Shown here: one piece after another, positions 1 through 44,457 of the stretch | How positions within the stretch are numbered: position 1 is the stretch's first letter | How the letters are laid out: every line of letters starts with the position of its first letter | DNA from: a virus | Length of the DNA stretch: 44,457 nucleotides | IMG/VR virus record: IMGVR_UViG_3300017922_000005 | Span: 1-44,457 of that record | Direction: 5' to 3' (one strand) | Notes under the pieces: model-generated | Databases searched by the model: none | What the model was told of the DNA's origin: nothing | What the model saw: the letters and a program-made list of their open reading frames with translations, nothing else | Translations under genes and position numbers: made by a program

Positions 1-138
1 CATTTTATGCAGCATTCGTTCTTGAACACAATGTGTATCATCACGTAGATAAACTGTATCTGTATGCCATTCAATTCCCACAACTGTCCACATCCTTTTC
101 TCAATTGTATCCCATGCTCTGAATTTAAGTTCTCTCAA
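1..138 (-). CDS. YopX-family protein, 5' part only (runs off the left edge); not in ORF track
   Basis: GGGGTGATGAT-TTG start overlapping the upstream TGA; translates MRELKFRAWDTIEKRMWTVVGIEW..., matching the MREIKFRAWD N-terminal signature of YopX proteins. Confidence 0.7.
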   Translation of the reverse strand, partial: MRELKFRAWDTIEKRMWTVVGIEWHTDTVYLRDDTHCVQERMLHKM

Positions 139-527
139 ATCATCACCCCATAAGTTATATCAAACTCTTTTATATCAATGATTTCTATAAGTCCAGCATC
201 GTGAACACAATGTTGTTTTTCAATCTGCTCTCGAAATATTGATGCAGCCTCATGCATATTTGGGGCAACAATTGTCTTATCGAATTCTTCTGATATTACA
301 TTATACATCTTCAATTTGCGCCCTTTATGAGTAGCATCAGTATCTTTTGTTTTCTCATCTTTCTGCCTCTCAAGATATTTATCATACACATCATTACTCA
401 TACGACATACTTTCACATCCCAGTCCATCGACTAAACCATATACCCATACTCTTTTACAAGATTCTGGATAAAATTATGTATCTTGCTGTCAATTTCTTT
501 TGATTCATTTACTTTAATATTGCTCAT
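135..527 (-). CDS. Hypothetical protein, 130 aa, with in-frame TAG at 432-434
   Basis: GAGTGATTGA-ATG start at 527; MSNIK...YGYMV-TAG-S-MDWDVK continues in frame into the track ORF 135..428, whose ATG lacks an RBS. Confidence 0.7.
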
Positions 528-531
528 TCAA

Positions 532-888
532 TCACTCTTCCCTGTATAGGACGATGGTTGTCATCTTGTCATGTACATATGAAAGTACTTTGCTAATCCC
601 CATTACCGTTGTAACGAAAATCACGGCGAGTCCTGTCGAAAGAGGAAGGGCCTCAGTAATTGTTCTTTTTGGGATGTTATTTGTGGCAAATATCCACCAT
701 ATAGAATATATTACTGAATATATGACGAATATAAGCACTAAAGAAAAGGCGATCCCTCTCAAAATACTCCACGGAGTGATGAAAATATCTCTATCAGGTT
801 CTAATCCAGTATATATTCTATAAGAATATAACATCTCTTCTCCGAATATTGCTAACAATATGTTTTTAACTTTATCTGCAATTTTCAT
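532..888 (-). CDS. Membrane protein (two hydrophobic segments)
   Basis: 118 aa; ATGA overlap with upstream gene; hydrophobic stretches GIAFSLVLIFVIYSVIYSIWWIF and LSTGLAVIFVTTVMGI. Confidence 0.7.
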   Translation of the reverse strand: MKIADKVKNILLAIFGEEMLYSYRIYTGLEPDRDIFITPWSILRGIAFSLVLIFVIYSVIYSIWWIFATNNIPKRTITEALPLSTGLAVIFVTTVMGISKVLSYVHDKMTTIVLYREE

Positions 889-1331
889 TCAATCAACTCT
901 GGATTTTCGTAGATGTTTCCAATTATTTCTACTTCGCCTCGTGAAATATATCCACCTGCACAGGAATCTAATGTGACAAAATCACCGTTGCCTACTTCTA
1001 CTGCCCACCTGCCACATTCCCATACAACATGTCGGATACACCACTGTTTATCATTACCGTTCAATGCTATTTTCACAACATCCCCTTCGTAAATCTCCTT
1101 GCCGTTTTTATCACGAAGTCCGGTGAATTGTCCAATTGTTTCAGGTTTGACTACATGTTTTACAGTACCAACAGCCAATGACTTTGTATCGTCATTATCA
1201 ATAATCCATGTGTTATGGGGATCTTGTAGAACTCCTGAACCGTGCACCATTTTGGATTCAAATTTATGCCGCCCAAAATTTTTCGGCGGTTTTGTCATCG
1301 CTCTGAATTTAATTTCTCTCATTTTTTCCAA
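885..1331 (-). CDS. YopX-family protein
   Basis: MREIKFRA N-terminus, TIGQFTGLRDKNGKEIYEGDVV and EIIGNIYENPELI motifs. Confidence 0.9.
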   Translation of the reverse strand: MEKMREIKFRAMTKPPKNFGRHKFESKMVHGSGVLQDPHNTWIIDNDDTKSLAVGTVKHVVKPETIGQFTGLRDKNGKEIYEGDVVKIALNGNDKQWCIRHVVWECGRWAVEVGNGDFVTLDSCAGGYISRGEVEIIGNIYENPELIE

Positions 1332-1620
1332 TCTCCTTCCATGTTTCCAGTGTAAGTTCTACAGAATCCCAATTTGAAACTGCACGGTCGTCTATATAAA
1401 TAGTTGCCCTGGGTTTGTCAAGCAGGATTTCATCATATGGAATCTCATGTGCAATAAGAAATCCCAATATTTCATTGTATCTCTCTACATTATTGGCAGT
1501 CCATATAGTTATATGCCAGCCTTCTTCACGGAGTTTCTGCATCATGGATTTAGAACGTGGGATTAACTCCCACGTATCTTCATCGCAGATTATTCCATCA
1601 AAATCTACAACCGCTCTCAT
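1309..1620 (-). CDS. HAD-superfamily phosphatase (small stand-alone viral type)
   Basis: DFDGII motif I, IWTA motif II, KP and YIDDR motifs III/IV. Confidence 0.85.
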   Translation of the reverse strand: MRAVVDFDGIICDEDTWELIPRSKSMMQKLREEGWHITIWTANNVERYNEILGFLIAHEIPYDEILLDKPRATIYIDDRAVSNWDSVELTLETWKEIGKNERN

Positions 1621-1626
1621 GTTCCC

Positions 1627-2004
1627 TCATACCTTAATGTTATAATCTTCAAAATCCAGTTTTTCCTTGGACATAATTTCAAGTACAACATCCTCGGTTT
1701 CTCTATCGAAATTCCGAATCTCCGGATTGATTTCATCTATATCACAACCAATGCGCCTGTGCCGATCTATGTTAGCCAATCCGGCTTCTTTTTTGAGTGC
1801 AAATATTTTGCCTTCAATTGGTTGCTTTTTGACTTTCAGGTCTTCAATTTGCTGGTTGATTTCATCTCTCTGTTCATAAAGGTCAGCGTTATTCTCTTTG
1901 AATTCTTGTAATTTGGATTTTACAAGTTCGCATCTTTTTTGTTCCCTACGCTGTCTGTACAACCTTTTTATGGATTCTCGCTGGTATTTGGGTGTTTTTG
2001 CCAT
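1627..2004 (-). CDS. Hypothetical coiled-coil protein
   Basis: 125 aa ORF in the tightly packed minus-strand operon. Confidence 0.7.
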   Translation of the reverse strand: MAKTPKYQRESIKRLYRQRREQKRCELVKSKLQEFKENNADLYEQRDEINQQIEDLKVKKQPIEGKIFALKKEAGLANIDRHRRIGCDIDEINPEIRNFDRETEDVVLEIMSKEKLDFEDYNIKV

Positions 2005-2005
2005 A

Positions 2006-2305
2006 TTATTGCTTCCTTATTGGTTCGAAATCTTTGAAAATTTTGAATATTCCATCTTCTGATAAACGTACTTCGGTGTGTCTGGATTCAGTTTCAGAGA
2101 TAAATAAGGTAATTCCTTTCTTATCAACATGCAAGAATGGATACCTATGTTTGTTCTCTATCTCTGCCCTCATTACATTCAGGCAGTTCTTACAGGTTAC
2201 TTCGTCGGGTTCCTCATTGATGAGGGCTTTCTCATTTAAATGAGCTCCGCACAATGCAGCACCATTCCTATTCATGTGTACCTTACGTACATGATTGCTA
2301 GTCAT
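2006..2305 (-). CDS. Hypothetical protein with possible H/C metal site (H..C...CKNC)
   Basis: 99 aa, operon packing with 1-2 nt gaps. Confidence 0.7.
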   Translation of the reverse strand: MTSNHVRKVHMNRNGAALCGAHLNEKALINEEPDEVTCKNCLNVMRAEIENKHRYPFLHVDKKGITLFISETESRHTEVRLSEDGIFKIFKDFEPIRKQ

Positions 2306-2307
2306 AT

Positions 2308-2568
2308 TTAATCTTCCTTCTCCAATGGTTCAAACGTTTTTCTGCCAATGGTTACCTTCTCCTTGGTTTCTTCTGCAAAGAAATTGAGCACTTTGGCAAG
2401 GAAAACTACCTGTTTCTTTTCAATAGCAGTTTCCCATTTAATATAATCATTTTCCGTCATACCAATAAGTATTTTACCACTATCATCTTCCTTTACAAGA
2501 ATACTGCGATCTCCATGTCCAGAAGATACCATTACCTTGTTCCTATATTCATCTGGATTCATTTTCAT
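2308..2568 (-). CDS. Hypothetical protein
   Basis: 86 aa, operon packing. Confidence 0.7.
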   Translation of the reverse strand: MKMNPDEYRNKVMVSSGHGDRSILVKEDDSGKILIGMTENDYIKWETAIEKKQVVFLAKVLNFFAEETKEKVTIGRKTFEPLEKED

Positions 2569-2717
2569 TTTCTTTTCTCCGGTTCTTCAAATTCAGTCTT
2601 ACATTGCCTACATCTATACTTGGGTTGTTTACGTACCCTTATGCGGAAATCGGCAGACTTACAGTTTGGGCAGGCAAGTCCGGAACTGTAAAGTTTGCCC
2701 TTTCTGAATTTTATCAT
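2565..2717 (-). CDS. Small Zn-ribbon protein, 50 aa; not in ORF track
   Basis: MIKFRKGKLYSSGLACPNCKSADFRIRVRKQPKYRCRQCKTEFEEPEKRK; ATGA overlaps with both neighbours; CxxC...CxxC. Confidence 0.75.
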   Translation of the reverse strand: MIKFRKGKLYSSGLACPNCKSADFRIRVRKQPKYRCRQCKTEFEEPEKRK

Positions 2718-5062
2718 GTTAAGAAATCCGCCAATGATCGCTGTCCTATCAATCCATTAATATCCCAGCCCATGGAGGAATACAAAAATTCCAGCTTTTT
2801 CATTGTAGCATCTCTCATTGCTTTATAATCTACAACTACTCCATCGGGTAGTGATGTATCCTCATCCACGGCAATGTAATTGGCTGGTGGATATTTGGAA
2901 GCTACCTTCTTGACCTTCACATAAAAGGGTTTGGTGCCTTCCTTGAAGTTCGTATTCAGGTTCTCATTTGACCACATGGCTGCCACTGCACGGTAGTAAG
3001 ATTCCGGATAGGCGTGCAAGGGCTTCTTGATTTCTGCCGGAACTCCAATCTCGGTTAATGGATATTGTCCTTTTTCCACTTTTTTTAATTCAGCAGAATA
3101 CTTCATATCCAATTCCCTCTTGGGCTTATAATTCAGAAGGTCAAGGATTAGTTCCTTTTGCAGGTTTCGTGCCAGAGTGGAAGAATCTGAACGAATAGCA
3201 TCAAAACCCTTCACTTCTAGCGCAGAAGGATCATCCTCATCAAAGGTGGTACCGTCAATCCACCAAAGTTTGATGGCGTATCTGGTCTTGCCTGAAAAAA
3301 TGCCGTTGCGTGCAACCTTTTCAAAGTCAATGTTCATCTTTGCATGTTCATATGGTATGTTGTATTGGCGTAGATGGAGAGGGAATTTACTATTCAGGTG
3401 TTCCTTGACTTCATTGCCGACTTCAATCAACTTCTTGAGACTATTGTATTTGGTTACGAAACCCACCGAATCCGTGTGCCCGAATACCCACTGATATCCA
3501 AGTTTGTTGACCTCATGTCCGCAGAAGTCAATTACACCACGGGTAATGTGTGTTACAGCATTGGCAATCCTCACATCATAAAACTTACAATGCTTATCGG
3601 CTACATCGCCATATACCGTGTTAATTGCTACCTTGTAGGCTTCACGGATTGCATTGGCAACCTTCCATTCTTTGGATTTATACTTTTCTTTATCTCGTTT
3701 CTTACCCCACTCGTCTTTCTTTTGAAAGATATCTTCAAGGAACGTCACGTATGCTCCCTTACGCACACGGTGTGGCATGAAGCACGTACCCCCGATATCA
3801 ATACAATCGTCAAGGGACACGCCTTCTGGGAGATTGGAGCCATCTTCATTTACCAATGTTTCTACAGACATATTACCGGACATCATGGAGAAGGGATAGG
3901 CAGAGGTCAAATCCTCAAATATAACATTCTCATGAAGTCCTACAACTGGTGGTCGGGGTTCGGCACCTTTTACCTTGCCATGCTCGGAATCGTGGGATGG
4001 GTATATGAACTGTGGCATTGCCCTACTCATGGCGGTTTCTACCATCTTGCCCGAATACAGGGTGTCTTCCAGATTGCAGCCAAAAATCCTATGGAAGGTA
4101 ACATGAGAACTCAAGATTGAAAGTTCCCTGTCAAGGAGCATCATCTTGTCCACATCATGATAATTATACTCCAATACTTCATCCGGATTCCTTGCCCATG
4201 CACGAGCAAGATATGCTGCATTCAATCCATCATATTTGGCAAGTCCAAGTTCCCTTTCCAGAATATCATTCAGGGAATTTTTAATATATTTGCGCCTCTT
4301 CAGTCTCAAATATCCAGCTCTGTAATCAAAGAGTGCTACTCCTTTAATCTTGGCTTTGGGATTCCCATTAAAGTCCACGTTCACACTTACCGACTTCATT
4401 GGACTTATTGGGCTAATGTCAATATTCAAAGTGTTACACCGTCTGATTATGTAAACAATATCATAACCTAACAGGTTAAACCCTGCAATGACATCCGGAC
4501 CGAATTTAGCAATATACTTTATCCAAGCATTCAACATCTCGGTCTCTGTGGGATACCAGTATTCAATCCTGCCTGCAGTATTGAACTTCTGGGCTTCCTT
4601 GATTGATGAGTGAAAGCAGAACTGCACGACCTTGCTGGAATGATTGAACTGGAAACCGATTATAATTATAGGCTCCGGTGCATCCATCATATACTTATTC
4701 GTGATGGGGGTATTATTGGAAGCTACCTCAATATCCAGTCCACAGACCAGAGGATCAGCTTTTTCTTCAAATCCTTCCTCTACTCTATCAATCCAGTATC
4801 GTGTGGTAAAAGGAGTCTTGGCTTCGTAGTGTCTATCACCACGTAATTTGCCAATGTCCTGTGCCATCTTACATTCGACTTTCTTGACTTTCACGCCATC
4901 CTTGGCAGTATAAACATCTCCCTCTTTGCATCCTTGCGGAGTAGGAACATCTACCGGAAGATAGAAGTAGGGGTGGAAATCCCACACTTCGTAGGACTTG
5001 CCTCCCCACGGAAATACTACAATTCCCGATCTATCGTTCTTGACAACCTGCTCGATCTGCAT
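2714..5062 (-). CDS. polB: Family B DNA polymerase with 3'-5' exonuclease domain
   Basis: ExoI DIEV, ExoII FNLLGYD, ExoIII YNYHD; motif A DLTSAYP, motif B KVAINTVYG, motif C FGHTDS; KTRYA and KGFDAIRSD. Confidence 0.95.
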   Translation of the reverse strand: MQIEQVVKNDRSGIVVFPWGGKSYEVWDFHPYFYLPVDVPTPQGCKEGDVYTAKDGVKVKKVECKMAQDIGKLRGDRHYEAKTPFTTRYWIDRVEEGFEEKADPLVCGLDIEVASNNTPITNKYMMDAPEPIIIIGFQFNHSSKVVQFCFHSSIKEAQKFNTAGRIEYWYPTETEMLNAWIKYIAKFGPDVIAGFNLLGYDIVYIIRRCNTLNIDISPISPMKSVSVNVDFNGNPKAKIKGVALFDYRAGYLRLKRRKYIKNSLNDILERELGLAKYDGLNAAYLARAWARNPDEVLEYNYHDVDKMMLLDRELSILSSHVTFHRIFGCNLEDTLYSGKMVETAMSRAMPQFIYPSHDSEHGKVKGAEPRPPVVGLHENVIFEDLTSAYPFSMMSGNMSVETLVNEDGSNLPEGVSLDDCIDIGGTCFMPHRVRKGAYVTFLEDIFQKKDEWGKKRDKEKYKSKEWKVANAIREAYKVAINTVYGDVADKHCKFYDVRIANAVTHITRGVIDFCGHEVNKLGYQWVFGHTDSVGFVTKYNSLKKLIEVGNEVKEHLNSKFPLHLRQYNIPYEHAKMNIDFEKVARNGIFSGKTRYAIKLWWIDGTTFDEDDPSALEVKGFDAIRSDSSTLARNLQKELILDLLNYKPKRELDMKYSAELKKVEKGQYPLTEIGVPAEIKKPLHAYPESYYRAVAAMWSNENLNTNFKEGTKPFYVKVKKVASKYPPANYIAVDEDTSLPDGVVVDYKAMRDATMKKLEFLYSSMGWDINGLIGQRSLADFLT

Positions 5063-5071
5063 TTTATTTCC

Positions 5072-5236
5072 TCACGCACTTGTAGTATGTCCATTAAATG
5101 GATATTCTACATTTACAATGGCAACACTGGCTTCAATGCCATCTTCCTCAAGGGCTTTTTTCAACAATTCCCTGATGTATGCTGGTGCGGTGTTTTCCTC
5201 GCCACCTTCTTCTATCCGTAGATCGAAGTACATCAT
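5072..5236 (-). CDS. Small hypothetical protein
   Basis: GGTGAT-ATG start at 5236 (track start 5257 lies inside the upstream gene). Confidence 0.6.
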   Translation of the reverse strand: MMYFDLRIEEGGEENTAPAYIRELLKKALEEDGIEASVAIVNVEYPFNGHTTSA

Positions 5237-5237
5237 A

Positions 5238-6128
5238 TCACCTTTTGAGGACTTCATTCACTTTGTCTCTCACAAAGGAATCCATCATCTGGAAGTCTGG
5301 CATTTCCAGTGTATCATAACAATGCTTGCCCAGCATCTTCTCGAAGGTTGCATAATGCACCTTTTTACCATCTACCATGTCGGAGTGGAGTTTCACGATA
5401 TTCTGGGTATCAAATGCCAGATTCTTTTCTGACCTGATTTCCCTTGCCTTGGCATTGGAATCTGTGTCATTTCTCCTTGCAGAATAAATGATATTGATTC
5501 CCTTGGAACGCAGAGCATTGAGCTGGAGTACCAGATTCTTGTGCTTCTGCTTGATATCCGACCATTCAATGTTACCATCCTGTGCAAGTTCAGTTATGGT
5601 CTTACCAGCCATCTGTGCCTGCTGTCTCTTACCTTCATATTGAATCTCATCCCAGAAATCGGACATTGATTCAACAGCAACGATAGAACCTTCAGGTACT
5701 TCTCCCTCTTCTACCAGATCGCAAAGTTGGGTTACGAACTTGTTGGTCTGGTCGAGGGTAACTTCTATATCCATTACGCTCTTGTATTCTCCATCTTCCA
5801 TTACCCTTTTCATCACTACAGGCTCGACCACATTGATATCATACTTCGTGTCCGGAAATTCTAGAAGGCTTGTATCCTGTGCTCGAAATTCTGTATCGAT
5901 AATGAATACCGGAGCTATATTGGCTGCCGAACAGATAGTATAAGTCTTGCCATCTCCGGTATCACCATACAGAATCCAGTTCATTCCTTTGAAGATTGTC
6001 CTCTTGGTAAAGAATTTCTTCAAGGAATCCAGCCCCTTCTTGGAAGGAGCCTTGGGTGGATTTTTCTGTGCTTTCTTCTTGGATGTCTTGTCTTCGGATA
6101 GTGCGTCCCAATCTGCAGCTGTCGCCAT
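5238..6128 (-). CDS. P-loop ATPase, AAA_24/Sak4-like (putative ssDNA-annealing recombinase)
   Basis: Walker A GDTGDGKT, IIDTE, VAVESMSDFW; adjacent to SSB and resolvase. Confidence 0.75.
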   Translation of the reverse strand: MATAADWDALSEDKTSKKKAQKNPPKAPSKKGLDSLKKFFTKRTIFKGMNWILYGDTGDGKTYTICSAANIAPVFIIDTEFRAQDTSLLEFPDTKYDINVVEPVVMKRVMEDGEYKSVMDIEVTLDQTNKFVTQLCDLVEEGEVPEGSIVAVESMSDFWDEIQYEGKRQQAQMAGKTITELAQDGNIEWSDIKQKHKNLVLQLNALRSKGINIIYSARRNDTDSNAKAREIRSEKNLAFDTQNIVKLHSDMVDGKKVHYATFEKMLGKHCYDTLEMPDFQMMDSFVRDKVNEVLKR

Positions 6129-6129
6129 C

Positions 6130-7365
6130 TTACATCACCGCCACATATTTTGCGTTGTCGTTGAGTTCGATTTCACCATTCATTACCAATTCGTTCAGGG
6201 CGTTTTTTACGGATTCAGTATCGTATCCATTGCTGACTGCCTGTTTGACTGCTTCTTCACTGGAAATACCATCTTCTCCAGCGTACATTACGACTTTTAC
6301 CATCAGGGAAGGTGTGGCAGTCTTGGTCTCCTGATCATCACCAATGTCGGCAACTTCTTCCTTGTCGTTGGATGCAATTTCTTCATCATCGGGCTGGTTA
6401 TAATCAATTGCCTGATCAAAATCTTCCACATCTTCGGGGTTGTACTTGAATTCAGGTATTGCCCAGATTCCCATTGCGGTCATGGTTGGTCCATAATCTC
6501 CTTTGCCCTTCTTGGCAGAGGCAAATACTATGATTCTGGACATCTCACCAAAGTCAATTGGTGTGGATTCCGGTACAAAAACATTCTGTCCGTATTCGGT
6601 CTCATTGTCCAGTTTAATTGTACGGGAGCCACCTGCATTAAGTTCCATGTCCACGGAAATTACATCGGCTTCCGTTATCAGGACATCTTTCTTGCCATGT
6701 GTTTCCACCCATTCGGGCAGTTTCTCAATCTCGATTTTGAGGTCTTTGAGATTCTTGTCCACGTATTCGTCAACCCTGATTTCGTCCCCATCAAGGATTT
6801 GCATCTTGGTGGACTTGGTACCATTCCAGACTCCATTCTTGCCAAGTTTACCATTGAGCCGGATTTGAGTAAACATTGGAATTTCCATATTCTTGGCTTG
6901 GTCTCCCTTGAGAATGAAAGTCGTAGGCTTCTTCTCCTGCAGGTCAACACCCCAGAGAATACGCATCCAATTTGGTTTCATTGGTTTACCAAAGTTACGA
7001 TTTTCCATCGTTTTGTTGTAATCAAGAAATTTGTCCCTATCCAGTGGAGTTCCGGATTCGTCGGTATAACCTTCTGCAATAGCCTTCTGGGGGTTGGACT
7101 GGAACAATTTTATTGCGTCTTCCCTTGCGTTTGCACTGGAGTCAAATGCATCTTTCTGTCCGAAGACTAACATATCCAGGTTTTCGGTGGGAGCACCAAT
7201 GGACTGTTTTTTGAATCCCAGCTGGAGCAGCCTCATTGCTCTTTTTTCGGCAGTTGGTTTTTCAAATCCCTTGCCGAGTTCGGTCTCAAGGTATTCATTG
7301 AATTTTGTCTGCGCTTCATCTACACTTACGGAATATTGCTTTGCTAGTTCTTCTACGGTTGTCAT
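6130..7365 (-). CDS. RPA-like ssDNA-binding protein (OB folds, acidic linker, C-terminal winged helix)
   Basis: Beta-rich middle, acidic linker, C-terminal ...KNALNELVMNGEIELNDNAKYV; position in replication module; inferred by eye. Confidence 0.6.
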   Translation of the reverse strand: MTTVEELAKQYSVSVDEAQTKFNEYLETELGKGFEKPTAEKRAMRLLQLGFKKQSIGAPTENLDMLVFGQKDAFDSSANAREDAIKLFQSNPQKAIAEGYTDESGTPLDRDKFLDYNKTMENRNFGKPMKPNWMRILWGVDLQEKKPTTFILKGDQAKNMEIPMFTQIRLNGKLGKNGVWNGTKSTKMQILDGDEIRVDEYVDKNLKDLKIEIEKLPEWVETHGKKDVLITEADVISVDMELNAGGSRTIKLDNETEYGQNVFVPESTPIDFGEMSRIIVFASAKKGKGDYGPTMTAMGIWAIPEFKYNPEDVEDFDQAIDYNQPDDEEIASNDKEEVADIGDDQETKTATPSLMVKVVMYAGEDGISSEEAVKQAVSNGYDTESVKNALNELVMNGEIELNDNAKYVAVM

Positions 7366-7408
7366 TTAATCACCTAAGTCACGTCGAGCCACGTGCTGTG
7401 ACAGAAGG

Positions 7409-7801
7409 TTATCGGCTGTCACCCACGCTGCTTATATTGTTGGTCTCTTCATCCAGCAAACCGTCATCTTCACGGATAACTGGATAAAGCATCTGCATTA
7501 CCTGCATAGGTAAGATTGTCCACACATTGCCTGTGGTATCGCCTTTGAATTGAAAGGCAAGCATCGGAATTTTGTCTTCACGCTTGGCTTCATAGATCAT
7601 CTCATCAAGCCATTCCTTCTTGATCGTTATCTGTTTACCACCCTTGGAATCTTTTATGCCGGAGTATTTGACTTCGATATAAAGTTCGTCATGTAAGGTG
7701 TCAGAGGCGGTGTGCCTTGATGAGGAGCCAGAGAGGGGAGTTCTGAATGTACCAAATGTCTTGGCAATTCTACGCTCCAATTTTTTCCATGCTTTACTCA
7801 C
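7409..7801 (-). CDS. Hjc-like Holliday junction resolvase, PD-(D/E)xK
   Basis: WKKLERRIA, SGSS, SDT...YIEVK catalytic pattern. Confidence 0.8.
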   Translation of the reverse strand: MSKAWKKLERRIAKTFGTFRTPLSGSSSRHTASDTLHDELYIEVKYSGIKDSKGGKQITIKKEWLDEMIYEAKREDKIPMLAFQFKGDTTGNVWTILPMQVMQMLYPVIREDDGLLDEETNNISSVGDSR

Positions 7802-8417
7802 TTAATGCCTCCTTCTCCTGGAGGAATCTGGCTTCCGGAGATTCTGGGCATTTTTCAGCGATCTGCTGATAAAGTTCCTTAATCTTTCTCTCCTGAAACT
7901 CAGTACGACATTCTTCGGGTACCTTTTCATAAGTGGATAGCATATTCCTTAAGACATCCGGACTTTCCACCATCTCATTAAATGTCATGTCCTGTACCTG
8001 CTGGTATTGCATCTTGTTGTATTCAATGAGGGCTGTCTTGAGTTCGTCTATGCGTCTGCGGTTCTGCTCTATCCGGTCTCCCTTGGTGTGCCTGTTCTCA
8101 TTCAGGAGCTTGAGCCACTCTTTCACGAAATCTATAGGCTCGCTGTTCTTCCGGATGTCATTGCTAACGTGCTCCAGTAGGTCACGTAAAATGCTTGGAC
8201 CAAGGATAAGGAATGCCTGTGATCCTCTACTCTTTATTCTGCCTCCACCAATTTCGTCTCTCAATTCATGGGCTTTGGCTTTGTTATCTGCCCTAATCCA
8301 TGCAGAGGGAACTGGACTTGCCCTGCCTACATTAGAAGATTTGAACTTTGCATTATCAATAAGCTTCCTCCATTTGAGCATGAGCCGACCATCATCAAGT
8401 CTATCTTTTACTGTCAT
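7794..8417 (-). CDS. Degenerate LAGLIDADG-like protein
   Basis: KLIDNAK in place of GLIDADG, then ...ELRDEIGGGRI...LRDLLEHV...DELKTALIEYNK pattern. Confidence 0.45.
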   Translation of the reverse strand: MTVKDRLDDGRLMLKWRKLIDNAKFKSSNVGRASPVPSAWIRADNKAKAHELRDEIGGGRIKSRGSQAFLILGPSILRDLLEHVSNDIRKNSEPIDFVKEWLKLLNENRHTKGDRIEQNRRRIDELKTALIEYNKMQYQQVQDMTFNEMVESPDVLRNMLSTYEKVPEECRTEFQERKIKELYQQIAEKCPESPEARFLQEKEALSE

Positions 8418-9076
8418 TTACCATACACTTCCTTCATGAACCCTTTACGGGCATCGCCCATTTTAAGTTGGACTAAATCCTGTTCGGTTCGTATATACTT
8501 TCTTGCTTTAATGTTTTCACCCATCTTGTCAAAAATTCTCTGTTCGAATTCATTTTTCATATCGGTCATAGTTTGAGGCGGTTTGGTTCTCGCCTGTCTG
8601 TGTTCATAATAAACTACGCACCTTATATGAAACTCATTAAGAAGCTCTCTCAATTCAGTCAGGAAGGTATAAAGACTGATGTGCCTCTTCTTACAGAGTT
8701 CAGCCTCAACTTTTGTGGCGTAGGCAACATACCAGTTGCCATAACCTTTGACATCGAACTGGAAAGTCCTATGAAAATCATCTACTTGTGTAAGGATTGA
8801 AATATATTTGGAGAGAGTACGCATTGAAATACTCCCTCCATAATTGTTCTCTGCCTTACTTATTATGCCATACTCTTCCCGTAAAGCATCCGGAATATCA
8901 CTCGTACACATTATCTTCTTGTTGAGGAGAAGATCATATAGTGCAGCCAGTGTTTCATAGTCCAGATGCCTTTTACGTTTAAAACTTTCAATCCGGTCAA
9001 GTTCTTCTTCAAGGTCAATGGTCATCCTAATGACCAATGGATTCTCTTTCTTCTCGTTCATTGGTCTTAAAGACAT
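8414..9076 (-). CDS. Hypothetical protein (possible HTH)
   Basis: 220 aa, GAGGTG RBS, operon packing. Confidence 0.75.
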   Translation of the reverse strand: MSLRPMNEKKENPLVIRMTIDLEEELDRIESFKRKRHLDYETLAALYDLLLNKKIMCTSDIPDALREEYGIISKAENNYGGSISMRTLSKYISILTQVDDFHRTFQFDVKGYGNWYVAYATKVEAELCKKRHISLYTFLTELRELLNEFHIRCVVYYEHRQARTKPPQTMTDMKNEFEQRIFDKMGENIKARKYIRTEQDLVQLKMGDARKGFMKEVYGK

Positions 9077-9085
9077 CTTTGCACC

Positions 9086-10135
9086 TCATTCTATCTTTAC
9101 CTTGATATTCTTTTTAATGTTTTCGTCCTCCACTTCGACGAATTTATCTTGCAACTGTTCCTTCTCCTGAATGTCCAGCATATCCGATGCTATGTGTTCC
9201 AGTGTGTCCTTTACTCCATGGCTTGCATCATGAGAGGACACGGAAGTTATGGCGTTTATAATACCCCACAGGTTGTCGGCATGAGCCCCGTGCATCCTGT
9301 CGTTTATGCGCTTCTTGACTTCCGTGGCTATTTTGCCAGACATCTTTTTCTCCAAGACGTAGTGATCTATCAAGTTGTTGGCTTCCTCTTTGGTAACAAG
9401 GATACTCTTTGCCCTGTCAATGCTTTCCAGTACGTTCCAAGCATTGTCTAATATTTCGCCTACCTTGATAGTAAACTCTTCCAAGAGTTCCTCTTTATTA
9501 CCCAGATGAGTCTCTGTGATGGATTCTTCTGTCTTGTAGGATACCATACCATTTTCGCATTCCAGTCTCTCAAAATAAAGGGAAACTGTTATGCTTCGTG
9601 TACCATATTCATTGTTCTTGATCTGCAATCCGGTAGAGATTATATCCCCGACCTCACCATCCGAAACATTGTCTTTGATAACGTATCGGGTAACATCATA
9701 ACCTCTGGGATAGGTTGTCTTGTACCTCATGGAATCTACTTGAGTTACACCTTCCTGAATCATTATCTCTTCGGCATAGTGTTCCAGTTCTTCCATGTCG
9801 ATAGGTACATAACTACTACCAACAACAGACATGATATCTCCGGTATCCTTCAATCTCCTGAAGATAAGAGGATTATTGTCCTTCCTCATGTGCAGCATCT
9901 CAAGGAATTTGGCATTAGTATTTGGGCAAGCACCATCCTCTTCCATTTCCTTGTCAAAGATTGACTTATACGCTCCGGTCATTCTAAAAAGTTTGGTCAC
10001 TGCAAATCCTTTGAGTTCAAGTGGTCCGTGTACAGTATCCAAAAGCATGTGGTTGTCTCCCACATACTTGGCATCTTCAATCTCGCTTCCCTTAATTTCT
10101 ATATTTTCCCATTTAGTCTCCGGTGGATAATCCAT
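9086..10135 (-). CDS. DUF932-like protein
   Basis: SVVGSSYVPID and FERLECENGMV (R.xC.NG) motifs typical of phage DUF932/LGT-TIGR03299 proteins. Confidence 0.7.
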   Translation of the reverse strand: MDYPPETKWENIEIKGSEIEDAKYVGDNHMLLDTVHGPLELKGFAVTKLFRMTGAYKSIFDKEMEEDGACPNTNAKFLEMLHMRKDNNPLIFRRLKDTGDIMSVVGSSYVPIDMEELEHYAEEIMIQEGVTQVDSMRYKTTYPRGYDVTRYVIKDNVSDGEVGDIISTGLQIKNNEYGTRSITVSLYFERLECENGMVSYKTEESITETHLGNKEELLEEFTIKVGEILDNAWNVLESIDRAKSILVTKEEANNLIDHYVLEKKMSGKIATEVKKRINDRMHGAHADNLWGIINAITSVSSHDASHGVKDTLEHIASDMLDIQEKEQLQDKFVEVEDENIKKNIKVKIE

Positions 10136-10140
10136 TGCTC

Positions 10141-10365
10141 TTACTCCTGTGGTTCTTCTTCGTAGCCTATTCCTAAGAAATACTTCATCATTGCTATAGC
10201 CAAGCCCAGAAAGCTAAATAATATAACAATGAGTCCAATCACAAAGATCGGTGTAACTCCAATCCCTGCACCTATTATGCAAAGCACGACACCAAGCAAA
10301 AACATTGCCCAGCCCTGTACCCACATTATTCTGGGGTCTGTTGACCTAAAGTTCGTGTAATCCAT
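10141..10365 (-). CDS. Small two-helix membrane protein
   Basis: Two hydrophobic segments, acidic C-tail. Confidence 0.75.
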   Translation of the reverse strand: MDYTNFRSTDPRIMWVQGWAMFLLGVVLCIIGAGIGVTPIFVIGLIVILFSFLGLAIAMMKYFLGIGYEEEPQE

Positions 10366-10366
10366 T

Positions 10367-10870
10367 TCATACCTCCGTTATTACTCTGTTACAGGCAGGA
10401 CAAAGCACCACCGATGTTTCACCTTGTAGGGTAAACACCACGCACCTTACTTGAAGGAACTTTGGTATATTACCACAAAAGTGACATCTGTGGAAATCCT
10501 GTCTGAGCGGTTCTCGGAATCTAAGGACACTAAGGGAATTGAAAGGTATCCCTACGGTTCCCTTATCATTCCTCACCACGGCAGGTATGGGTTTACTGGC
10601 TTCCCTGAAACGGTATACCCCACGTTTGGAATCTGCATACTCGATCAGGTGGGCTTCCAAGGATTGCTTAATTAAAGCTTTACATCTTCTTCTAGTCTTA
10701 TGATAATCCTCACCAGATTGCCTGCTGAAGAAGGTTGCCATCCTTGTTAAATTCCATCTGCGTGTTCCCATAACCAGCTTGAAATGCTTCAACATTTCGC
10801 TGCTGGTTAACGAAGATGAGGAGTAGTCCTCATCCACGTTTTTGTCCTCTCCATCACACATCAACATCAC
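10367..10870 (-). CDS. Putative DNA-binding protein (wHTH-like plus C-terminal CxxC...CxxC)
   Basis: CHFC and CPAC pairs; ATGA overlap. Confidence 0.7.
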   Translation of the reverse strand: MMLMCDGEDKNVDEDYSSSSLTSSEMLKHFKLVMGTRRWNLTRMATFFSRQSGEDYHKTRRRCKALIKQSLEAHLIEYADSKRGVYRFREASKPIPAVVRNDKGTVGIPFNSLSVLRFREPLRQDFHRCHFCGNIPKFLQVRCVVFTLQGETSVVLCPACNRVITEV

Positions 10871-11436
10871 TTATCGTCGCTACCCCTATACTTTAACTCT
10901 GCACCAAGTTCCCATAATTCCTTGATGAGGGGGTGAGCATTGGTGCGTGTGCCAGTGTACCAGAGTTGATCTCCCTGATACTCCGGTTCCTTGCCCAATG
11001 CAAGTACAGATTTCAGGAAGACAGCTTCAATACGTACCTTGTCTCCGGATTCATCAACACCTTCCCATCCAGCACCGTTCCATGCTGTGGCTCCTGTTTT
11101 CTTGATGATTCTCTTTATCTTGTTCTTGCTGTCGTGGTAGGTTCCTTCAGGGAGGAGGAAACCAATGGTAACCTCTTCCTCCCCTTCCTCCATAAGCGAT
11201 TCATACAACTGCTTTTCTTCTGCTGTCCTTTCAAACATATTCTCTTCCTCTTCTAGATTTTCCCATCTTATAGGAGCAGACAACCTGCCCCTTGCATGCC
11301 AATAATCATACTCTTCCTTTTCAAATGTCCGGTGACTCCCGCATTTCGGGCAGTGGTACTGAAGGCGTTTAACCTCAATATATATGCCTTCCCAGCCACA
11401 GCCCACACAAATCACTGGTGTCTTACTGTTCGCCAT
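10867..11436 (-). CDS. Hypothetical protein with N-terminal Zn ribbon
   Basis: CVGC...CPKCG. Confidence 0.7.
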   Translation of the reverse strand: MANSKTPVICVGCGWEGIYIEVKRLQYHCPKCGSHRTFEKEEYDYWHARGRLSAPIRWENLEEEENMFERTAEEKQLYESLMEEGEEEVTIGFLLPEGTYHDSKNKIKRIIKKTGATAWNGAGWEGVDESGDKVRIEAVFLKSVLALGKEPEYQGDQLWYTGTRTNAHPLIKELWELGAELKYRGSDDK

Positions 11437-11659
11437 CCATGTCTAGCCTCCTATTTTTATATGCTAGGACTGCCTGTTGAAGCACTTTGGAACTTTGAAC
11501 GCATACTTCTGCACCAGCAGTCATAGCATCTATGTCTTCATTCTCCAGTTCCCGTTCAATGATATTGCAAAGTTGCCTAACTCTGGTAAGGTCTGCAATA
11601 ACATTGCTTCTGCTTGCCGATACTGCCAATTCTCTCATTATCTTTTTTTGTTTGCTCAT
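11423..11659 (-). CDS. Hypothetical helical protein, 78 aa
   Basis: GGGAGA RBS with ATGA overlap gives start MSKQKK at 11659; the track start at 11812 overlaps the upstream gene. Confidence 0.65.
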   Translation of the reverse strand: MSKQKKIMRELAVSASRSNVIADLTRVRQLCNIIERELENEDIDAMTAGAEVCVQSSKVLQQAVLAYKNRRLDMDGEQ

Positions 11660-11877
11660 ACAAATTCTCCCTGTTCCATCATTATTGTTTCCAGTAGTCC
11701 TTCTGAATCTATCGTAAATTCCAGTCCACAGTCCGGACAGCAGAGCACGGATTCCATGCCCTCGTAAATCTCTGCCGGATCGTGGTTGAAGTATTGAACC
11801 TCTGCCATGCATTTTGGACAGTACACCGGATATTCAATGTTTATTCTCTTACCGATTATTGCGTAGTCTGTTCCCAT
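11656..11877 (-). CDS. Zn-ribbon protein
   Basis: CPKC...CPDCG; GGAGGA RBS. Confidence 0.75.
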   Translation of the reverse strand: MGTDYAIIGKRINIEYPVYCPKCMAEVQYFNHDPAEIYEGMESVLCCPDCGLEFTIDSEGLLETIMMEQGEFV

Positions 11878-11878
11878 C

Positions 11879-12184
11879 TTATTCCTCCTTGAGGTAGTAT
11901 CCTCTCTTGTTTATTTCATCTTCCAGTTCGGAGATGTCTGCATCATCAAGGGCTTCTTGCAGGTCTTCGTAGCAGTTTATACTATCTCTCTGCACTACCT
12001 CATGCAGGATTTCGTCATCATCTGCATCCAGTAAGGCATCCACACGGGCATAATAAACCTCGTCCTCGGTCATCTCTATTACTTCCCGTGCCTCTTCTCC
12101 ATCAAGAGTGTCCTTAATTATCTCAAGTCCGTATTCGTCAATTGCCATTCTGATTACTTGCTTTGCAAAATCCTTTCCATACAT
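11879..12184 (-). CDS. Acidic hypothetical protein
   Basis: 101 aa, GAGGT RBS. Confidence 0.75.
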   Translation of the reverse strand: MYGKDFAKQVIRMAIDEYGLEIIKDTLDGEEAREVIEMTEDEVYYARVDALLDADDDEILHEVVQRDSINCYEDLQEALDDADISELEDEINKRGYYLKEE

Positions 12185-12232
12185 TATTCATACCTCGTGT
12201 CTTTGGTCTGCCTGTCCCAATGATCCTTGTCC

Positions 12233-12535
12233 TTATAAATCATTGCGCTTTGCCACTAGTTTATAATAACTGTTGTTCCTATCAATGTATTCCTTATTAA
12301 ATGAAATACACCAACCCCTTTCTAAAAAAAGAAAGAAAAAATAAATTAGCATCTTTTTTATATTTTTTCTTTTCTTTTTTGTATTTGGTACTATTGCTAT
12401 TATCTCATTATCTCCTGTTTCTACAATACTGAAACCTTTCTTTTGTAGTTTATCTTTCAAGTCCTCTGTAGTTCTGGTTCCCAAGGACAAGGGTTTCTGG
12501 CACCCTCGTCGTTCGGGCTGAAGGTTTGGGATCAA
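12233..12535 (-). CDS. Hypothetical protein with AT-rich core
   Basis: GGAGG + 7 nt + TTG; the TTG overlaps (TTGA) the stop of the read-through upstream gene. Confidence 0.5.
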   Translation of the reverse strand: MIPNLQPERRGCQKPLSLGTRTTEDLKDKLQKKGFSIVETGDNEIIAIVPNTKKKRKNIKKMLIYFFFLFLERGWCISFNKEYIDRNNSYYKLVAKRNDL

Positions 12536-12780
12536 TCATCTGCCTCCACGATGTCCACCATAAACATTGTTATTCTACGTGCCTCTTCCAATTTGTCGGT
12601 TTCCCTCTTGAGTTCATTGACCTTCTAACCGATTGCCTTGTCTAGTTCCACGATAAATTCACGGGTGCTGTTTGTCCTCCGTGCTGTCTGTTCAATCAGC
12701 CAAGGCATGTGCTGGGATTGTGCTGTGGCTTCTCCAAGTACGGTATAGACCGATTCAAGATTAATGTTTGCTTTTGCCAT
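12532..12780 (-). CDS. Coiled-coil protein, 82 aa, with in-frame TAG at 12625-12627
   Basis: AGGTGATATC-ATG start; ...ELDKAIG-TAG-KVNELKRETDKLEEARRITMFMVDIVEADD-TGA; the TGA overlaps the next start. Confidence 0.75.
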
Positions 12781-12784
12781 GATA

Positions 12785-14296
12785 TCACCTGTTGTTGAAT
12801 GCTTCAAGTACCTCGTTCTTTGATCTTATAAACAAATTGTTCCAGTCGTTCCATTGTCTCCCCATCAAGCGCAAGACAAGTCCTTCCCTGCTGGCAAAGA
12901 GTTCATTGTGTTCGGAATACCAGCAGTGAGTATATTCATGGGCAGCCAGCATAAAAATTTCGATTCCGGTGGCTATTTTGCCCTTTGTACTCTCCACGGC
13001 ATTTGGATTGATAAGAAAAACTCTCTTGCTATCCTTCCTGAAGACTTTAGCGTTGCATTCTTTGTCAAAAGTAAATCCAACACCGATTTCTACGTTCTGG
13101 TTGAATTCTTCTTCTATCTTGAGGATTATGTTTGTCCAGTAGTGTAGGATGGTTTGAAGCTTCTTGGAATCTATCTTCATCGGATAGTTCTTGGTGTCTT
13201 CCCTTCTTTCCACCATGAACTCGTATCCCATTGGTCCAATTTCATGCTTGCTTCCTTCCAGCATGTCACTAACCAGCTGTCCAAGTTCCGGAAAGGTGTC
13301 GGATACTTGTTCTTCCACGGCTTTATAGTTAGTTATTCCGCTTGTGGTGTTCTGTGCTGTGATAGCTTCAATAAAGTCCTTCTTATGGTCTGTTACCTCC
13401 GGATGATGAAACTCATTCAGTTTGTCCATCACATTCAGTCCAGCAAAGGTGTCAATTACCATCTGCGGTTTCTTCTCCGTGGCTGATCTGGGATCAACGA
13501 TCATCTCGTTTATCTTTTCATCCAGTTTAGACCTGAATGGATAGACAAGATTATCCCTGTTGGCAGCAAGGAAATTGACGGACTCGCCCTTGAGTTCCAC
13601 ATAAACCGTGGACTCCAAGTTCGGCATCATTCTCCAAAACATAGGAATGCCACGGAGTCTCACGACCATTTTGCTACTCTCAAAGTCCTTGTCCACTATG
13701 AAATCCGCAAGTTCACTGCTCTTCAGAGTACCTTTGACCTTCTCGCATTTGACCTCTTCTCCATCAAGGCAAATTGTTGCCTCTGTGGAAAGGAAAGATA
13801 AAAAGTGTTCAACTTTGTATTTCCAGAAGCCAGCATCATAAATAGAGCCTTCTTCGTACAAATTGATTGATATCTCGGTGCCAATTTTGCATTCAGTCTC
13901 AATGCACCTAATTGGTTCCTTGCCAATCATTTCGTTGTTTATCTCATACAACGTCGTTCCGTCTTGAGAAGATTTAATCGACCATTGACTCCATGCAAAG
14001 AAAAGGATTTCCTTTGCCTTGCCGAATCCGCCAACGGAACCTTCCTTCTTCTGGGAACCACCAAGCACAAGTAACTTGTCACGAATAATGTTTGCGTTCA
14101 TTCCGCAGCCATCATCCACGACAGTTATCGTGTTGGCTTCCTTATCAATATCAATGCTTACCTAACTGGCTCCAGCATCCAGACTGTTCTGAATCGCTTC
14201 ACGAATCCATACCGTTGGTAGATCGTTTGAATAATCTGCTCTGGCATTTTTGCGGAAATAATCAGCACCTATAACAATATCTGCTACTTCTTCCAT
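12785..14296 (-). CDS. GHKL (HATPase_c) ATPase fused to a C-terminal zincin-like HExxH domain, 503 aa, with in-frame TAG at 14162-14164
   Basis: AGGAGG RBS; REAIQNSLDAGAS-TAG-VSIDI...TVVDDGCGM, GGFGKAK, GTEISI Bergerat motifs; HEYTH...HNELF at C-terminus. Confidence 0.85.
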
Positions 14297-14315
14297 TATA
14301 AACCTCCTTTAAATC

Positions 14316-14338
14316 CCAAAAGAAGACATCTCTTTTGG
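14316..14338. terminator. 8-bp hairpin CCAAAAGA/TCTTTTGG just upstream of the GHKL gene RBS
   Basis: Perfect inverted repeat seen directly; function inferred. Confidence 0.35.
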
Positions 14339-14434
14339 TCTGCTTGTCGCATCCTTATGCTGTGTCCAGTCCATGCTCTCGATGTCAAGGGAGTCGCTCT
14401 CTTTGGCTCCCTTGGCTATCTCCGGCTGGCTGTC

Positions 14435-15112
14435 TTACTCTTCTGGTGGATAGTCGTATTCGAACCTATCCATGGATTCCGCAACTGCTTCGTCAAATTT
14501 ATCGTTGTTGGCATTCTTGCGGAGTTTGGGGAAGGCTACAGTAATTATCGCTGTTTTGACTTTGCCAAAGTCTTCTCCAAATTTGGACTCTCCCATGAAG
14601 ACTGGTGCGATTCCCTTGATAAAGATGTCTTCAAGGTAGTTGGTCACCTGTTCCAGTTTGTCTTCTGGAAATTCTGCTTCCTCAAGGTATTCCCTGACCT
14701 CCGTGTCAAGGTCTGCGAAAGAATCCTTGTCCTCGGATTCTTCCGGTTCTTCTGTCTTGGGTTCCCTTTTCAGTTCTTTGGTTTCCTTCTCTGCCTTAAC
14801 TGCCGTGGTCTGTGTTTCCACCCTTGCCACCGTAGGCTCACTGAAAGGAGTTGGGAACACATCGTGGAGTTTGACTGGCTCTCCATTTTCATCAAGATAA
14901 TGCTTCTCCTCTGATCTGATATGTCTGCGAATGTTCTGTGTGGAGCACCCGAAATGCTTGGCAATGAGTCTGTAACCCCATGCCTTGGGTTCTTCCATCT
15001 TGTTCTCTTTTCTGTCGTAATAGTTGAGTTCATGCCTGCCAACATAAAGGTCAACTACTTCCTTGTGGTTGATACCGATATGTCCAGATTTTGTGGTCTG
15101 CTCGTTTGTCAT
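14435..15112 (-). CDS. HTH-containing protein with acidic linker
   Basis: YRLIAKHFGCSTQNIRRHIR HTH; GGAGG RBS. Confidence 0.75.
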   Translation of the reverse strand: MTNEQTTKSGHIGINHKEVVDLYVGRHELNYYDRKENKMEEPKAWGYRLIAKHFGCSTQNIRRHIRSEEKHYLDENGEPVKLHDVFPTPFSEPTVARVETQTTAVKAEKETKELKREPKTEEPEESEDKDSFADLDTEVREYLEEAEFPEDKLEQVTNYLEDIFIKGIAPVFMGESKFGEDFGKVKTAIITVAFPKLRKNANNDKFDEAVAESMDRFEYDYPPEE

Positions 15113-15142
15113 ACTCGTTCCTCCAATTCACTAAAGAATCAC

Positions 15143-15316
15143 TTAGAAACTCACCTGAATTTCTACTTCATCCGGAACCTTGCCCTCAAAGGCAGTCTTC
15201 CTGATGTAAAGTTGCCCGATGATCTCATCTTCACCCTTCACGGGCACTTCAGAGAATCTCACGGTATTCTTGGTTTCCTTGTTCTGTACGAAAGTCCTTG
15301 TGGTAGTATTTCCCAT
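15143..15316 (-). CDS. Small beta-rich protein, 57 aa; not in ORF track
   Basis: AGGTGAGAGAAA-ATG; MGNTTTRTFVQNKETKNTVRFSEVPVKGEDEIIGQLYIRKTAFEGKVPDEVEIQVSF. Confidence 0.75.
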   Translation of the reverse strand: MGNTTTRTFVQNKETKNTVRFSEVPVKGEDEIIGQLYIRKTAFEGKVPDEVEIQVSF

Positions 15317-15343
15317 TTTCTCTCACCTTTGCGTTTATTCAGA

Positions 15344-15405
15344 CGTTTATCTGTCCTGACTGATACCAGTCAGGATTCCAGTAAACGGAGGGAGGAATCT
15401 CCCTC
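15344..15405. terminator. Pair of intergenic hairpins (9 bp TCCTGACTG/CAGTCAGGA; 7 bp GAGGGAG/CTCCCTC)
   Basis: Perfect stems at 15354-15375 and 15388-15405; outer CGTTTA/TAAACG helix. Confidence 0.5.
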
Positions 15406-15592
15406 ACAAATACGATATCGGAATCGTTGAACCGCATCCATAAACATTCTTACTTGCTAACTAATCCTCCATGCATTCCTTACATGAATCGCAATCAACT
15501 CCGATATGCCCTTCAGGTGCCCCACAATCCTTACAAGCGTAGCACTTCCGCACTGCATAACATTGCAATTTATAAGGGCAAGGTTTATGCAA
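15404..15592 (-). CDS. Cys-rich microprotein (43 aa to TAG at 15461-15463, 62 aa if read through); not in ORF track
   Basis: GGAGTGA + TTG start; MHKPCPYKLQCYAVRKCYACKDCGAPEGHIGVDCDSCKECMED-TAG-LASKNVYGCGSTIPISYL. Confidence 0.55.
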
Positions 15593-15722
15593 CCGAATCA
15601 CTCCTTAACTTTCTTAAGATTGCTGGGAGATCATCCCCATCGGGGAGCTCACGATTGAAGACTTCATCCTCTACGTCATGATCAACTTTCTTGCGCCTGT
15701 GTGGAGACAATCCTTGCCTCAT
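15585..15722 (-). CDS. Small hypothetical protein, 45 aa; not in ORF track
   Basis: ATGA overlap with upstream stop; MRQGLSPHRRKKVDHDVEDEVFNRELPDGDDLPAILRKLRSDSVA. Confidence 0.55.
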   Translation of the reverse strand: MRQGLSPHRRKKVDHDVEDEVFNRELPDGDDLPAILRKLRSDSVA

Positions 15723-16000
15723 TGTTTTCTTCTCCTTGCTGTTAGTGAAATTATCTTGGAATCAAAGACATTATTGGTTGAACATTCGACATGCCAGCCT
15801 TGCTCTCGCATCTTCTTGGCAAGGAAATTCCTGATTCTTTGATTCTTTTTGTGTTCATCGTACTCCTTGGAAACCCATGATCCGATCACGATATCGAATT
15901 CATTCACGACCTCCGATGGATAAAGTCGTCCGGTGGCATTTGCGTTGCCACCTTCCTCCTCAATAACATCCTCCCACCATTCCTTATCCTTGTATTCCAT
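15719..16000 (-). CDS. Hypothetical protein, 93 aa
   Basis: GGAGGAGTGA RBS supports start MEYKDK at 16000 rather than 16072. Confidence 0.7.
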   Translation of the reverse strand: MEYKDKEWWEDVIEEEGGNANATGRLYPSEVVNEFDIVIGSWVSKEYDEHKKNQRIRNFLAKKMREQGWHVECSTNNVFDSKIISLTARRRKQ

Positions 16001-16005
16001 ATGAA

Positions 16006-16449
16006 TCACTCCTCCAGTAATCCGTGATTCCCACGAATTTCGTATGTTGATTTGCCAAATTTGCGTGCCCACTTAAATATCTGGTCTGCGCAATCCGGTT
16101 TATTTATATCGTCCTTTATGCAATGAATGCTGTCAGAATCAAATGGCTCGTCAAAAGGGATGCATGCTGTATCAATTCCGCATTCCTCGACCAAATCGTA
16201 TAAGTCCTCACTGCGCATCTCATCAAGCGTCATTGCCCTGCCTATCAAGTCTGCCCATGCAACTTGGGCAATCTCGTCATACACGGAGTAACCCACGAAT
16301 TGAAACTTGACCTCCGACATTTCAATAAAAGTTGGCTCATGGCAGATGCCCACATCGACATCATCACCATTATGCAAACGGAATCTCAAAATGTGTGTGG
16401 CAACTTCGTCATATCGATAATACCCACGATCCTTGTCCTCATTATTCAT
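16006..16449 (-). CDS. Hypothetical acidic protein
   Basis: 147 aa; GGAGG RBS, TAATG overlap. Confidence 0.75.
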   Translation of the reverse strand: MNNEDKDRGYYRYDEVATHILRFRLHNGDDVDVGICHEPTFIEMSEVKFQFVGYSVYDEIAQVAWADLIGRAMTLDEMRSEDLYDLVEECGIDTACIPFDEPFDSDSIHCIKDDINKPDCADQIFKWARKFGKSTYEIRGNHGLLEE

Positions 16450-16643
16450 TATGCATCCTCCATTATAATCTCGACTACGGTTTCACCAACATCGCCTGCT
16501 GGATCATCCTCATCACGGGTGAACACACGAATTTGTTTCACGCCTGCAAGGGAATCCTTGTTCAGGTTAAATTCATCATGCTTGTCGCTGAAAGTCACGT
16601 GCTTGGTGACTTGCCTAACTGTAAATTGACGTTTCTCTCCGAT
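16449..16643 (-). CDS. Small protein, 64 aa, apparent ATC start; not in ORF track
   Basis: AGGAG-CGTGAAACT-ATC; (I)GEKRQFTVRQVTKHVTFSDKHDEF...VVEIIMEDA-TAA overlapping the next ATG. Confidence 0.55.
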   Translation of the reverse strand: MGEKRQFTVRQVTKHVTFSDKHDEFNLNKDSLAGVKQIRVFTRDEDDPAGDVGETVVEIIMEDA

Positions 16644-16690
16644 AGTTTCACGCTCCTGTTGTTAATTTCACGGTTGCTTCATGCTTCACT

Positions 16691-16822
16691 TCACGCCTGC
16701 GATTTCACGCAATCGTGAAGGACGTCCGAATGCGCAACCACACGCATCCGGATTCCGTCCCATGAATCCTTGTCCTCGTGAATGAATGGGGTCAGATCAA
16801 ACTGCCCCACCATTCGACTCAT
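16691..16822 (-). CDS. Small protein, 43 aa, inside the hairpin array; not in ORF track
   Basis: MSRMVGQFDLTPFIHEDKDSWDGIRMRVVAHSDVLHDCVKSQA; starts 6 nt after the upstream stop; weak RBS. Confidence 0.45.
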   Translation of the reverse strand: MSRMVGQFDLTPFIHEDKDSWDGIRMRVVAHSDVLHDCVKSQA

Positions 16823-17032
16823 TCTGAGTCAAATGAATTCATCCCTGTGGGATGAATACCAATCGTCCCGACGATATTCTGACCTCACGTGACCAGAATC
16901 CATGACGAATCCCATGGCACCATTCTTCTGAATGAACGTGCGCACAATTCTGCTATTGTCGCTGCAATGCTTGGCTGCTGGTTTCATGGCTGAACCTCCC
17001 AGTTCAGCCAGTTTGAATTCACAAATTCAAAC
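16704..17032. other. Array of about 15 abutting hairpins and palindromes
   Basis: Stems at 16704-19, 16728-49, 16750-69, 16784-815, 16816-30, 16837-57, 16862-75, 16876-99, 16900-17, 16921-34, 16952-70, 16987-17010, 17011-32; palindromes GGACGTCC and GTGCGCAC. Confidence 0.75.
16829..16987 (-). CDS. Small protein, 52 aa, inside the hairpin array; not in ORF track
   Basis: GGAGG + 7 nt + ATG; MKPAAKHCSDNSRIVRTFIQKNGAMGFVMDSGHVRSEYRRDDWYSSHRDEFI. Confidence 0.55.
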   Translation of the reverse strand: MKPAAKHCSDNSRIVRTFIQKNGAMGFVMDSGHVRSEYRRDDWYSSHRDEFI

Positions 17033-17246
17033 ATAACTGATCCTCACCAAATTCGACATTCCTGACAGTGGTTCCAAACCGATTCAGGAACAATTCATGC
17101 ACATTGTCGTGGATGTTCTCGGCAATTGCGCTGGTCAATTCTTTCACGCCATTGTGGTCAATCCTGTCGCTCACATTCACGACCACGGTTTCACGTGCAT
17201 GCCTGCCATGATCATTCATGACATCAATTTGGATGTTGAGTTGCAT
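17019..17246 (-). CDS. Small early protein
   Basis: GGAG RBS; 75 aa; no Tyr. Confidence 0.7.
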   Translation of the reverse strand: MQLNIQIDVMNDHGRHARETVVVNVSDRIDHNGVKELTSAIAENIHDNVHELFLNRFGTTVRNVEFGEDQLCLNL

Positions 17247-17279
17247 TTCAATCGCTCCAAAAAAGTGAATTGGTTGGGC

Positions 17280-17618
17280 TCATTGCCCAACCTGTGACTC
17301 TAATTCAGCAATGCGCTGCTTGAGCAATTCCTCCTTGGATGGCTCGTGCATTGCGTCATCAATGACATCCTTGAGCTGCATTGCTACCAATTCACCCACG
17401 AATTCCTCTGGGGTTGGTTGCAATTGCGCTGCTGACTTGACTGACTTGGATCGCTTGAGGTCACGTGGCGCTGGTTCCTTGATTCCCAACCTCACCAACC
17501 AGCGTCGTGCATTCTCTCTGCTGCATTCCAATTCCTTGGCAACTCCAGTCACGGATTGCCTCACGTCCCATGCGTCACGAACCGATTGCTCGTCAATTCC
17601 TTTGTGGTTGCTGCTCAT
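17280..17618 (-). CDS. HTH DNA-binding protein, first gene of the leftward arm
   Basis: SVTGVAKELECSRENARRWLVRLGI HTH; C-terminal short coiled coil; no Tyr. Confidence 0.75.
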   Translation of the reverse strand: MSSNHKGIDEQSVRDAWDVRQSVTGVAKELECSRENARRWLVRLGIKEPAPRDLKRSKSVKSAAQLQPTPEEFVGELVAMQLKDVIDDAMHEPSKEELLKQRIAELESQVGQ

Positions 17619-17661
17619 ACTTGATCACGTCCTGCCATGGATGGGAGCGGGTTGCGCTGAT

Positions 17662-17685
17662 CCGGAACCGAACCGGAACCGAACC
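17662..17685 (+). repeat. Tandem 11-bp repeat (CCGGAACCGAA x2.2)
   Basis: Seen directly in the GC-rich segment upstream of the first leftward gene. Confidence 0.85.
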
Positions 17686-17859
17686 AGCATGCCGCCCCAT
17701 CCCTCGGCAATCAACCCGATGAGGTGGGCGCTCGTGCTGTGATCGCTATCGGGCGCCATCGGCAATGGTTTGCTGGTGCTATGCGATGGCGGCAGAGGTC
17801 GGTGGCGGGGTTGAATCGGCATCGGAATCCGATGTCCGGTGGGGTTTGCTAGAGGAAAT

Positions 17860-18790
17860 AAGAATCTGATTGCCGATATTCGTCGTTTGTGAAACCGGAA
17901 AAATAATTCTAATTGAGTACAAAAAAGGGGAACCACTTGTTTGATTTTACAAATGTAGTCAGCAATTTAATTCCGACATAATAAGAAACCGGAATCTGAT
18001 TGCTGTTTGTATTTTCGTAAACCAAATAAAAGAATTAGTTAACTAGTAAACCGGAAATTAAAAAATAATTAACTAGTAAACCAGAAAAAGGTTGCCGATT
18101 TACGAGCAGTCAAATATCGGAAACCGATTGCCGAAAATATGAAAATGAGTTGGTAATACATATGAAATATTATATAGATTAGGTACTTCGTAATAATGAG
18201 TTTATAGGGCGTATGAAATATTCTATAAATTAGGTACTTAGTGGTAATTATTTTGATTCTCATTCTAAGTGAGAACATACACAATACATCAAATCTTACA
18301 AAAAACAAAACCTTCTTATTTATGAAGTGTCTTATTATACATAATTATCAAGGACAAGGAATTAGAGCATATTATGCTGAAAATATGAGTACACACCCAT
18401 CAATCGATTTAATCAAGTGTTATGCGTTTGATGGGGATGATCTATGTGGGTTATTTACGGTTAAATAGATAGGATAGCATAATTCCTTCAACAACAATTA
18501 AACATGCAAATGCTACACCTATTAATGGATTATTTGGATCATATTTCAATTCAGAAAATTGAAATAAAAATAATGCTTGTATTATTTTATATATCATGTA
18601 AAATACTAAATCTCATGAAATTCCATGAAATACAATATAATATGACCCCATATAATCCCACATGGCACCAATAAATATTGCACCAATAAATACTACACGA
18701 TATTTTATTAGGTACCCAAGGGTATTTCCTATTACCAGCATATGTCCAGAAAGATTAACTCAAAGTACGTACGTAAAAATAATTTATAAG
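17860..18790. promoter_or_regulatory. AT-rich divergent control region with several direct-repeat families (candidate origin, promoters or terminus)
   Basis: AAACCGGAA at 17892, 17986, 18048; TTAACTAGTAAACC(G/A)GAAA at 18039 and 18069; 28-bp TATGAAATATT..TTAGGTACTT at 18161 and 18212; GCACCAATAAATA at 18665 and 18680. Confidence 0.65.
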
Positions 18791-18800
18791 GACATGGAAT

Positions 18801-18947
18801 ATGACGATAGCACTTGAAGACTTAAAAATGGAAGAGATTGAATTATGGTTTGACTCCCTTGATGGGGATGAAAGACAGGAAGTGATTGATTATGCAAAAG
18901 GAATGAAACCACCAATAGATATGGTACTTGAAAAGGTGAATCAATGA
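18801..18947 (+). CDS. Small acidic protein, 48 aa; not in ORF track
   Basis: MTIALEDLKMEEIELWFDSLDGDERQEVIDYAKGMKPPIDMVLEKVNQ; ATGA overlap with the next gene. Confidence 0.65.
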   Translation: MTIALEDLKMEEIELWFDSLDGDERQEVIDYAKGMKPPIDMVLEKVNQ

Positions 18948-19159
18948 CACAGTATATAAGTGATAATGCCAGAGAATGGTTATATGAAGTCAAAAATTGG
19001 TTAAAAGAACAGGGGATACAAAAGTTTGCATACTGTGAATTACCATCTCATCTAAAAAATTATAAGAATTTTAGAAAGGCTGCAGTTTCATCATTGATAA
19101 ATAAAGATGGTAGAAAATATGTGAATAATTCATGGATTTGTATCTGGAGGATAAATTGA
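18944..19159 (+). CDS. Small wHTH-like protein (paralog A)
   Basis: AGGTGA RBS; shares a W...V..W, LP..L, LI.K.GR, W pattern with the next gene. Confidence 0.7.
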   Translation: MTQYISDNAREWLYEVKNWLKEQGIQKFAYCELPSHLKNYKNFRKAAVSSLINKDGRKYVNNSWICIWRIN

Positions 19160-19440
19160 TGACCAAGATACCTACATATGATTTATTATGCTGGATACAT
19201 AAGGTAGATAAATGGATGCAGAAAAATGATCTGGAATATTTTATGACTTATACATTGCCCGAATATTTGTATAATAAGAAGTATGCAATGTCTGCATCAC
19301 AACAGGGATTGATTGAAAAATGTGGTAGAGTACCACTTAATGGTCACAATGTAAAACAATGGATGATACCGCCAGAAACTAAATTAAAGGTTAAAAGGAG
19401 AGTATTAGGTGTTACCAAAGCCAAGGAACTTGCTTGTTAA
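19159..19440 (+). CDS. Small wHTH-like protein (paralog B)
   Basis: GGAGG + 8 nt + ATG (TGATG overlap); pattern shared with paralog A. Confidence 0.7.
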   Translation: MTKIPTYDLLCWIHKVDKWMQKNDLEYFMTYTLPEYLYNKKYAMSASQQGLIEKCGRVPLNGHNVKQWMIPPETKLKVKRRVLGVTKAKELAC

Positions 19441-19450
19441 AATACTATTA

Positions 19451-19510
19451 ATGTATGTAATACTATACATGATTGCTCTCTTTATTGTAGGGGTTGTTGC
19501 GGTGAGGTAA
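19451..19510 (+). CDS. Possible 19-aa hydrophobic peptide
   Basis: MYVILYMIALFIVGVVAVR fills the gap between genes; no RBS. Confidence 0.3.
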   Translation: MYVILYMIALFIVGVVAVR

Positions 19511-19512
19511 AT

Positions 19513-19797
19513 ATGGAATTATATGATATATTAAAAAATAAATTTTGGAATTGTATGGATTACATAATGCTGAGCTCCTTACGCAGGGTTTACTCTATTT
19601 CCTTTGATTGTAAATGCATGTGTAATGATGTTGATTTTGAAAAGAAATGGAGATTGTATAATGATCAGGAAGTTTACAGATGCCCGAAGTGCGGAACCAT
19701 TATAAGGTGTGGATTTACGTTATACAACAAAAAAAGAGCGAGAAAAATCAAAGACAACGACATTTACGAGGATATGGAATATGACAGAAATGGGTGA
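19513..19797 (+). CDS. Zn-ribbon protein
   Basis: GGTGAGG RBS; CKC...CPKCG. Confidence 0.7.
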   Translation: MELYDILKNKFWNCMDYIMLSSLRRVYSISFDCKCMCNDVDFEKKWRLYNDQEVYRCPKCGTIIRCGFTLYNKKRARKIKDNDIYEDMEYDRNG

Positions 19798-20002
19798 ATA
19801 CCTTGGATATGAGTATGAAGTGTATTATGATGCTATTGGTGAGGATAAGAAGGTACAACACACTCTGACAGTTTACATAGATCATCAACATTATATAACC
19901 ATGCCCAAAGCCAGTGGTAAGTGGAGTATAAGTGAAATCAAGCAAAAAATTCAAAAAATATCTGACATGATGACCCCTAATAGTTACAAGTCAGTTCAAT
20001 GA
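19781..20002 (+). CDS. Hypothetical protein (start 19781 or 19790)
   Basis: Open frame overlapping the upstream stop; the track start at 19709 lies inside the upstream gene. Confidence 0.6.
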   Translation: MTEMGEYLGYEYEVYYDAIGEDKKVQHTLTVYIDHQHYITMPKASGKWSISEIKQKIQKISDMMTPNSYKSVQ

Positions 20003-20206
20003 CAAGACTGGGTATTGAAGGTGATATAGTACCTAATGGGGAGTGCGAGACACTCTTCAGGTGGTACTTATATACAAAGTAAAACAATGAAAGATGCGGT
20101 AAAGGGTTCCGATGCCATTATACTTACAAATGAGGATGCCCATATTCAAATGCTCCGTAAGATGATGCATAATGGTGCCGGAACTTTTTGCCTTTGTCAC
20201 GATTGA
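19999..20206 (+). CDS. Two possible micro-ORFs (19999-20082, 27 aa; 20087-20206, 39 aa)
   Basis: ATGA overlap then a 4-nt gap; they fill an otherwise empty interval. Confidence 0.3.
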
Positions 20207-20227
20207 GGGTGAAATCCCCTCATTTTA
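20204..20227 (+). terminator. Hairpin plus T-tract
   Basis: TGAGGG/CCCTCA stem followed by TTTT. Confidence 0.4.
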
Positions 20228-20242
20228 TTAGGAGGAATTTAT

Positions 20243-20995
20243 ATAACAACACCAGTAAGAACATTTCACTGTAAGACAGGAAATATAAATAGAATACATG
20301 AAGTAATGGTGAGAACCATCCTGAATGAAGGCGAAGATATTGTCTTTGGAGATGCAAAAGAGCAGAAACACGCACGAAATATTTATGGTATACTGATTCT
20401 GGAAAGACCAGCCATTGTAAAAGCCATAGATAAAACTCCGGAAATGTATCCATGGGGAGGCAAGAAAGCCAGAATATTTAGGGATGAATTCCTTGCTGAT
20501 TGTAGGAGACTGGAAGTAAGCAAACAGGGATTTGATTACACATATCCAGACCTATTGAAATGCTTCCCTGCTAAGAATTCAGAATATGGAATGAATCAAT
20601 TTTACGTATCCCTCGATAAATTGAGAGAGGATATGAAAACTGGCATTAGCAGCAACAGAAATATTGGTGTACTCTATAATCCTTGTACTATGTATGAAAT
20701 GAAAAATCTTCCATGTTTCAATGAATTCCAAATAGTATATGAAGGCAATGCAAAAGGTTCTTTGAGACTGACTTTCCGTTCCCATGATTGGGGAACTGCT
20801 GTATGGGCGAATGTAATGTCCATTGCCAATGCTTTCAATGAATTGGTATTTAAGCCAGCAGACTGTAAGCTTGATAATATTATTATTAATTCTTATTCTG
20901 CCCACATATATAAAAACGATATGGGGTATTATGAAAAGATGTTAAATTCTAAAACTGCAAGAATGAAACAGGCAATATCCAGGACGATAAAATGA
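20243..20995 (+). CDS. Thymidylate-synthase-family enzyme; probable ATA start at 20243 (first ATG at 20306)
   Basis: LPCFNEFQ catalytic Cys, FRSHDWGTAVWAN, SAHIY; GGAGG 7 nt before ATA with an open frame TTPVRTF... Confidence 0.85.
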   Translation: MTTPVRTFHCKTGNINRIHEVMVRTILNEGEDIVFGDAKEQKHARNIYGILILERPAIVKAIDKTPEMYPWGGKKARIFRDEFLADCRRLEVSKQGFDYTYPDLLKCFPAKNSEYGMNQFYVSLDKLREDMKTGISSNRNIGVLYNPCTMYEMKNLPCFNEFQIVYEGNAKGSLRLTFRSHDWGTAVWANVMSIANAFNELVFKPADCKLDNIIINSYSAHIYKNDMGYYEKMLNSKTARMKQAISRTIK

Positions 20996-21306
20996 ATAGA
21001 TTATTACACGAAAAAGTGATTGAAGATACCGTAACACTCCGGAGTACGGAAGAGCATGAAAGAGCCGTACACGAAGAAACTTCTGAACTTTCCATGACCA
21101 TTGCTCATCATGCCCGTGGAAGAACTACTCTTGGTGAAGTCATGAAAGAAGTGGCAGATGTAATTCTTGCATGTGAAGTCTTTCTGGCTGCTAATAATAT
21201 AGATCAGGAAAGTTTCGACCTTGTAATGAATGATGAATTGAAACGCATGGACATGAAAAATAAGTCACTCAAAGTCCAGAAATCAGGACCTACCTTTTCT
21301 GATTGA
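20992..21306 (+). CDS. MazG-like all-alpha NTP pyrophosphohydrolase
   Basis: HEETSEL...KEVADV acidic motifs. Confidence 0.75.
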   Translation: MNRLLHEKVIEDTVTLRSTEEHERAVHEETSELSMTIAHHARGRTTLGEVMKEVADVILACEVFLAANNIDQESFDLVMNDELKRMDMKNKSLKVQKSGPTFSD

Positions 21307-21315
21307 TGATGTCGT

Positions 21316-21438
21316 GTGAGCAGGGAGATATAGTTGGAGTGTCAGCCGGAAACTGTGGTTCTACCTACAGGCAATCTGCACGCTCGGAGGATGGTTCTAT
21401 TCTCCCAACCCCCCAATCTCTCACCAAAACCATCCTCC
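21316..21438 (+). ncRNA. Candidate structured RNA with degenerate tRNA-like features
   Basis: Perfect 11-bp stem 21386-96/21428-38; stem 21353-21370 with a TTCTAC loop; GGTTCTATTC T-loop-like element. Confidence 0.3.
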
Positions 21439-21460
21439 ACATTTCCCATGGAGATCAAAA

Positions 21461-21766
21461 ATGAAAGTAACTGTAATGCCCAATAAAGACATGGTATATT
21501 TTTCGGCTAGATTAGCTTTACGTAGACAAGGAGTCACTCATCTGGCTGAAGAAAAGTTGAGTGCTGAAGAAATAATTTTCAGAAAGATTGAAGAGAATAA
21601 AGTAGGTAGAAGTATTGCCTATCCTCTTATATATAATAAGAAAGTCAAACGTCAGCATGGACTTTTGAAAAACAAGCGTCTTTGTCAATTCATGGAAACT
21701 GTAAACGAATCCAATAAATGGATTGCCCAAGACTCCGGTGATAAGATAATCCTTATCCCCCAATAA
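21461..21766 (+). CDS. Basic hypothetical protein
   Basis: GGAGA RBS; 101 aa. Confidence 0.7.
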   Translation: MKVTVMPNKDMVYFSARLALRRQGVTHLAEEKLSAEEIIFRKIEENKVGRSIAYPLIYNKKVKRQHGLLKNKRLCQFMETVNESNKWIAQDSGDKIILIPQ

Positions 21767-21806
21767 TCTTTGTTATTTCTGTTTTACTTATACTTATTCT
21801 TTTTAT

Positions 21807-22370
21807 ATGACTGACGATAAAATTTCTGATGTTACAGATGCTATAAAGGCTCCTAATTGTAGGGTATGTAACCATCCCAGAAGGTCAGATATTGACCAGA
21901 TGCTTATCCTGGGTGTCAGATATAAGGACATAATCAAAAATCTGGGAGCTGAAGGCAGCGAACTGAATACCAAAATTCTGTCCAATCACAAGAACAAACA
22001 TATAAATGTAGATCAGGTTCCGGATGTAATACCAAGTACCGTACAGGCTGGACTGGTGGATGCCCATCAAAGGGCGTTTGAATTACAATTTGAAAACCAA
22101 CGTCTGCGTTCCGAAAATATGCTTGCTGACCAGAAAATGAGAATGACACAGCAGGCTGCAGTTTGTTTAACTATTATAGACCAGTTGCCACAGGTACTTG
22201 AAACAGCAACAGTAAAAGATGTTCTGAATGCGACCAAAATGCTCTCCGAGATATGTGGGGATAGAGTGGAAAAGCACGAACATCAGATTGATGTAGTTGC
22301 TGACATGAACATGGATGAAGATACTCTCAAAGCAATTGGAGATATTTTAGCCAGTGGCAAGAAGAAGTGA
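21807..22370 (+). CDS. terS: Terminase small subunit (putative)
   Basis: CRVCNHPRRSDIDQMLILG HTH-like N-terminus; immediately upstream of TerL. Confidence 0.7.
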   Translation: MTDDKISDVTDAIKAPNCRVCNHPRRSDIDQMLILGVRYKDIIKNLGAEGSELNTKILSNHKNKHINVDQVPDVIPSTVQAGLVDAHQRAFELQFENQRLRSENMLADQKMRMTQQAAVCLTIIDQLPQVLETATVKDVLNATKMLSEICGDRVEKHEHQIDVVADMNMDEDTLKAIGDILASGKKK

Positions 22371-23908
22371 GGCACATCATGGAAATGAATGATGCCACCG
22401 AAATACTCCTGAAGACCAGTGAAGGTAGAAGAGCCCTTGCCAAAAATTCTATTTCTTTTTTCTTGAGTTATTATCTGGGATTGGATATTGATAAGCATCA
22501 TGAAGAATGGATATCCAGAATATACATTAAGAGATTGCATTACGAAGCCCCCCGTGACCATGGAAAATCTACAATCTTTTCTTTTGGATATCCATTGTGG
22601 TTACTTTATCATGTACCAAATGTAAGAACACTGGTCGTATCCCGTACAGGAGGTTCTTCCGGTGTTTCTACAAAGGTTAGGGAAGCCATAATTGAGGAGA
22701 TGAAGACCAATAATCGCCTTCTAGAAGATTATGGTAAGATAATTACCAAAGAGAAGGGAGGAAATATATGGGTTAAACGTACCAAACGAGGTATAAAAGA
22801 CCCCTCACTAGAGTCTGTGGGTGTGGGTGGTTCAATTACTGGTGGTCACTACGATTTTATTCTGGTGGATGACTTGATTGATCCCAGCAACTCCCGAACC
22901 CAGACCATGAGGGATTACGTAGCTGACTGGTTTAATGGTACCCTGATGGAACTTCTGGAACCGGATTCCCAGATCATTGTGGTTGGTACCCGTAAACACT
23001 GGGATGATTTATATAAATATATACTGGACAACAAATTGTGGAACAGTTATATAGATAAAGCCATAATCAGATATCCAGATCATTATGAAATTATTGCGCC
23101 CGATGAAGAAACATATGAAGATATGACATTTGAGGAAGCCGACAGGCGTGGCGGAGAACTCAAGATCATTAATGATGTCAAGGTATATGTTGAAGGAGAC
23201 TATGAAGTCCTCTGGAAAGAAAAATGGGATATATTCCAGTTATTGTATAATAAATACGATATTGGCTCCATTCTTTTTAACAGGGAAAAACAAAATGATC
23301 CATCCGGCATGCAAGGTAAGATTCTGAATGTAGAATGGTTACAATTTTATGAAAAGAAAGACTTGCCCAATGATTTAATTGTTTATCAGGGAGTGGACTT
23401 GGCAATCTCTGAAAAGGAAACTTCCGATTATATGTCAATCTGTACGGTAGGATACTCCCCATCAAAACAGATCGTCTATGTTCTGGAGTTCTGGAGAGGA
23501 CATCGCACATTCCCTGAACAAATCGGGATGATTGAACGATTTGGTAATAAATGGGACCCCATACGGATAACTATCGAATCTAACGCATACCAGAATGCAA
23601 TGATACAGTACCACCACGCTGTCAATATGTTACCCGTTGTGGGTTCCCCAACTACAAAGGATAAAACAACAAGGATGCTTGCCATTTCTCCACAGATCGA
23701 GAATGGTAAAATTCTATTTAACAGAGATATTCCTTATTATGAAAATTTTGAAGAGGAATTTGTACAATTCCCATATGGAGCGCATGATGATACTTTGGAC
23801 AGTCTGGAAATTTGTGTAAGACCTATTTTTCAGGTTGGTCAGATACATATTGGTGATTGGTCAACTGGTAAGGATGTTGCAGGAGAAAAAGGATGGTTTT
23901 CAATATAA
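22367..23908 (+). CDS. terL: Terminase large subunit
   Basis: Walker A PRDHGKST, Walker B ILVDD, GTR motif, nuclease GVDLA and HDDTLDS. Confidence 0.95.
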   Translation: MRHIMEMNDATEILLKTSEGRRALAKNSISFFLSYYLGLDIDKHHEEWISRIYIKRLHYEAPRDHGKSTIFSFGYPLWLLYHVPNVRTLVVSRTGGSSGVSTKVREAIIEEMKTNNRLLEDYGKIITKEKGGNIWVKRTKRGIKDPSLESVGVGGSITGGHYDFILVDDLIDPSNSRTQTMRDYVADWFNGTLMELLEPDSQIIVVGTRKHWDDLYKYILDNKLWNSYIDKAIIRYPDHYEIIAPDEETYEDMTFEEADRRGGELKIINDVKVYVEGDYEVLWKEKWDIFQLLYNKYDIGSILFNREKQNDPSGMQGKILNVEWLQFYEKKDLPNDLIVYQGVDLAISEKETSDYMSICTVGYSPSKQIVYVLEFWRGHRTFPEQIGMIERFGNKWDPIRITIESNAYQNAMIQYHHAVNMLPVVGSPTTKDKTTRMLAISPQIENGKILFNRDIPYYENFEEEFVQFPYGAHDDTLDSLEICVRPIFQVGQIHIGDWSTGKDVAGEKGWFSI

Positions 23909-26157
23909 ATGGTTTAGTAGAGAGATTACGGGATTTCAATCCCAATCGTGTCAAGCACTTGGAAAATCAATTGGCTAAGACAAGTAACGAATTGGACAAG
24001 ACCATGCAAATGGTAGAAAAGCCACAGCATAATGTATATAGCAGGGAGATCGGTATCCAGCACATGAATCTGCCTTTGCGGATTCGTGATATATATAATG
24101 TGGCTGCCTTCAATTCAGTATTACGTACAGCTATTCATAATATAAAGAGTGAAATTTTCAGACAACCCCCAGTGTGGAAGGCAAGGTTTGTCAGAAAGTG
24201 TAGTGAATGCGGACACGAACACATGAAAAGTGTTGATAAGTGTGAGGCGTGTGGAAGTACATCCCTGCAAGAACCGGATATCAATCAGACCGCCCGATTT
24301 GAGGAATTTGTACAGAATGCAAACAAGAACGGACAGACTTTGAAGGAAGTCCTAAAAGAATGTGAACGTGATCTTGAAATTATCGACGATGCCTATGTCG
24401 TGCTTGTCAAGAGTTATGCTGTTGGTAAAGATGGCATCATGTATGAAAGAGTCAACGAGATCATCCGAGGCAACCCAGAAAGGATACGTATCGTGTCCAA
24501 CGACAGGGGCGAGATCGGTGGTAAATGGTGGGTGTGCCCCTTACACCGTGAACCCAAATTTGAAACTGAAAAAGACCCCATGAAGCGTAAACATGGTAAA
24601 GTTTATGAAAATCCTGGGCATTGTGAAATCTGTGGAAGAAAACTTTACGAAGTACATCATGTATCAATAATGGGTACCGATGCTTCCGCAGCAGCCGAAC
24701 AATACTTTATTGAAGGCGAGATTATTCATGGTTCCAAATACAGTCCATCCCTGCTTTATGGTTACAGTCCGGTAGTTTCCCTCTGGAAGGAAGCTTCCAC
24801 CCTGCTGAACATGGCAAATTACATTAACGAGTATTATAAATTCCAGCGTACTCCCAAAGGTGCCATCTTCATCAATACCATGAATCCGGAATCCATGTAC
24901 AAGAAATGGGATGAAATCAATGAAAGAATGAGAGTTGATCCCCACTACATACCCATGATTGCTACGCAGGGAGATTCCAATTCCAAGAACAGGGCGGATT
25001 TTGTAAAATTCTCCGATACCCTGCAGGAAATGGGATATTCAGAAGGCAAGGATGAACTTCGACAGAGGATTTCTGCATTCTACGGTGTTACCAATATACT
25101 TATGAATGATGCTACGTCATCGGGAGGCAGTAATAATGAAGGACTTCAGATCAAAGTGACTGATCGTGCGGTAGAAACTGGACAAAATGTCTGGAACGAG
25201 AAATTCTTCCCGAAACTCATGAAAGCATTCTCCATAACGGACTGGAATCTTGTACTTCAACCCAACGAAGAAACTGACCAGATGAAACGTATTCAACTGG
25301 AAACTTCCAAAGCCCAGCACGCACAACTCATGCAACAGATGGGATTCAAGGTAACACTGGATGCGCAGGGTGAATTTGAATATAGTGGAGAAGCCATGGA
25401 CTTATCTGCACAACAGGAAGAAATGATGGGAGAAGACGAAATGGGTGAAGGTGATCCTGAATATGATGATGGGATGGTGAATCCGGATGAAGAACCGGAT
25501 GACCTTTTCATGGATGCCGATGATGAAGCCGAAGGTGGACAATATAGAGAACTCTTCTTCGATGCCGAGGAGGATGGTAGAAAAAATAAGAGTGACTCCT
25601 CACCTATAACTATTGATGGGGAGTTAACAAAGACAGTACCATGGAGAAGGAGTGCCGCCAACGGTTATAGAAAGATCGAGATTACCAGACGAGATGGAGA
25701 AAGACAGGCAGTCTGGGTAAAGATGCATTCTGATAGGGAACTTGGTCAAAAACGTGATGGAGAATCCATGGATACCCATGAACTGTTTGGTGAAGACAGA
25801 GATAGATGGAATATCCAGCGCAGACCATCTGAAGAAATTAAGAGGGATAACTACTCTACCAGATGGGAGCAGGAAGAAGGCGTCAAGAATAAGGAGACTC
25901 CACTACCACCGGAGAAAGCTAAATTGAGGACAACATTCCAAGAAGCTCATAATGATGTGGTCGTCAATATAATAGGTAGGGATGCCGACCAGATGAAAGA
26001 AACCGCGGAAGATGATCCTTTGCAGGGACACATGGCAGCCTTCAATCCGGACACCAAAGAGTTGAATATTGATAGTAACATTACAACCAGCCAGATGAAG
26101 CAGGTTTTCGAGAAGTATCATGATATGTTGAGGAAGCAAGATGAAGAATCTAAATGA
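23893..26157 (+). CDS. Portal protein with two Zn-ribbon-like insertions and a long acidic C-terminal extension
   Basis: Position after TerL; GYSPV, DELRQRISAFYGV portal-like motifs; CSEC..CEAC and CPLH..HCEIC inserts. Confidence 0.85.
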   Translation: MVFNINGLVERLRDFNPNRVKHLENQLAKTSNELDKTMQMVEKPQHNVYSREIGIQHMNLPLRIRDIYNVAAFNSVLRTAIHNIKSEIFRQPPVWKARFVRKCSECGHEHMKSVDKCEACGSTSLQEPDINQTARFEEFVQNANKNGQTLKEVLKECERDLEIIDDAYVVLVKSYAVGKDGIMYERVNEIIRGNPERIRIVSNDRGEIGGKWWVCPLHREPKFETEKDPMKRKHGKVYENPGHCEICGRKLYEVHHVSIMGTDASAAAEQYFIEGEIIHGSKYSPSLLYGYSPVVSLWKEASTLLNMANYINEYYKFQRTPKGAIFINTMNPESMYKKWDEINERMRVDPHYIPMIATQGDSNSKNRADFVKFSDTLQEMGYSEGKDELRQRISAFYGVTNILMNDATSSGGSNNEGLQIKVTDRAVETGQNVWNEKFFPKLMKAFSITDWNLVLQPNEETDQMKRIQLETSKAQHAQLMQQMGFKVTLDAQGEFEYSGEAMDLSAQQEEMMGEDEMGEGDPEYDDGMVNPDEEPDDLFMDADDEAEGGQYRELFFDAEEDGRKNKSDSSPITIDGELTKTVPWRRSAANGYRKIEITRRDGERQAVWVKMHSDRELGQKRDGESMDTHELFGEDRDRWNIQRRPSEEIKRDNYSTRWEQEEGVKNKETPLPPEKAKLRTTFQEAHNDVVVNIIGRDADQMKETAEDDPLQGHMAAFNPDTKELNIDSNITTSQMKQVFEKYHDMLRKQDEESK

Positions 26158-28807
26158 TATGAAACGAAATGTGAAGGCGTGGGAGCGTGAGCACAAACCC
26201 TCCAAAAACCCTTCTCCTCATGAATCACCAAAAGAGGAACCCGCAAAGGATGCACCTATCAATCAACGGGAACAGGCTAACCAAAAGGTGGAAGAGAATA
26301 AAAAGAATATTGAAGCCAGAAGAAAGATTGGTGCCAATAAACGTAAATATAATGAATTACGTAGGAAAGTAAATTACAAAGAACAGAAAGAGAATATTGA
26401 AGCTGGTAAGACTCCCGTAGGAAACAAAGAAGAGTACAAAAAACCTACCAAGGGGCATGATCTGGTAGAGGCTGCGAAGCCTCGACATAAATTGGCAAAT
26501 TACAGGCAACCTGCATGGAACAAAGGTATAAAGAGGGAGATGGTTCCGGAAGGCAAGTATATAAAACATCAAATAGATGCTCAAGGTAGAAGAAATGTAA
26601 ATTTTGCCAATACGCCTCTTCCTAATGATGCCAAGGATGCCGACGGAGCCAAACGTGCCCGACGTGTGAACGATGATATTCAGGAACAACAGGCAGAACG
26701 TGCTCATATGGATAGGGGCATGCGTGGAATGGGTGAACAAGCCAAGCGTCGGTTGAATCCGGACATCAAAGACCTTATCGTGCAGGGTAAGAAAGAACTT
26801 GATGAATTAACGGACAAAAATCTGGAAGATGATGATGGGCGTGCCATGAAAGAATGGGCAGAAGATATGAAAGAGATTCTGCTCAAATTCGGTCATGATG
26901 AACTTGCCGAACAGGTACCAGACCCCGAAGATACCGAAGCCATGCAAAAATTTGTGAAACTTGCTTATAAAAGGGCAGGTTTTCACTATCCCACACCTAT
27001 TCCGGACTTGGAAGTTGGAGAAATTACCAGAAGCGATGGTGTTACTCAAAGAGTTTACCATATTCCCAAATCTCCGAAAAAGGACAAATTAAAAATTAGA
27101 CCTGGATTTGTGCAGGAAGACAGGGAACGCCCTCATGGACACGAAGGTAGGGATGATAATGTAACACAAAGAATCTGGAAGAAGGATGAAGATTTCAAAA
27201 TTAAGAATGTAATAAATCAGGGAGACTGGAAATTTGATCCTGATCAGCAGATTACAAAAGTCACCAAGACAAAAGGAAATCAGGGGTTTGAATTTGGTGG
27301 AGTGAATCCTTCTGCATTAGTTACATATGAAGATGGTTCCCGTGCCTTCTTTAAATCCGAACAAGAACATGAACATTTTGCCATTGATCCTCAACAGAGA
27401 ATGAGAAATGAATATGGTGTATCCAAATTCTTCCACCAGAACTTCTCTGATAAATTTTCTTTTAATATTCCAAGGTCTAATATCATTTCTTTAAACAAAA
27501 TAGATAATGAAGAACTTATAGATATACTTGGAGTAGAAGAGGGAGAAGTTTTAAGGAATGAATTTATAAATGGATATCCCATAGATATTATCCATGATAA
27601 AGAATTCATTGATAAAGTGGATGAAAAAGGATTAATTGAATCTGTAATCTTCAATTATGCTATAGGTAATAGTGATTACCATGGTGGAAATGCCTTAATA
27701 GATGAAGAAGGCAAAGTGAATGTTATAGATACTGCTTCATCAATACTTTCAATCCTTGATCCGGAAGAAGAAGATATTGAATTTAATCTATCTGATAATA
27801 CTCTCCTGTGGAATTATCTAGATAATGTATATGATGGAGAGATAGAAGTAGATGATGAAACGGTGCGGGGTTTTCTGGATGAAGAAGACATACAGGAATA
27901 CATTAAAGATTCTATAAATACTCTTCTGGAAATGGAACCGGAAGAATTTGCAAGAAACCTTTTACAAAACACCGAACTTTCTGATGAGGAATATGAAAAG
28001 AAAGCCGGAATTATAAAAGAAAATCTTGGTGTTTTAAAAAATTTTGTTCTGGAAGAAGATGAGGAAGAACAAGAAAAATGGAACGAATGGTGGCAGACTG
28101 TAAGGGAAGATAGACTTGCTGAATATAAAGAACAACAAGCCAAAAAAGATGCAATAAAAGAAGAGAAAGAAGGCAAATTCAGTGATGATGAAGATTTGCA
28201 AGCCATTCTGGAAAGGGTAGCTGCTGGTGAATCTGCAGAAGAGGCAATGGAAAGTCCGGAGGAACCCGCAAATAAAGAACCCGAACACAATATTGCAATG
28301 CCCAAGCCAGTAAAAACCAGCGAATACACCATGCAAGACCTCTTCAAAGAAAATCAAGCAAGAAGAGCCGAAGGTCTGGAACCTCTAAATTCAATTGAAG
28401 AACTTGCAGCAAGCAAACTCCCTAAACCTACGGAAGAAGCAGTGATTTCCGAGGACGAGGAGAAGGGTTTCCAAGAGTGGGCAGAACAGAACGAGCCACC
28501 AAAGGTTAAATTGGGTGCTATTCCGGAAGAAGAATTCCAAAAATTGATTGATAAGGGTATTCTTGCACCGAAACCCGAAGATGAAAATGAAGAATCTTCT
28601 TCAAATTTCCAAGAAGAGCCCACGGAAGAGCCAAAAAAAGAGTCCGACCAAAGCGTCGTAGAAGCTTTTGAAAACGCAAAGCGGACGACAAAAGAAGCTC
28701 CCAGACCTATCTCTGACAAAGGCAAGCGCTCTGCAAACACCCTCTTCATGGAAGATGCAGATGATGAACCGCACAAGATACAGGGCTGGAAGCCCAATAC
28801 TAAATAA
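26141..28807 (+). CDS. Large head-region protein with a HipA/PI3-4-kinase-like domain and charged low-complexity flanks
   Basis: GGVN loop, AFFK, RNE, GNSDYHGGN catalytic loop, NVIDT. Confidence 0.75.
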   Translation: MKNLNDMKRNVKAWEREHKPSKNPSPHESPKEEPAKDAPINQREQANQKVEENKKNIEARRKIGANKRKYNELRRKVNYKEQKENIEAGKTPVGNKEEYKKPTKGHDLVEAAKPRHKLANYRQPAWNKGIKREMVPEGKYIKHQIDAQGRRNVNFANTPLPNDAKDADGAKRARRVNDDIQEQQAERAHMDRGMRGMGEQAKRRLNPDIKDLIVQGKKELDELTDKNLEDDDGRAMKEWAEDMKEILLKFGHDELAEQVPDPEDTEAMQKFVKLAYKRAGFHYPTPIPDLEVGEITRSDGVTQRVYHIPKSPKKDKLKIRPGFVQEDRERPHGHEGRDDNVTQRIWKKDEDFKIKNVINQGDWKFDPDQQITKVTKTKGNQGFEFGGVNPSALVTYEDGSRAFFKSEQEHEHFAIDPQQRMRNEYGVSKFFHQNFSDKFSFNIPRSNIISLNKIDNEELIDILGVEEGEVLRNEFINGYPIDIIHDKEFIDKVDEKGLIESVIFNYAIGNSDYHGGNALIDEEGKVNVIDTASSILSILDPEEEDIEFNLSDNTLLWNYLDNVYDGEIEVDDETVRGFLDEEDIQEYIKDSINTLLEMEPEEFARNLLQNTELSDEEYEKKAGIIKENLGVLKNFVLEEDEEEQEKWNEWWQTVREDRLAEYKEQQAKKDAIKEEKEGKFSDDEDLQAILERVAAGESAEEAMESPEEPANKEPEHNIAMPKPVKTSEYTMQDLFKENQARRAEGLEPLNSIEELAASKLPKPTEEAVISEDEEKGFQEWAEQNEPPKVKLGAIPEEEFQKLIDKGILAPKPEDENEESSSNFQEEPTEEPKKESDQSVVEAFENAKRTTKEAPRPISDKGKRSANTLFMEDADDEPHKIQGWKPNTK

Positions 28808-28835
28808 TCCTTATCCTTATAAATGAGGCAATAAA

Positions 28836-29084
28836 ATGGGTAGAATAGCAGTAATTTCAATGGTAGGAAATTCAGGTGAATACGAGGATGTTGCTATAAT
28901 TGCACAAGATGATTATGGTGAATTCTCTGTTCACGGAAGAGATAAAGTTATAAAGAAGAGTCTCGAAAGAGATGTTAAGAAAGGAATCAACTTCAAAGGG
29001 CACACATGGAATAAGGACAACCTTATTGATGGGGTGCTCGTCAAATATAACAGACCACCACAAATACAAGTAAGAGAGGATTAA
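28836..29084 (+). CDS. Hypothetical protein
   Basis: GAGG RBS; 82 aa. Confidence 0.7.
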   Translation: MGRIAVISMVGNSGEYEDVAIIAQDDYGEFSVHGRDKVIKKSLERDVKKGINFKGHTWNKDNLIDGVLVKYNRPPQIQVRED

Positions 29085-29086
29085 AA

Positions 29087-29335
29087 ATGCAACTATGTAC
29101 AGACGCAGGCATGAGAAGTAATGGAAAACCATTTACCGGACCGGATTATACACAAGCCCCGATAGCACCTCTTCCGATTCAAAACCCATCAAGGGAAGGA
29201 AAGGAAGACCCCAATGCTGGCAGGGAGACCGGAAATGTAATTGGTGGAAATGATCGCAATCTCGGTGTACGTACCCAGAAGCCCAACATGAACAGAATGA
29301 TTGTGGGTACTTTGGGTATTGAACGTATAGATTAA
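29087..29335 (+). CDS. Hypothetical low-complexity protein
   Basis: GAGG RBS; 82 aa. Confidence 0.6.
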   Translation: MQLCTDAGMRSNGKPFTGPDYTQAPIAPLPIQNPSREGKEDPNAGRETGNVIGGNDRNLGVRTQKPNMNRMIVGTLGIERID

Positions 29336-29352
29336 TTCACAAGGACAAGGAT

Positions 29353-29898
29353 ATGAGCTGGCAGGACGTAGAGCTCAAGTACATCTTGGAAATTGACGAG
29401 AAATATATCGATGCATTTCCAAAAAAGATGAAGGAAGCCATAAAGATAGGTATTCGTGAAATTGCCAGATTTATCAGGGATCAGTGGAGAGAGAACGTCC
29501 ATAATTTCGGACTGGAAGTGAGTGGTACAGCATATCACTCTATCCGGTTCAGAAAGATAAACGATTTCAAATATAAAATCTTTTCCGATGGCACGGCTCC
29601 ATATCTTAAATACCACGAATGGGGTGCTGGTGTCAGTCATGAACCAGACCCCCATGATCCTTTCTTTCCACCACCGGATAAAATCAGGCAATGGATTGAG
29701 GCTAAAGGTGTTTATGCATATGATGCCAATGGCAGACTTATAAATTCCAAACGTCTTGCCTTCTTAATTAGTAGAAGCATATTTAAGCGAGGATTATATC
29801 CAAAACCATGTTTCAGACCTGCAGTGGCTTCAGGCGAGCGGGTTTTCCGACAATATATTAATGATGCAATAGCTGAATATTACGGGTTGAAAAAATGA
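29353..29898 (+). CDS. HK97 gp10-like / virion morphogenesis protein
   Basis: PFFPPPDKIRQW..KG...LAFLISRSIFKRGLYPKPCFRPA pattern. Confidence 0.7.
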   Translation: MSWQDVELKYILEIDEKYIDAFPKKMKEAIKIGIREIARFIRDQWRENVHNFGLEVSGTAYHSIRFRKINDFKYKIFSDGTAPYLKYHEWGAGVSHEPDPHDPFFPPPDKIRQWIEAKGVYAYDANGRLINSKRLAFLISRSIFKRGLYPKPCFRPAVASGERVFRQYINDAIAEYYGLKK

Positions 29899-30218
29899 GC
29901 GTAGAACAACATACGGTAGGACAGAAAAAGACTTATTTCAAAAGACAAAAGGGTTGTCTGGGTGAGCGTGGGCTTGGTACCTGCAATGATTGTATAAAAA
30001 ACTTTCCAGAAATGGCTCTGGGTTGCAAAAATATGGGAGATTTCCTTCCTAAGAAGGACTGGAACCGTATTTTTAAGAACAGTCCACTGTATAACAAGGA
30101 TGTCAAACCCCGTCACGAATTATCCGAAGAATGGTATGAAGATAAACCCATGGGATATAATCGTGCTGGTAAAAAAGTAAACCGTTTTGGACTTCCAATA
30201 GGGAGGAACGGTATTTAA
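29895..30218 (+). CDS. Hypothetical protein (C..C..C...C cluster)
   Basis: ATGA overlap; 107 aa. Confidence 0.65.
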   Translation: MSVEQHTVGQKKTYFKRQKGCLGERGLGTCNDCIKNFPEMALGCKNMGDFLPKKDWNRIFKNSPLYNKDVKPRHELSEEWYEDKPMGYNRAGKKVNRFGLPIGRNGI

Positions 30219-30283
30219 ATCTTTTCTTTTTTCAATGTTAAATTCTGATAGCTGTGATTTGTAAATGTTCATATAATTATTAA

Positions 30284-31786
30284 ATGCTCAATGTCGATGA
30301 AAATACTAGAACTGTTAGTGGCTATGGTACCGTAGAGATTGTCGATAATCAGGGCGACTACGTACCCATCGATGTTGTTTTGCGCTTAATGGATACCTAC
30401 ATGAACAGGGGCGGTGTGCTTGTCGATACACATACCAACCGCCATGTAGGTAAAATTCTCCATTGGGAACCCAAAGAAAAAGATGGGAAAAATGCTGTCT
30501 GGTTACAGGCTCAAATCTTTGATGATTATTCAATCGATGATATGATTTGGGATGCTATAAAGGAAGGGCATTATACTGGATTTTCATTTGGGGGCAGGGG
30601 TTTGGACAAGCACGTAGTATGCAATGCAGAACAGGGCTGTTTCAACCATATAGACGACATGGAAATTTGGGAATGGTCAATAGTTCCCAAGCCTGCTAAC
30701 AAAGAATCGACTATAGACGAATTCAATAAATTAGCAAAAGGTGATAAGTTGACAGATGCCATGATGCCAGTGTTGAACTCAAAAGGAAATATCGAATATA
30801 TGGAAGTAGAACTTTTACAGAAAGCCGAAAAGGAAAGTCCTGAAGAAGAAAAAGCATACCTTGAAGAGGATGTTGATCTCGCAGAAGGTGAAGAAGCTGA
30901 TTGTCCATTGAAAGAGAAAGAAAAGGCAATGGGTAATCGTGAAATGAATCCTGATTCGGACAGACCTCTTCAATATTATCGAGATGCCAAGCATTCTGAA
31001 AGGGTAAAACCCGATAGAAGGAACAGGCGTAAATTGAGTTCAACAGAAATAAAAGACGCACGCAATGTAGCCGAAGCTGCTAATGATCCCAAGCAGAATA
31101 TTGGAAAGGACGACATTCCGGAATATATGATGCATGATGGACATGGTGAATCTAGTAAGGCAACTAAACGTGCAATTCGTTACGCTAATAAAGGAGAACA
31201 AAATATGACTGAAAATGAAGTAGAAATCCTTGTTCCAATGGAGAAATCTGATGGAACTACATCATGGGAACCTATGATAATAGGAGAGGATGCACTTGAA
31301 AAAGCAGGAGATGAAGTACCAGTGACACCCCCAGCAGAAGAATCCGATTCCCCAATGAATCAGATACTCAAGAAACTTGAAGGTATTGAGAGCAGGATAA
31401 CCAAGCTCGAAGGTACCTCCGGACAGCCAGAGATCGAATCTGGAGAGACAGAAAAAGCCGAAACCCCAAAGAAGGTAACGCTTCCAGAAGCCGAACAGAC
31501 AAACGATACTACCCACGCAACTGACGATCATCAGATTCAGCAGGGCAAATCCAAGACCATGAACAAATCAGAAGAGCTTGCTTCCGTTGTTCAGAATGAA
31601 CTGCAGAAAGCTGGATATACAGAAACACCCAGACCTGCAGCACAGTCAGACCAGCCATTCATGGACAATGATGCATCAACCATAAAGGATGTCCTTATGA
31701 AATCCGATGAAGGTGGTTTCGACATGCACAAGGCACTTGCCAACAAATCATTTGATGATCTCAACACCCTCTTTGGAGGAGAATAA
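30284..31786 (+). CDS. Prohead protease (HK97/XkdF-like) fused to a scaffold-like C-terminal region
   Basis: VDNQGD, DTHTNRHVGK (His), YTGFSFGG (Ser), EWSIVPKPAN; directly upstream of the capsid gene. Confidence 0.9.
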   Translation: MLNVDENTRTVSGYGTVEIVDNQGDYVPIDVVLRLMDTYMNRGGVLVDTHTNRHVGKILHWEPKEKDGKNAVWLQAQIFDDYSIDDMIWDAIKEGHYTGFSFGGRGLDKHVVCNAEQGCFNHIDDMEIWEWSIVPKPANKESTIDEFNKLAKGDKLTDAMMPVLNSKGNIEYMEVELLQKAEKESPEEEKAYLEEDVDLAEGEEADCPLKEKEKAMGNREMNPDSDRPLQYYRDAKHSERVKPDRRNRRKLSSTEIKDARNVAEAANDPKQNIGKDDIPEYMMHDGHGESSKATKRAIRYANKGEQNMTENEVEILVPMEKSDGTTSWEPMIIGEDALEKAGDEVPVTPPAEESDSPMNQILKKLEGIESRITKLEGTSGQPEIESGETEKAETPKKVTLPEAEQTNDTTHATDDHQIQQGKSKTMNKSEELASVVQNELQKAGYTETPRPAAQSDQPFMDNDASTIKDVLMKSDEGGFDMHKALANKSFDDLNTLFGGE

Positions 31787-31788
31787 AC

Positions 31789-32934
31789 ATGACGTACAGA
31801 AACTCAATACAGACAATTGGAGACCTTGAATCCCTCTACTATGGAGACCTCTTCTCCAAGCAGTACATGCAGAAAAGCGATGCGCCAATGCTTACTTCCA
31901 CCTCTGGTATTTACAACCAGATTTATGGTGCAAAGGTTTGGGTAAACCTGAATCTTGAAGCCAATGCATTTGGTATGTTGAACAAGACTCCTTGGAAACA
32001 GTCCGGTTGGAGGCTTATCACAACCCGTGCTCTCGGAACTTCTGGAAGCGGTGGAGTTGCTGAAAATGCTGCACTTCCAGATACCACAAAACCCACCTTC
32101 AAAGAGGTCGCTACCAAACCCAAGACCGTTGCACACACCTTCGACAGTTCCGAAGTCATGCAGTACATGGGTACAGTGGACGATTCCCTTGGAGATGTTA
32201 TGGGAGTTCTGCGTGAACACATGGCAAAGGAACATGCAGAACAGATCAACAAGATGCTCCTGAAAGATGCTTCTGCTGAAGCCGCAGCAGCCAGTGGAGA
32301 CCGTGCTGCAGCCGACATGTACAATATCGAATCCCTTGACCGTATAGTGTCCAGTGATGCAGAAGAAGACGCATTTGGTGGAACCTATAATGGTTGGTTC
32401 GATGTATTCAGCCTTGATAGGGATTCCACAACTGACTACGATGCACAGGTCAGCCACAACTCTGGTACAGACCGTTCCTTGTCCTTGTCCCTCATTGATA
32501 GTATGTTCACCAACCTGTGGACTGCTGGTGGAAATCCAAAGGTCATTATGACCGGATATGACTCCCTCATGGCAACCCAGCAACTCTTGCAGGCACAGCA
32601 GAGATTCATGGACACCAAGAGAGTAACACCTTCCGTAAACGGTATTAAAGGTGTAGATGGTGTGGATGCAGGATTCGTTGTTGCAACATACAATGGTGTT
32701 CCATTCATACCATCCAAAGACATGTGTCAGGATACCCTTTCAAGGATGTTCTTCCTCGATACCGACTATCTGGAAATGAGAATTGCAAAACCAACCCAGT
32801 ATTTCGAGTCCGGTATCCTTTCTGGAAACCCCTTCGGAATTAACCGTCTTGGTCAGGAAGGACTTTACCGTACAATGGGTGAAGCAACCTGCCAGTGGTT
32901 TGGCGTACAGGGTAAGATCAGGGATTTGCAGTAA
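31789..32934 (+). CDS. Major capsid protein (HK97 fold)
   Basis: Position; IYGAKVWVNLNLEANAFGMLNKTPWKQSGWR resembles, from recall, magrovirus/HGTV-1-like capsids. Confidence 0.9.
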   Translation: MTYRNSIQTIGDLESLYYGDLFSKQYMQKSDAPMLTSTSGIYNQIYGAKVWVNLNLEANAFGMLNKTPWKQSGWRLITTRALGTSGSGGVAENAALPDTTKPTFKEVATKPKTVAHTFDSSEVMQYMGTVDDSLGDVMGVLREHMAKEHAEQINKMLLKDASAEAAAASGDRAAADMYNIESLDRIVSSDAEEDAFGGTYNGWFDVFSLDRDSTTDYDAQVSHNSGTDRSLSLSLIDSMFTNLWTAGGNPKVIMTGYDSLMATQQLLQAQQRFMDTKRVTPSVNGIKGVDGVDAGFVVATYNGVPFIPSKDMCQDTLSRMFFLDTDYLEMRIAKPTQYFESGILSGNPFGINRLGQEGLYRTMGEATCQWFGVQGKIRDLQ

Positions 32935-32968
32935 TTGCATCCCCATCAATCCTTTTTGGAGGATTTAG

Positions 32969-33289
32969 ATGAACGATCCAATAGCGACTGTAAAATATAT
33001 GGGCACTCTGGATGGGTTAACACATAAGAACCCAATAACCGGAAATGTCCATAAATTTGCAGGTAAGAATGTCCCTGCGAAATTGTACGATTCTCGTGAT
33101 GTCGATTATTACAAGACTAAAAATCATTTCAAGGTAACACTTATTGAGAAAAAGGAAGAACCTGCTCCAATTTCTAAAGAAGATACCAAGGAAGACACGA
33201 AGAAGAGTGCCCAGACCAGACGTTCCAGTACAGCCCGAAAGACCAAAGCGAGCAAAACAAAAAGCTCAACGAAGGCTAAAAAGGAGTGA
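32969..33289 (+). CDS. Small virion-associated protein with K/T/S-rich tail
   Basis: GGAGG RBS within a hairpin; 106 aa. Confidence 0.7.
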   Translation: MNDPIATVKYMGTLDGLTHKNPITGNVHKFAGKNVPAKLYDSRDVDYYKTKNHFKVTLIEKKEEPAPISKEDTKEDTKKSAQTRRSSTARKTKASKTKSSTKAKKE

Positions 33290-33295
33290 TGACAG

Positions 33296-33562
33296 ATGGC
33301 TTTTGCATATGAGGTAACAGACAGAGGTGTATTTGGAGATAAAAAGTACACCAGAGGCACTTATACTAATGCTTCCGGAGATACTGGTGGAGATATAAAC
33401 ACCGGACTCGGACTTTGTGAAATGCTTATACTTCAGCCCACAGGAGCGTCCGCAATTGCAACTGCACCTGTAGTAAATGAAATCCTGCCTGTAGATGGTT
33501 CTGCTGTAACTGTTGTTACTGCAGACGATGAAGATGGTATGTGGATCGCATTTGGTAACTGA
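33296..33562 (+). CDS. Small beta-rich structural protein (possible capsid decoration)
   Basis: GGAGTGA RBS; position after the capsid gene. Confidence 0.7.
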   Translation: MAFAYEVTDRGVFGDKKYTRGTYTNASGDTGGDINTGLGLCEMLILQPTGASAIATAPVVNEILPVDGSAVTVVTADDEDGMWIAFGN

Positions 33563-33627
33563 CTAATGCGATTCTGTTATACCACAATCTTTCTTTTTTT
33601 AGAAACTAATATGGAGAACTGATAGCA

Positions 33628-34200
33628 ATGACTATATCACTGGTATCTGAAATTTTTACACACGAAGAACTCAAAGACGGAACTGCGGAGGCTTGGATAA
33701 ACACCCAAGACCCCCAAAATATATCATCTGTAATGCAAACACAGGCTGGTAATGCTACAGTAACCCTTACCCTTGTATTTGGGGAAGGAATAGGGATAGG
33801 AGAAGCATACAACACAGCCATCAATAGTTTAAATGTTGTAGAAAATGCTCCACTTGATCAGCAGCCACTTGATGAGACACCTCTGAATGCAGTAACTACT
33901 GCCCAAACATCCACATATACAACTGTTCTTGATAAGCAGAGACTTACAGTGATTGTGAATGTTACATCTGGTACAACTGGTGGAACAATTACATTGAAGA
34001 CCAAGAACAGTGCTGGAATAGCAATTAATGTACCTTTCATTGACACTGCTGATGATTCAATAAATACATCAAAAGTATGTACTACTGGTTCTTATATATT
34101 CAAACTTCCAGCAGACATCACTATAAAAGAACTTGCAGTAGATTTGAGTTCTGTTACAGATGGTACATTTACAGTTGATATCCTTGGAGGTGCTCTGTAA
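33628..34200 (+). CDS. Putative structural protein
   Basis: Thr-rich beta protein in the structural operon. Confidence 0.7.
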   Translation: MTISLVSEIFTHEELKDGTAEAWINTQDPQNISSVMQTQAGNATVTLTLVFGEGIGIGEAYNTAINSLNVVENAPLDQQPLDETPLNAVTTAQTSTYTTVLDKQRLTVIVNVTSGTTGGTITLKTKNSAGIAINVPFIDTADDSINTSKVCTTGSYIFKLPADITIKELAVDLSSVTDGTFTVDILGGAL

Positions 34201-34580
34201 TGACACTTGATATAATAAAACCTGTACCAAAAACTGAACAACCAGACATTTCTGGAATTGATTTAGGTGTAATCATAGCAGAAGGTGTAAATTCTGGTGA
34301 TATTGAAGATTTGCACTCATGTGTAGAATTTGTAAACACCAAAATTGACCCTGATATTGGTGGTAATGAAGTTCAGGGAATATTCAAAAAAGTTGTAAAA
34401 GAAGCCAAAGAGATGAGTAGTAAAGCCGATAGTATGGCAAGAAATGGTGCTACTGTTACTGAAATGGCTGCTGAAATCACTGGTGACTATTTCACATTTG
34501 ACGACATCAAACAAATGAAAATCGAAGTGTATGGAACTGTAACTGAATGGAAAAATGCAATGACAACAGATGAGGTATGA
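34200..34580 (+). CDS. Hypothetical protein
   Basis: GGAGGTG RBS; TAATG overlap. Confidence 0.7.
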   Translation: MTLDIIKPVPKTEQPDISGIDLGVIIAEGVNSGDIEDLHSCVEFVNTKIDPDIGGNEVQGIFKKVVKEAKEMSSKADSMARNGATVTEMAAEITGDYFTFDDIKQMKIEVYGTVTEWKNAMTTDEV

Positions 34581-34586
34581 TATTCC

Positions 34587-35273
34587 ATGCCTCGTACTGT
34601 TTTACCTGTTGAAAATTGTGTTTTCAGATTAGACTCCAAGTATGGGTTTAATCAGCAGTTCCCGATGACATTCAATGATGTTGAATTATCAGAAGATGGG
34701 TTTGAATTTGATGGCATAAATAGTTGGATTTCTTTTCCTAGTATCCCTACACGAATGTGGGATATGACTATCCATTTAAGGATGATTTGGAATGGAAATG
34801 GTAATGACAACGATAGTCTCCAACAAATAATAGGGAATAATGATAGGTACAATGAATGGATAGCAATACAGGAGATTGATAACGGTTATACATATATGGA
34901 AGATGGTATGAATTCAAATGCATACCAGTTAGATACTTATACACTTCGGATAGATGTGGGTGTTATTTATGATATATTCATAAGTTTAGGAGAAAATAAT
35001 TATAAAGTACTTCTAAATGGTGAATTTGTAAGGGAAACTGAAAAAGCAGATAGATATAATTTTAATATTAATGCAATTGGTGGAAGGCCAGATGATAGAC
35101 GTTTTGAAGGAATTATATCACTTGTAGAAATATATTATCGTGCATATACCGTGCAAGAAATGAAAGACAGATACAACCAGAGTACATTCTTATTCCTGAA
35201 TAATACACCAACACCCACCCAGCAGGCATATCTTGACTGGCAGAATAGCAGAATAATTGGGAGGTCACGATAA
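34587..35273 (+). CDS. LamG/concanavalin-A-like lectin domain protein 1
   Basis: GFEFDGINSWI and FEGIISLVEIYYRAYTVQEM motifs. Confidence 0.85.
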   Translation: MPRTVLPVENCVFRLDSKYGFNQQFPMTFNDVELSEDGFEFDGINSWISFPSIPTRMWDMTIHLRMIWNGNGNDNDSLQQIIGNNDRYNEWIAIQEIDNGYTYMEDGMNSNAYQLDTYTLRIDVGVIYDIFISLGENNYKVLLNGEFVRETEKADRYNFNINAIGGRPDDRRFEGIISLVEIYYRAYTVQEMKDRYNQSTFLFLNNTPTPTQQAYLDWQNSRIIGRSR

Positions 35274-36034
35274 TGACACGGACACTTGAAGAATTGAGAG
35301 AATATTTGGTTGGAGAATGGAAATTTGATAATAACTTCCTTGATACATCTGGAAATGGTAACCATGGTACTCCTACTGATATTGAATGGAAACCTACAAG
35401 TAGAGGGCTGAAACCACATATTAAAATAGGAAATACTGTGTCTATGAATGAAATTGTGTTATCTCCTAATGATTCCACAATTTCACTTTGGGTTGCCAAT
35501 TTTAAAAAAATTGATAGTAATTATAATGACCATCATTATATTTTATCTAAAAATGATAGATATAGAAATTATATTGCAATCAGTTCAACTGGAAGTATTG
35601 CAATTGAATCTGATGTTAATGGGGATATATTTGGAATTGCAACTACAGGAACATTTCCATTTGACTTCAGGCCACATCAAATAACTGTTACTGCATCAAA
35701 TGCTGTAACCCAAATTTATTTGGATGGGATACCTGTTAATATGACTGGTATTAATGCAGATGCAGAAGTTAAATTGACAAACATTGGTTGTATCACGGAA
35801 CAAAATGATACGTCTCCTGATTGTACAGTATGTGGCATATTGCACTATTCCACTGCCCTAACATCAGATGAAGTCCTCAACCTATACAACTCCACCAAAA
35901 ACGCTGTCGGTGTACGACCTGCCGAAAGAAGTTTTACTCACAGACTGCAACCTGACGTAGATGACAACACCGTATTTGCTACTGACATGAGTACCAAGAA
36001 TAGCGATGGTACGCTCATGGATTTAAGTTGGTGA
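35273..36034 (+). CDS. LamG-like protein 2 (ends with the start of a further LamG domain)
   Basis: LVGEWKFDNNFLDTSGNGNHGT, YSTALTSDEVLNLY, terminal TLMDLSW. Confidence 0.85.
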   Translation: MTRTLEELREYLVGEWKFDNNFLDTSGNGNHGTPTDIEWKPTSRGLKPHIKIGNTVSMNEIVLSPNDSTISLWVANFKKIDSNYNDHHYILSKNDRYRNYIAISSTGSIAIESDVNGDIFGIATTGTFPFDFRPHQITVTASNAVTQIYLDGIPVNMTGINADAEVKLTNIGCITEQNDTSPDCTVCGILHYSTALTSDEVLNLYNSTKNAVGVRPAERSFTHRLQPDVDDNTVFATDMSTKNSDGTLMDLSW

Positions 36035-36038
36035 TATA

Positions 36039-36842
36039 ATGGGGAATAACCATGCTACTGTTTACGGAGCCGCTCGTTCCGGTGGATACCTAACAGACGG
36101 ACTAAGGATGAATGGATCGAATAACTATCTGGGAATTGGTGACACAGAAACAGATATTAAAACAATTGAACTTATTGTACAATGTTCTTCTGATACAGAA
36201 TATTTGATTGATTTGAATGGAACTGCAAATATAGATGTATCGAGTGGTATGATCAGAGCAAACAATATAGCAAATCCAACCATATATATTAATGGGGAAG
36301 AAAATAGTGCAATAACCGAAGACAAAATAAATCACGTAGTTGTTACAACTGAGACTCCAGTAACGGCATCATCAGTTGAAATTGGTAAAGTTGGAAGTAA
36401 TTATGGGAATTTAGTGATATTGCAGGGTGCTCTTGATAGCAGTGCTCTTACACTTACGCAAATCAAATCACGCTTCAACTCCCTCGCTACACTTCCACTA
36501 TACACATTCGATGCCAGCAAGTATCCGACAAGTGACGGCTGGACTACAAATGTACCATACAGCAGTATGTCGATAAGTTCTGGCGAGTTCTCATTCACAG
36601 ATGATGGACAATTACAATGTGACAGTGCAGGTTCATTTTCACTTCGGAATTCCCATCCCTTCGATGCTGATGAATACATCAAATTGACAATCAATGGTGT
36701 CGAATATGCAGGTACAGGTAGCATCACTCAAGGTACTGTCACTGTATCCCTGACACAAGGCAGTAACAAGATTAGTGTCAATATGGGTACGGGTGATGTG
36801 ATTGATGGTATTGATATACAATTCAGAGAACCTGTGGAGTGA
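36039..36842 (+). CDS. LamG-like protein 3 (begins mid-domain)
   Basis: GNNHATVYGA, GLRMNGSNNYL, SALTLTQIKSRFN. Confidence 0.8.
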   Translation: MGNNHATVYGAARSGGYLTDGLRMNGSNNYLGIGDTETDIKTIELIVQCSSDTEYLIDLNGTANIDVSSGMIRANNIANPTIYINGEENSAITEDKINHVVVTTETPVTASSVEIGKVGSNYGNLVILQGALDSSALTLTQIKSRFNSLATLPLYTFDASKYPTSDGWTTNVPYSSMSISSGEFSFTDDGQLQCDSAGSFSLRNSHPFDADEYIKLTINGVEYAGTGSITQGTVTVSLTQGSNKISVNMGTGDVIDGIDIQFREPVE

Positions 36843-36846
36843 GAAC

Positions 36847-37383
36847 ATGGTTGACTACGAACTCAAAAAATTTAAGGGAAAGATACTCCTTATGTGTCAG
36901 TCCAATGCTAAAGATATAAAAGAACACACAGGCATTATGACACAAAAGATTCAGAAACTTGACGACAAGATACGTCAATTTGAAAAGAACGATAAAATAA
37001 GAAAGGAGATCGTCAATCAAACCAGAAATCATCTAGGTGAACTCCAGAATTTTAATAAAAGGATGGATGAAATGTACGAAGAAATGGAGAATTTTGTAAA
37101 GAAAATGAGAGAAAAGACTTCCAAACTGGAGACCAATAACTCCAAAACCGATGAAAGAGTCCTTTTCCTTGGTAATCAAATAAAGAAAGCAAAAGAACAA
37201 TCCGCAGAAGAGAAAAAAATTCTTGAAAAGCGGATTGATGGGGATTACGCCAGAGTGGTAGAAGAACTACAGGAAATAAAAACCCTCATCAAGGATATGG
37301 AAAGGGAAAATATAAAATGGAGAGAGGGACATCTCCAGACACATGAAGAGAACAAAGGAATTCTAAAGAGGATATTCAAATGA
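36847..37383 (+). CDS. Coiled-coil protein
   Basis: GGAGTGA RBS supports start MVDYEL at 36847. Confidence 0.7.
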   Translation: MVDYELKKFKGKILLMCQSNAKDIKEHTGIMTQKIQKLDDKIRQFEKNDKIRKEIVNQTRNHLGELQNFNKRMDEMYEEMENFVKKMREKTSKLETNNSKTDERVLFLGNQIKKAKEQSAEEKKILEKRIDGDYARVVEELQEIKTLIKDMERENIKWREGHLQTHEENKGILKRIFK

Positions 37384-37592
37384 TAAATTTTGATGTAAAC
37401 ACCGTTGCGATGGTAACTGTTGCTATAAGTGGATGGGCAGTAGCCTTTGGTAAGCACGCATATGATTGGTGGTCTGAAAAGTCCAAATCTACAAGGGTAA
37501 AGATCATTGATGAAATCCAGGAATCTATCAGGGATGGTGTGATTACCAAGGAAGAGGGTTTTGCCATAATCAACGCTGCGATGGAGAAATAA
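37380..37592 (+). CDS. Small membrane protein (holin-like candidate)
   Basis: N-terminal hydrophobic helix; 70 aa. Confidence 0.55.
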   Translation: MINFDVNTVAMVTVAISGWAVAFGKHAYDWWSEKSKSTRVKIIDEIQESIRDGVITKEEGFAIINAAMEK

Positions 37593-37593
37593 A

Positions 37594-38220
37594 ATGGCTG
37601 ACTATTGTACGGCACAGGATGTAGCAAAATTTATAGGAATAGATGTGGGTGTAGATACTATTCCAGATACCAGTACAGTAGAAGAATTTATTGAAGAAAG
37701 TGAAGACGAAATTGATTTCTACACCCACCATGCGTGGAGAACCGTGAGGAAGGAAAATGAACACTACAACTTCCATGGATTTGTCGCACAAAGAGAAAGA
37801 TTTGGAGATTGGTCTGATAGGGCAAGAATTTACCTCAAGAACCGCAATATTCAACAACTCGTCAAGCTCGAAGTCTGGGATGGTTCTCATTGGGAAGAAT
37901 TCGTCGGGAATTACACCGAAGATCGATATGGAGATTATTGGGTGGACTATGACAGAGGAATTATTCACTTTGCTAACAGATACCCGTGGAGAATGCGACA
38001 TTCTATACGAGTGACATACGACTACGGTCTAGACTCCGTGCCTAAAGATATCAAAAGAGCCTGCACATTGCTTACAGCAAGTTATATGATACAGCAGGAC
38101 GACTATTCTGTCCTCTTGCCCGAAGGTACTTCCAACATCCCACCTGTAAATAAAGCCAAGATGTGGGAAGAAAGGGCATACAAAATAATGGATAGGCATG
38201 TTGAAATTAAATCGTGGTGA
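37594..38220 (+). CDS. Head-tail adaptor (gp6/gp15-like)
   Basis: MADYCTAQDV, EDEID...HAWR, VTYDYG..VPKDIKRAC. Confidence 0.8.
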   Translation: MADYCTAQDVAKFIGIDVGVDTIPDTSTVEEFIEESEDEIDFYTHHAWRTVRKENEHYNFHGFVAQRERFGDWSDRARIYLKNRNIQQLVKLEVWDGSHWEEFVGNYTEDRYGDYWVDYDRGIIHFANRYPWRMRHSIRVTYDYGLDSVPKDIKRACTLLTASYMIQQDDYSVLLPEGTSNIPPVNKAKMWEERAYKIMDRHVEIKSW

Positions 38221-38224
38221 TTAA

Positions 38225-38665
38225 ATGACTTCACCAGATATAGATATTGTAGGAGTCATTCTGGATTTTTTGAATACCAACTGGAATACAGACAATTGTC
38301 CAAAGCCCATAATCAAGAGGGTTGAAGAGGTCAAACGTATCAATGTGAAGAGTAGTGCTGGATATATCTTACTCTATGAGAGTTCCGGACTTCACATTTC
38401 CAGAGGCGATGTTCAGTGGGATTCCAGAGATTGGGCAGGTTCCGTATCTGCAGACATTCGTACAGTGAATGGTGTGGATCATGTAAACCAAATTTATACT
38501 GAACTTGACAGACTCTTACTTACCTTGAGGAGGGATGTGACAGGCACGGGATGGCATAAACTTGAGGGTACTGACCGTATGAATCTCACTAATAAGGCTG
38601 TGGGATTATGGCGGTATGTTGTTGAAATAAAACTTGTTGCACGTAAAAAACTAATAGGAGACTAA
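38225..38665 (+). CDS. Tail terminator-like protein
   Basis: Position between adaptor and tail tube; 146 aa. Confidence 0.6.
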   Translation: MTSPDIDIVGVILDFLNTNWNTDNCPKPIIKRVEEVKRINVKSSAGYILLYESSGLHISRGDVQWDSRDWAGSVSADIRTVNGVDHVNQIYTELDRLLLTLRRDVTGTGWHKLEGTDRMNLTNKAVGLWRYVVEIKLVARKKLIGD

Positions 38666-38667
38666 AA

Positions 38668-39684
38668 GTGAGTATATTCAGAAGTGAGCAATATAGACTT
38701 GCTCTAACACCATGTGAAAATGCATTCGGTTATAAAACCGGAACTACAGCATGGGGAGTTGCCGATGGAGCTTATCCGGTTGGACTCCTCAAAGGATATG
38801 AACCTCCAGACCCCGAAATCGAATGGAAGGATTTCAAACAGATAGGTGTAGCCTCTAGTAGGAACATTGAGACTTTGGTTCAAGGTCCATTTTCTCTATC
38901 CGGCAATATTCCATTCACCATTCAGGATGCCCGTATGATTGCACTGGCATTTGGTTCCGATTCTGTGTCAGGTTCAGCTGATCCATATACCCACACAATC
39001 AAACCTGCAGACGAACTCCCAAGTTTCGGAGCAGTAGTCTCCAGACTTACATCCGGAGTCGGTAATGATTATAACCGGATTTATTCCGGACTCAAAGTTG
39101 ATCAATTAAGTCTTGCTGCCGAATCTTCCGGAGAGCTTAAAGCTTCGGTTACGGTACAGGGACAGAACGTCACCCAAGACAATGCTTCCGATGCTCCGGA
39201 CGTGACCGCCCTTGACGACGAGCCATATTGGTTCTATCAGTCCACCATAACTTTCTGGTCAGCAGAGATTGGTAGATTACAATCCTTCGAAATGACACTT
39301 TCCAATAATATTGATGGAAAAAGATACTTCAAGACCGCACCAGTAAATTCCGTTTCCGAACTTCTGGAAGGTGGAAGACAATTCTCCCTCAAAGCAGATA
39401 TCGCAATTGATGATATGACCATATATGATAAACTCATCAATGGCACCAACTTTGATATCTCCCTGTACTTTGAAAGGGCTTCCGGAGACACCTTAAAAAT
39501 CAGTTCCGATATTTCCCTTGATATGCAGACCTTAGACGGGGGAGCCAATAACTGTTATATTAGCAAAGCACCACACAGCGTGCCCGATTCCAATGAAGTG
39601 GTCGTACCTGTAGAAATAATCATGAAGAATGCTTATGCAGTAATCGAAAACGATTACGCAACATCATACGTAGCACTCGCATAA
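38668..39684 (+). CDS. Major tail (tube) protein
   Basis: GGAG RBS with GTG start; GLKVDQLSL, FEMTLSNNI, LLEGGR pattern; precedes chaperones and TMP. Confidence 0.8.
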   Translation: MSIFRSEQYRLALTPCENAFGYKTGTTAWGVADGAYPVGLLKGYEPPDPEIEWKDFKQIGVASSRNIETLVQGPFSLSGNIPFTIQDARMIALAFGSDSVSGSADPYTHTIKPADELPSFGAVVSRLTSGVGNDYNRIYSGLKVDQLSLAAESSGELKASVTVQGQNVTQDNASDAPDVTALDDEPYWFYQSTITFWSAEIGRLQSFEMTLSNNIDGKRYFKTAPVNSVSELLEGGRQFSLKADIAIDDMTIYDKLINGTNFDISLYFERASGDTLKISSDISLDMQTLDGGANNCYISKAPHSVPDSNEVVVPVEIIMKNAYAVIENDYATSYVALA

Positions 39685-39711
39685 ATAAAGTAAAACAAAG
39701 TAAGTGATAAT

Positions 39712-40074
39712 ATGAGTGAAGATGTTCAGAAAATGGAAGACGGGATTTTTGCAGATTCCCGTGTCAAGAAAAAACCTTTCTTTTTTAGAGGAAAGGAGTA
39801 TGAATTTCAGGTAAAAGAAATTTCCTGGATGGAAAAACAGCGTATTGTATCCAATTGTATGTCTGCCAATAAAAAGGGTATGGGTATAGATATTGCAAAA
39901 TACAATAAAGAAATACTCCTGAAAATCCTTGTGGATACTGACGGACTCTTCCGTGTCGATGCCATGGATATTATGAGGCTCTCTGATGAAATGGGTAATG
40001 CCCTCACAGAGCAAATAATCCCCGATGCAGATGATATGGGCGGACTTGACGAGGAAGAGTCAAAAAACTGCTAA
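39712..40074 (+). CDS. Tail assembly chaperone (gpG-like)
   Basis: Position; ends ...ESKNC over a slippery heptamer. Confidence 0.75.
   Translation: MSEDVQKMEDGIFADSRVKKKPFFFRGKEYEFQVKEISWMEKQRIVSNCMSANKKGMGIDIAKYNKEILLKILVDTDGLFRVDAMDIMRLSDEMGNALTEQIIPDADDMGGLDEEESKNC
40062..40068 (+). other. Programmed -1 frameshift site A-AAA-AAC
   Basis: Canonical X XXY YYZ in frame; the -1 frame KKLLKAMEGERNEF is continuous with ORF 40080..40271. Confidence 0.8.
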
Positions 40075-40079
40075 AAGCT

Positions 40080-40271
40080 ATGGAGGGAGAACGTAATGAA
40101 TTCTCCCATTATATTATTCAATATAATTTAATTACCATGGGTTTTAGAGTAGATGAAATCGAGCGCATGTCCAGTAAGGAAATAGATATTTATTCTACTA
40201 TTGGATATCAGCAAAATAAGGATATAAAGAAGCAGACAGAACAACTCAAGGATGTAAACACTGGAGGATAA
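40080..40271 (+). CDS. C-terminal part of the frameshifted tail chaperone (gpGT-like)
   Basis: In the -1 frame of the slippery site; directly upstream of TMP. Confidence 0.75.
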   Translation: MEGERNEFSHYIIQYNLITMGFRVDEIERMSSKEIDIYSTIGYQQNKDIKKQTEQLKDVNTGG

Positions 40272-40272
40272 T

Positions 40273-41628
40273 ATGTCATTAGAAGATTTGAATGGTGAAC
40301 TGAAAAAACTAAATTCTCTTTCTAAAGAAGATTTAAAAAACTCCAGTGAGAATGCTCAAGAAAAGAATAAACAAGCCAATGCTGTAGAAAAACTCACATC
40401 CAAATACGAAAAGTATTTTAGGATGATGGATAAATACGTAAGTAAAATTCCTGGATTTGGAAGCGATTCAGGTGGTGAAGCTCCCCCACCAATAAATACC
40501 GGAAATGGTGAAGCCACTGGAGCACCTTCCGGAACACCTGCCAAAACAGATAAGGTAGAAGATAAGAACAAAGACCTGAATCAGGGTTTGATAAAGCAGG
40601 GCGAAATCCTCATGAATGTGAGGGCAAAATGGAAGGAAATGACTGGTGCAGTCATCGGTTCTTTTTATACTCTTGCAAAACTTTCTCCTCTTTTTGCTTC
40701 TTATATCTCGGAATTTGGTGGAGTCCTTGGATATGTCTATGATACAGCAATAATTCCATGGTCTGATGAGATTGAAGGATTACTTGATAAATTATGGGCA
40801 ATGGCTGATTGGTTTGATAGCCAATCCGAAACAGTGAAAAAATTTGCTGGTGCAGTAATGATTGCAATTCCAGTCATTACCGGAATAGCTGTTGCAGTAT
40901 CTATATTCTTGGCTACCGTGGGCTCTCTTGCATCCGGTGGAGTAATTTCTGCTGGTATCGGGGCTATAATGGGATTTTTGGGAGCCATTTCTGTGACTAC
41001 AGTAGGTATAGTAGCCCTTATTGCAGTCCTTGGATATCTTATAGTTAAATATACTGATTTAGATGAATTATTCGTTAGGTATGTCAAAAATTGGATTGAT
41101 AAATTTAAAGAATTCTTTTCTAATGTAAAATCAATTGCAGAATCTATATACAGTATCCTGAAAACTACTTGGGACAAAATGCATAACGATACAGAATCCA
41201 TATGGTATAAAATGTATCAGCCAATCAAAAATTTTGTTGAAAAAGTTAAGGATGCTATTGGTGATCTCATAGATTATATGCCAAGTTGGTTAATAGGTTC
41301 GGATGCTTTTAGTATGAGTAACATAATAGTAAATGCATCTGGTGGTGTGGCAGACTATCTTAGTGATTATGCAGACAGTTATTCAAATTCTTATGCAACT
41401 GGTGGTTCAATCACACAGGATGGAATATATAAACTCCATCAGGGTGAAACTGTAATTCCTGCAAGTCAGAGTTCCAGAAATACCAACAACACATCAATAA
41501 CCATTTCGCCCAATGTAACTATAAATGGAAGTATTTCTTCATCCTTGGATATAAGAAAGATTGCAGATGAGATGTCCAGATATTGGAAAGAAGATATTAA
41601 GAAGTACGCAGGAGGTTCTCTTAGATGA
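40273..41628 (+). CDS. Tape measure protein (short, 451 aa)
   Basis: Position; helical with hydrophobic A/G/I-rich middle; YATGG...GIYKLHQGETVIPA C-terminal motif. Confidence 0.85.
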   Translation: MSLEDLNGELKKLNSLSKEDLKNSSENAQEKNKQANAVEKLTSKYEKYFRMMDKYVSKIPGFGSDSGGEAPPPINTGNGEATGAPSGTPAKTDKVEDKNKDLNQGLIKQGEILMNVRAKWKEMTGAVIGSFYTLAKLSPLFASYISEFGGVLGYVYDTAIIPWSDEIEGLLDKLWAMADWFDSQSETVKKFAGAVMIAIPVITGIAVAVSIFLATVGSLASGGVISAGIGAIMGFLGAISVTTVGIVALIAVLGYLIVKYTDLDELFVRYVKNWIDKFKEFFSNVKSIAESIYSILKTTWDKMHNDTESIWYKMYQPIKNFVEKVKDAIGDLIDYMPSWLIGSDAFSMSNIIVNASGGVADYLSDYADSYSNSYATGGSITQDGIYKLHQGETVIPASQSSRNTNNTSITISPNVTINGSISSSLDIRKIADEMSRYWKEDIKKYAGGSLR

Positions 41629-42062
41629 GTAATGGCACATTTCCAGTAGATTTGTGGAACCCAACAGGAACCACAAATTTAAATTTGCAGATAGAAAGAG
41701 TAGATATAAAATTTACAAGAGAGCCTTTTGAATATAAAAGACAGGAAGTCAGACGTGTAAATGATCGTGGTTTTATGACCACAGTATTTGTCCTGACTGG
41801 CTATTACAGAGGCACAGGAGCTACTCCGGAAGACGCTAAGAACGACACGGACAACTTTTTGGCTTCCATGCAGACCGCTATAAAAACTTGGTATGACGAA
41901 AACGACGGACTATGCCTCTTTCCGTATCGCTGTGGTGATGGAACTCATACCGTGGATGGAAATAATGCTTGGCAGGTAGTAATCAAAAGTGCAGACTTTG
42001 TGGAACATGCTGAATTCAGTAACTTGCTGGAGTACACAATAACTCTGCTGGAGGCACAATGA
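41625..42062 (+). CDS. Distal tail (Dit-like) protein
   Basis: Position after TMP; 145 aa. Confidence 0.55.
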   Translation: MSNGTFPVDLWNPTGTTNLNLQIERVDIKFTREPFEYKRQEVRRVNDRGFMTTVFVLTGYYRGTGATPEDAKNDTDNFLASMQTAIKTWYDENDGLCLFPYRCGDGTHTVDGNNAWQVVIKSADFVEHAEFSNLLEYTITLLEAQ

Positions 42063-43954
42063 GTTATACATTAACAGTAGATGGTACCTCCTTTGGTGAA
42101 GTATATAGATTTTCAGCAAAGAAAGAAAATAATCAGGTCAGTGAAGCCGAAATTGAATGTTATGATTTAGATGCTACACAGGAAGGCAAAATTGTATACG
42201 GTAATTGGGTTGTTCTCAATAATGGCACACGAGACATGTGGAAAGGCATCATCGTTGATTATAAATATGGTGTGGATGGTGATGTATATCTGCTCAAATG
42301 TGAAGGTTTCGAAGTCAAACTCTTCTCCCGTATAAGTTATGACGAAACATCCACTGATGGAAGGATGGAATGGACAAACACATCTATGAATACAATCATC
42401 ACTGAACTTATTGATGGGGTGATATCCATAGGTACACTGGATGCAGACCTTCCAGCAATTTCTTTCCGTGCTGAATATGATTCCATTCTCGGTGCCCTTT
42501 CCGGTCTAGCAAGAATTGCTGGCAAAGACTGGTGGGTTTCCGAATCTGCAGGTATTCTGTATTTTAATATGTCAGACAGAGGTTCTGCAACTTCCCAGCA
42601 AACCTTTACCATGGGTAGTGATTCACACAGGGAAGAAGAAGAACAGAATCTCAATGATGTGTATAATGTATTATATGTCTTGGGTTATGGAGATGGAATT
42701 AATCAATTACGTGGACAAGGATTGGGAGCGGTTACGGACAGAGCCACTTTGAGTGCCGACATAACGGAGACTGATACTTCTTTAACTATATCGGACACAT
42801 CCTTTTTGAGTGTCGGAGATACTATTTGGATAGGTAGAGAAAAATGCGAAATTGCAAGTGTGGTTTCTCCTACAGAACTCACCGTAACCAGAGGTGTCAA
42901 CTCCGATAAGATAAGTCCTTATCCTCATAAATCAGGAATCCTTGTGTACAGTGCTGAATACACGGAATCTACCCCACAAACATCCTCATCAATCGACGTT
43001 AATGGGATTCAGGAAAATCGATATATTGATAGGTCAATTACAGACCAGAATACCATAGATAGACTTGCCGATAAATTAATTCAAAAATATGAAGATTCCG
43101 GAATATCCGGCAAATTTGAATATCTGGGAGATAATTTATCTGCTGATGTGGGTGATGTAATAACCATTGTGGATTATGATGGTTCATCTACAGAAAGAGT
43201 TCTCAAATCTTGGTCATATTCCGAAGAGACTGCAAGTTTTGAAATTGTATATATAAGTAAGGGAGTCTTTGAAGATAAGATTGTTTCTCTGGAAAAGAAT
43301 ATGGATGTTAACAATCCATACGGTCAGGGTTCCACAAATATTTTCCAGATTCAATCTTACGAAAATTGCGATTCTTCATCGCCCTTGCACGTACGATTTA
43401 GGATACCTGATGATGTTATTGCTATAAATAAAGTATTACTTTCCTTTAAGAGACAGCCCTTTCGTTTGTATTCAAAACAAATAACTTCCGATGGTGACCA
43501 TAACCATAATTCGTATTTTAGTATGGCACCTAAAGGTTCCAGTGATTTTGATCAAGCAAGTGATATTATATATCTAATGGGAGCAATAGATAATTATAGT
43601 GGTATAATCGTATCTGGTAATGATACTAGTATATCTAAATCAGTTGCCAACGCTACTTCCAATGTTTCCCACACACATCCAATACTACTTGGTATAAATA
43701 ATGACACAGGCTTTTCTACCACTCATGGAGTAATTATAGAAGCTGGAGAAGATGGTAGTGTTACATCTGTTTCTGGTTCTCCATTTACAACAGATGAAAA
43801 TGAAATAAATATACTTTCTCATGTAGGAGAGGCTGGCAAATGGTATGATATAGTATTTACACCAGAACAATATGTTAGTGGTGAAAATACTTATGATAGG
43901 ATAATGAGAATAGAAGCCAATGTATATGTGAAATGTTTTATTAGGAGCAATTAA
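42059..43954 (+). CDS. Baseplate hub / tail tip protein
   Basis: NVLYVLGYGDGINQL, hub-like architecture; position. Confidence 0.7.
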   Translation: MSYTLTVDGTSFGEVYRFSAKKENNQVSEAEIECYDLDATQEGKIVYGNWVVLNNGTRDMWKGIIVDYKYGVDGDVYLLKCEGFEVKLFSRISYDETSTDGRMEWTNTSMNTIITELIDGVISIGTLDADLPAISFRAEYDSILGALSGLARIAGKDWWVSESAGILYFNMSDRGSATSQQTFTMGSDSHREEEEQNLNDVYNVLYVLGYGDGINQLRGQGLGAVTDRATLSADITETDTSLTISDTSFLSVGDTIWIGREKCEIASVVSPTELTVTRGVNSDKISPYPHKSGILVYSAEYTESTPQTSSSIDVNGIQENRYIDRSITDQNTIDRLADKLIQKYEDSGISGKFEYLGDNLSADVGDVITIVDYDGSSTERVLKSWSYSEETASFEIVYISKGVFEDKIVSLEKNMDVNNPYGQGSTNIFQIQSYENCDSSSPLHVRFRIPDDVIAINKVLLSFKRQPFRLYSKQITSDGDHNHNSYFSMAPKGSSDFDQASDIIYLMGAIDNYSGIIVSGNDTSISKSVANATSNVSHTHPILLGINNDTGFSTTHGVIIEAGEDGSVTSVSGSPFTTDENEINILSHVGEAGKWYDIVFTPEQYVSGENTYDRIMRIEANVYVKCFIRSN

Positions 43955-43955
43955 T

Positions 43956-44303
43956 ATGGCAGTAATACCAAAAAGTAATATAAAATTTCCGGATGGTTCA
44001 ACATTACAAGATATATATGATGCTATAAATAGCGGTAGCGGTGGTGTCACTGTTTGTACTTCTACTACTAAACCTACATCACCGTCAGAAGGTGATCTAA
44101 TTTATGTCACAGATAATGCGGCAGGTAAAGAACTTGAACATTATGATGGGTCATCATGGCAAACAGTAAATGACAATTCTGGGCTTGTACAGAACCCAAT
44201 GACATCTGATTTAGATACTGGTGGTTACAAAATATATAATGATAGTGGTGCTGTCACATTTGAATCAAGTATAGGTGTATTTACATTCCAAAAGAGTTCC
44301 TGA
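43956..44303 (+). CDS. Putative tail fibre or tip-associated protein
   Basis: TSTTKPTSPSEGDLIY...YDGSSWQ and MTSDLDTGGYKI motifs common in fibre proteins. Confidence 0.6.
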   Translation: MAVIPKSNIKFPDGSTLQDIYDAINSGSGGVTVCTSTTKPTSPSEGDLIYVTDNAAGKELEHYDGSSWQTVNDNSGLVQNPMTSDLDTGGYKIYNDSGAVTFESSIGVFTFQKSS

Positions 44304-44309
44304 GGTTAA

Positions 44310-44457
44310 ATGATGGTTTTATATACGGTTGGGTCAAAGGCTAACGTTGGTTATGTACAGGTACTACATGAACCGGGTGACAGTTGTGACTATTACGGTA
44401 CACTTATATCTGCATCAAATAAATATTGTCTATTTGTAAATACAAAAAATCCTTCCA
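44310..44457 (+). CDS. Partial ORF running off the right edge
   Basis: GAGGT RBS, ATG, open to the end of the window. Confidence 0.55.
   Translation, partial: MMVLYTVGSKANVGYVQVLHEPGDSCDYYGTLISASNKYCLFVNTKNPS

Follow-up and report, generated by a model that had tools for sequence, protein, structure and literature searches.

Does this virus read the amber codon TAG as an amino acid, and if so, which residue is inserted and by whose machinery? The window analyzed here (44,457 nucleotides) covers 44.5 kb of the genome (56.4 kb) of a tailed virus whose sources are shale and oil-field brines. A complete genome of the virus (G001), 98% identical to the window, originates from fractured-shale fluid (PMC5497025), a habitat of Methanohalophilus (PMC6048472). 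Pfam and PHROG matches recovered all Caudoviricetes hallmarks, namely the terminase large subunit, portal, HK97-type capsid protein, and prohead protease, and four features provide the genomic context:

22379..32934, plus strand: head module with terminase large subunit, portal, prohead protease, and HK97-type major capsid protein, without TAG
2714..5062, minus strand: family B DNA polymerase
20306..20995, plus strand: thymidylate synthase, with the methanogen type TIGR03283 as top model, under the cut-off
33864..36842, plus strand: variable cassette with LamG-domain proteins in the window and another module in strain variants

The first-pass annotation had proposed a recoded, pyrrolysine (Pyl)-using archaeal virus with four reading frames that run through TAG. 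All four TAGs are present on the minus strand, and every frame runs on to a TGA:

12785..14296, minus strand: 503-aa GHKL (rIIA/MutL/Hsp90-type) ATPase with a C-terminal HExxH and TAG at codon 45 (14162-14164), based on Pfam, homologs, and fold
12532..12780, minus strand: 82-codon gene for a small helical protein with TAG at codon 52 (12625-12627), based on coding score and strains
135..527, minus strand: 130-codon accessory gene with TAG at codon 32 (432-434), based on alleles and cassette
15404..15592, minus strand: Cys-rich 62-codon ORF with TAG at codon 44 (15461-15463), gene and read-through both doubtful

An archaeal Pyl code (“Genetic Code 34”) has been described, with proteomics in Methanococcoides burtonii and Methanomethylophilus alvi (Kivenson et al., bioRxiv 10.1101/2024.09.30.615893), and several properties of the viral genes can be set against it. 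The claim that no well-supported gene ends in TAG holds: all 68 accepted gene ends in the window are TAA or TGA, and TAG stops number 0/84 in G001 versus 12/118 in four syntenic relatives (Fisher p = 0.0016), where several of them terminate full-length orthologs of this virus's genes. Under table 11, a codon-model gene caller ended 37 genes of the window with TGA, 31 with TAA, and three with TAG, the latter at exactly 432, 12625, and 14162. When genes were re-called with TAG as sense, the split calls at these sites merged into three higher-scoring genes, and their read-through extensions had higher coding scores than each of 62 control extensions beyond genuine stops. TAG accounts for 3 of 13,579 codons, a tenth of the frequency of the second-rarest codon, and the share of genes holding it (3/69 in the window, 3/90 in G001) lies within the limit of at most about 5% set for Group C of Genetic Code 34. 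As the Pyl code also requires, stops are only TAA and TGA, and read-through in the virus never creates an out-of-frame overlap of >60 nt (Category 4, 0 cases). Codon 3 of G001:7346-8851 is a further TAG, but it lies within the GAGGT ribosome-binding site (RBS) of an ATG two codons on and was rejected. No PYLIS-like hairpin common to the regions after the four TAGs was found.

Contigs in assemblies from four studies span the TAG sites; none of the sequencing runs listed as containing the virus is an RNA run. TAG is retained at both 12625 and 14162 in 6/6 other strain assemblies, at 432 in 4/4 other alleles, and at 15461 in 4/4 other assemblies holding the ORF. Because independent assemblies (6/6, 4/4) carry the same TAG, these codons are not assembly errors, a possibility that the first-pass annotation had raised. 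Its observation is confirmed at three sites (432, 12625, and 14162), but reading the fourth TAG as a sense codon is unsupported. The coding score of the 62-codon ORF is negative on either side of TAG 15461, and 52 of the 62 controls outscore its extension, which makes the ORF itself doubtful; it has no Pfam match, and positions 15434-15601 are deleted in several strains.

The 30-codon extension at 12625 has a per-codon coding score of 0.26, the top of the four and above 62/62 controls. Read-through there restores a stop/start overlap, as had been suggested, with the TGA of the 82-codon gene overlapping the TTG start of the next gene; by the rules of Kivenson et al., the site belongs to Category 3. 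At 432, both halves of the 130-codon gene move jointly as one cassette, and one allele carries 10 synonymous and 1 nonsynonymous changes upstream of the TAG and 5 and 2, respectively, in the 18 codons downstream. The homologs of this gene are close alleles only, and no distant homologs of the 82-aa and 130-aa proteins were found. Persistence of TAG (rather than TAA) across the few independent alleles of the 130-codon gene is not significant alone, and site 432 could hold two abutting genes instead of one.

An ATG indeed lies two codons past TAG 432, leaving 3 nt in between, a usual spacing in this genome, which fits a reading of the TAGs as true stops. The GHKL gene would then be a pseudogene or split gene, 432 would lie between two small genes, 12625 would end a 51-aa protein, and the lack of TAG stops would reflect avoidance in a Pyl host. 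All three genes are split in databases, and the TAG at 15461 may well terminate translation or lie in non-coding sequence. We nevertheless regard this reading as very unlikely, since the only TAG stops of the genome would all chance to precede in-frame coding sequence, and since the GHKL gene argues against it.

Site 14162 in this gene is decisive, and is the only one with distant homologs spanning the TAG. A Pfam HATPase_c_3 match covers residues 31–117 and crosses codon 45, and homologs of 490–510 aa align over the whole length, with 41–45% identity to relatives across the TAG (Category 1, an internal TAG with homology on both sides, the class expected of most TAGs under Group C), in agreement with the suggestion that read-through restores a complete domain. 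The TAG column, alignable on both sides, holds H, R, E, K, N, or L (R in E. coli MutL), with the codons GAA in L022, CAT in L218, and AAC in L024. Near-identical sequences carry no sense codon there among the 15 of 25 cluster members listed, all of which are truncated products of ≤444 aa; databases annotate the ATPase as a 438–444-aa fragment without Pfam match. The GHKL superfamily motifs (N-box ExxxNSxDA, G1 DxGxGM, G2, one Bergerat fold) are complete only with read-through: E33, N37, and D40 precede the TAG, and D61, G63, G65, and GGFGKAKE come after it. The predicted fold resembles Hsp90 and rIIA, and in the structure model residue 45 follows the N-box helix and precedes the G1-box strand, opening strand 45–51 in a core with pLDDT 92–95. 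A stop at codon 45 would separate the two boxes, N and G1. The gene is nevertheless under purifying selection (14 synonymous and 7 nonsynonymous changes among strains; pN/pS 0.13–0.21; binomial p ≤ 4e-4) and shows no other lesion in any strain. The first in-frame start past the TAG, a GTG at +15, has no RBS.

The host was approached through CRISPR spacers. Spacers of a Methanosarcinaceae genus, which we infer to be Methanohalophilus, match strain variants of the virus perfectly (35/35, 36/36, and 37/37) with consistent PAMs. The 35/35 spacer comes from the second array of genome G048 itself and targets L003 and L005 with a CCT PAM. The other two derive from metagenome arrays with flanking sequence that matches G048 (in one case at 99.9% over 3.9 kb) and target L004 (36/36) and L217 and L223 (37/37) with a TTA PAM. 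L003–L005 have 99% DNA identity to the virus over 2.6–4.3 kb and a capsid protein in common with it, L217 and L223 bear the TAG-432 gene, and variants with an identical capsid protein have a different module at the 33864..36842 cassette, bearing two perfect protospacers. The perfectly matched protospacers sit in exchangeable cassettes, which other viruses may share. The window strain itself has weaker matches, 27/35 at most, against a chance level at which the best matches of most spacers have at least 11 mismatches:

435..469, minus strand: degenerate protospacer (27/35) next to TTA, the PAM of host array 1
34353..34387, plus strand: degenerate protospacer (27/35 here, 28/35 in G001) next to CCT, the PAM of host array 2 (G048)

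The window strain would probably have the same host as these variants. When 177 Methanosarcinaceae and 11 Methanohalophilus genomes were searched at the DNA level, all matches outside CRISPR arrays were at chance level, and since few candidates were scored per genome, this null result shows nothing. The viral PurA-like protein was uninformative about the host.

Both pylS and pylT are present in 5/5 genomes of the spacer-linked genus, which supports the earlier proposal of a Pyl-decoding host. In G048, PylS scores over the cut-off, pylT is present, and a radical-SAM gene follows pylS; about 3% of calls (400 kb) end in TAG, and internal TAGs occur in MtmB, a Cas3, a GDP-mannose dehydratase, a histidine kinase, and a transposase. 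Methanohalophilus is among the genera rich in internal-TAG genes (Kivenson et al., 10.1101/2024.09.30.615893). The window and G001 have no Rfam matches, and the complete virus genome has neither a tRNA nor a pylT-like gene, so decoding must be host-supplied, as had been argued from the lack of pylT and pylS in the window.

Code-15 phages tend to encode suppressor tRNAs. Decoding of TAG by such a tRNA as a standard amino acid (Gln or other), as in the code-15 crAss-like and Lak phages, is extremely unlikely here. TAG-to-Gln recoding is proven in crAss-like phages, code-15 genes are likewise split by TAG under table 11 (PMC9523058), and sequence alone names no residue. However, code-15 phages differ from their host's code and use TAG frequently, whereas this virus appears to follow its host's code, with 3 TAGs in 13,579 codons, no tRNA, and a residue that would be non-standard. 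Neither frequent TAG aligned with Gln nor a viral suppressor tRNA was found; Gln is absent from the TAG-45 column among 16 aligned homologs, and the linked host has a CUA tRNA-Pyl.

Very probably, then, the virus shares the Pyl code of Methanohalophilus (code 34), with TAG kept off gene ends and host Pyl inserted at internal TAGs. The host would be a halophilic, methylamine-using member of the Methanosarcinaceae (Methanohalophilus) in which UAG means Pyl in many genes. Its Pyl-tRNA(CUA) would decode every viral UAG, and selection is therefore proposed to have cleared TAG from gene ends. In functional genes, TAG would have arisen by drift at a few exposed surface sites that tolerate change (3 in about 13,600 codons). 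There, Pyl made by the host would replace a long residue, for example Lys, Arg, or Glu; the virus itself supplies no decoding machinery. The identity of the residue as Pyl follows from the host link, and in the GHKL ATPase it would probably be structurally neutral. Of the original description as a recoded, Pyl-using virus, TAG as sense at three sites and the link to a Pyl host stand; relative to its host, the virus is not recoded but shares the host's code.

The virus would also resemble Methanosarcina acetivorans, whose amber codon is ambiguous, in relying on host-supplied Pyl at any UAG with no need for an insertion element and with low TAG-stop use (PMC12626013; PMC13663744). TAG is present in about 5% of genes in M. 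acetivorans, where both products are made, whereas the virus has no supported TAG stop. Since UAG is ambiguous in M. acetivorans (PMC12626013), viral read-through may be partial. One could then imagine a nutrient-sensing switch, in which Pyl supply (methylamine growth) raises early-gene read-through of the GHKL ATPase and the next gene. All of the three good TAGs belong to the early/replication arm, where two occupy neighboring genes; every strain carries them although codons nearby vary; and tRNA-Pyl charging in M. acetivorans depends on methylamines (PMC13663744). We consider such a switch improbable: the early-arm bias is not significant (p about 0.10), the TAG column varies among homologs as neutral drift predicts, and fixation among strains 1–2% apart is expected without selection. 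Methanohalophilus is, moreover, an obligate methylotroph, and a constitutive Pyl system has been proposed for obligate methylotrophs. It is likewise unlikely that the virus uses amber read-through more broadly, with the GHKL TAG (and the next gene) tying early expression to Pyl supply and/or locking the virus to Pyl-coded hosts, in which case Pyl would act as a determinant of viral regulation or host range.

Under the shared-code reading, viral TAG use is what the host's code would lead one to expect and involves no new mechanism. In Code 34 cells and in the virus alike, TAG is rare and internal, lies at variable positions of non-methyltransferase proteins, is accompanied by stops that are only TAA or TGA, and on read-through gives no large out-of-frame overlap. 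The virus differs from these cells in lacking pyl genes and depending on its host. Code 34 has been described for cells, their transposases, and casposons, in a text that does not mention viruses (Kivenson et al., 10.1101/2024.09.30.615893), and we found no published report of Pyl in viral proteins; metaproteomes of shale microcosms that include Methanohalophilus and peptides from viruses are available (PMC6048472). In practical terms, databases mis-annotate the TAG-containing genes, and TAG use offers a host-prediction signal for methanogen viruses. Most likely, this virus builds some of its proteins with host pyrrolysine; if so, the 22nd amino acid reaches viral proteins, and the lineage, which apparently moved to its host's code while relatives at 42–49% protein identity still stop at TAG, provides a natural record of code adaptation.

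The window is a 44,457-bp portion of a tailed dsDNA virus genome with genes for a family B polymerase, terminase, portal, prohead protease, major capsid protein, and tape-measure-like protein. Most of it is 98–99% identical to a complete 56,499-bp genome with terminal repeats (G001, IMGVR_UViG_3300006807_000001), sampled from fractured-shale produced fluid (PMC5497025), and the DNA was present in 20 public runs from subsurface, groundwater, and oil-field metagenomes. Four relatives (L022, L218, L237, and L240) are syntenic with the window at 42–49% mean protein identity and 34–45% GC.

The first-pass annotation held that TAG appears to be a sense codon in this virus, and its four in-frame TAGs are all present:

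14162–14164, minus strand: TAG at codon 45 of a 503-aa GHKL ATPase (12785–14296), in which Pfam HATPase_c_3 covers residues 31–117
12625–12627, minus strand: TAG inside a read-through frame
432–434, minus strand: TAG between two halves of an accessory gene
15461–15463, minus strand: TAG in a short ORF

Table 11 gene calls in the window comprised 68 TAA/TGA ends and 3 TAG ends (432, 12625, and 14162), and with TAG as sense each of these three fused into one higher-scoring gene; G001 behaved identically in both respects. As a regular gene end, TAG was found in 0 of 84 G001 genes vs 12 of 118 in the four relatives (p = 0.0016), several of them at the C-terminus of full-length orthologs (e.g. the GHKL ATPase in L022 and the polymerase in L240); no homology-supported internal TAG was found in these four genomes. 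Because TAG-stop users occupy several separate branches around the window in the tree of a shared AAA_24 protein (unrooted, with low support at the window's own fork), we infer that loss of TAG stops is most simply a derived change in the window's lineage.

Homologs of the GHKL ATPase (∼490–510 aa) align over their entire length, across the TAG, and reach 45% identity; its column holds H, R, E, K, N, or L in these homologs and R in MutL. In the structure model, whose fold resembles Hsp90/TRAP1 and phage rIIA proteins, residue 45 opens the strand that follows the N-box helix and precedes the G1 strand, and this region is the best predicted of the model. An assembly error is contradicted by TAG in 6/6 other strains examined. 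These strains differ by 14 synonymous vs 7 non-synonymous changes (pN/pS 0.13–0.21, p ≤ 4e-4) and show no lesion besides the TAG; therefore, this is a working gene carrying a fixed internal TAG. Its C-terminus has a conserved HExxH region (H453, E454, H457, and H463), and the family, with 200+ members in environmental viruses, has no named function, the nearest folds being rIIA-like.

Read-through had also been credited with restoring a start, domain, or stop/start overlap at the first three TAGs, which holds for the domain at 14162 and for 12625, where the frame ends at a TGA overlapping the next gene's start. TAG 12625 is kept in six strains, and the 30 codons past it are strongly coding-like with no RBS-bearing start of their own; no distant homolog of the read-through protein was found. 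At 432, the halves travel as a single cassette and four further alleles retain the TAG; in one of these, the part upstream has 10 synonymous changes and 1 non-synonymous change. However, an ATG two codons after this TAG may mark the start of a second gene. We excluded 15461 from the evidence, given poor coding scores on both sides and deletion of the ORF in several strains. In oil-field strains, a 166-bp deletion at 15434–15601 removes this Cys-rich ORF, leaving its final codons fused to the 45-codon ORF upstream. Window 100–1320 holds hypervariable accessory genes shuffling between short shared repeats (YopX-type starts at ∼109–135 and 1071–1130), and several strains skip or replace 522–1318.

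For host prediction, Methanosarcinaceae genomes were gathered by pylT pattern and an 11-genome genus was chosen, probably Methanohalophilus judging partly from its position within the family. Its CRISPR repeat pulled 13 metagenome arrays, and 371 + 116 spacers were compared with the virus sequences. Three spacers matched strain variants perfectly: 36/36 to L004 and 37/37 to L217/L223, both with a 5′ TTA PAM, and 35/35 to L003/L005 with a CCT PAM, the last belonging to a genome of the genus itself (G048). About eight further spacers match at 4–8 mismatches, mostly with the same PAMs; two of these matches fall in the window, each at 27/35 (435–469 and 34353–34387). None of the spacers matched the four distant relatives. 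L003–L005 have a capsid region in common with the window at 99%, and the TAG-432 gene occurs in L217/L223. Each perfect protospacer sits in an exchangeable cassette that has been replaced in the window strain; therefore, the host link is to strain variants, and the replacement fits escape from host spacers. The cassette after the capsid genes (33864–36842) encodes LamG proteins here and a different module in L003–L005, despite an identical capsid protein; most host spacers target the latter module. A second variable tail module lies close to the end of the window (44306–44457), at the point of divergence from G001, which has a DNRLRE-domain tail gene there (7346–8851).

The linked host has the anticipated amber-decoding system, with PylS and tRNA-Pyl(CUA) in G048, and Methanohalophilus is among the genera rich in internal-TAG genes (Kivenson et al., 10.1101/2024.09.30.615893). 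Across 400 kb of G048 sequence, ∼3% of calls are TAG-ended, and read-through places TAG inside MtmB, Cas3, and Pfam domains of GDP-mannose dehydratase, histidine kinase, and transposase. With an in-frame TAG at codon 151 of its type I Cas3 (L206:14300–16510; G048:C17 in the host), host CRISPR interference would itself need pyrrolysine. As previously noted for the window, the virus lacks pylT by pylT search, and no tRNA genes were found in the window or G001 (ARAGORN, default thresholds). Together with TAG at 3/13,579 codons, this excludes a phage-style code-15 system, in which TAG is read as Gln; the rarity resembles that of pyrrolysine in Pyl-coded proteomes.

No insertion signal is common to the TAG sites, and none is required for pyrrolysine insertion at UAG (PMC13663744). 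Host Pyl-tRNA would decode viral UAG without a signal; TAG stops, yielding extended proteins, would have been purged from viral gene ends, and TAG may then have appeared at tolerant surface sites, e.g. one step from GAG/AAG. An intact GHKL ATPase requires read-through, which may be complete or, as in M. acetivorans (PMC12626013), partial. The TAGs could also serve regulation, but this reading lacks support (p ∼ 0.10 for the arm bias).

Outside the window, G001 carries a PurA-like gene (13454–14503, minus strand) in which Ser replaces the catalytic Asp of PurA (GLQYGSEGKGK). Its best PDB match is 7VF6, which we take to be PurZ0, and NCBIfam PurZ scores 226 bits, below cut-off; homologs in L237 and L240 adjoin NrdD and thymidylate kinase. 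An archaeal virus family with a 2-aminoadenine (Z) DNA pathway is possible.

The pyrrolysine code is already known in cells; we found no publication on a virus with it, within thin coverage of subscription papers. This case adds a TAG placed within the conserved core of an enzyme whose gene is under purifying selection, a pyrrolysine host linked through spacers, and relatives that still stop at TAG.

Follow-up and report, generated by a model that had tools for sequence, protein, structure and literature searches.

The 44,457 nucleotides of viral DNA analyzed here (the window; IMG/VR record IMGVR_UViG_3300017922_000005) carry a TAG triplet inside what looks like the ATP-binding fold of a GHKL ATPase, and the question raised by this locus is whether the gene is broken at the triplet or is translated through it and, if so, with which residue. 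A table-11 ORF list splits the gene into an ORF of 44 aa and one of 444 aa, the latter starting at GTG 14119 and reading MDDGCGM. A first, sequence-only reading of this DNA had given MDDGCGM as the start of the listed ORF and had proposed that an AGGAGG and an ATG at 14296 open a longer frame, MEEVADIV..., that is interrupted by an in-frame TAG; every detail of this description was correct. By direct reading of the minus strand, the AGGAGG Shine-Dalgarno sequence occupies 14308-14303, 6 nt 5' of ATG 14296-14294 (the sequence ahead of the ATG is AAAGGAGG). From this ATG the frame reads MEEVADIV...REAIQNSLDAGAS, meets the TAG as codon 45 (14164-14162, minus strand), resumes with VSIDIDKEANTITVVDDGCGM and runs on for 458 codons with no break until TGA 12787-12785, giving a read-through product of 503 residues. 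The features of the gene, with the basis of each assignment in brackets, are listed below.

14303..14308, minus strand: Shine-Dalgarno sequence AGGAGG (direct reading)
14165..14296, minus strand: codons 1-44, GHKL N-terminal helix region with motif I (homolog alignment, HATPase_c_3 match, MutL profile alignment)
14200-14177, minus strand: motif I residues E33, N37 and D40 (nearly invariant columns)
14162..14164, minus strand: in-frame TAG, codon 45, predicted first residue of beta-strand 1 (reading, relatives, model)
12788..14161, minus strand: codons 46-503, predicted remainder of the GHKL domain, transducer-like middle domain and C-terminal helical domain (invariant columns, Foldseek)
14116-14099, minus strand: motif II, DDGCGM (invariant columns)
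within 12788..14161, minus strand: GGFGKAKE loop and G139-T140 (invariant columns)
12908..12940, minus strand: HExxH and a third His (H453, E454, H457, H463), a zincin-like putative metal site (invariant in 27 of 27 aligned members)
12785..12787, minus strand: TGA stop of the full gene (reading)
14054..14141, minus strand: imperfect mRNA hairpin of 88 nt, beginning 20 nt past the TAG (folding against shuffles)

Motif I (E33, N37 and D40) lies before the TAG and motif II (DDGCGM) after it, in agreement with the claim that two motifs needed by GHKL ATPases flank the codon. The candidate internal starts, GTG 14119 and ATG 14101, have no Shine-Dalgarno sequence, and ATG 14296 alone has one. Since the Bergerat motifs are on opposite sides of the TAG and the sole Shine-Dalgarno sequence precedes ATG 14296, a working ATPase can be made from this locus only if the TAG is translated, which supports the proposal that a functional enzyme needs read-through.

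Sequence comparison indicates that the two ORFs flanking the TAG are one gene. The Pfam model HATPase_c_3 matched the 503-aa product at residues 31-117 (E 9.5e-10; 39.1 bits versus a cut-off of 25), so that the HMM check suggested for this product yielded a match running straight across the TAG. A search of 5.8 billion proteins (threshold E <= 0.001) returned 201 relatives; among the 120 matches listed, most are 470-540 aa long and cover 92-100% of the read-through product, and the closest relatives among the matches listed are 40-45% identical over 99-100% of its length. The first 44 residues (MEEVADIV...WIREAIQNSLDAGAS) align closely with, for example, P0007 to P0010. In a family alignment of 27 members, the nearly invariant columns include F14, Y22, R32, E33, Q36, N37 and D40 upstream of the TAG and G63 just past it, where M66 is invariant, and in the lid and GT motif G89, F91, G92, K93 and T140 are invariant and G139 nearly so. 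A failure of the 44 upstream codons to align with motif I had been named beforehand as a potential refutation of read-through, and the alignment came out in its favor. Kivenson et al. (bioRxiv 10.1101/2024.09.30.615893) place a gene in their Category 1 of internal-TAG genes when homology extends across the TAG and read-through adds more than 15 residues; here homologs span the codon, with metagenome proteins rather than UniProt as the comparison set, and read-through extends the 44-residue ORF by 459 residues, which by these criteria makes the locus, at the level of sequence, a Category 1 internal-TAG gene.

The position taken by the TAG is not a conserved one. Among the 27 aligned members, column 45 is variously H, R, E, K, N, L, Q or S (Q in one relative), and an additional 29 viral loci have R, T, N, K, E or another residue there, bearing out the expectation that the TAG column would be variable. 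When the family profile was aligned to E. coli MutL, motif I corresponded to ENSLDAGAT and the TAG column to the Arg that opens strand 1 in GATRIDIDI. In an AlphaFold (AF2) model with a mean pLDDT of 83, residue 45 likewise opens a strand (E45-51) within a block of pLDDT ~96.

We compared the window with IMGVR_UViG_3300006807_000001 (hereafter G001), a complete genome of 56,499 bp with 123-bp terminal repeats that is about 98.5% identical to the window. The same TAG codon is present in the window, in G001 and in a third assembly, Ga0208153_100051, and a slip in assembly is ruled out by its presence in the two other assemblies. The gene has 20 differences between the window and G001, 15 of them synonymous and five non-synonymous (dN/dS 0.084; P 2e-7 versus the neutral expectation), and codons 46-503 taken separately have a dN/dS of 0.06. 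The first 44 codons contribute three synonymous and two conservative non-synonymous changes, too few to weigh alone because the divergence between the window and G001 is low, at ~1.3%. No frameshift or other stop was found in the gene in this comparison. The gene is under strong purifying selection; pseudogene lesions or relaxed selection, also named in advance as a refutation of read-through, were not seen. A metagenome scan for diverged close relatives yielded one near-identical contig and otherwise generic GHKL heads.

These results bear on the possibility that the gene is broken or dispensable, with a fixed nonsense mutation leaving a 44-residue peptide or a protein of 438-444 aa that begins at an internal start and lacks motif I. 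The lengths given by table-11 gene callers can be read in this way: the cluster of proteins at 90% identity has 25 members from several sources, and the 15 of these that were listed comprise ten of 444 aa, one of 438 aa, four shorter ones and none of full length. A second lineage of this family, P0019 and three relatives, which is 31% identical, was likewise called at 385-445 aa. Nevertheless, we regard a broken gene as highly unlikely, given a dN/dS of 0.08 after the TAG arose, upstream codons that match the homologs at every conserved column, and a full Shine-Dalgarno sequence at ATG 14296 with none at the internal starts. In addition, neither the Mg-binding Asn nor the catalytic Glu would be present in the shortened protein, and the near-absence of TAG stops throughout the genome, described below, would need a separate explanation.

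The second lineage merits mention in its own right. All four of its proteins (P0019 and P0138-P0140) were called in the short form, P0019 from just after DDGCGM, and judging from these calls the P0019 lineage may have an independent N-terminal in-frame stop. No relatives of P0019 were found in the viral and metagenome scans.

The read-through product has the defining features of the GHKL superfamily, namely motif I (ExxxNxxD), motif II (DxGxG; D62-G63-C64-G65-M66), a lid and GT motif, and a predicted Bergerat fold. The top Foldseek matches of the AF2 model were TRAP1/Hsp90 and MORC3/4 (probability 1.00), and the sequence profile of the family points to the heads of MutL, PMS2, Hsp90, MORC and GyrB. 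At the C-terminus, the HExxH and the further His are invariant in all 27 aligned members; the WLM and YgjP-like models matched six and four of these 27, respectively, at E <= 0.01, although weakly (best 3e-4), and neither matched the 503-aa protein itself. From sequence and model, the product appears to join a GHKL ATPase head of the Hsp90/MORC/MutL type to a transducer-like middle part and an HExxH tail resembling WLM/SprT. It shares with the ATPases of this type motifs I and II, the glycine-rich lid, the GT motif and the predicted fold, but differs from them in the fused C-terminal HExxH..H domain and in belonging to a phage-borne family. A plausible function, judging by the domains alone, would be an ATP-driven clamp coupled to a zinc peptidase. 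In contig scans this GHKL-zincin family was found at 44 loci in viral contigs and also in bacterial MAGs, and it had no match in 50,697 deposited phage records. The Atlas clusters for the downstream ORF are all labeled "hypothetical protein" with no characterized member, and no neighboring gene was common to more than five of 31 GHKL-zincin loci.

TAG is rare as a terminator throughout the virus. In a greedy ORF map of the window, 39 of the 74 ORFs end in TGA, 33 in TAA and two in TAG, and the 90 ORFs of G001 end in 51 TGA, 37 TAA and two TAG. Of off-frame stop triplets, 17.3% are TAG, giving a probability of 1e-4 for two or fewer among 74. The virus avoids TAG as a stop, and TAG is depleted as a terminator. 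The two window ORFs that do end in TAG are small and remain open in frame beyond it. No tRNA gene was found in the window or in G001, and no match to PylS was found in the virus record. About four in-frame TAG candidates occur in the window, all in its leftward early arm and none in ~25 kb of late genes; the four read-throughs together add ~143 codons, or ~1% of the window. The GHKL gene is the sole candidate of the four with independent homolog support. These data suggest that the virus uses TAG as a sense codon, a conclusion that leans heavily on the GHKL gene and on the stop-usage statistics.

The other three candidates are as follows. A 131-aa product at 135-527 (minus strand) requires read-through of TAG 434-432. 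Its relatives in the database, four in number and including P0145 (94 aa, 78% identity), were all called from just past the TAG, so that the codon seems to be kept in P0145, a more distant relative; no outside homolog spanning TAG 434-432 was found. The gene next downstream of the GHKL gene (12532-12780, minus strand; MAKANINLES..., 82 aa) has an in-frame TAG at 12627-12625. Its read-through adds 30 coiled-coil-like residues and ends at TGA 12534-12532, abutting TTG 12535 of the next ORF, and fills an otherwise empty gap of 89 nt; no outside homologs of this gene were found. The 131-aa and 82-aa genes were rejected as independent Category 1 cases for want of supporting outside homologs. The third is a candidate Cys-rich ORF of 46 codons at 15344-15601 (minus strand), to which read-through of TAG 15463-15461 adds 18 codons. 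TAGs at 10216 and 10348, upstream of the DUF932 gene, were also considered and rejected, as the stretch has a non-coding look and is covered by another ORF. Finally, the complete genome G001 (L063) has just one other ORF ending in TAG, at 11147-11446 (plus strand), a hydrophobic, low-complexity ORF of 99 aa that would gain 11 codons if read through and that lies within 11 kb absent from the window.

What kind of virus this is can be read from its head genes. The capsid matched nine and the portal 11 of the 50,697 phage records, and these matches are exclusively tailed viruses of Haloarcula, Methanomassiliicoccales or Methanofastidiosa. The relatives of the head module (22367-32934) include phage records KC292029, KC117377, BK063666 and BK063680, viruses of Haloarcula or of methanogens from metagenomes, and the terminase has only a distant likeness to bacterial phage terminases. 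By these relationships the virus is an archaeal tailed virus, and its GHKL gene is located in a leftward early/replication arm together with PolB, AAA_24 and DUF932.

Recoding of TAG to Gln is well established in bacteriophages. Phages with recoded stops read TAG as Gln or TGA as Trp, deviate from the code of their host, often carry suppressor tRNAs and have many such codons in late genes. A reassignment of this kind, in which a suppressor tRNA reads TAG as Gln or another standard residue and pyrrolysine (Pyl) plays no part, could be invoked here because one base change turns CAG into TAG and one relative has Q at column 45. We consider it extremely unlikely, in view of the absence of a tRNA gene from the complete genome, the ~4 in-frame TAGs with none in ~25 kb of late genes (recoded phages having many, mostly late), and head genes of the archaeal-virus type, no archaeal reassignment of TAG besides Pyl having been described. 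The many, chiefly late in-frame TAGs that characterize code 15-type phages, and the suppressor tRNA that often goes with them, were not found. In common with stop-recoded bacteriophages, the virus has a gene that is unreadable under the standard table, but it differs from the code 15 type in that it would keep the code of its host, has no tRNA, and contains in the window ~4 TAGs, all in the early arm.

Several lines of evidence bear on the host. The source metagenome of G001 (3300006807) comes from produced fluids of hydraulically fractured shale (PMC5497025). Shale communities are narrowed to a small set of halotolerant members, and Halanaerobium and Methanohalophilus occur together in every shale sampled (PMC6048472). 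Methanohalophilus in shale fluids grows on trimethylamine through MttB (PMC6048472), and its genomes have ~42% G+C and a tRNA-Pyl (PMC6491703); the G+C content of the virus is 40-41%. Methanohalophilus is also one of the eight genera rich in internal-TAG genes, and in Methanococcoides burtonii, which is related to it, Pyl was the only residue that proteomics detected at TAG (Kivenson et al., bioRxiv 10.1101/2024.09.30.615893). Taken together, the archaeal head genes, the shale habitat, the G+C content, the tRNA-Pyl and the membership in an internal-TAG genus make a Pyl-decoding methanogen, probably Methanohalophilus (a halophilic relative of Methanosarcina), the likely host. Counting against this reading, the GHKL-zincin family is otherwise known from bacterial phages and bacterial MAGs. 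The published Methanohalophilus CRISPR repeat (PMC6491703) had no matches in the viral contigs. Metaproteomes with viral peptides, 326 in number, exist for the fractured-shale ecosystem (PMC6048472).

We consider it likely that the host, a Pyl-decoding archaeon and probably Methanohalophilus, reads TAG 45 as pyrrolysine at a position that tolerates it, and pyrrolysine is the residue that we infer to be most likely inserted. The gene of this archaeal tailed virus would then encode a single early protein of 503 residues: host tRNA-Pyl and PylRS would decode UAG 45 as Pyl, and translation would continue to TGA 12787-12785. The virus, supplying no tRNA of its own, would depend on the Pyl system of the host, and would be adapted to a host in which UAG is sense, ending almost all of its own genes in TGA or TAA. 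Within the protein, Pyl would occupy the first, outward-facing position of beta-strand 1, directly past the motif I helix. Because H, R, E, K, N or Q stands at this column in relatives, Pyl 45 is most likely a tolerated, near-neutral residue rather than a functional one.

A further question is whether the codon is always read. The 88-nt hairpin that follows it (14054..14141) has an MFE of -40 kcal/mol in 120 nt and a z of -4.9, was matched by none of 200 shuffles and is among the ~8 most structured loci of the window, but measured within the gene it reaches a z of only -1.8. The TAG at 15463-15461 is directly followed by three tight hairpins (-46.6 kcal/mol, z -5.5), and no downstream structure was found at the other two TAGs (z -0.85 and +1.37). 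Several TAG-free homologs fold about as strongly at the same place, and among relatives one base differs in the hairpin region (in G001), with no covariation. A PYLIS-like hairpin was rejected as evidence, since the structure, strong as it is versus shuffles, is absent at two TAGs and is matched by TAG-free homologs; we treat the 88-nt hairpin as unexplained and not as a PYLIS. The most structured stretches of the transcribed strand lie elsewhere, at 17581-17800 and 16641-16920 (minus strand), with minima of -58 and -53 kcal/mol per 120 nt, respectively.

A conditional gate of the kind proposed in the first reading, in which UAG 45 is decoded partly, or only when Pyl is plentiful, so that the dose of the ATPase follows methylamine metabolism, with the hairpin tuning decoding efficiency in a role once proposed for the PYLIS, would draw on the strong hairpin after the TAG, on the similar trailing hairpins at TAG 15463-15461 and on the location of all four window candidates in the leftward early arm. 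Control by Pyl supply found no other support in this analysis. The gate appears improbable, because two TAGs have no structure and TAG-free homologs fold about equally, and because the PYLIS itself reportedly makes no difference to Pyl insertion in E. coli and could not be detected in some of the known Pyl methyltransferase genes. Moreover, code-34 archaea have no reported termination products or other residues at TAG, and in the likely host group TAG is reported as Pyl genome-wide (bioRxiv 10.1101/2024.09.30.615893). The likely host, an obligate methylotroph, lives on trimethylamine in its habitat and would have its Pyl machinery in use anyway (PMC6048472). Somewhat less probable still is that the TAG and hairpin form a Pyl-dependent switch or attenuator that sets the dose of an early GHKL-protease according to the tRNA-Pyl and Pyl status of the host, or that Pyl is chemically active near the ATP site; if such a switch or chemical role were true, no virus before this one would have been shown to put the 22nd amino acid to functional use.

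Translation of the TAG as Pyl at a tolerant position has clear precedent in cells. Internal-TAG Category 1 genes, and a proposed Genetic Code 34, have been described in Pyl-decoding archaea (Kivenson et al., bioRxiv 10.1101/2024.09.30.615893), and earlier cases include the tRNA-His guanylyltransferase of Methanosarcina and 16 non-methyltransferase proteins of Ca. M. alvus (PMC4153887). The locus shares with Category 1 genes a single in-frame TAG in a non-methyltransferase gene, with homologous flanks and a variable position, and the virus shares with their genomes a scant use of TAG as a stop and the lack of any known required downstream element. It differs in that the gene is viral, in a virus without Pyl machinery that would depend on its host. 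The code-34 preprint makes no mention of viruses (bioRxiv 10.1101/2024.09.30.615893), and the only virus-like entry in the earlier work is a prophage-like helicase in a cellular genome (PMC4153887). For smacoviruses, avoidance of TAG stops has been used as a host signal for Methanomassiliicoccales (PMC6336856). Their low amber-stop usage mirrors a Pyl-decoding host much as it may do here (4.25% in smacoviruses, <=2.7% in this virus), but in smacoviruses there is stop avoidance alone (PMC6336856), whereas here a TAG also lies inside a conserved gene and needs translation. Pyl at an internal UAG in cellular genes of some methanogens and low amber-stop use in smacoviruses are already known, and in the literature we found no paper describing an in-frame TAG that is decoded as Pyl in a viral gene.

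A 2026 survey that screened 3,708 archaeal virus genomes by coding density found none with a non-standard code, a gain in coding density of >10% (5% above 100 kb) being the criterion (PMC13465236). Such a test would miss this virus, because reading TAG as sense adds just ~1% of coding sequence. If the reading of TAG as Pyl is true, viruses of code-34 archaea would be routinely mis-annotated, as with the 503-aa enzyme that is split here into 44 aa and 444 aa in every database copy, and TAG usage could help to predict the hosts of tailed archaeal viruses. Viruses of this kind would also be restricted to UAG-decoding hosts, with consequences for the range of hosts open to them and for gene exchange between methanogens and other archaea.

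Despite the 20 differences in the gene itself, the 145 nt upstream of the GHKL start (14297-14441) are 100% identical in the window, G001 and Ga0208153. Within this region, the TAA of the upstream gene (14437-14435) is followed by 41 open codons in the same frame, which extend to a TAA at 14311-14309, just ahead of the ribosome binding site.

Follow-up and report, generated by a model that had tools for sequence, protein, structure and literature searches.

A TA-dinucleotide desert over the presumed first genes of an uncultured tailed virus, probably upheld by selection on the sequence itself

Word avoidance in viral genomes is normally taken as the mark of host enzymes. In RNA viruses and mRNAs, the suppression of UpA is linked to RNase L-type cleavage at UA and UU. 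Toxin RNases of the MazF/Kid/PemK type have UAC or UAH cores, which are avoided. In T7 and T5, the first-entering or pre-early regions carry anti-defence genes and are free of restriction sites. A universal codon-pair bias, in which nnUAnn is avoided and nnCAnn is preferred, was reportedly described by Tats et al. 2008.

The DNA described here belongs to an uncultured subsurface tailed virus, in which a TA desert takes up 1.4 kb of 56 kb. The window, meaning the whole stretch analysed, has 44,457 nucleotides. A log-likelihood segment score delimits the desert as follows.

16477–17849, no strand assigned: TA desert, maximal-scoring segment; 14 TA in 1373 nt.
16664–17849, no strand assigned: deep part of the desert; 9 TA in 1186 nt.

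The maximal segment scores 50.4 nats, compared with 10.4 for the runner-up in the window. In 300 first-order Markov simulations of the window, the maxima have a mean of 7.4 (sd 1.2) and reach 12.6 at most, and the maxima in three unrelated phage genomes are 8.6–9.9. Between 16681 and 17820, 9 TA are present and 65.8 are expected from base composition (O/E 0.14); they lie at 16857, 16875, 16954, 17034, 17301, 17385, 17618, 17747, and 17780. An earlier note on this DNA had given the same count for these 1140 nt, against roughly 60–70 expected, and the complete lack of TA that it reported in 17036–17300 is borne out. AT steps, which it called plentiful, have an O/E of 1.46 in the interval. In 500-nt windows, the TA O/E is 0.09–0.16 in the desert and 0.35–1.13 in the rest of the window, and it returns abruptly to ~1.0 from 17850 on, in agreement with the sharp end noted at about that position. 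The sliding windows and the Markov null thus place the depletion far outside genome-wide variation, and in a complete relative the desert is the genome-wide extreme in TA depletion. The lost TA is offset mainly by gains of CA and TG, plus a rise in GC (0.51 in the maximal segment versus 0.41). The desert is the most GC-rich portion of the early arm.

The desert would form the 5′ part of a leftward, presumed immediate-early transcription unit. On the minus strand, it comprises a leader, a gene for a small HTH protein, and four more small genes, next to a divergent spacer.

17850–18800, no strand assigned: AT- and TA-rich divergent spacer with iteron-like repeats and promoter-like units.
17619–17849, minus strand: non-coding leader, GC-rich and TA-poor, upstream of the first gene; 2 TA versus 7.9 expected.
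17280–17618, minus strand: first gene, A112, 112 aa, HTH; no Tyr, TGA stop, 2 TA (O/E 0.11).
17272–17292, minus strand: 8-bp GC-rich hairpin over the A112 stop codon; T6 run 7 nt downstream.
17019–17246, minus strand: second ORF, 75 aa; GGAG ribosome-binding site, no Tyr, TGA stop.
16829–16987, minus strand: third ORF, 52 aa; GGAGG ribosome-binding site, TGA stop.
16691–16822, minus strand: fourth putative ORF, 43 aa; zero TA, TGA stop.
16449–16622, minus strand: fifth small gene; 37% identity to the third gene of the desert in relative L022; start codon uncertain.

The edge of the desert on the spacer side lies ~230 nt upstream of the first gene, at a conserved repeat; the leader follows directly after the last iteron-like repeat copy (17853–17882). 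In the spacer, the iteron-like repeat GAATCTGATTGCCGA is spaced about every 130 nt, and the minus strand carries a 51-nt tandem pair of promoter-like units; the corresponding repeat of the relatives is ATCGGCAAyCGGyTTCC. Within the leader (~230 nt), one block of primary sequence is conserved in relatives L022 and L011. RNAalifold gives the conserved leader only −11.8 kcal/mol, without covariation support, and neither Rfam (E up to 1) nor ARAGORN finds RNA genes. The conserved leader word has no match in viral or metagenome contigs. At the other end, the desert fades within the fifth gene and not at the transcript end: the stop of this gene overlaps the start of the next, which has a normal TA content.

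A112 is predicted from profile and fold to be an HTH_23-like DNA-binding protein. In the AlphaFold model (pLDDT ~90), a three-helix HTH (residues 10–20, 23–30, and 34–43) is followed by C-terminal helices. The A112 family profile matches multi-HTH_23 proteins with E values down to 1.8e-17, and Foldseek returns weak, non-significant matches, all of them HTH domains. Direct Pfam searches give no match for A112, and PHROG and Pfam scans give no usable family for the desert ORFs. A search of 5.8 billion proteins with the 112-aa protein recovers its own cluster only, whereas the family profile recovers six close members and generic HTH repeats from 1.8 billion representatives. An IMG/VR search with the family alignment recovers only the known relative, and DNA searches of public phage records give no match for either the desert or the terminase-portal region. 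The hairpin over the A112 stop codon is not a canonical terminator, because the T6 run starts 7 nt downstream, but it is a possible attenuator.

The depletion is independent of protein composition. When synonymous codons of the five desert ORFs are resampled with the codon usage of the window, 54.7±5.2 TA are expected for the same proteins and 11 are seen, indicating that amino-acid composition does not account for the loss. Within-gene permutation of synonymous codons gives an expectation of 25.4±2.6, and the depletion exceeds what any codon usage gives. Tyr occurs twice in these ORFs versus 12.6 expected, and the 112-aa and 75-aa proteins have none, as had been noticed before. The loss of TA, and hence of UpA in the RNA, is 5- to 20-fold in every one of the three codon phases and in the untranslated leader, without dependence on phase or amino-acid content, and is equally strong at non-synonymous Tyr codons and at synonymous sites. 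Other words are spared. The desert contains the palindromes GAATTC, CACGTG, CCATGG, and GCAATTGC, and non-TA 4-mer palindromes number 66 versus 50 expected, so palindromes are not avoided in general, in line with the earlier reading. AATT, TT, and A/T-rich words are enriched or still abundant.

The companion signals are specific to the sense strand. CT is avoided on this strand only (O/E 0.39 in the window and 0.60 in the L022 desert), less strongly than TA and most strongly at codon junctions, where C followed by T occurs once in the window desert and never in that of L022, versus ~11 expected in each. C-A, A-T, and T-G codon junctions are raised in both deserts. The T content of the sense strand in the window desert is not lowered (22% versus 23%).

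Homologues of A112 are found in five other lineages; they are 35–80% identical, syntenic, and mostly TA-poor. We compared loci of ~21 kb each, from lineages whose TerL proteins are only 56–69% identical. The L022 desert, at least 1419 nt long, is deeper, with 3 TA in 1419 nt (O/E 0.04), and has the same layout: it begins ~205 nt upstream of the HTH gene, right after the same conserved repeat motif. The sharp edge at the repeat is therefore common to two lineages with ~40% protein identity. In three other lineages, the top TA-poor segment of the locus sits on the HTH homologue. In one paralogue of the HTH gene, L007b, TA is at a normal level (O/E 1.15). Depth varies among lineages and shifts fast; at 96% protein identity, the HTH gene has 2 TA in one case and 6 in another. 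In L014 and L022, T makes up only 3–13% of the sense strand over the HTH homologue. In relative L013, a 2.6-kb block without any T on the sense strand lies in place of the desert region; its template strand is free of A, its RNA would be free of U, and its sense strand has no canonical start codon, which makes a link to the protection of mRNA doubtful. Its base composition has no matching excess of G or C, so an origin of this block by A-to-G hypermutation of ordinary early genes is unsupported. The recurrence of a TA-poor stretch at the same place in diverged lineages, together with the codon resampling and the position beside the divergent spacer, backs the central proposal of the earlier note that the nucleotide sequence, and not the protein, is the target.

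Since TA is scarce at the corresponding place in divergent relatives too, the desert is probably upheld by selection on the sequence itself. Taken as a whole, the pattern is best read, tentatively, as lineage-variable selection against UpA in the first transcripts, that is, as nuclease avoidance at the RNA level; we consider this reading possible rather than likely. The putative agent would be a nuclease that cuts the earliest viral RNAs at UpA, for example a housekeeping, toxin-type, or defence endoribonuclease of the host, and messages needed before any counter-measure would carry no UpA target. Pressure would be unequal between host lineages, and we propose that desert depth differs between related viruses for this reason. 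Depth variation and its rapid change are more in keeping with an arms race against particular hosts than with a constraint common to all. We know of no RNase specificity that matches the avoidance of CU. The four agents suggested by the earlier note can be ranked loosely. Its UA-cleaving RNase fits best. Avoidance of restriction or PAM sites is unlikely, because TA is lost in all contexts and only locally, and the genome-wide loss of GGCC (1 versus 87 expected) and CGCG (1 versus 21 expected) looks different. The TATA-box and histone proposals are strand-symmetric and therefore fail for the sense-only avoidance of CT and for the T-less block.

An unlikely alternative to selection against UpA is a local mutational bias, in which TpA changes to CpA or TpG and CpT to TpT on the non-template strand of the most or earliest transcribed stretch, and selection on small, fast-evolving proteins is too weak to oppose it. 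The exchange of TA for CA and TG and the rise in GC are as such a bias predicts, and the junction biases only exaggerate weak genome-wide trends. The A112/B75 area is a hotspot of strain variation, with 3.6% divergence versus 1.1–1.7% elsewhere; most of the differences are synonymous transitions, and Logan contigs break up in this area. The second ORF is partly deleted in a near-identical complete relative and has a 66-nt skip variant in two runs. Between the window and a close relative, 11 of 30 substitutions create or remove a TA, and TA alleles are at intermediate frequencies in other samples, which suggests weak per-site purifying selection or an added mutational process. However, Tyr codons are purged as strongly as synonymous sites, and the same sharp edge at the conserved repeat is kept in two lineages ~40% identical in protein. 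T-less sense blocks are impossible to reach by C-to-T changes on the non-template strand. Mutagenesis of the DGR type lacks its reverse transcriptase, as six-frame searches of the window and the complete relative give no match to RVT_1.

Modified virion DNA, with 2-aminoadenine (Z) in place of A, is a quite unlikely explanation. The DNA read first would be purged of T-Z steps, or of all template Z in the L013 relative, because they are handled badly by unmodified host RNA polymerase or some other host factor; in a variant, a context-specific thymine hypermodification spares TA. To our knowledge, nothing singles out T-Z steps. The complete relative encodes, outside the window, a PurZ-like protein of 349 aa (PF00709, E 1.7e-48) that scores alike against solved phage PurZ and archaeal PurA, and homologues are present on contigs of L013 and L009. 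Its P-loop reads GSEGKGK, compared with GDEGKGK in PurA; this Asp-to-Ser change, also seen in the phage PurA-like entry 7vf6, is one that we take to be PurZ-defining. PMC8342488 lends only indirect support to the Ser residue as a PurZ mark. Z DNA is thus possible in this group, judging from these sequences. The T-less sense blocks of L013 correspond to a Z-free template strand, the T-poor sense strands of L014 and L022 point the same way, and the genome-wide word avoidance is restricted to G/C-only sites. A single template Z blocks T7 RNA polymerase and Pol II, by up to 92%, according to a passage of PMC10786293 that cites Tan et al. 2022. Thymine hypermodification is reportedly specific for TG/TC contexts and rare at TA/TT (PMC13458397). 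However, six-frame searches of the complete relative and Pfam scans of neighbouring ORFs reveal neither a DatZ (HD) nor a MazZ (MazG) domain, so the Z genome is unproven. The unlowered sense-strand T of the window desert and the enrichment of AATT and TT, contexts that would carry no modification, also argue against this explanation. Three known PurZ phages show no desert, and we therefore reject the view that all Z-genome phages have one, and with it the Z genome as a general cause. It is likewise quite unlikely that the TA desert and the T-less blocks of the sister lineage are Z-genome adaptations in which stalling Z contexts were purged from the stretch read first by unmodified host RNA polymerase. 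A ThyA-like protein has no sequence match among solved structures. Relatives of TerL in genomes fall in mixed bins at 27–43% identity (Planctomycetota, Synergistaceae, Methanobacteriaceae, and others).

A promoter-free zone, in which the removal of TA leaves neither strand with a sigma-70 −10 hexamer or an archaeal TATA box and so prevents spurious initiation near divergent early promoters, is distinctly unlikely. Both promoter types have TA at their core, promoter calls are absent from 16390–18219, the desert adjoins a TA-rich spacer with promoter-like repeats, and a T-less strand likewise excludes both types. However, the purge extends to Tyr codons and to isolated TA at a distance from anything promoter-like, which is more than needed. 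The explanation is strand-symmetric, so the avoidance of CT on the sense strand is unexplained, and relatives that presumably share the need vary widely in depth.

Avoidance of nucleoid proteins is very improbable. Xenogeneic silencers favour AT-rich DNA with TpA steps, and incoming DNA purged of such steps would escape silencing by H-NS, MvaT, Lsr2, or Rok-type proteins, or by archaeal histones, before early proteins are made; the high GC of the desert within the early arm is consistent with this. However, the explanation is again strand-symmetric, AATT and A/T-rich words are still abundant in the desert, and the neighbouring TA-rich promoter spacer would be silenced itself. A foreign insert or a chance fluctuation of odd composition can be dismissed: although GC is raised and the genes lack homologues beyond this virus group, syntenic homologues in five other lineages rule out a horizontally acquired island, and a score far above the simulated null and the control phages, with depletion beyond any codon usage, rules out chance.

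A near-total, sharply bounded desert in the first transcription unit that recurs in diverged relatives would point to a pressure acting only at the start of infection. Candidates are a hitherto unrecognised nuclease specific for UA/TA, a limit set on host transcription by modified DNA (possibly with 2-aminoadenine), and a targeted mutational process. If the agent is a dinucleotide-specific defence nuclease, a new kind of immune pressure would be written into immediate-early genes; if the Z reading is true, the desert would be a sequence-level answer to the cost of a non-canonical base. The 2.6-kb T-less block is odder still. Such a footprint could help to locate immediate-early, likely anti-defence, genes in uncultured viruses.

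Compared with restriction-site avoidance in phages, the desert is alike in that a short word is removed, and the virus shows the classical form genome-wide at GGCC and CGCG. However, the loss in the desert is local and hits a dinucleotide whatever its neighbours, other palindromes are left intact, and a second, strand-specific signal goes with it. Like T7 and T5 pre-early regions, it is a short block of small genes of special composition at the start of the presumed early programme, but its signal is a dinucleotide and not enzyme sites. The junction biases have the same directions as codon-pair bias, of which the ordinary genes of the window show a weak form (T-A 0.76, C-A 1.40). The desert is 5 to 20 times stronger and includes Tyr codons, NUA codons, stop-codon choice, and the leader, indicating that it is not a codon-pair effect alone. 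The likeness to UpA suppression lies in the loss of UA in all codon phases, with CA and UG in its place, and in a proposed logic of escape from endoribonucleases. In contrast to UpA suppression, the desert lies in one transcription unit of a prokaryotic DNA virus, is far deeper (O/E 0.04–0.17), has a putative RNase as its agent, and is accompanied by avoidance of CU, a feature not of the known UpA patterns.

The TA desert is the deepest TA minimum of the window. The earlier note had counted 9 TA in 16681-17820 and none between 17036 and 17300; both counts are exact, and 65.8 TA are expected in the larger interval. In 500-nt windows, the observed/expected ratio (O/E) of TA is 0.09-0.16 in the desert versus 0.35-1.13 in all the rest of the window. 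By a maximal-segment scan, the desert spans 16477-17849 (1373 nt, 14 TA, GC 0.51) and scores 50.4 nats, compared with 10.4 for the runner-up segment. The top score in Markov simulations (n=300) is 12.6, and scores in three unrelated phage genomes are at most 10. As the earlier note had it, palindromes without TA are not avoided (66 observed versus 50 expected) and AT is abundant, raised about 1.5-fold. CA and TG are likewise up about 1.5-fold, and plus-strand AG (minus-strand CT) is at 0.39.

The record, taken whole as the window, comes from a tailed virus and is linear, 44,457 bp and 79% complete. Its genes include those for a family B DNA polymerase, large terminase, portal, SU10-type major capsid protein and tail tube. 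Genes lie on the minus strand up to 17618 and on the plus strand from about 18800, and the two arms diverge at an AT-rich spacer (17850-18800). Read in order along the minus strand, the desert contains:

Leader, 230 nt, minus strand: GC-rich, without a convincing ORF
17280-17618, minus strand: A112, a 112-aa protein
Across the A112 stop codon, minus strand: hairpin
Downstream of A112, minus strand: three ORFs (75, 52 and 43 aa), two with good ribosome-binding sites
Minus strand: fifth small gene, its stop codon overlapping the start of the gene that follows

That next gene, a 147-aa ORF, has normal TA content. Every complete ORF in the deep part of the desert ends in TGA, the sole stop codon without TA. 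The A112 model shows a three-helix HTH, predicted with confidence, and further helices after it; the family profile reaches generic HTH_23-type repeats, and Foldseek gives weak HTH matches. A112 is best described as a putative small DNA-binding regulator.

Amino-acid composition alone, an explanation that by the earlier note would refute its observation, does not explain the depletion. With the five proteins fixed, codon draws from window usage give 54.7±5.2 TA (minimum 36 in 5000 draws) versus 11 observed, and permutation of synonymous codons within each gene gives 25.4±2.6. The five proteins have 2 Tyr versus 12.6 expected. TA per codon is lower in the desert than in reference genes at phases 1-2 (0.009 versus 0.038), 2-3 (0.015 versus 0.049) and 3-1 (0.012 versus 0.067), and the non-coding leader has 2 TA versus 7.9 expected. 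Protein composition is ruled out by the draws, the permutation, the three phases and the leader; together with the loss of Tyr, these results indicate that the constraint acts on the nucleotide string.

A close relative, G001 (IMGVR_UViG_3300006807_000001), is complete (56,499 bp, 123-bp end overlap) and 96-99% identical to the window, and the desert is its lowest TA point genome-wide. Metagenome runs with near-identical sequence come from subsurface, groundwater and oil-field samples in at least 18 studies. CBM96 and disaggregatase-related repeat matches occur in tail-region proteins (L017:7358-8851, plus strand, in a stretch of G001; L011:21532 onward, in a diverged relative), the disaggregatase-related match on the L017 protein scoring below the Pfam cut-off. 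Such domains are known from Methanosarcina-type disaggregatases. The domains and the subsurface and oil-field habitats hint at a methanogen host; genome-bin matches are mixed.

The desert differs between the window and G001 by 30 substitutions (27 transitions), of which 11 toggle a TA (unpolarised). In G001 the 75-aa ORF has a 120-nt deletion (17110-17229), and 49 nt are inserted at 17691, within the leader. Two runs carry a 66-nt skip variant (17157-17224), the same alleles are seen again at intermediate frequency in four other samples, and Logan contigs (four samples) are fragmented between 17100 and 17660. Strain variation and indels are thus concentrated at positions 17100-17700. The TA-toggling substitutions and intermediate-frequency alleles indicate that TA sites are in flux, which is compatible with two readings, mutation-selection balance in CA/TG-rich sequence and an active local bias.

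We sought the desert in relatives traced via terminase homologues (56-69% identity), on contigs with the same divergent architecture. In three loci of roughly 21 kb, L007 (O/E 0.24, 371 nt), L011/L012 (0.34, 640 nt) and L014 (0.26, 924 nt), the top TA-poor segment falls on the A112 homologue; N runs in these loci lie outside the segments. L022, a 1768-bp contig with a further A112 homologue, has 3 TA in 1419 nt (O/E 0.04). Its desert starts 205 nt upstream of the HTH gene, covers that gene and three more small ones, and runs to the end of the contig; one of the three is homologous to the fifth small gene of the window. In the window as in L022, the desert starts immediately past the last copy of the conserved motif ATATCGGCAAyCrGmTTCyTATT, and a primary-sequence block is common to the leaders of the window, L022 and L011. 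TA O/E in eight A112-family genes is 0.06, 0.11, 0.27, 0.30, 0.38, 0.44, 0.51 and, in one paralogue, 1.15; none of the eight encodes Tyr. A112 has 2 TA in the window versus 6 in G001, and the two proteins are 96% identical. Therefore, the location of the desert is conserved, and its depth is lineage-specific and quick to change.

TA is self-complementary. Sense-strand CT, a strand-specific partner signal, is depleted too (0.39 in the window, 0.60 in L022, 0.53 in L014), with AG near 0.85-0.93 and TT raised. The codon-junction matrices of the window and L022 are almost identical at about 40% protein identity:

T to A: window 0.19, L022 0.04
C to T: window 0.07, L022 0.00
C to A: window 1.86, L022 1.74
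A to T: window 2.3, L022 1.8
T to G: window 1.6, L022 1.6

Ordinary genes have these biases weakly, in the same directions. C-to-T junctions number 1 in the window ORFs (16449-17618, minus strand) and 0 in the L022 genes versus about 11 expected; in-frame CTN codons persist. On the sense strand, and there only, CGTGAA is over-represented (8 copies in 16477-17849, minus strand, and 5 in L022:349-1767, versus about 0.6 expected). Its copies fall in two codon phases as well as outside coding sequence, and include the inverted pair TTCACGcaatCGTGAA at 16703-16720; the word may serve as a binding site. The divergent spacer has its own repeats:

17850-18800: GAATCTGATTGCCGA-type repeats, spacing about 130 nt
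17850-18800: two TTAACTAGTAAACCGGAAA units
17850-18800, minus strand: 51-nt tandem pair with promoter-like TACCTAATyTATAkAATATTTCATA

L022 has a related motif, ATCGGCAACCGGCTTCC. The repeats may be an origin or operator array.

Another relative, ENA ERZ23498665 scaffold_256 (57,310 bp, TerL 57% identical, self-closing by a 55-nt overlap), has no A112 homologue. Just past its AT-rich spacer, about 2.6 kb syntenic with the desert hold about 25 T in total on the leftward sense strand and are A-less on the opposite strand. After a short normal stretch follows a second T-less block of 0.7 kb, within a 309-aa low-complexity ORF with an ATG start.

L013:1-2202 plus L030:1-430, and L030:1200-1950: T-less blocks of scaffold_256

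The 2.6-kb block, seen in the assembled contig, is possibly an assembly artefact; it is non-repetitive, with sharp bounds, and its T-less strand has no canonical start codon. Sense-strand T is 3-13% over the HTH gene in L014 and L022.

Selection on the nucleotide sequence of the first transcription unit would keep the desert, and the selecting agent would differ between hosts. Several points argue for such selection by a host-variable agent: the conserved position with a sharp edge at a conserved motif, a depletion as strong at non-synonymous as at synonymous sites, the inclusion of the leader, the strand-specific CT signal, the T-less block of a relative and the variable depth between lineages. 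Nuclease avoidance at the RNA level ranks first among the explanations, as a tentative choice. Below it ranks a local mutational bias, one of the two readings that the TA flux fits.

An effect of modified DNA also ranks below RNA-level nuclease avoidance. The 11 kb of G001 absent from the window encode NrdD, a dTMP-kinase homologue and an adenylosuccinate-synthetase homologue, whose neighbours also include a PrimPol-like protein and a PD-(D/E)XK nuclease.

L017:13454-14503, minus strand: 349-aa adenylosuccinate-synthetase homologue of G001
20306-20995, plus strand: divergent thymidylate-synthase-like protein of the window, whose Pfam match is confined to the C-terminal half of the model

The 349-aa protein scores equally against solved phage PurZ proteins and archaeal PurA, and has homologues on contigs of L013 and L009. 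Its GSEGKGK has Ser in place of the catalytic Asp of PurA, a PurZ-like change. The gene, a candidate marker, suggests 2-aminoadenine (Z) DNA. However, G001 has no DatZ or MazZ domain and three known PurZ phages have no desert, so a link between Z DNA and the desert is speculative. The idea gains some interest from the A-free template strand of the T-less blocks and from a report, cited in PMC10786293, that a single template Z blocks RNA polymerases. According to one report, thymine hypermodification spares the contexts TA and TT (PMC13458397); the enrichment of TT and AATT in the desert speaks against this idea in its simple form. The thymidylate-synthase-like protein, with no match among solved structures in a sequence search, could be a hydroxymethylase.

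Promoter avoidance likewise ranks below RNA-level nuclease avoidance, and avoidance of a nucleoid protein or a foreign origin of the desert is unlikely.

The same virus shows classical restriction avoidance, strongest at G/C-only sites: in the 56.5 kb of G001, GGCC occurs once versus 87 expected and CGCG once versus 21 expected, and AGCT, GATC and CTAG reach roughly half their expected counts; the survey covered the window too. The pattern of this genome-wide GGCC/CGCG loss is unlike the desert. Our literature search found no described case of phage early genes with a local TpA desert; the nearest comparisons are restriction-word avoidance, UpA suppression in RNA viruses and the universal nnUAnn codon-pair bias. 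We class the desert with sequence avoidance, a known kind, here with a putative agent.

Follow-up and report, generated by a model that had tools for sequence, protein, structure and literature searches.

Two-hairpin units of about 48 nt, gained or lost whole, around an invariant predicted fold in the early operon of a probable Methanohalophilus tailed virus

Why is a short part of the first early transcript of a virus packed with hairpins, and do these act as RNA, as DNA or not at all? The question is raised by positions 16704-17032 of a viral sequence of 44,457 nt (the whole stretch of DNA that was analysed, hereafter the window), which a sequence-only reading described as a near-continuous tile of hairpins superimposed on two small genes. 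To our knowledge, the viruses of methanogens have barely been studied and the building and protection of early transcripts is almost uncharted in them. Archaea, as far as we know, work without RNase III and RNase E and independently of hairpin terminators. The stretch is the most structured spot of this virus in the scanned part of the window, and its strongest hairpins are units of about 48 nt placed around an invariant core. The source is a tailed virus, probably with a Methanohalophilus (methanogen) host; its 112-aa protein has an identical or near-identical counterpart at NCBI that is labelled Methanohalophilus sp. MAG. The hairpins lie on the minus strand inside the TA-free first leftward (early) operon, which is laid out as follows.

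16663..17747, no strand: TA-dinucleotide desert that encloses the hairpin cluster
17280..17618, minus strand: first early gene, an ORF of 112 aa
17019..17246, minus strand: early gene of 75 aa, with an indel hot spot at 17220-17228
16829..16987, minus strand: ORF of 52 aa, judged by gene calls, ribosome-binding site and substitutions
16691..16822, minus strand: ORF of 43 aa that overlaps the core
16690..16904, minus strand: structured core, a predicted fold of about 170 nt without unit M2

The desert holds 7 TA in 1085 nt (observed/expected 0.12, against 0.74 elsewhere) and contains all of the four longest TA-free gaps of the contig, and tyrosine is nearly absent from the proteins that it encodes. 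Archaeal TATA boxes are excluded because the block is nearly TA-free, and no promoter-like site is found in 16400-17250.

The folding excess is real. As RNA, 16704-17032 reaches -135.6 kcal/mol on the minus strand (z -6.6 against dinucleotide shuffles) and -115.6 kcal/mol on the plus strand (z -7.2), and with DNA parameters 16690-17035 gives z -8.65 and -8.61, one value per strand. The excess persists against shuffles that preserve tri- or tetranucleotides (z -4.6 to -7.5; -4.6 to -8.6 over all shuffles that preserve 2-, 3- or 4-mers), codon resampling with both ORF products preserved (z -6.6) and synonymous permutation (z -3.8), so that the energy is exceptional by the composition-matched and codon-preserving controls that the sequence-only reading had proposed. 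Among windows of 200 nt over roughly the first 37 kb (mean of the background -0.9, sd 1.5), 16704-16903 is the strongest outlier on both strands, with z about -8. The 44 kb contain only 32 perfect hairpins whose stem reaches 7 bp; five of these reach 9 bp, and three of the five fall in 16837-17032. All six stems named at the outset lie where they had been placed, three of them at 16837-16857, 16987-17010 and 17011-17032 and the others at 16816-16830 (6 bp, or 11 with G-U pairs on the minus strand), 16704-16719 and 16750-16769. The tile as such survives as an excess and as the maximum of the contig scan, but not as one continuous structure: it resolves into two blocks (16680-16920; 16980-17040), and z is an unremarkable +0.3 across 16860-16979, in the middle of the 52-aa ORF.

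Whether the excess belongs to RNA is a separate matter. The G-U pairs that extend stems on the minus strand had been taken to favour RNA; they are a composition effect, because the energy difference between minus and plus strand is the same in the native as in the shuffled sequence, and strand asymmetry is thereby discarded as evidence for RNA. Since the excess is equal on both strands, the G-U argument does not discriminate and the alternative of single-stranded DNA hairpins or cruciforms stands, the excess being at least as strong with DNA parameters. The proposal of a compact structured transcript is partly supported, having the shuffle tests and an invariant core on its side. Across 2.6 kb, the classes of substitution at predicted local pairs reveal no pair-keeping bias on either strand, and the differences that change stems in the strong hairpins give G-U on the minus strand in four cases out of four, at p about 0.06 only. 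The suggested comparison with Rfam (cmscan of 15500-18500, E up to 5) returns three weak matches, none of them in 16690-17035, and thus no family for the stretch.

A single sequence could not reveal the main point, which is that the strongest hairpins belong to indel-polymorphic units of two hairpins with flanking repeats. The comparison covers about 35 near-identical contigs from JGI, Logan, ENA and NCBI assemblies, in which genomes that gain or lose whole units are otherwise 97-99% identical; the events are unrooted, so that gain and loss are interchangeable in what follows. The four best hairpins of the window form the units M1 and M2, each made of two abutting perfect hairpins, and M3 and M4 vary at other sites within 900 nt.

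16989..17035, minus strand: unit M1, 47 nt, between the 75-aa and 52-aa genes
17011-17032: hairpin H1 of M1, arms GTTTGAATT/AATTCAAAC, 9 bp
16987-17010: hairpin H2 of M1, arms TGGCTGAAC/GTTCAGCCA, 9 bp, or 10 with G-U
16813..16861, minus strand: unit M2, 49 nt, nested in the multiloop of the core fold
16837-16857: hairpin H3 of M2, arms ATTCATCCC/GGGATGAAT, 9 bp
16811-16835: hairpin H4 of M2, core GACTCA/TGAGTC
17692..17695, minus strand: site of unit M3, empty in the window, within the 5' leader of the 112-aa gene
17220-17228, minus strand: empty site of unit M4, coinciding with the indel hot spot inside the 75-aa gene

M1 is precisely absent from contig L003 and present in all others; its borders are ambiguous by a flanking direct repeat, TCAGYYATG, that is perfect over 9 nt in G001 (TCAGTTATG on both sides). 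The loop of H1 holds the TGA stop of the 75-aa gene and the loop of H2 the ribosome-binding site of the 52-aa ORF, GGGAGG, 7 nt upstream of its ATG. M2, flanked by the direct repeat CGAWTGGT, is likewise precisely missing from L003, where the surrounding core fold is the same; its presence alters the C-terminus of the 52-aa ORF (52 instead of 48 aa) and supplies the ATG of the 43-aa ORF. M3 is a 49-nt two-hairpin insert in G001/L002, L016, L020, L102, L103 and L106, with a 45-nt variant in L015. M4 adds 48 nt in frame, as two hairpins of 9-10 bp flanked by CATG, in L013-L022, L104-L106 and L108, where the product becomes 91 aa; its site is a native quasi-palindrome that also bears deletions of 3, 66 and 112 nt and a complex replacement, and M4 is similar at its start to the flank after it. 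Between 16800 and 17700, two-hairpin units account for four of the indels of 8 nt or more, and the rest of the comparison between the window and G001 holds no unit-like indel. The positions are of several kinds (a leader, coding sequence in frame, a gene junction, a gene end), and the units are dispensable, as L003 does without two of them.

The core is the other half of the finding. In its predicted fold, a long-range helix pairs 16904-16884 with 16782-16761 and encloses small hairpins, followed by a 17-bp hairpin at 16720-16760 and a further hairpin at 16690-16719. The version without M2, from L003, scores z -5.7 (transcribed strand) and -5.1 (opposite strand), with a minimum-free-energy structure near the centroid. 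Between 16688 and 16868 no substitution separates three lineages, about 5 being expected, while the flanks differ by about 4% between lineages. Together with the four wobble-compatible stem changes, this invariance gives some evidence, drawn from comparison of sequences, for a structure of the transcribed strand.

The reading that we prefer, with a probability of roughly 0.45, is that palindromic units are turned over by hairpin-driven replication slippage and fold in the early transcript at the borders of its cistrons. Whole-unit indels bounded by direct repeats of 4-9 nt are a signature of hairpin-stimulated slippage or template switching and not of a transposase. Two layers would be superimposed: an invariant fold of about 170 nt, which would begin in the end of the 52-aa gene and take the place of the supposed 43-aa gene, and units of 45-49 nt, each of two abutting hairpins of 9-11 bp, that would be won or lost whole between the short repeats. 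The hairpins would mark the cistron borders, one of them with a stop codon inside it or next to it and the following one with a ribosome-binding site in its loop, and may serve as exonuclease barriers or as insulators between small genes; a barrier role at borders would explain why selection keeps the stems perfect. A function of hairpins and core as RNA is inferred. In support stand a structure excess that withstands all shuffle controls and has no equal in the scanned part, the presence or absence of M3 and M4 in many independent assemblies, and the exact absence of M1 and M2 in L003. The flanking repeats, the compensated relatedness of H1 with the M4 hairpins, the multiloop position of M2, the invariance of the core, the wobble-compatible stem changes, a hairpin with a stop codon in its loop after the homologous first gene of relative L098, and the indel-prone, quasi-palindromic M4 site count on the same side. 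Conversely, the equal excess on both strands and the missing pair-keeping bias over 2.6 kb count against it, as do units that are dispensable and occupy several kinds of position, and the lack of a homologous block or comparable cluster in relatives at 57-69% TerL identity.

Near-identical genomes from many samples, differing by whole units at four defined sites, amount to a natural experiment: what each unit does to the ends, the stability and the translation of the transcript is directly measurable. They also offer a population-scale view of the birth, upkeep and loss of perfect hairpins within and between genes, which is relevant to how RNA stems, and small genes that lack known homologues, originate.

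A somewhat unlikely alternative is that the hairpins have no function and are by-products of palindrome-driven mutation, be it template switching, correction of quasi-palindromes or slippage, or selfish palindromes, in a dispensable and fast-evolving stretch of lineage-specific genes, their stems being kept by arm-to-arm copying and not by selection. Template switching is documented as creating and maintaining hairpins (10.1101/2021.04.15.439925), and this account fits perfect Watson-Crick stems with an equal excess on both strands, the presence or absence of units between near-identical genomes, flanking direct repeats of variable length (9, 8, 4 and about 4-7 nt) and the susceptibility of the M4 site to other indels. 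The 75-, 52-, 49- and 147-aa proteins agree with it as well, since a homologue was found for none of them outside the species-level lineage, and for the 147-aa protein none among 1.84 billion representatives. It fits less well with a core that is invariant amid varying flanks, with stem changes that are wobble-compatible on the transcribed strand in all four cases and with the two G-U pairs of H2, which are G-C in the main population. Moreover, the units hold a stop codon, an ATG and, in a loop, a ribosome-binding site, all of them working translation signals, and no unit arm copies pre-existing flank as would be expected of a single template switch.

The relations between the hairpins, which support the preferred reading, bear on two others as well. 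Two positions distinguish the H1 arm GTTTGAATT from the M4a arm GGTTGAATC, and for each the opposite arm carries the compensating change; H1 shares 19 of 23 nt with M4b, loop included; and related half-sites G(T/G)TTG(A/G)AT(T/C) recur in H1, M4a and M4b, while H3, H4, M3a and the core stems are mutually unrelated. Compensated divergence would mean that the hairpins and not their sequence are inherited, and the units could accordingly be pictured as a new, very small palindromic element of archaeal viruses, self-propagating or actively inserted, that lands by ATG or CATG words, in frame included, diverges by compensated changes, and partitions and protects the TA-free first transcript. We hold this to be improbable; if active mobility of the units were borne out, few known elements of this kind would be as small. 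A mobile multi-copy family of the REP/BIME or MITE type is rejected: in the 44-kb window and a 56.5-kb relative, blastn-short finds M1, M2, M3 and the core only as themselves, and the H1 pattern has 67 scattered single matches in unrelated taxa over 596 Gb of genomes, none of them labelled Methanohalophilus, so that H1 is not an exact repeat in the genomes scanned. The unit ends are not inverted repeats, and the units show neither the terminal inverted repeats nor the constant-length target duplication of such families.

The same half-sites, with the many hairpin loops of 3-4 nt, could instead belong to a DNA-level element, in which dyad sites bind an early viral protein, or cruciforms or single-stranded hairpins start replication or priming or promote a shuffling of small early genes by recombination like that at the promoter-early stem-loops (PeSLs) of T4-type phages. 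One further feature enters here.

16537..16709, minus strand: direct repeats resembling GCGTGAA(A/G), arrayed immediately 3' of the core

The array adjoins the core and holds 5 copies of CGTGAA in 173 nt; 16400-17300 accounts for 8 of the contig's 20 copies, and G001 and L003 have an additional one through an A-to-G change. The z of about -8.6 on both strands with DNA parameters and the mosaic of recombined haplotypes that surrounds the block also speak for such an element, and the archaeal myovirus HGTV-1 carries inverted repeats before many left-arm ORFs that have been likened to PeSLs (PMC3950731; PMC2839356). Nevertheless, a DNA-level role is decidedly unlikely: with H3, H4, M3a and the core stems unrelated, the hairpins are too different for one operator family, the promoter part is missing from a nearly TA-free block, exchanges of the PeSL kind bounded by hairpins are not seen (the units themselves are the indels), and no replication-initiator gene is recognised alongside, either with PHROGs (ten neighbouring proteins, nothing usable) or with Pfam (larger genes only, which gave context and no answer).

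Very improbable, in our judgement, is that the core, with or without units, is a discrete trans-acting non-coding RNA, for example a decoy against host defence, or that the first transcript is designed to evade nucleases by avoiding UA and burying the rest in stems. The well-defined, invariant fold and its place in a 1.1-kb desert of TA, whose proteins nearly lack tyrosine, would suit both versions, but the excess covers only about one third of the desert, neither a promoter nor a terminator brackets the core, Rfam has no match and no relative outside the species carries it. CRISPR-repeat mimicry was considered as well, and the one published Methanohalophilus repeat that was compared (PMC6491703) is unlike any of the hairpins. 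In the relatives at 57-69% TerL identity the homologous block is absent and so is any comparable hairpin cluster, which rules the block out as a conserved feature of the virus group; they show a milder TA depletion across the homologue of the 112-aa gene. INPHARED phages give no blastn match to 15500-18500, and exact-pattern scans of viral and metagenome collections return only the 56.5-kb relative.

Among known systems, the REP and BIME sequences of enterobacteria are short imperfect palindromes, often paired, that lie between the genes of operons and are present in some strains but not in others; in mRNA they form folds that can shield the cistrons upstream from 3' exonucleases. REPs are high-copy, conserved in sequence, mobilised by RAYT transposases and, as far as is known, strictly extragenic. 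Here, in contrast, four to five units of low similarity sit in one 900-nt stretch, with no other copies, no transposase and one unit in frame inside a gene. The likeness to PeSLs and to HGTV-1 lies in stem-loops that border small, non-essential, homologue-less genes in the hyperplastic regions of tailed viruses and are tied to fast gain and loss between close relatives (PMC2839356, PMC4122927, PMC3950731). However, the PeSLs of T4-type phages combine a promoter and a terminator, are conserved in sequence and act as recombination sites that move the intervening genes (PMC2839356, PMC4122927), and the motif of the haloarchaeal virus HGTV-1 is a TATA plus an inverted repeat (PMC3950731), whereas the present units comprise two hairpins each, have no promoter part and are themselves the indel; no early promoter with terminator and no conserved motif recurs at many borders, and the hairpin sequences differ. 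Rickettsia palindromic elements and prokaryotic MITEs show, as here, that hairpin-forming insertions are tolerable in frame within genes, but they span 100-500 nt, are multi-copy and have terminal inverted repeats and fixed target duplications (PMC10969869), as opposed to 45-49 nt, an effectively single copy, no terminal inverted repeats and flanking repeats of variable length. Perfect inverted repeats that may overlap coding sequence are shared with template-switch hairpins (10.1101/2021.04.15.439925; PMC5453318) and with the coding palindromes of Nematomorpha mitochondria (PMC6649704), which arise in one step and are kept perfect by arm-to-arm copying (10.1101/2021.04.15.439925; PMC5453318; PMC6649704). 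A single switch copies existing neighbouring sequence, which then supplies one of the arms; in the present units, which come as pairs of about 48 nt, each of the eight hairpins has its two arms inside the unit, though the contrast is less clear for M4, with its start similar to the adjoining flank and its quasi-palindromic site.

The small ORFs decide what the hairpins are superimposed on, and of the two proteins thought plausible from the sequence, one is upheld. The 52-aa ORF probably represents a genuine small early gene: all contigs that cover it have it called (as 48 aa in L003), its three differences between the window and G001 are all synonymous, and those from L003 are 4 synonymous and 3 non-synonymous. 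Its own codon-resampling z is only -2.4, and a homologue search with the protein gives one close match only. The 43-aa ORF is a doubtful gene and a non-coding structured core is more likely, given that it is never called among related contigs, has a start codon only where M2 is present and lacks a good ribosome-binding site; its 132 nt fold at -61.3 kcal/mol (z -6.6 by codon resampling). The invariance of the core leaves it no substitutions by which coding could be judged, and a weak point for coding is the 12-mer GAGGACAAGGAT, which reads EDKD in this frame and in two real genes.

Units that sit in genes might also be removed or skipped, as bulge-helix-bulge introns, by a bypass or by TGA read-through between the 52- and 43-aa ORFs. 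The coding gap of T4 gene 60 and the mitochondrial 'byp' elements are hairpin insertions of about 27-55 nt in coding sequence, bounded by matching words, which the ribosome skips and which need a stop after the take-off codon. The size of the 47-49-nt units is similar to the 50-nt gap of gene 60, matching words flank M1 and M2, and the two ORFs share a frame here, with a TGA plus two codons between them. Such removal is hardly credible all the same, as no stop follows a take-off codon, both ORFs end within 9 codons in any case, the in-frame M4 does not have to be removed, and nothing requires or supports bypass. Bulge-helix-bulge introns are ruled out by a scan with 13 matches against 9.3 in shuffled sequence, none at the borders of M1 or M2; read-through to a fused 97-aa protein is rejected because the shared frame depends on M2 and is lost in L003.

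Upstream in the operon, the 112-aa protein is the only one of the block with homologues in the relatives at 57-69% TerL identity (41-53% by tblastn on these relatives; the database search gave its own 90% cluster only). By eye, its sequence is helix-turn-helix-like, which no family search confirmed. Its gene ends in a hairpin of its own.

17259..17292, minus strand: terminator-like hairpin with the stop codon in the loop, followed by T6, at the end of the 112-aa gene

The relative L098 carries the same arrangement after its homologous first gene, a hairpin with the stop codon in the loop and a run of T, with a different stem sequence.

All the stems that the sequence-only reading had listed for positions 16704-17032 are present, and the stretch folds with an energy of -135.6 kcal/mol on the minus strand, the transcribed strand of the early operon (z -6.6), and of -115.6 kcal/mol on the plus strand (z -7.2), both relative to dinucleotide shuffles; with DNA parameters, the two strands of 16690-17035 reach z -8.65 and -8.61. 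The excess persists in tri- and tetranucleotide-preserving shuffles (z -4.6 to -7.5) and upon synonymous-codon resampling that keeps the products of both small ORFs (z -6.6); the folding energy, for which composition-matched and codon-preserving controls had been proposed, thus remains exceptional, and neither the TA-poor composition nor the proteins are its cause. A scan of the first ~37 kb in 200-nt windows has its strongest outlier, on either strand, at 16704-16903. Perfect hairpins are rare in the 44 kb (32 with stems of at least 7 bp, 5 with stems of at least 9 bp), three of the five longest lying inside 200 nt of this stretch. The tiling described earlier is not continuous: a finer scan places the folding excess in the blocks 16680-16920 and 16980-17040 and finds the middle of the 52-aa ORF ordinary. 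The minus-strand surplus of G-U pairs, offered as a sign of RNA structure, carries no weight, since shuffles of that strand show it too.

Close relatives, retrieved via the small early proteins and then aligned, differ in whole hairpin pairs. L003, a near-identical contig (~96% identity), is without exactly 47 nt (~16989-17035) and exactly 49 nt (16813-16861), and two more such units segregate nearby.

Two-hairpin units of the early block, whose genes all lie on the minus strand
M1, ~16989-17035, 47 nt: hairpin pair H1 and H2, missing from L003
M2, 16813-16861, 49 nt: hairpin pair H3 and H4, missing from L003
M3, leader of the first early gene, ~17695, 49 nt with a 45-nt variant: in the 56.5-kb relative G001 and six more contigs
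M4, insertion at 17220, 48 nt: two 9-10-bp hairpins, in frame in the 75-aa gene, which becomes 91 aa

M4 was found in 14 loci, three of which are contigs fetched twice, and its site, itself a quasi-palindrome, is an indel hot spot with 3-, 66- and 112-nt deletions and one complex replacement. Unit combinations vary from genome to genome; the population is a recombining mosaic that segregates for the presence or absence of every unit. M1 is flanked by the direct repeat TCAGYYATG (a perfect 9-nt repeat in G001) and M2 by CGAWTGGT, and the turnover fits slippage that is stimulated by the hairpins and runs between such short repeats, or template switching of a related kind. No further copies of the units exist in the window or G001; the units nevertheless resemble one another, as the arms of H1 and of M4a, one hairpin of M4, show two differences, each with a complementary change in the opposite arm, H1 and M4b are identical at 19 of 23 nt, loop included, and CGACTC..GAGTCG is common to H4 and M3b. 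At 15354-15405, upstream of a 57-aa gene, two more perfect hairpins with stems of 9 and 7 bp stand 12 nt apart, and the adjoining 165 nt (15436-15600) are absent in L013-type contigs, L029, L110 and L113. Across 18 related contigs of the main population, 16510-17300 (~790 nt) contains no SNPs and looks like a haplotype block shared recently; the contigs vary at 22 sites of 17301-17755 and at 29 sites of 15646-16509.

The units overlie a conserved core. Without M2 (L003 325-495), this core folds at -76.8 kcal/mol (z -5.7) with a centroid nearly identical to the MFE structure, a predicted long-range helix around a multiloop plus a 17-bp hairpin and a terminal hairpin; M2 is placed in the multiloop and leaves the rest of the predicted fold intact. 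Positions 16688-16868 carry no substitutions in three lineages, where ~5 are expected and the flanks are ~4% divergent from L003. We read the core as a non-coding structure; a discrete trans-acting RNA or a nuclease-evasion RNA, for which the well-defined, invariant fold would speak, is a very unlikely account of the stretch. Of the two ORFs previously judged plausible, that of 52 aa stands as a putatively genuine small gene, being gene-called wherever a contig covers it (in a 48-aa form in L003), with changes that are all synonymous relative to G001 (3/3) and four synonymous to three non-synonymous relative to L003. Conversely, the 43-aa ORF, which overlaps the core, loses credit: it is uncalled throughout the gene calls of related contigs, its ATG belongs to M2, and a good RBS is lacking. 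The two ORFs have a common frame across one TGA in the window and not in L003, because M2 measures 49 nt; that units are bypassed or excised, or that this TGA is read through, is extremely improbable. The 12-mer GAGGACAAGGAT occurs three times in the window (14723, 16429, 16766), always in frame as EDKD, in a 225-aa gene, at the start of a 147-aa gene and in the 43-aa frame; at 14719-14742 an 8-bp GAATCC/GGATTC hairpin has this 12-mer as its loop.

Thermodynamics favours neither the RNA nor the DNA level. Of the substitutions that alter stems of strong hairpins, four of four leave a G-U pair on the transcribed strand, where the opposite strand has C-A (p ~0.06).

Stem-changing differences in strong hairpins
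CC/TT in H2
15358
16611
M3a variant (a hairpin of M3)

Moreover, the hairpin 16592-16612 has six of seven loop bases replaced in L003 with its stem kept, the loops of the M1 hairpins carry the stop of the upstream gene (H1) and the GGGAGG of the gene that follows (H2), and a stop-in-loop hairpin followed by a T-run ends the first early gene in both the window and the distant relative L098, with different stem sequences. These four observations argue for RNA. Perfect stems, a strand-symmetric excess, dispensable units, flanking repeats of varying length and substitutions that show no pair-keeping bias among predicted pairs across the wider 2.6 kb argue instead for DNA or for mutation only; of the readings on that side, hairpins without function are a rather doubtful explanation and a DNA-level element an improbable one. 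In 16577-16605, the differences from L003 form two dense clusters (6/7 and 6/8 bases), the hairpin loop and a nearby word, which may reflect a template-switch or gene-conversion event.

Our tentative explanation, to which we give a probability of about 0.45, is that palindromic two-hairpin units overlie a conserved structured element in the early operon and serve, once transcribed, as hairpins at cistron borders. The upstream message would be closed by one hairpin, and the hairpin after it would open the downstream message and present its RBS; this role would account for the persistence of the units and for stems kept perfect via compensated change. In way of working, the nearest known systems may be the REP/BIME pairs, while PeSL cassettes of T4-type phages (PMC2839356) and inverted repeats of the archaeal virus HGTV-1 (PMC3950731) occupy similar positions; unlike these families, the units have no conserved multi-copy sequence, promoter part, terminal inverted repeats or fixed target duplication, and they are left outside them. 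In-frame insertion has parallels in the palindromic elements of Rickettsia (PMC10969869) and in coding palindromes (PMC6649704), and the creation of perfect stems brings template switching (10.1101/2021.04.15.439925) to mind.

The hairpin cluster lies within a TA desert at 16663-17747 (7 TA in 1085 nt, O/E 0.12) that holds the longest four TA-free gaps of the contig, over-represents AATT (4.6-fold) and CATG (2.9-fold) and contains eight sites for GCGC, which is avoided in the rest of the genome. Only part of the desert shows the folding excess, and the two are overlapping yet distinct features. Relatives with a 57-69% identical large terminase have only the 112-aa gene of the block in common. 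Their TA depletion over this gene is milder, and perfect hairpins occur singly in their early intergenic gaps; no comparable hairpin cluster was found in them. Plus-strand AG stands at 0.39 in the desert, and tyrosine is absent from the 112-, 75- and 43-aa products. Outside the desert, short palindromes are very scarce (observed/expected: CGCG 1/72, GGCC 3/72, CTAG 25/157, GCGC 20/72), which suggests that host restriction systems underlie the avoidance of short palindromes.

The 44,457-bp IMG/VR virus contig (estimated completeness 79%) has minus-strand genes as far as ~18 kb and plus-strand genes from there on, and encodes, among others, a family B DNA polymerase, large terminase, portal and prohead protease; G001, with terminal repeats, is 97-99% identical to it. 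The host is probably a methanogen of the Methanosarcinaceae because an NCBI protein identical or near-identical to the first early protein, on a 56.5-kb contig, is labelled 'MAG: Methanohalophilus sp.', the G+C of ~41% is in keeping with that genus (PMC6491703), TAG stops are lacking and a distant relative carries disaggregatase domains. Specifically, confident genes end in TGA (32) or TAA (27), the sole TAG belonging to a dubious ORF, and no tRNA genes were found in G001, both compatible with a pyrrolysine-using host. The distant relative, L100, whose large terminase is 62% identical, encodes from 21532 on a 1447-aa tail-fibre-like protein whose disaggregatase domains point to a Methanosarcina-type host. 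Archaeal rules of transcription and RNA decay should hold for this virus.

The divergent control region (17850-18300) has the recurring words TTCCGGTTT and GGCAATCAGATTC; it also holds AAGTACCTAATYTATAKAATATTTCATA twice in tandem, copies that resemble TATA-type promoters of archaea. The leader of the first early gene (17625-17860) reaches 58% G+C, with GAACCG-type repeats and perhaps an upstream ORF of 20 codons, beginning at the CATG that adjoins the M3 site. CGTGAA clusters on the transcribed strand at 16537-16709 and 17143-17195, with the extended form GCAGGCGTGAA(A/G); 8 of the 20 CGTGAA copies of the contig lie within 16400-17300, and an A-to-G change at 16682 creates one more in G001 and L003. 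At window site 11888, G001 (30389-30614) has an additional 226-nt small gene, absent in the window, with 18-nt direct repeats on both sides that take in the RBS and start codon.
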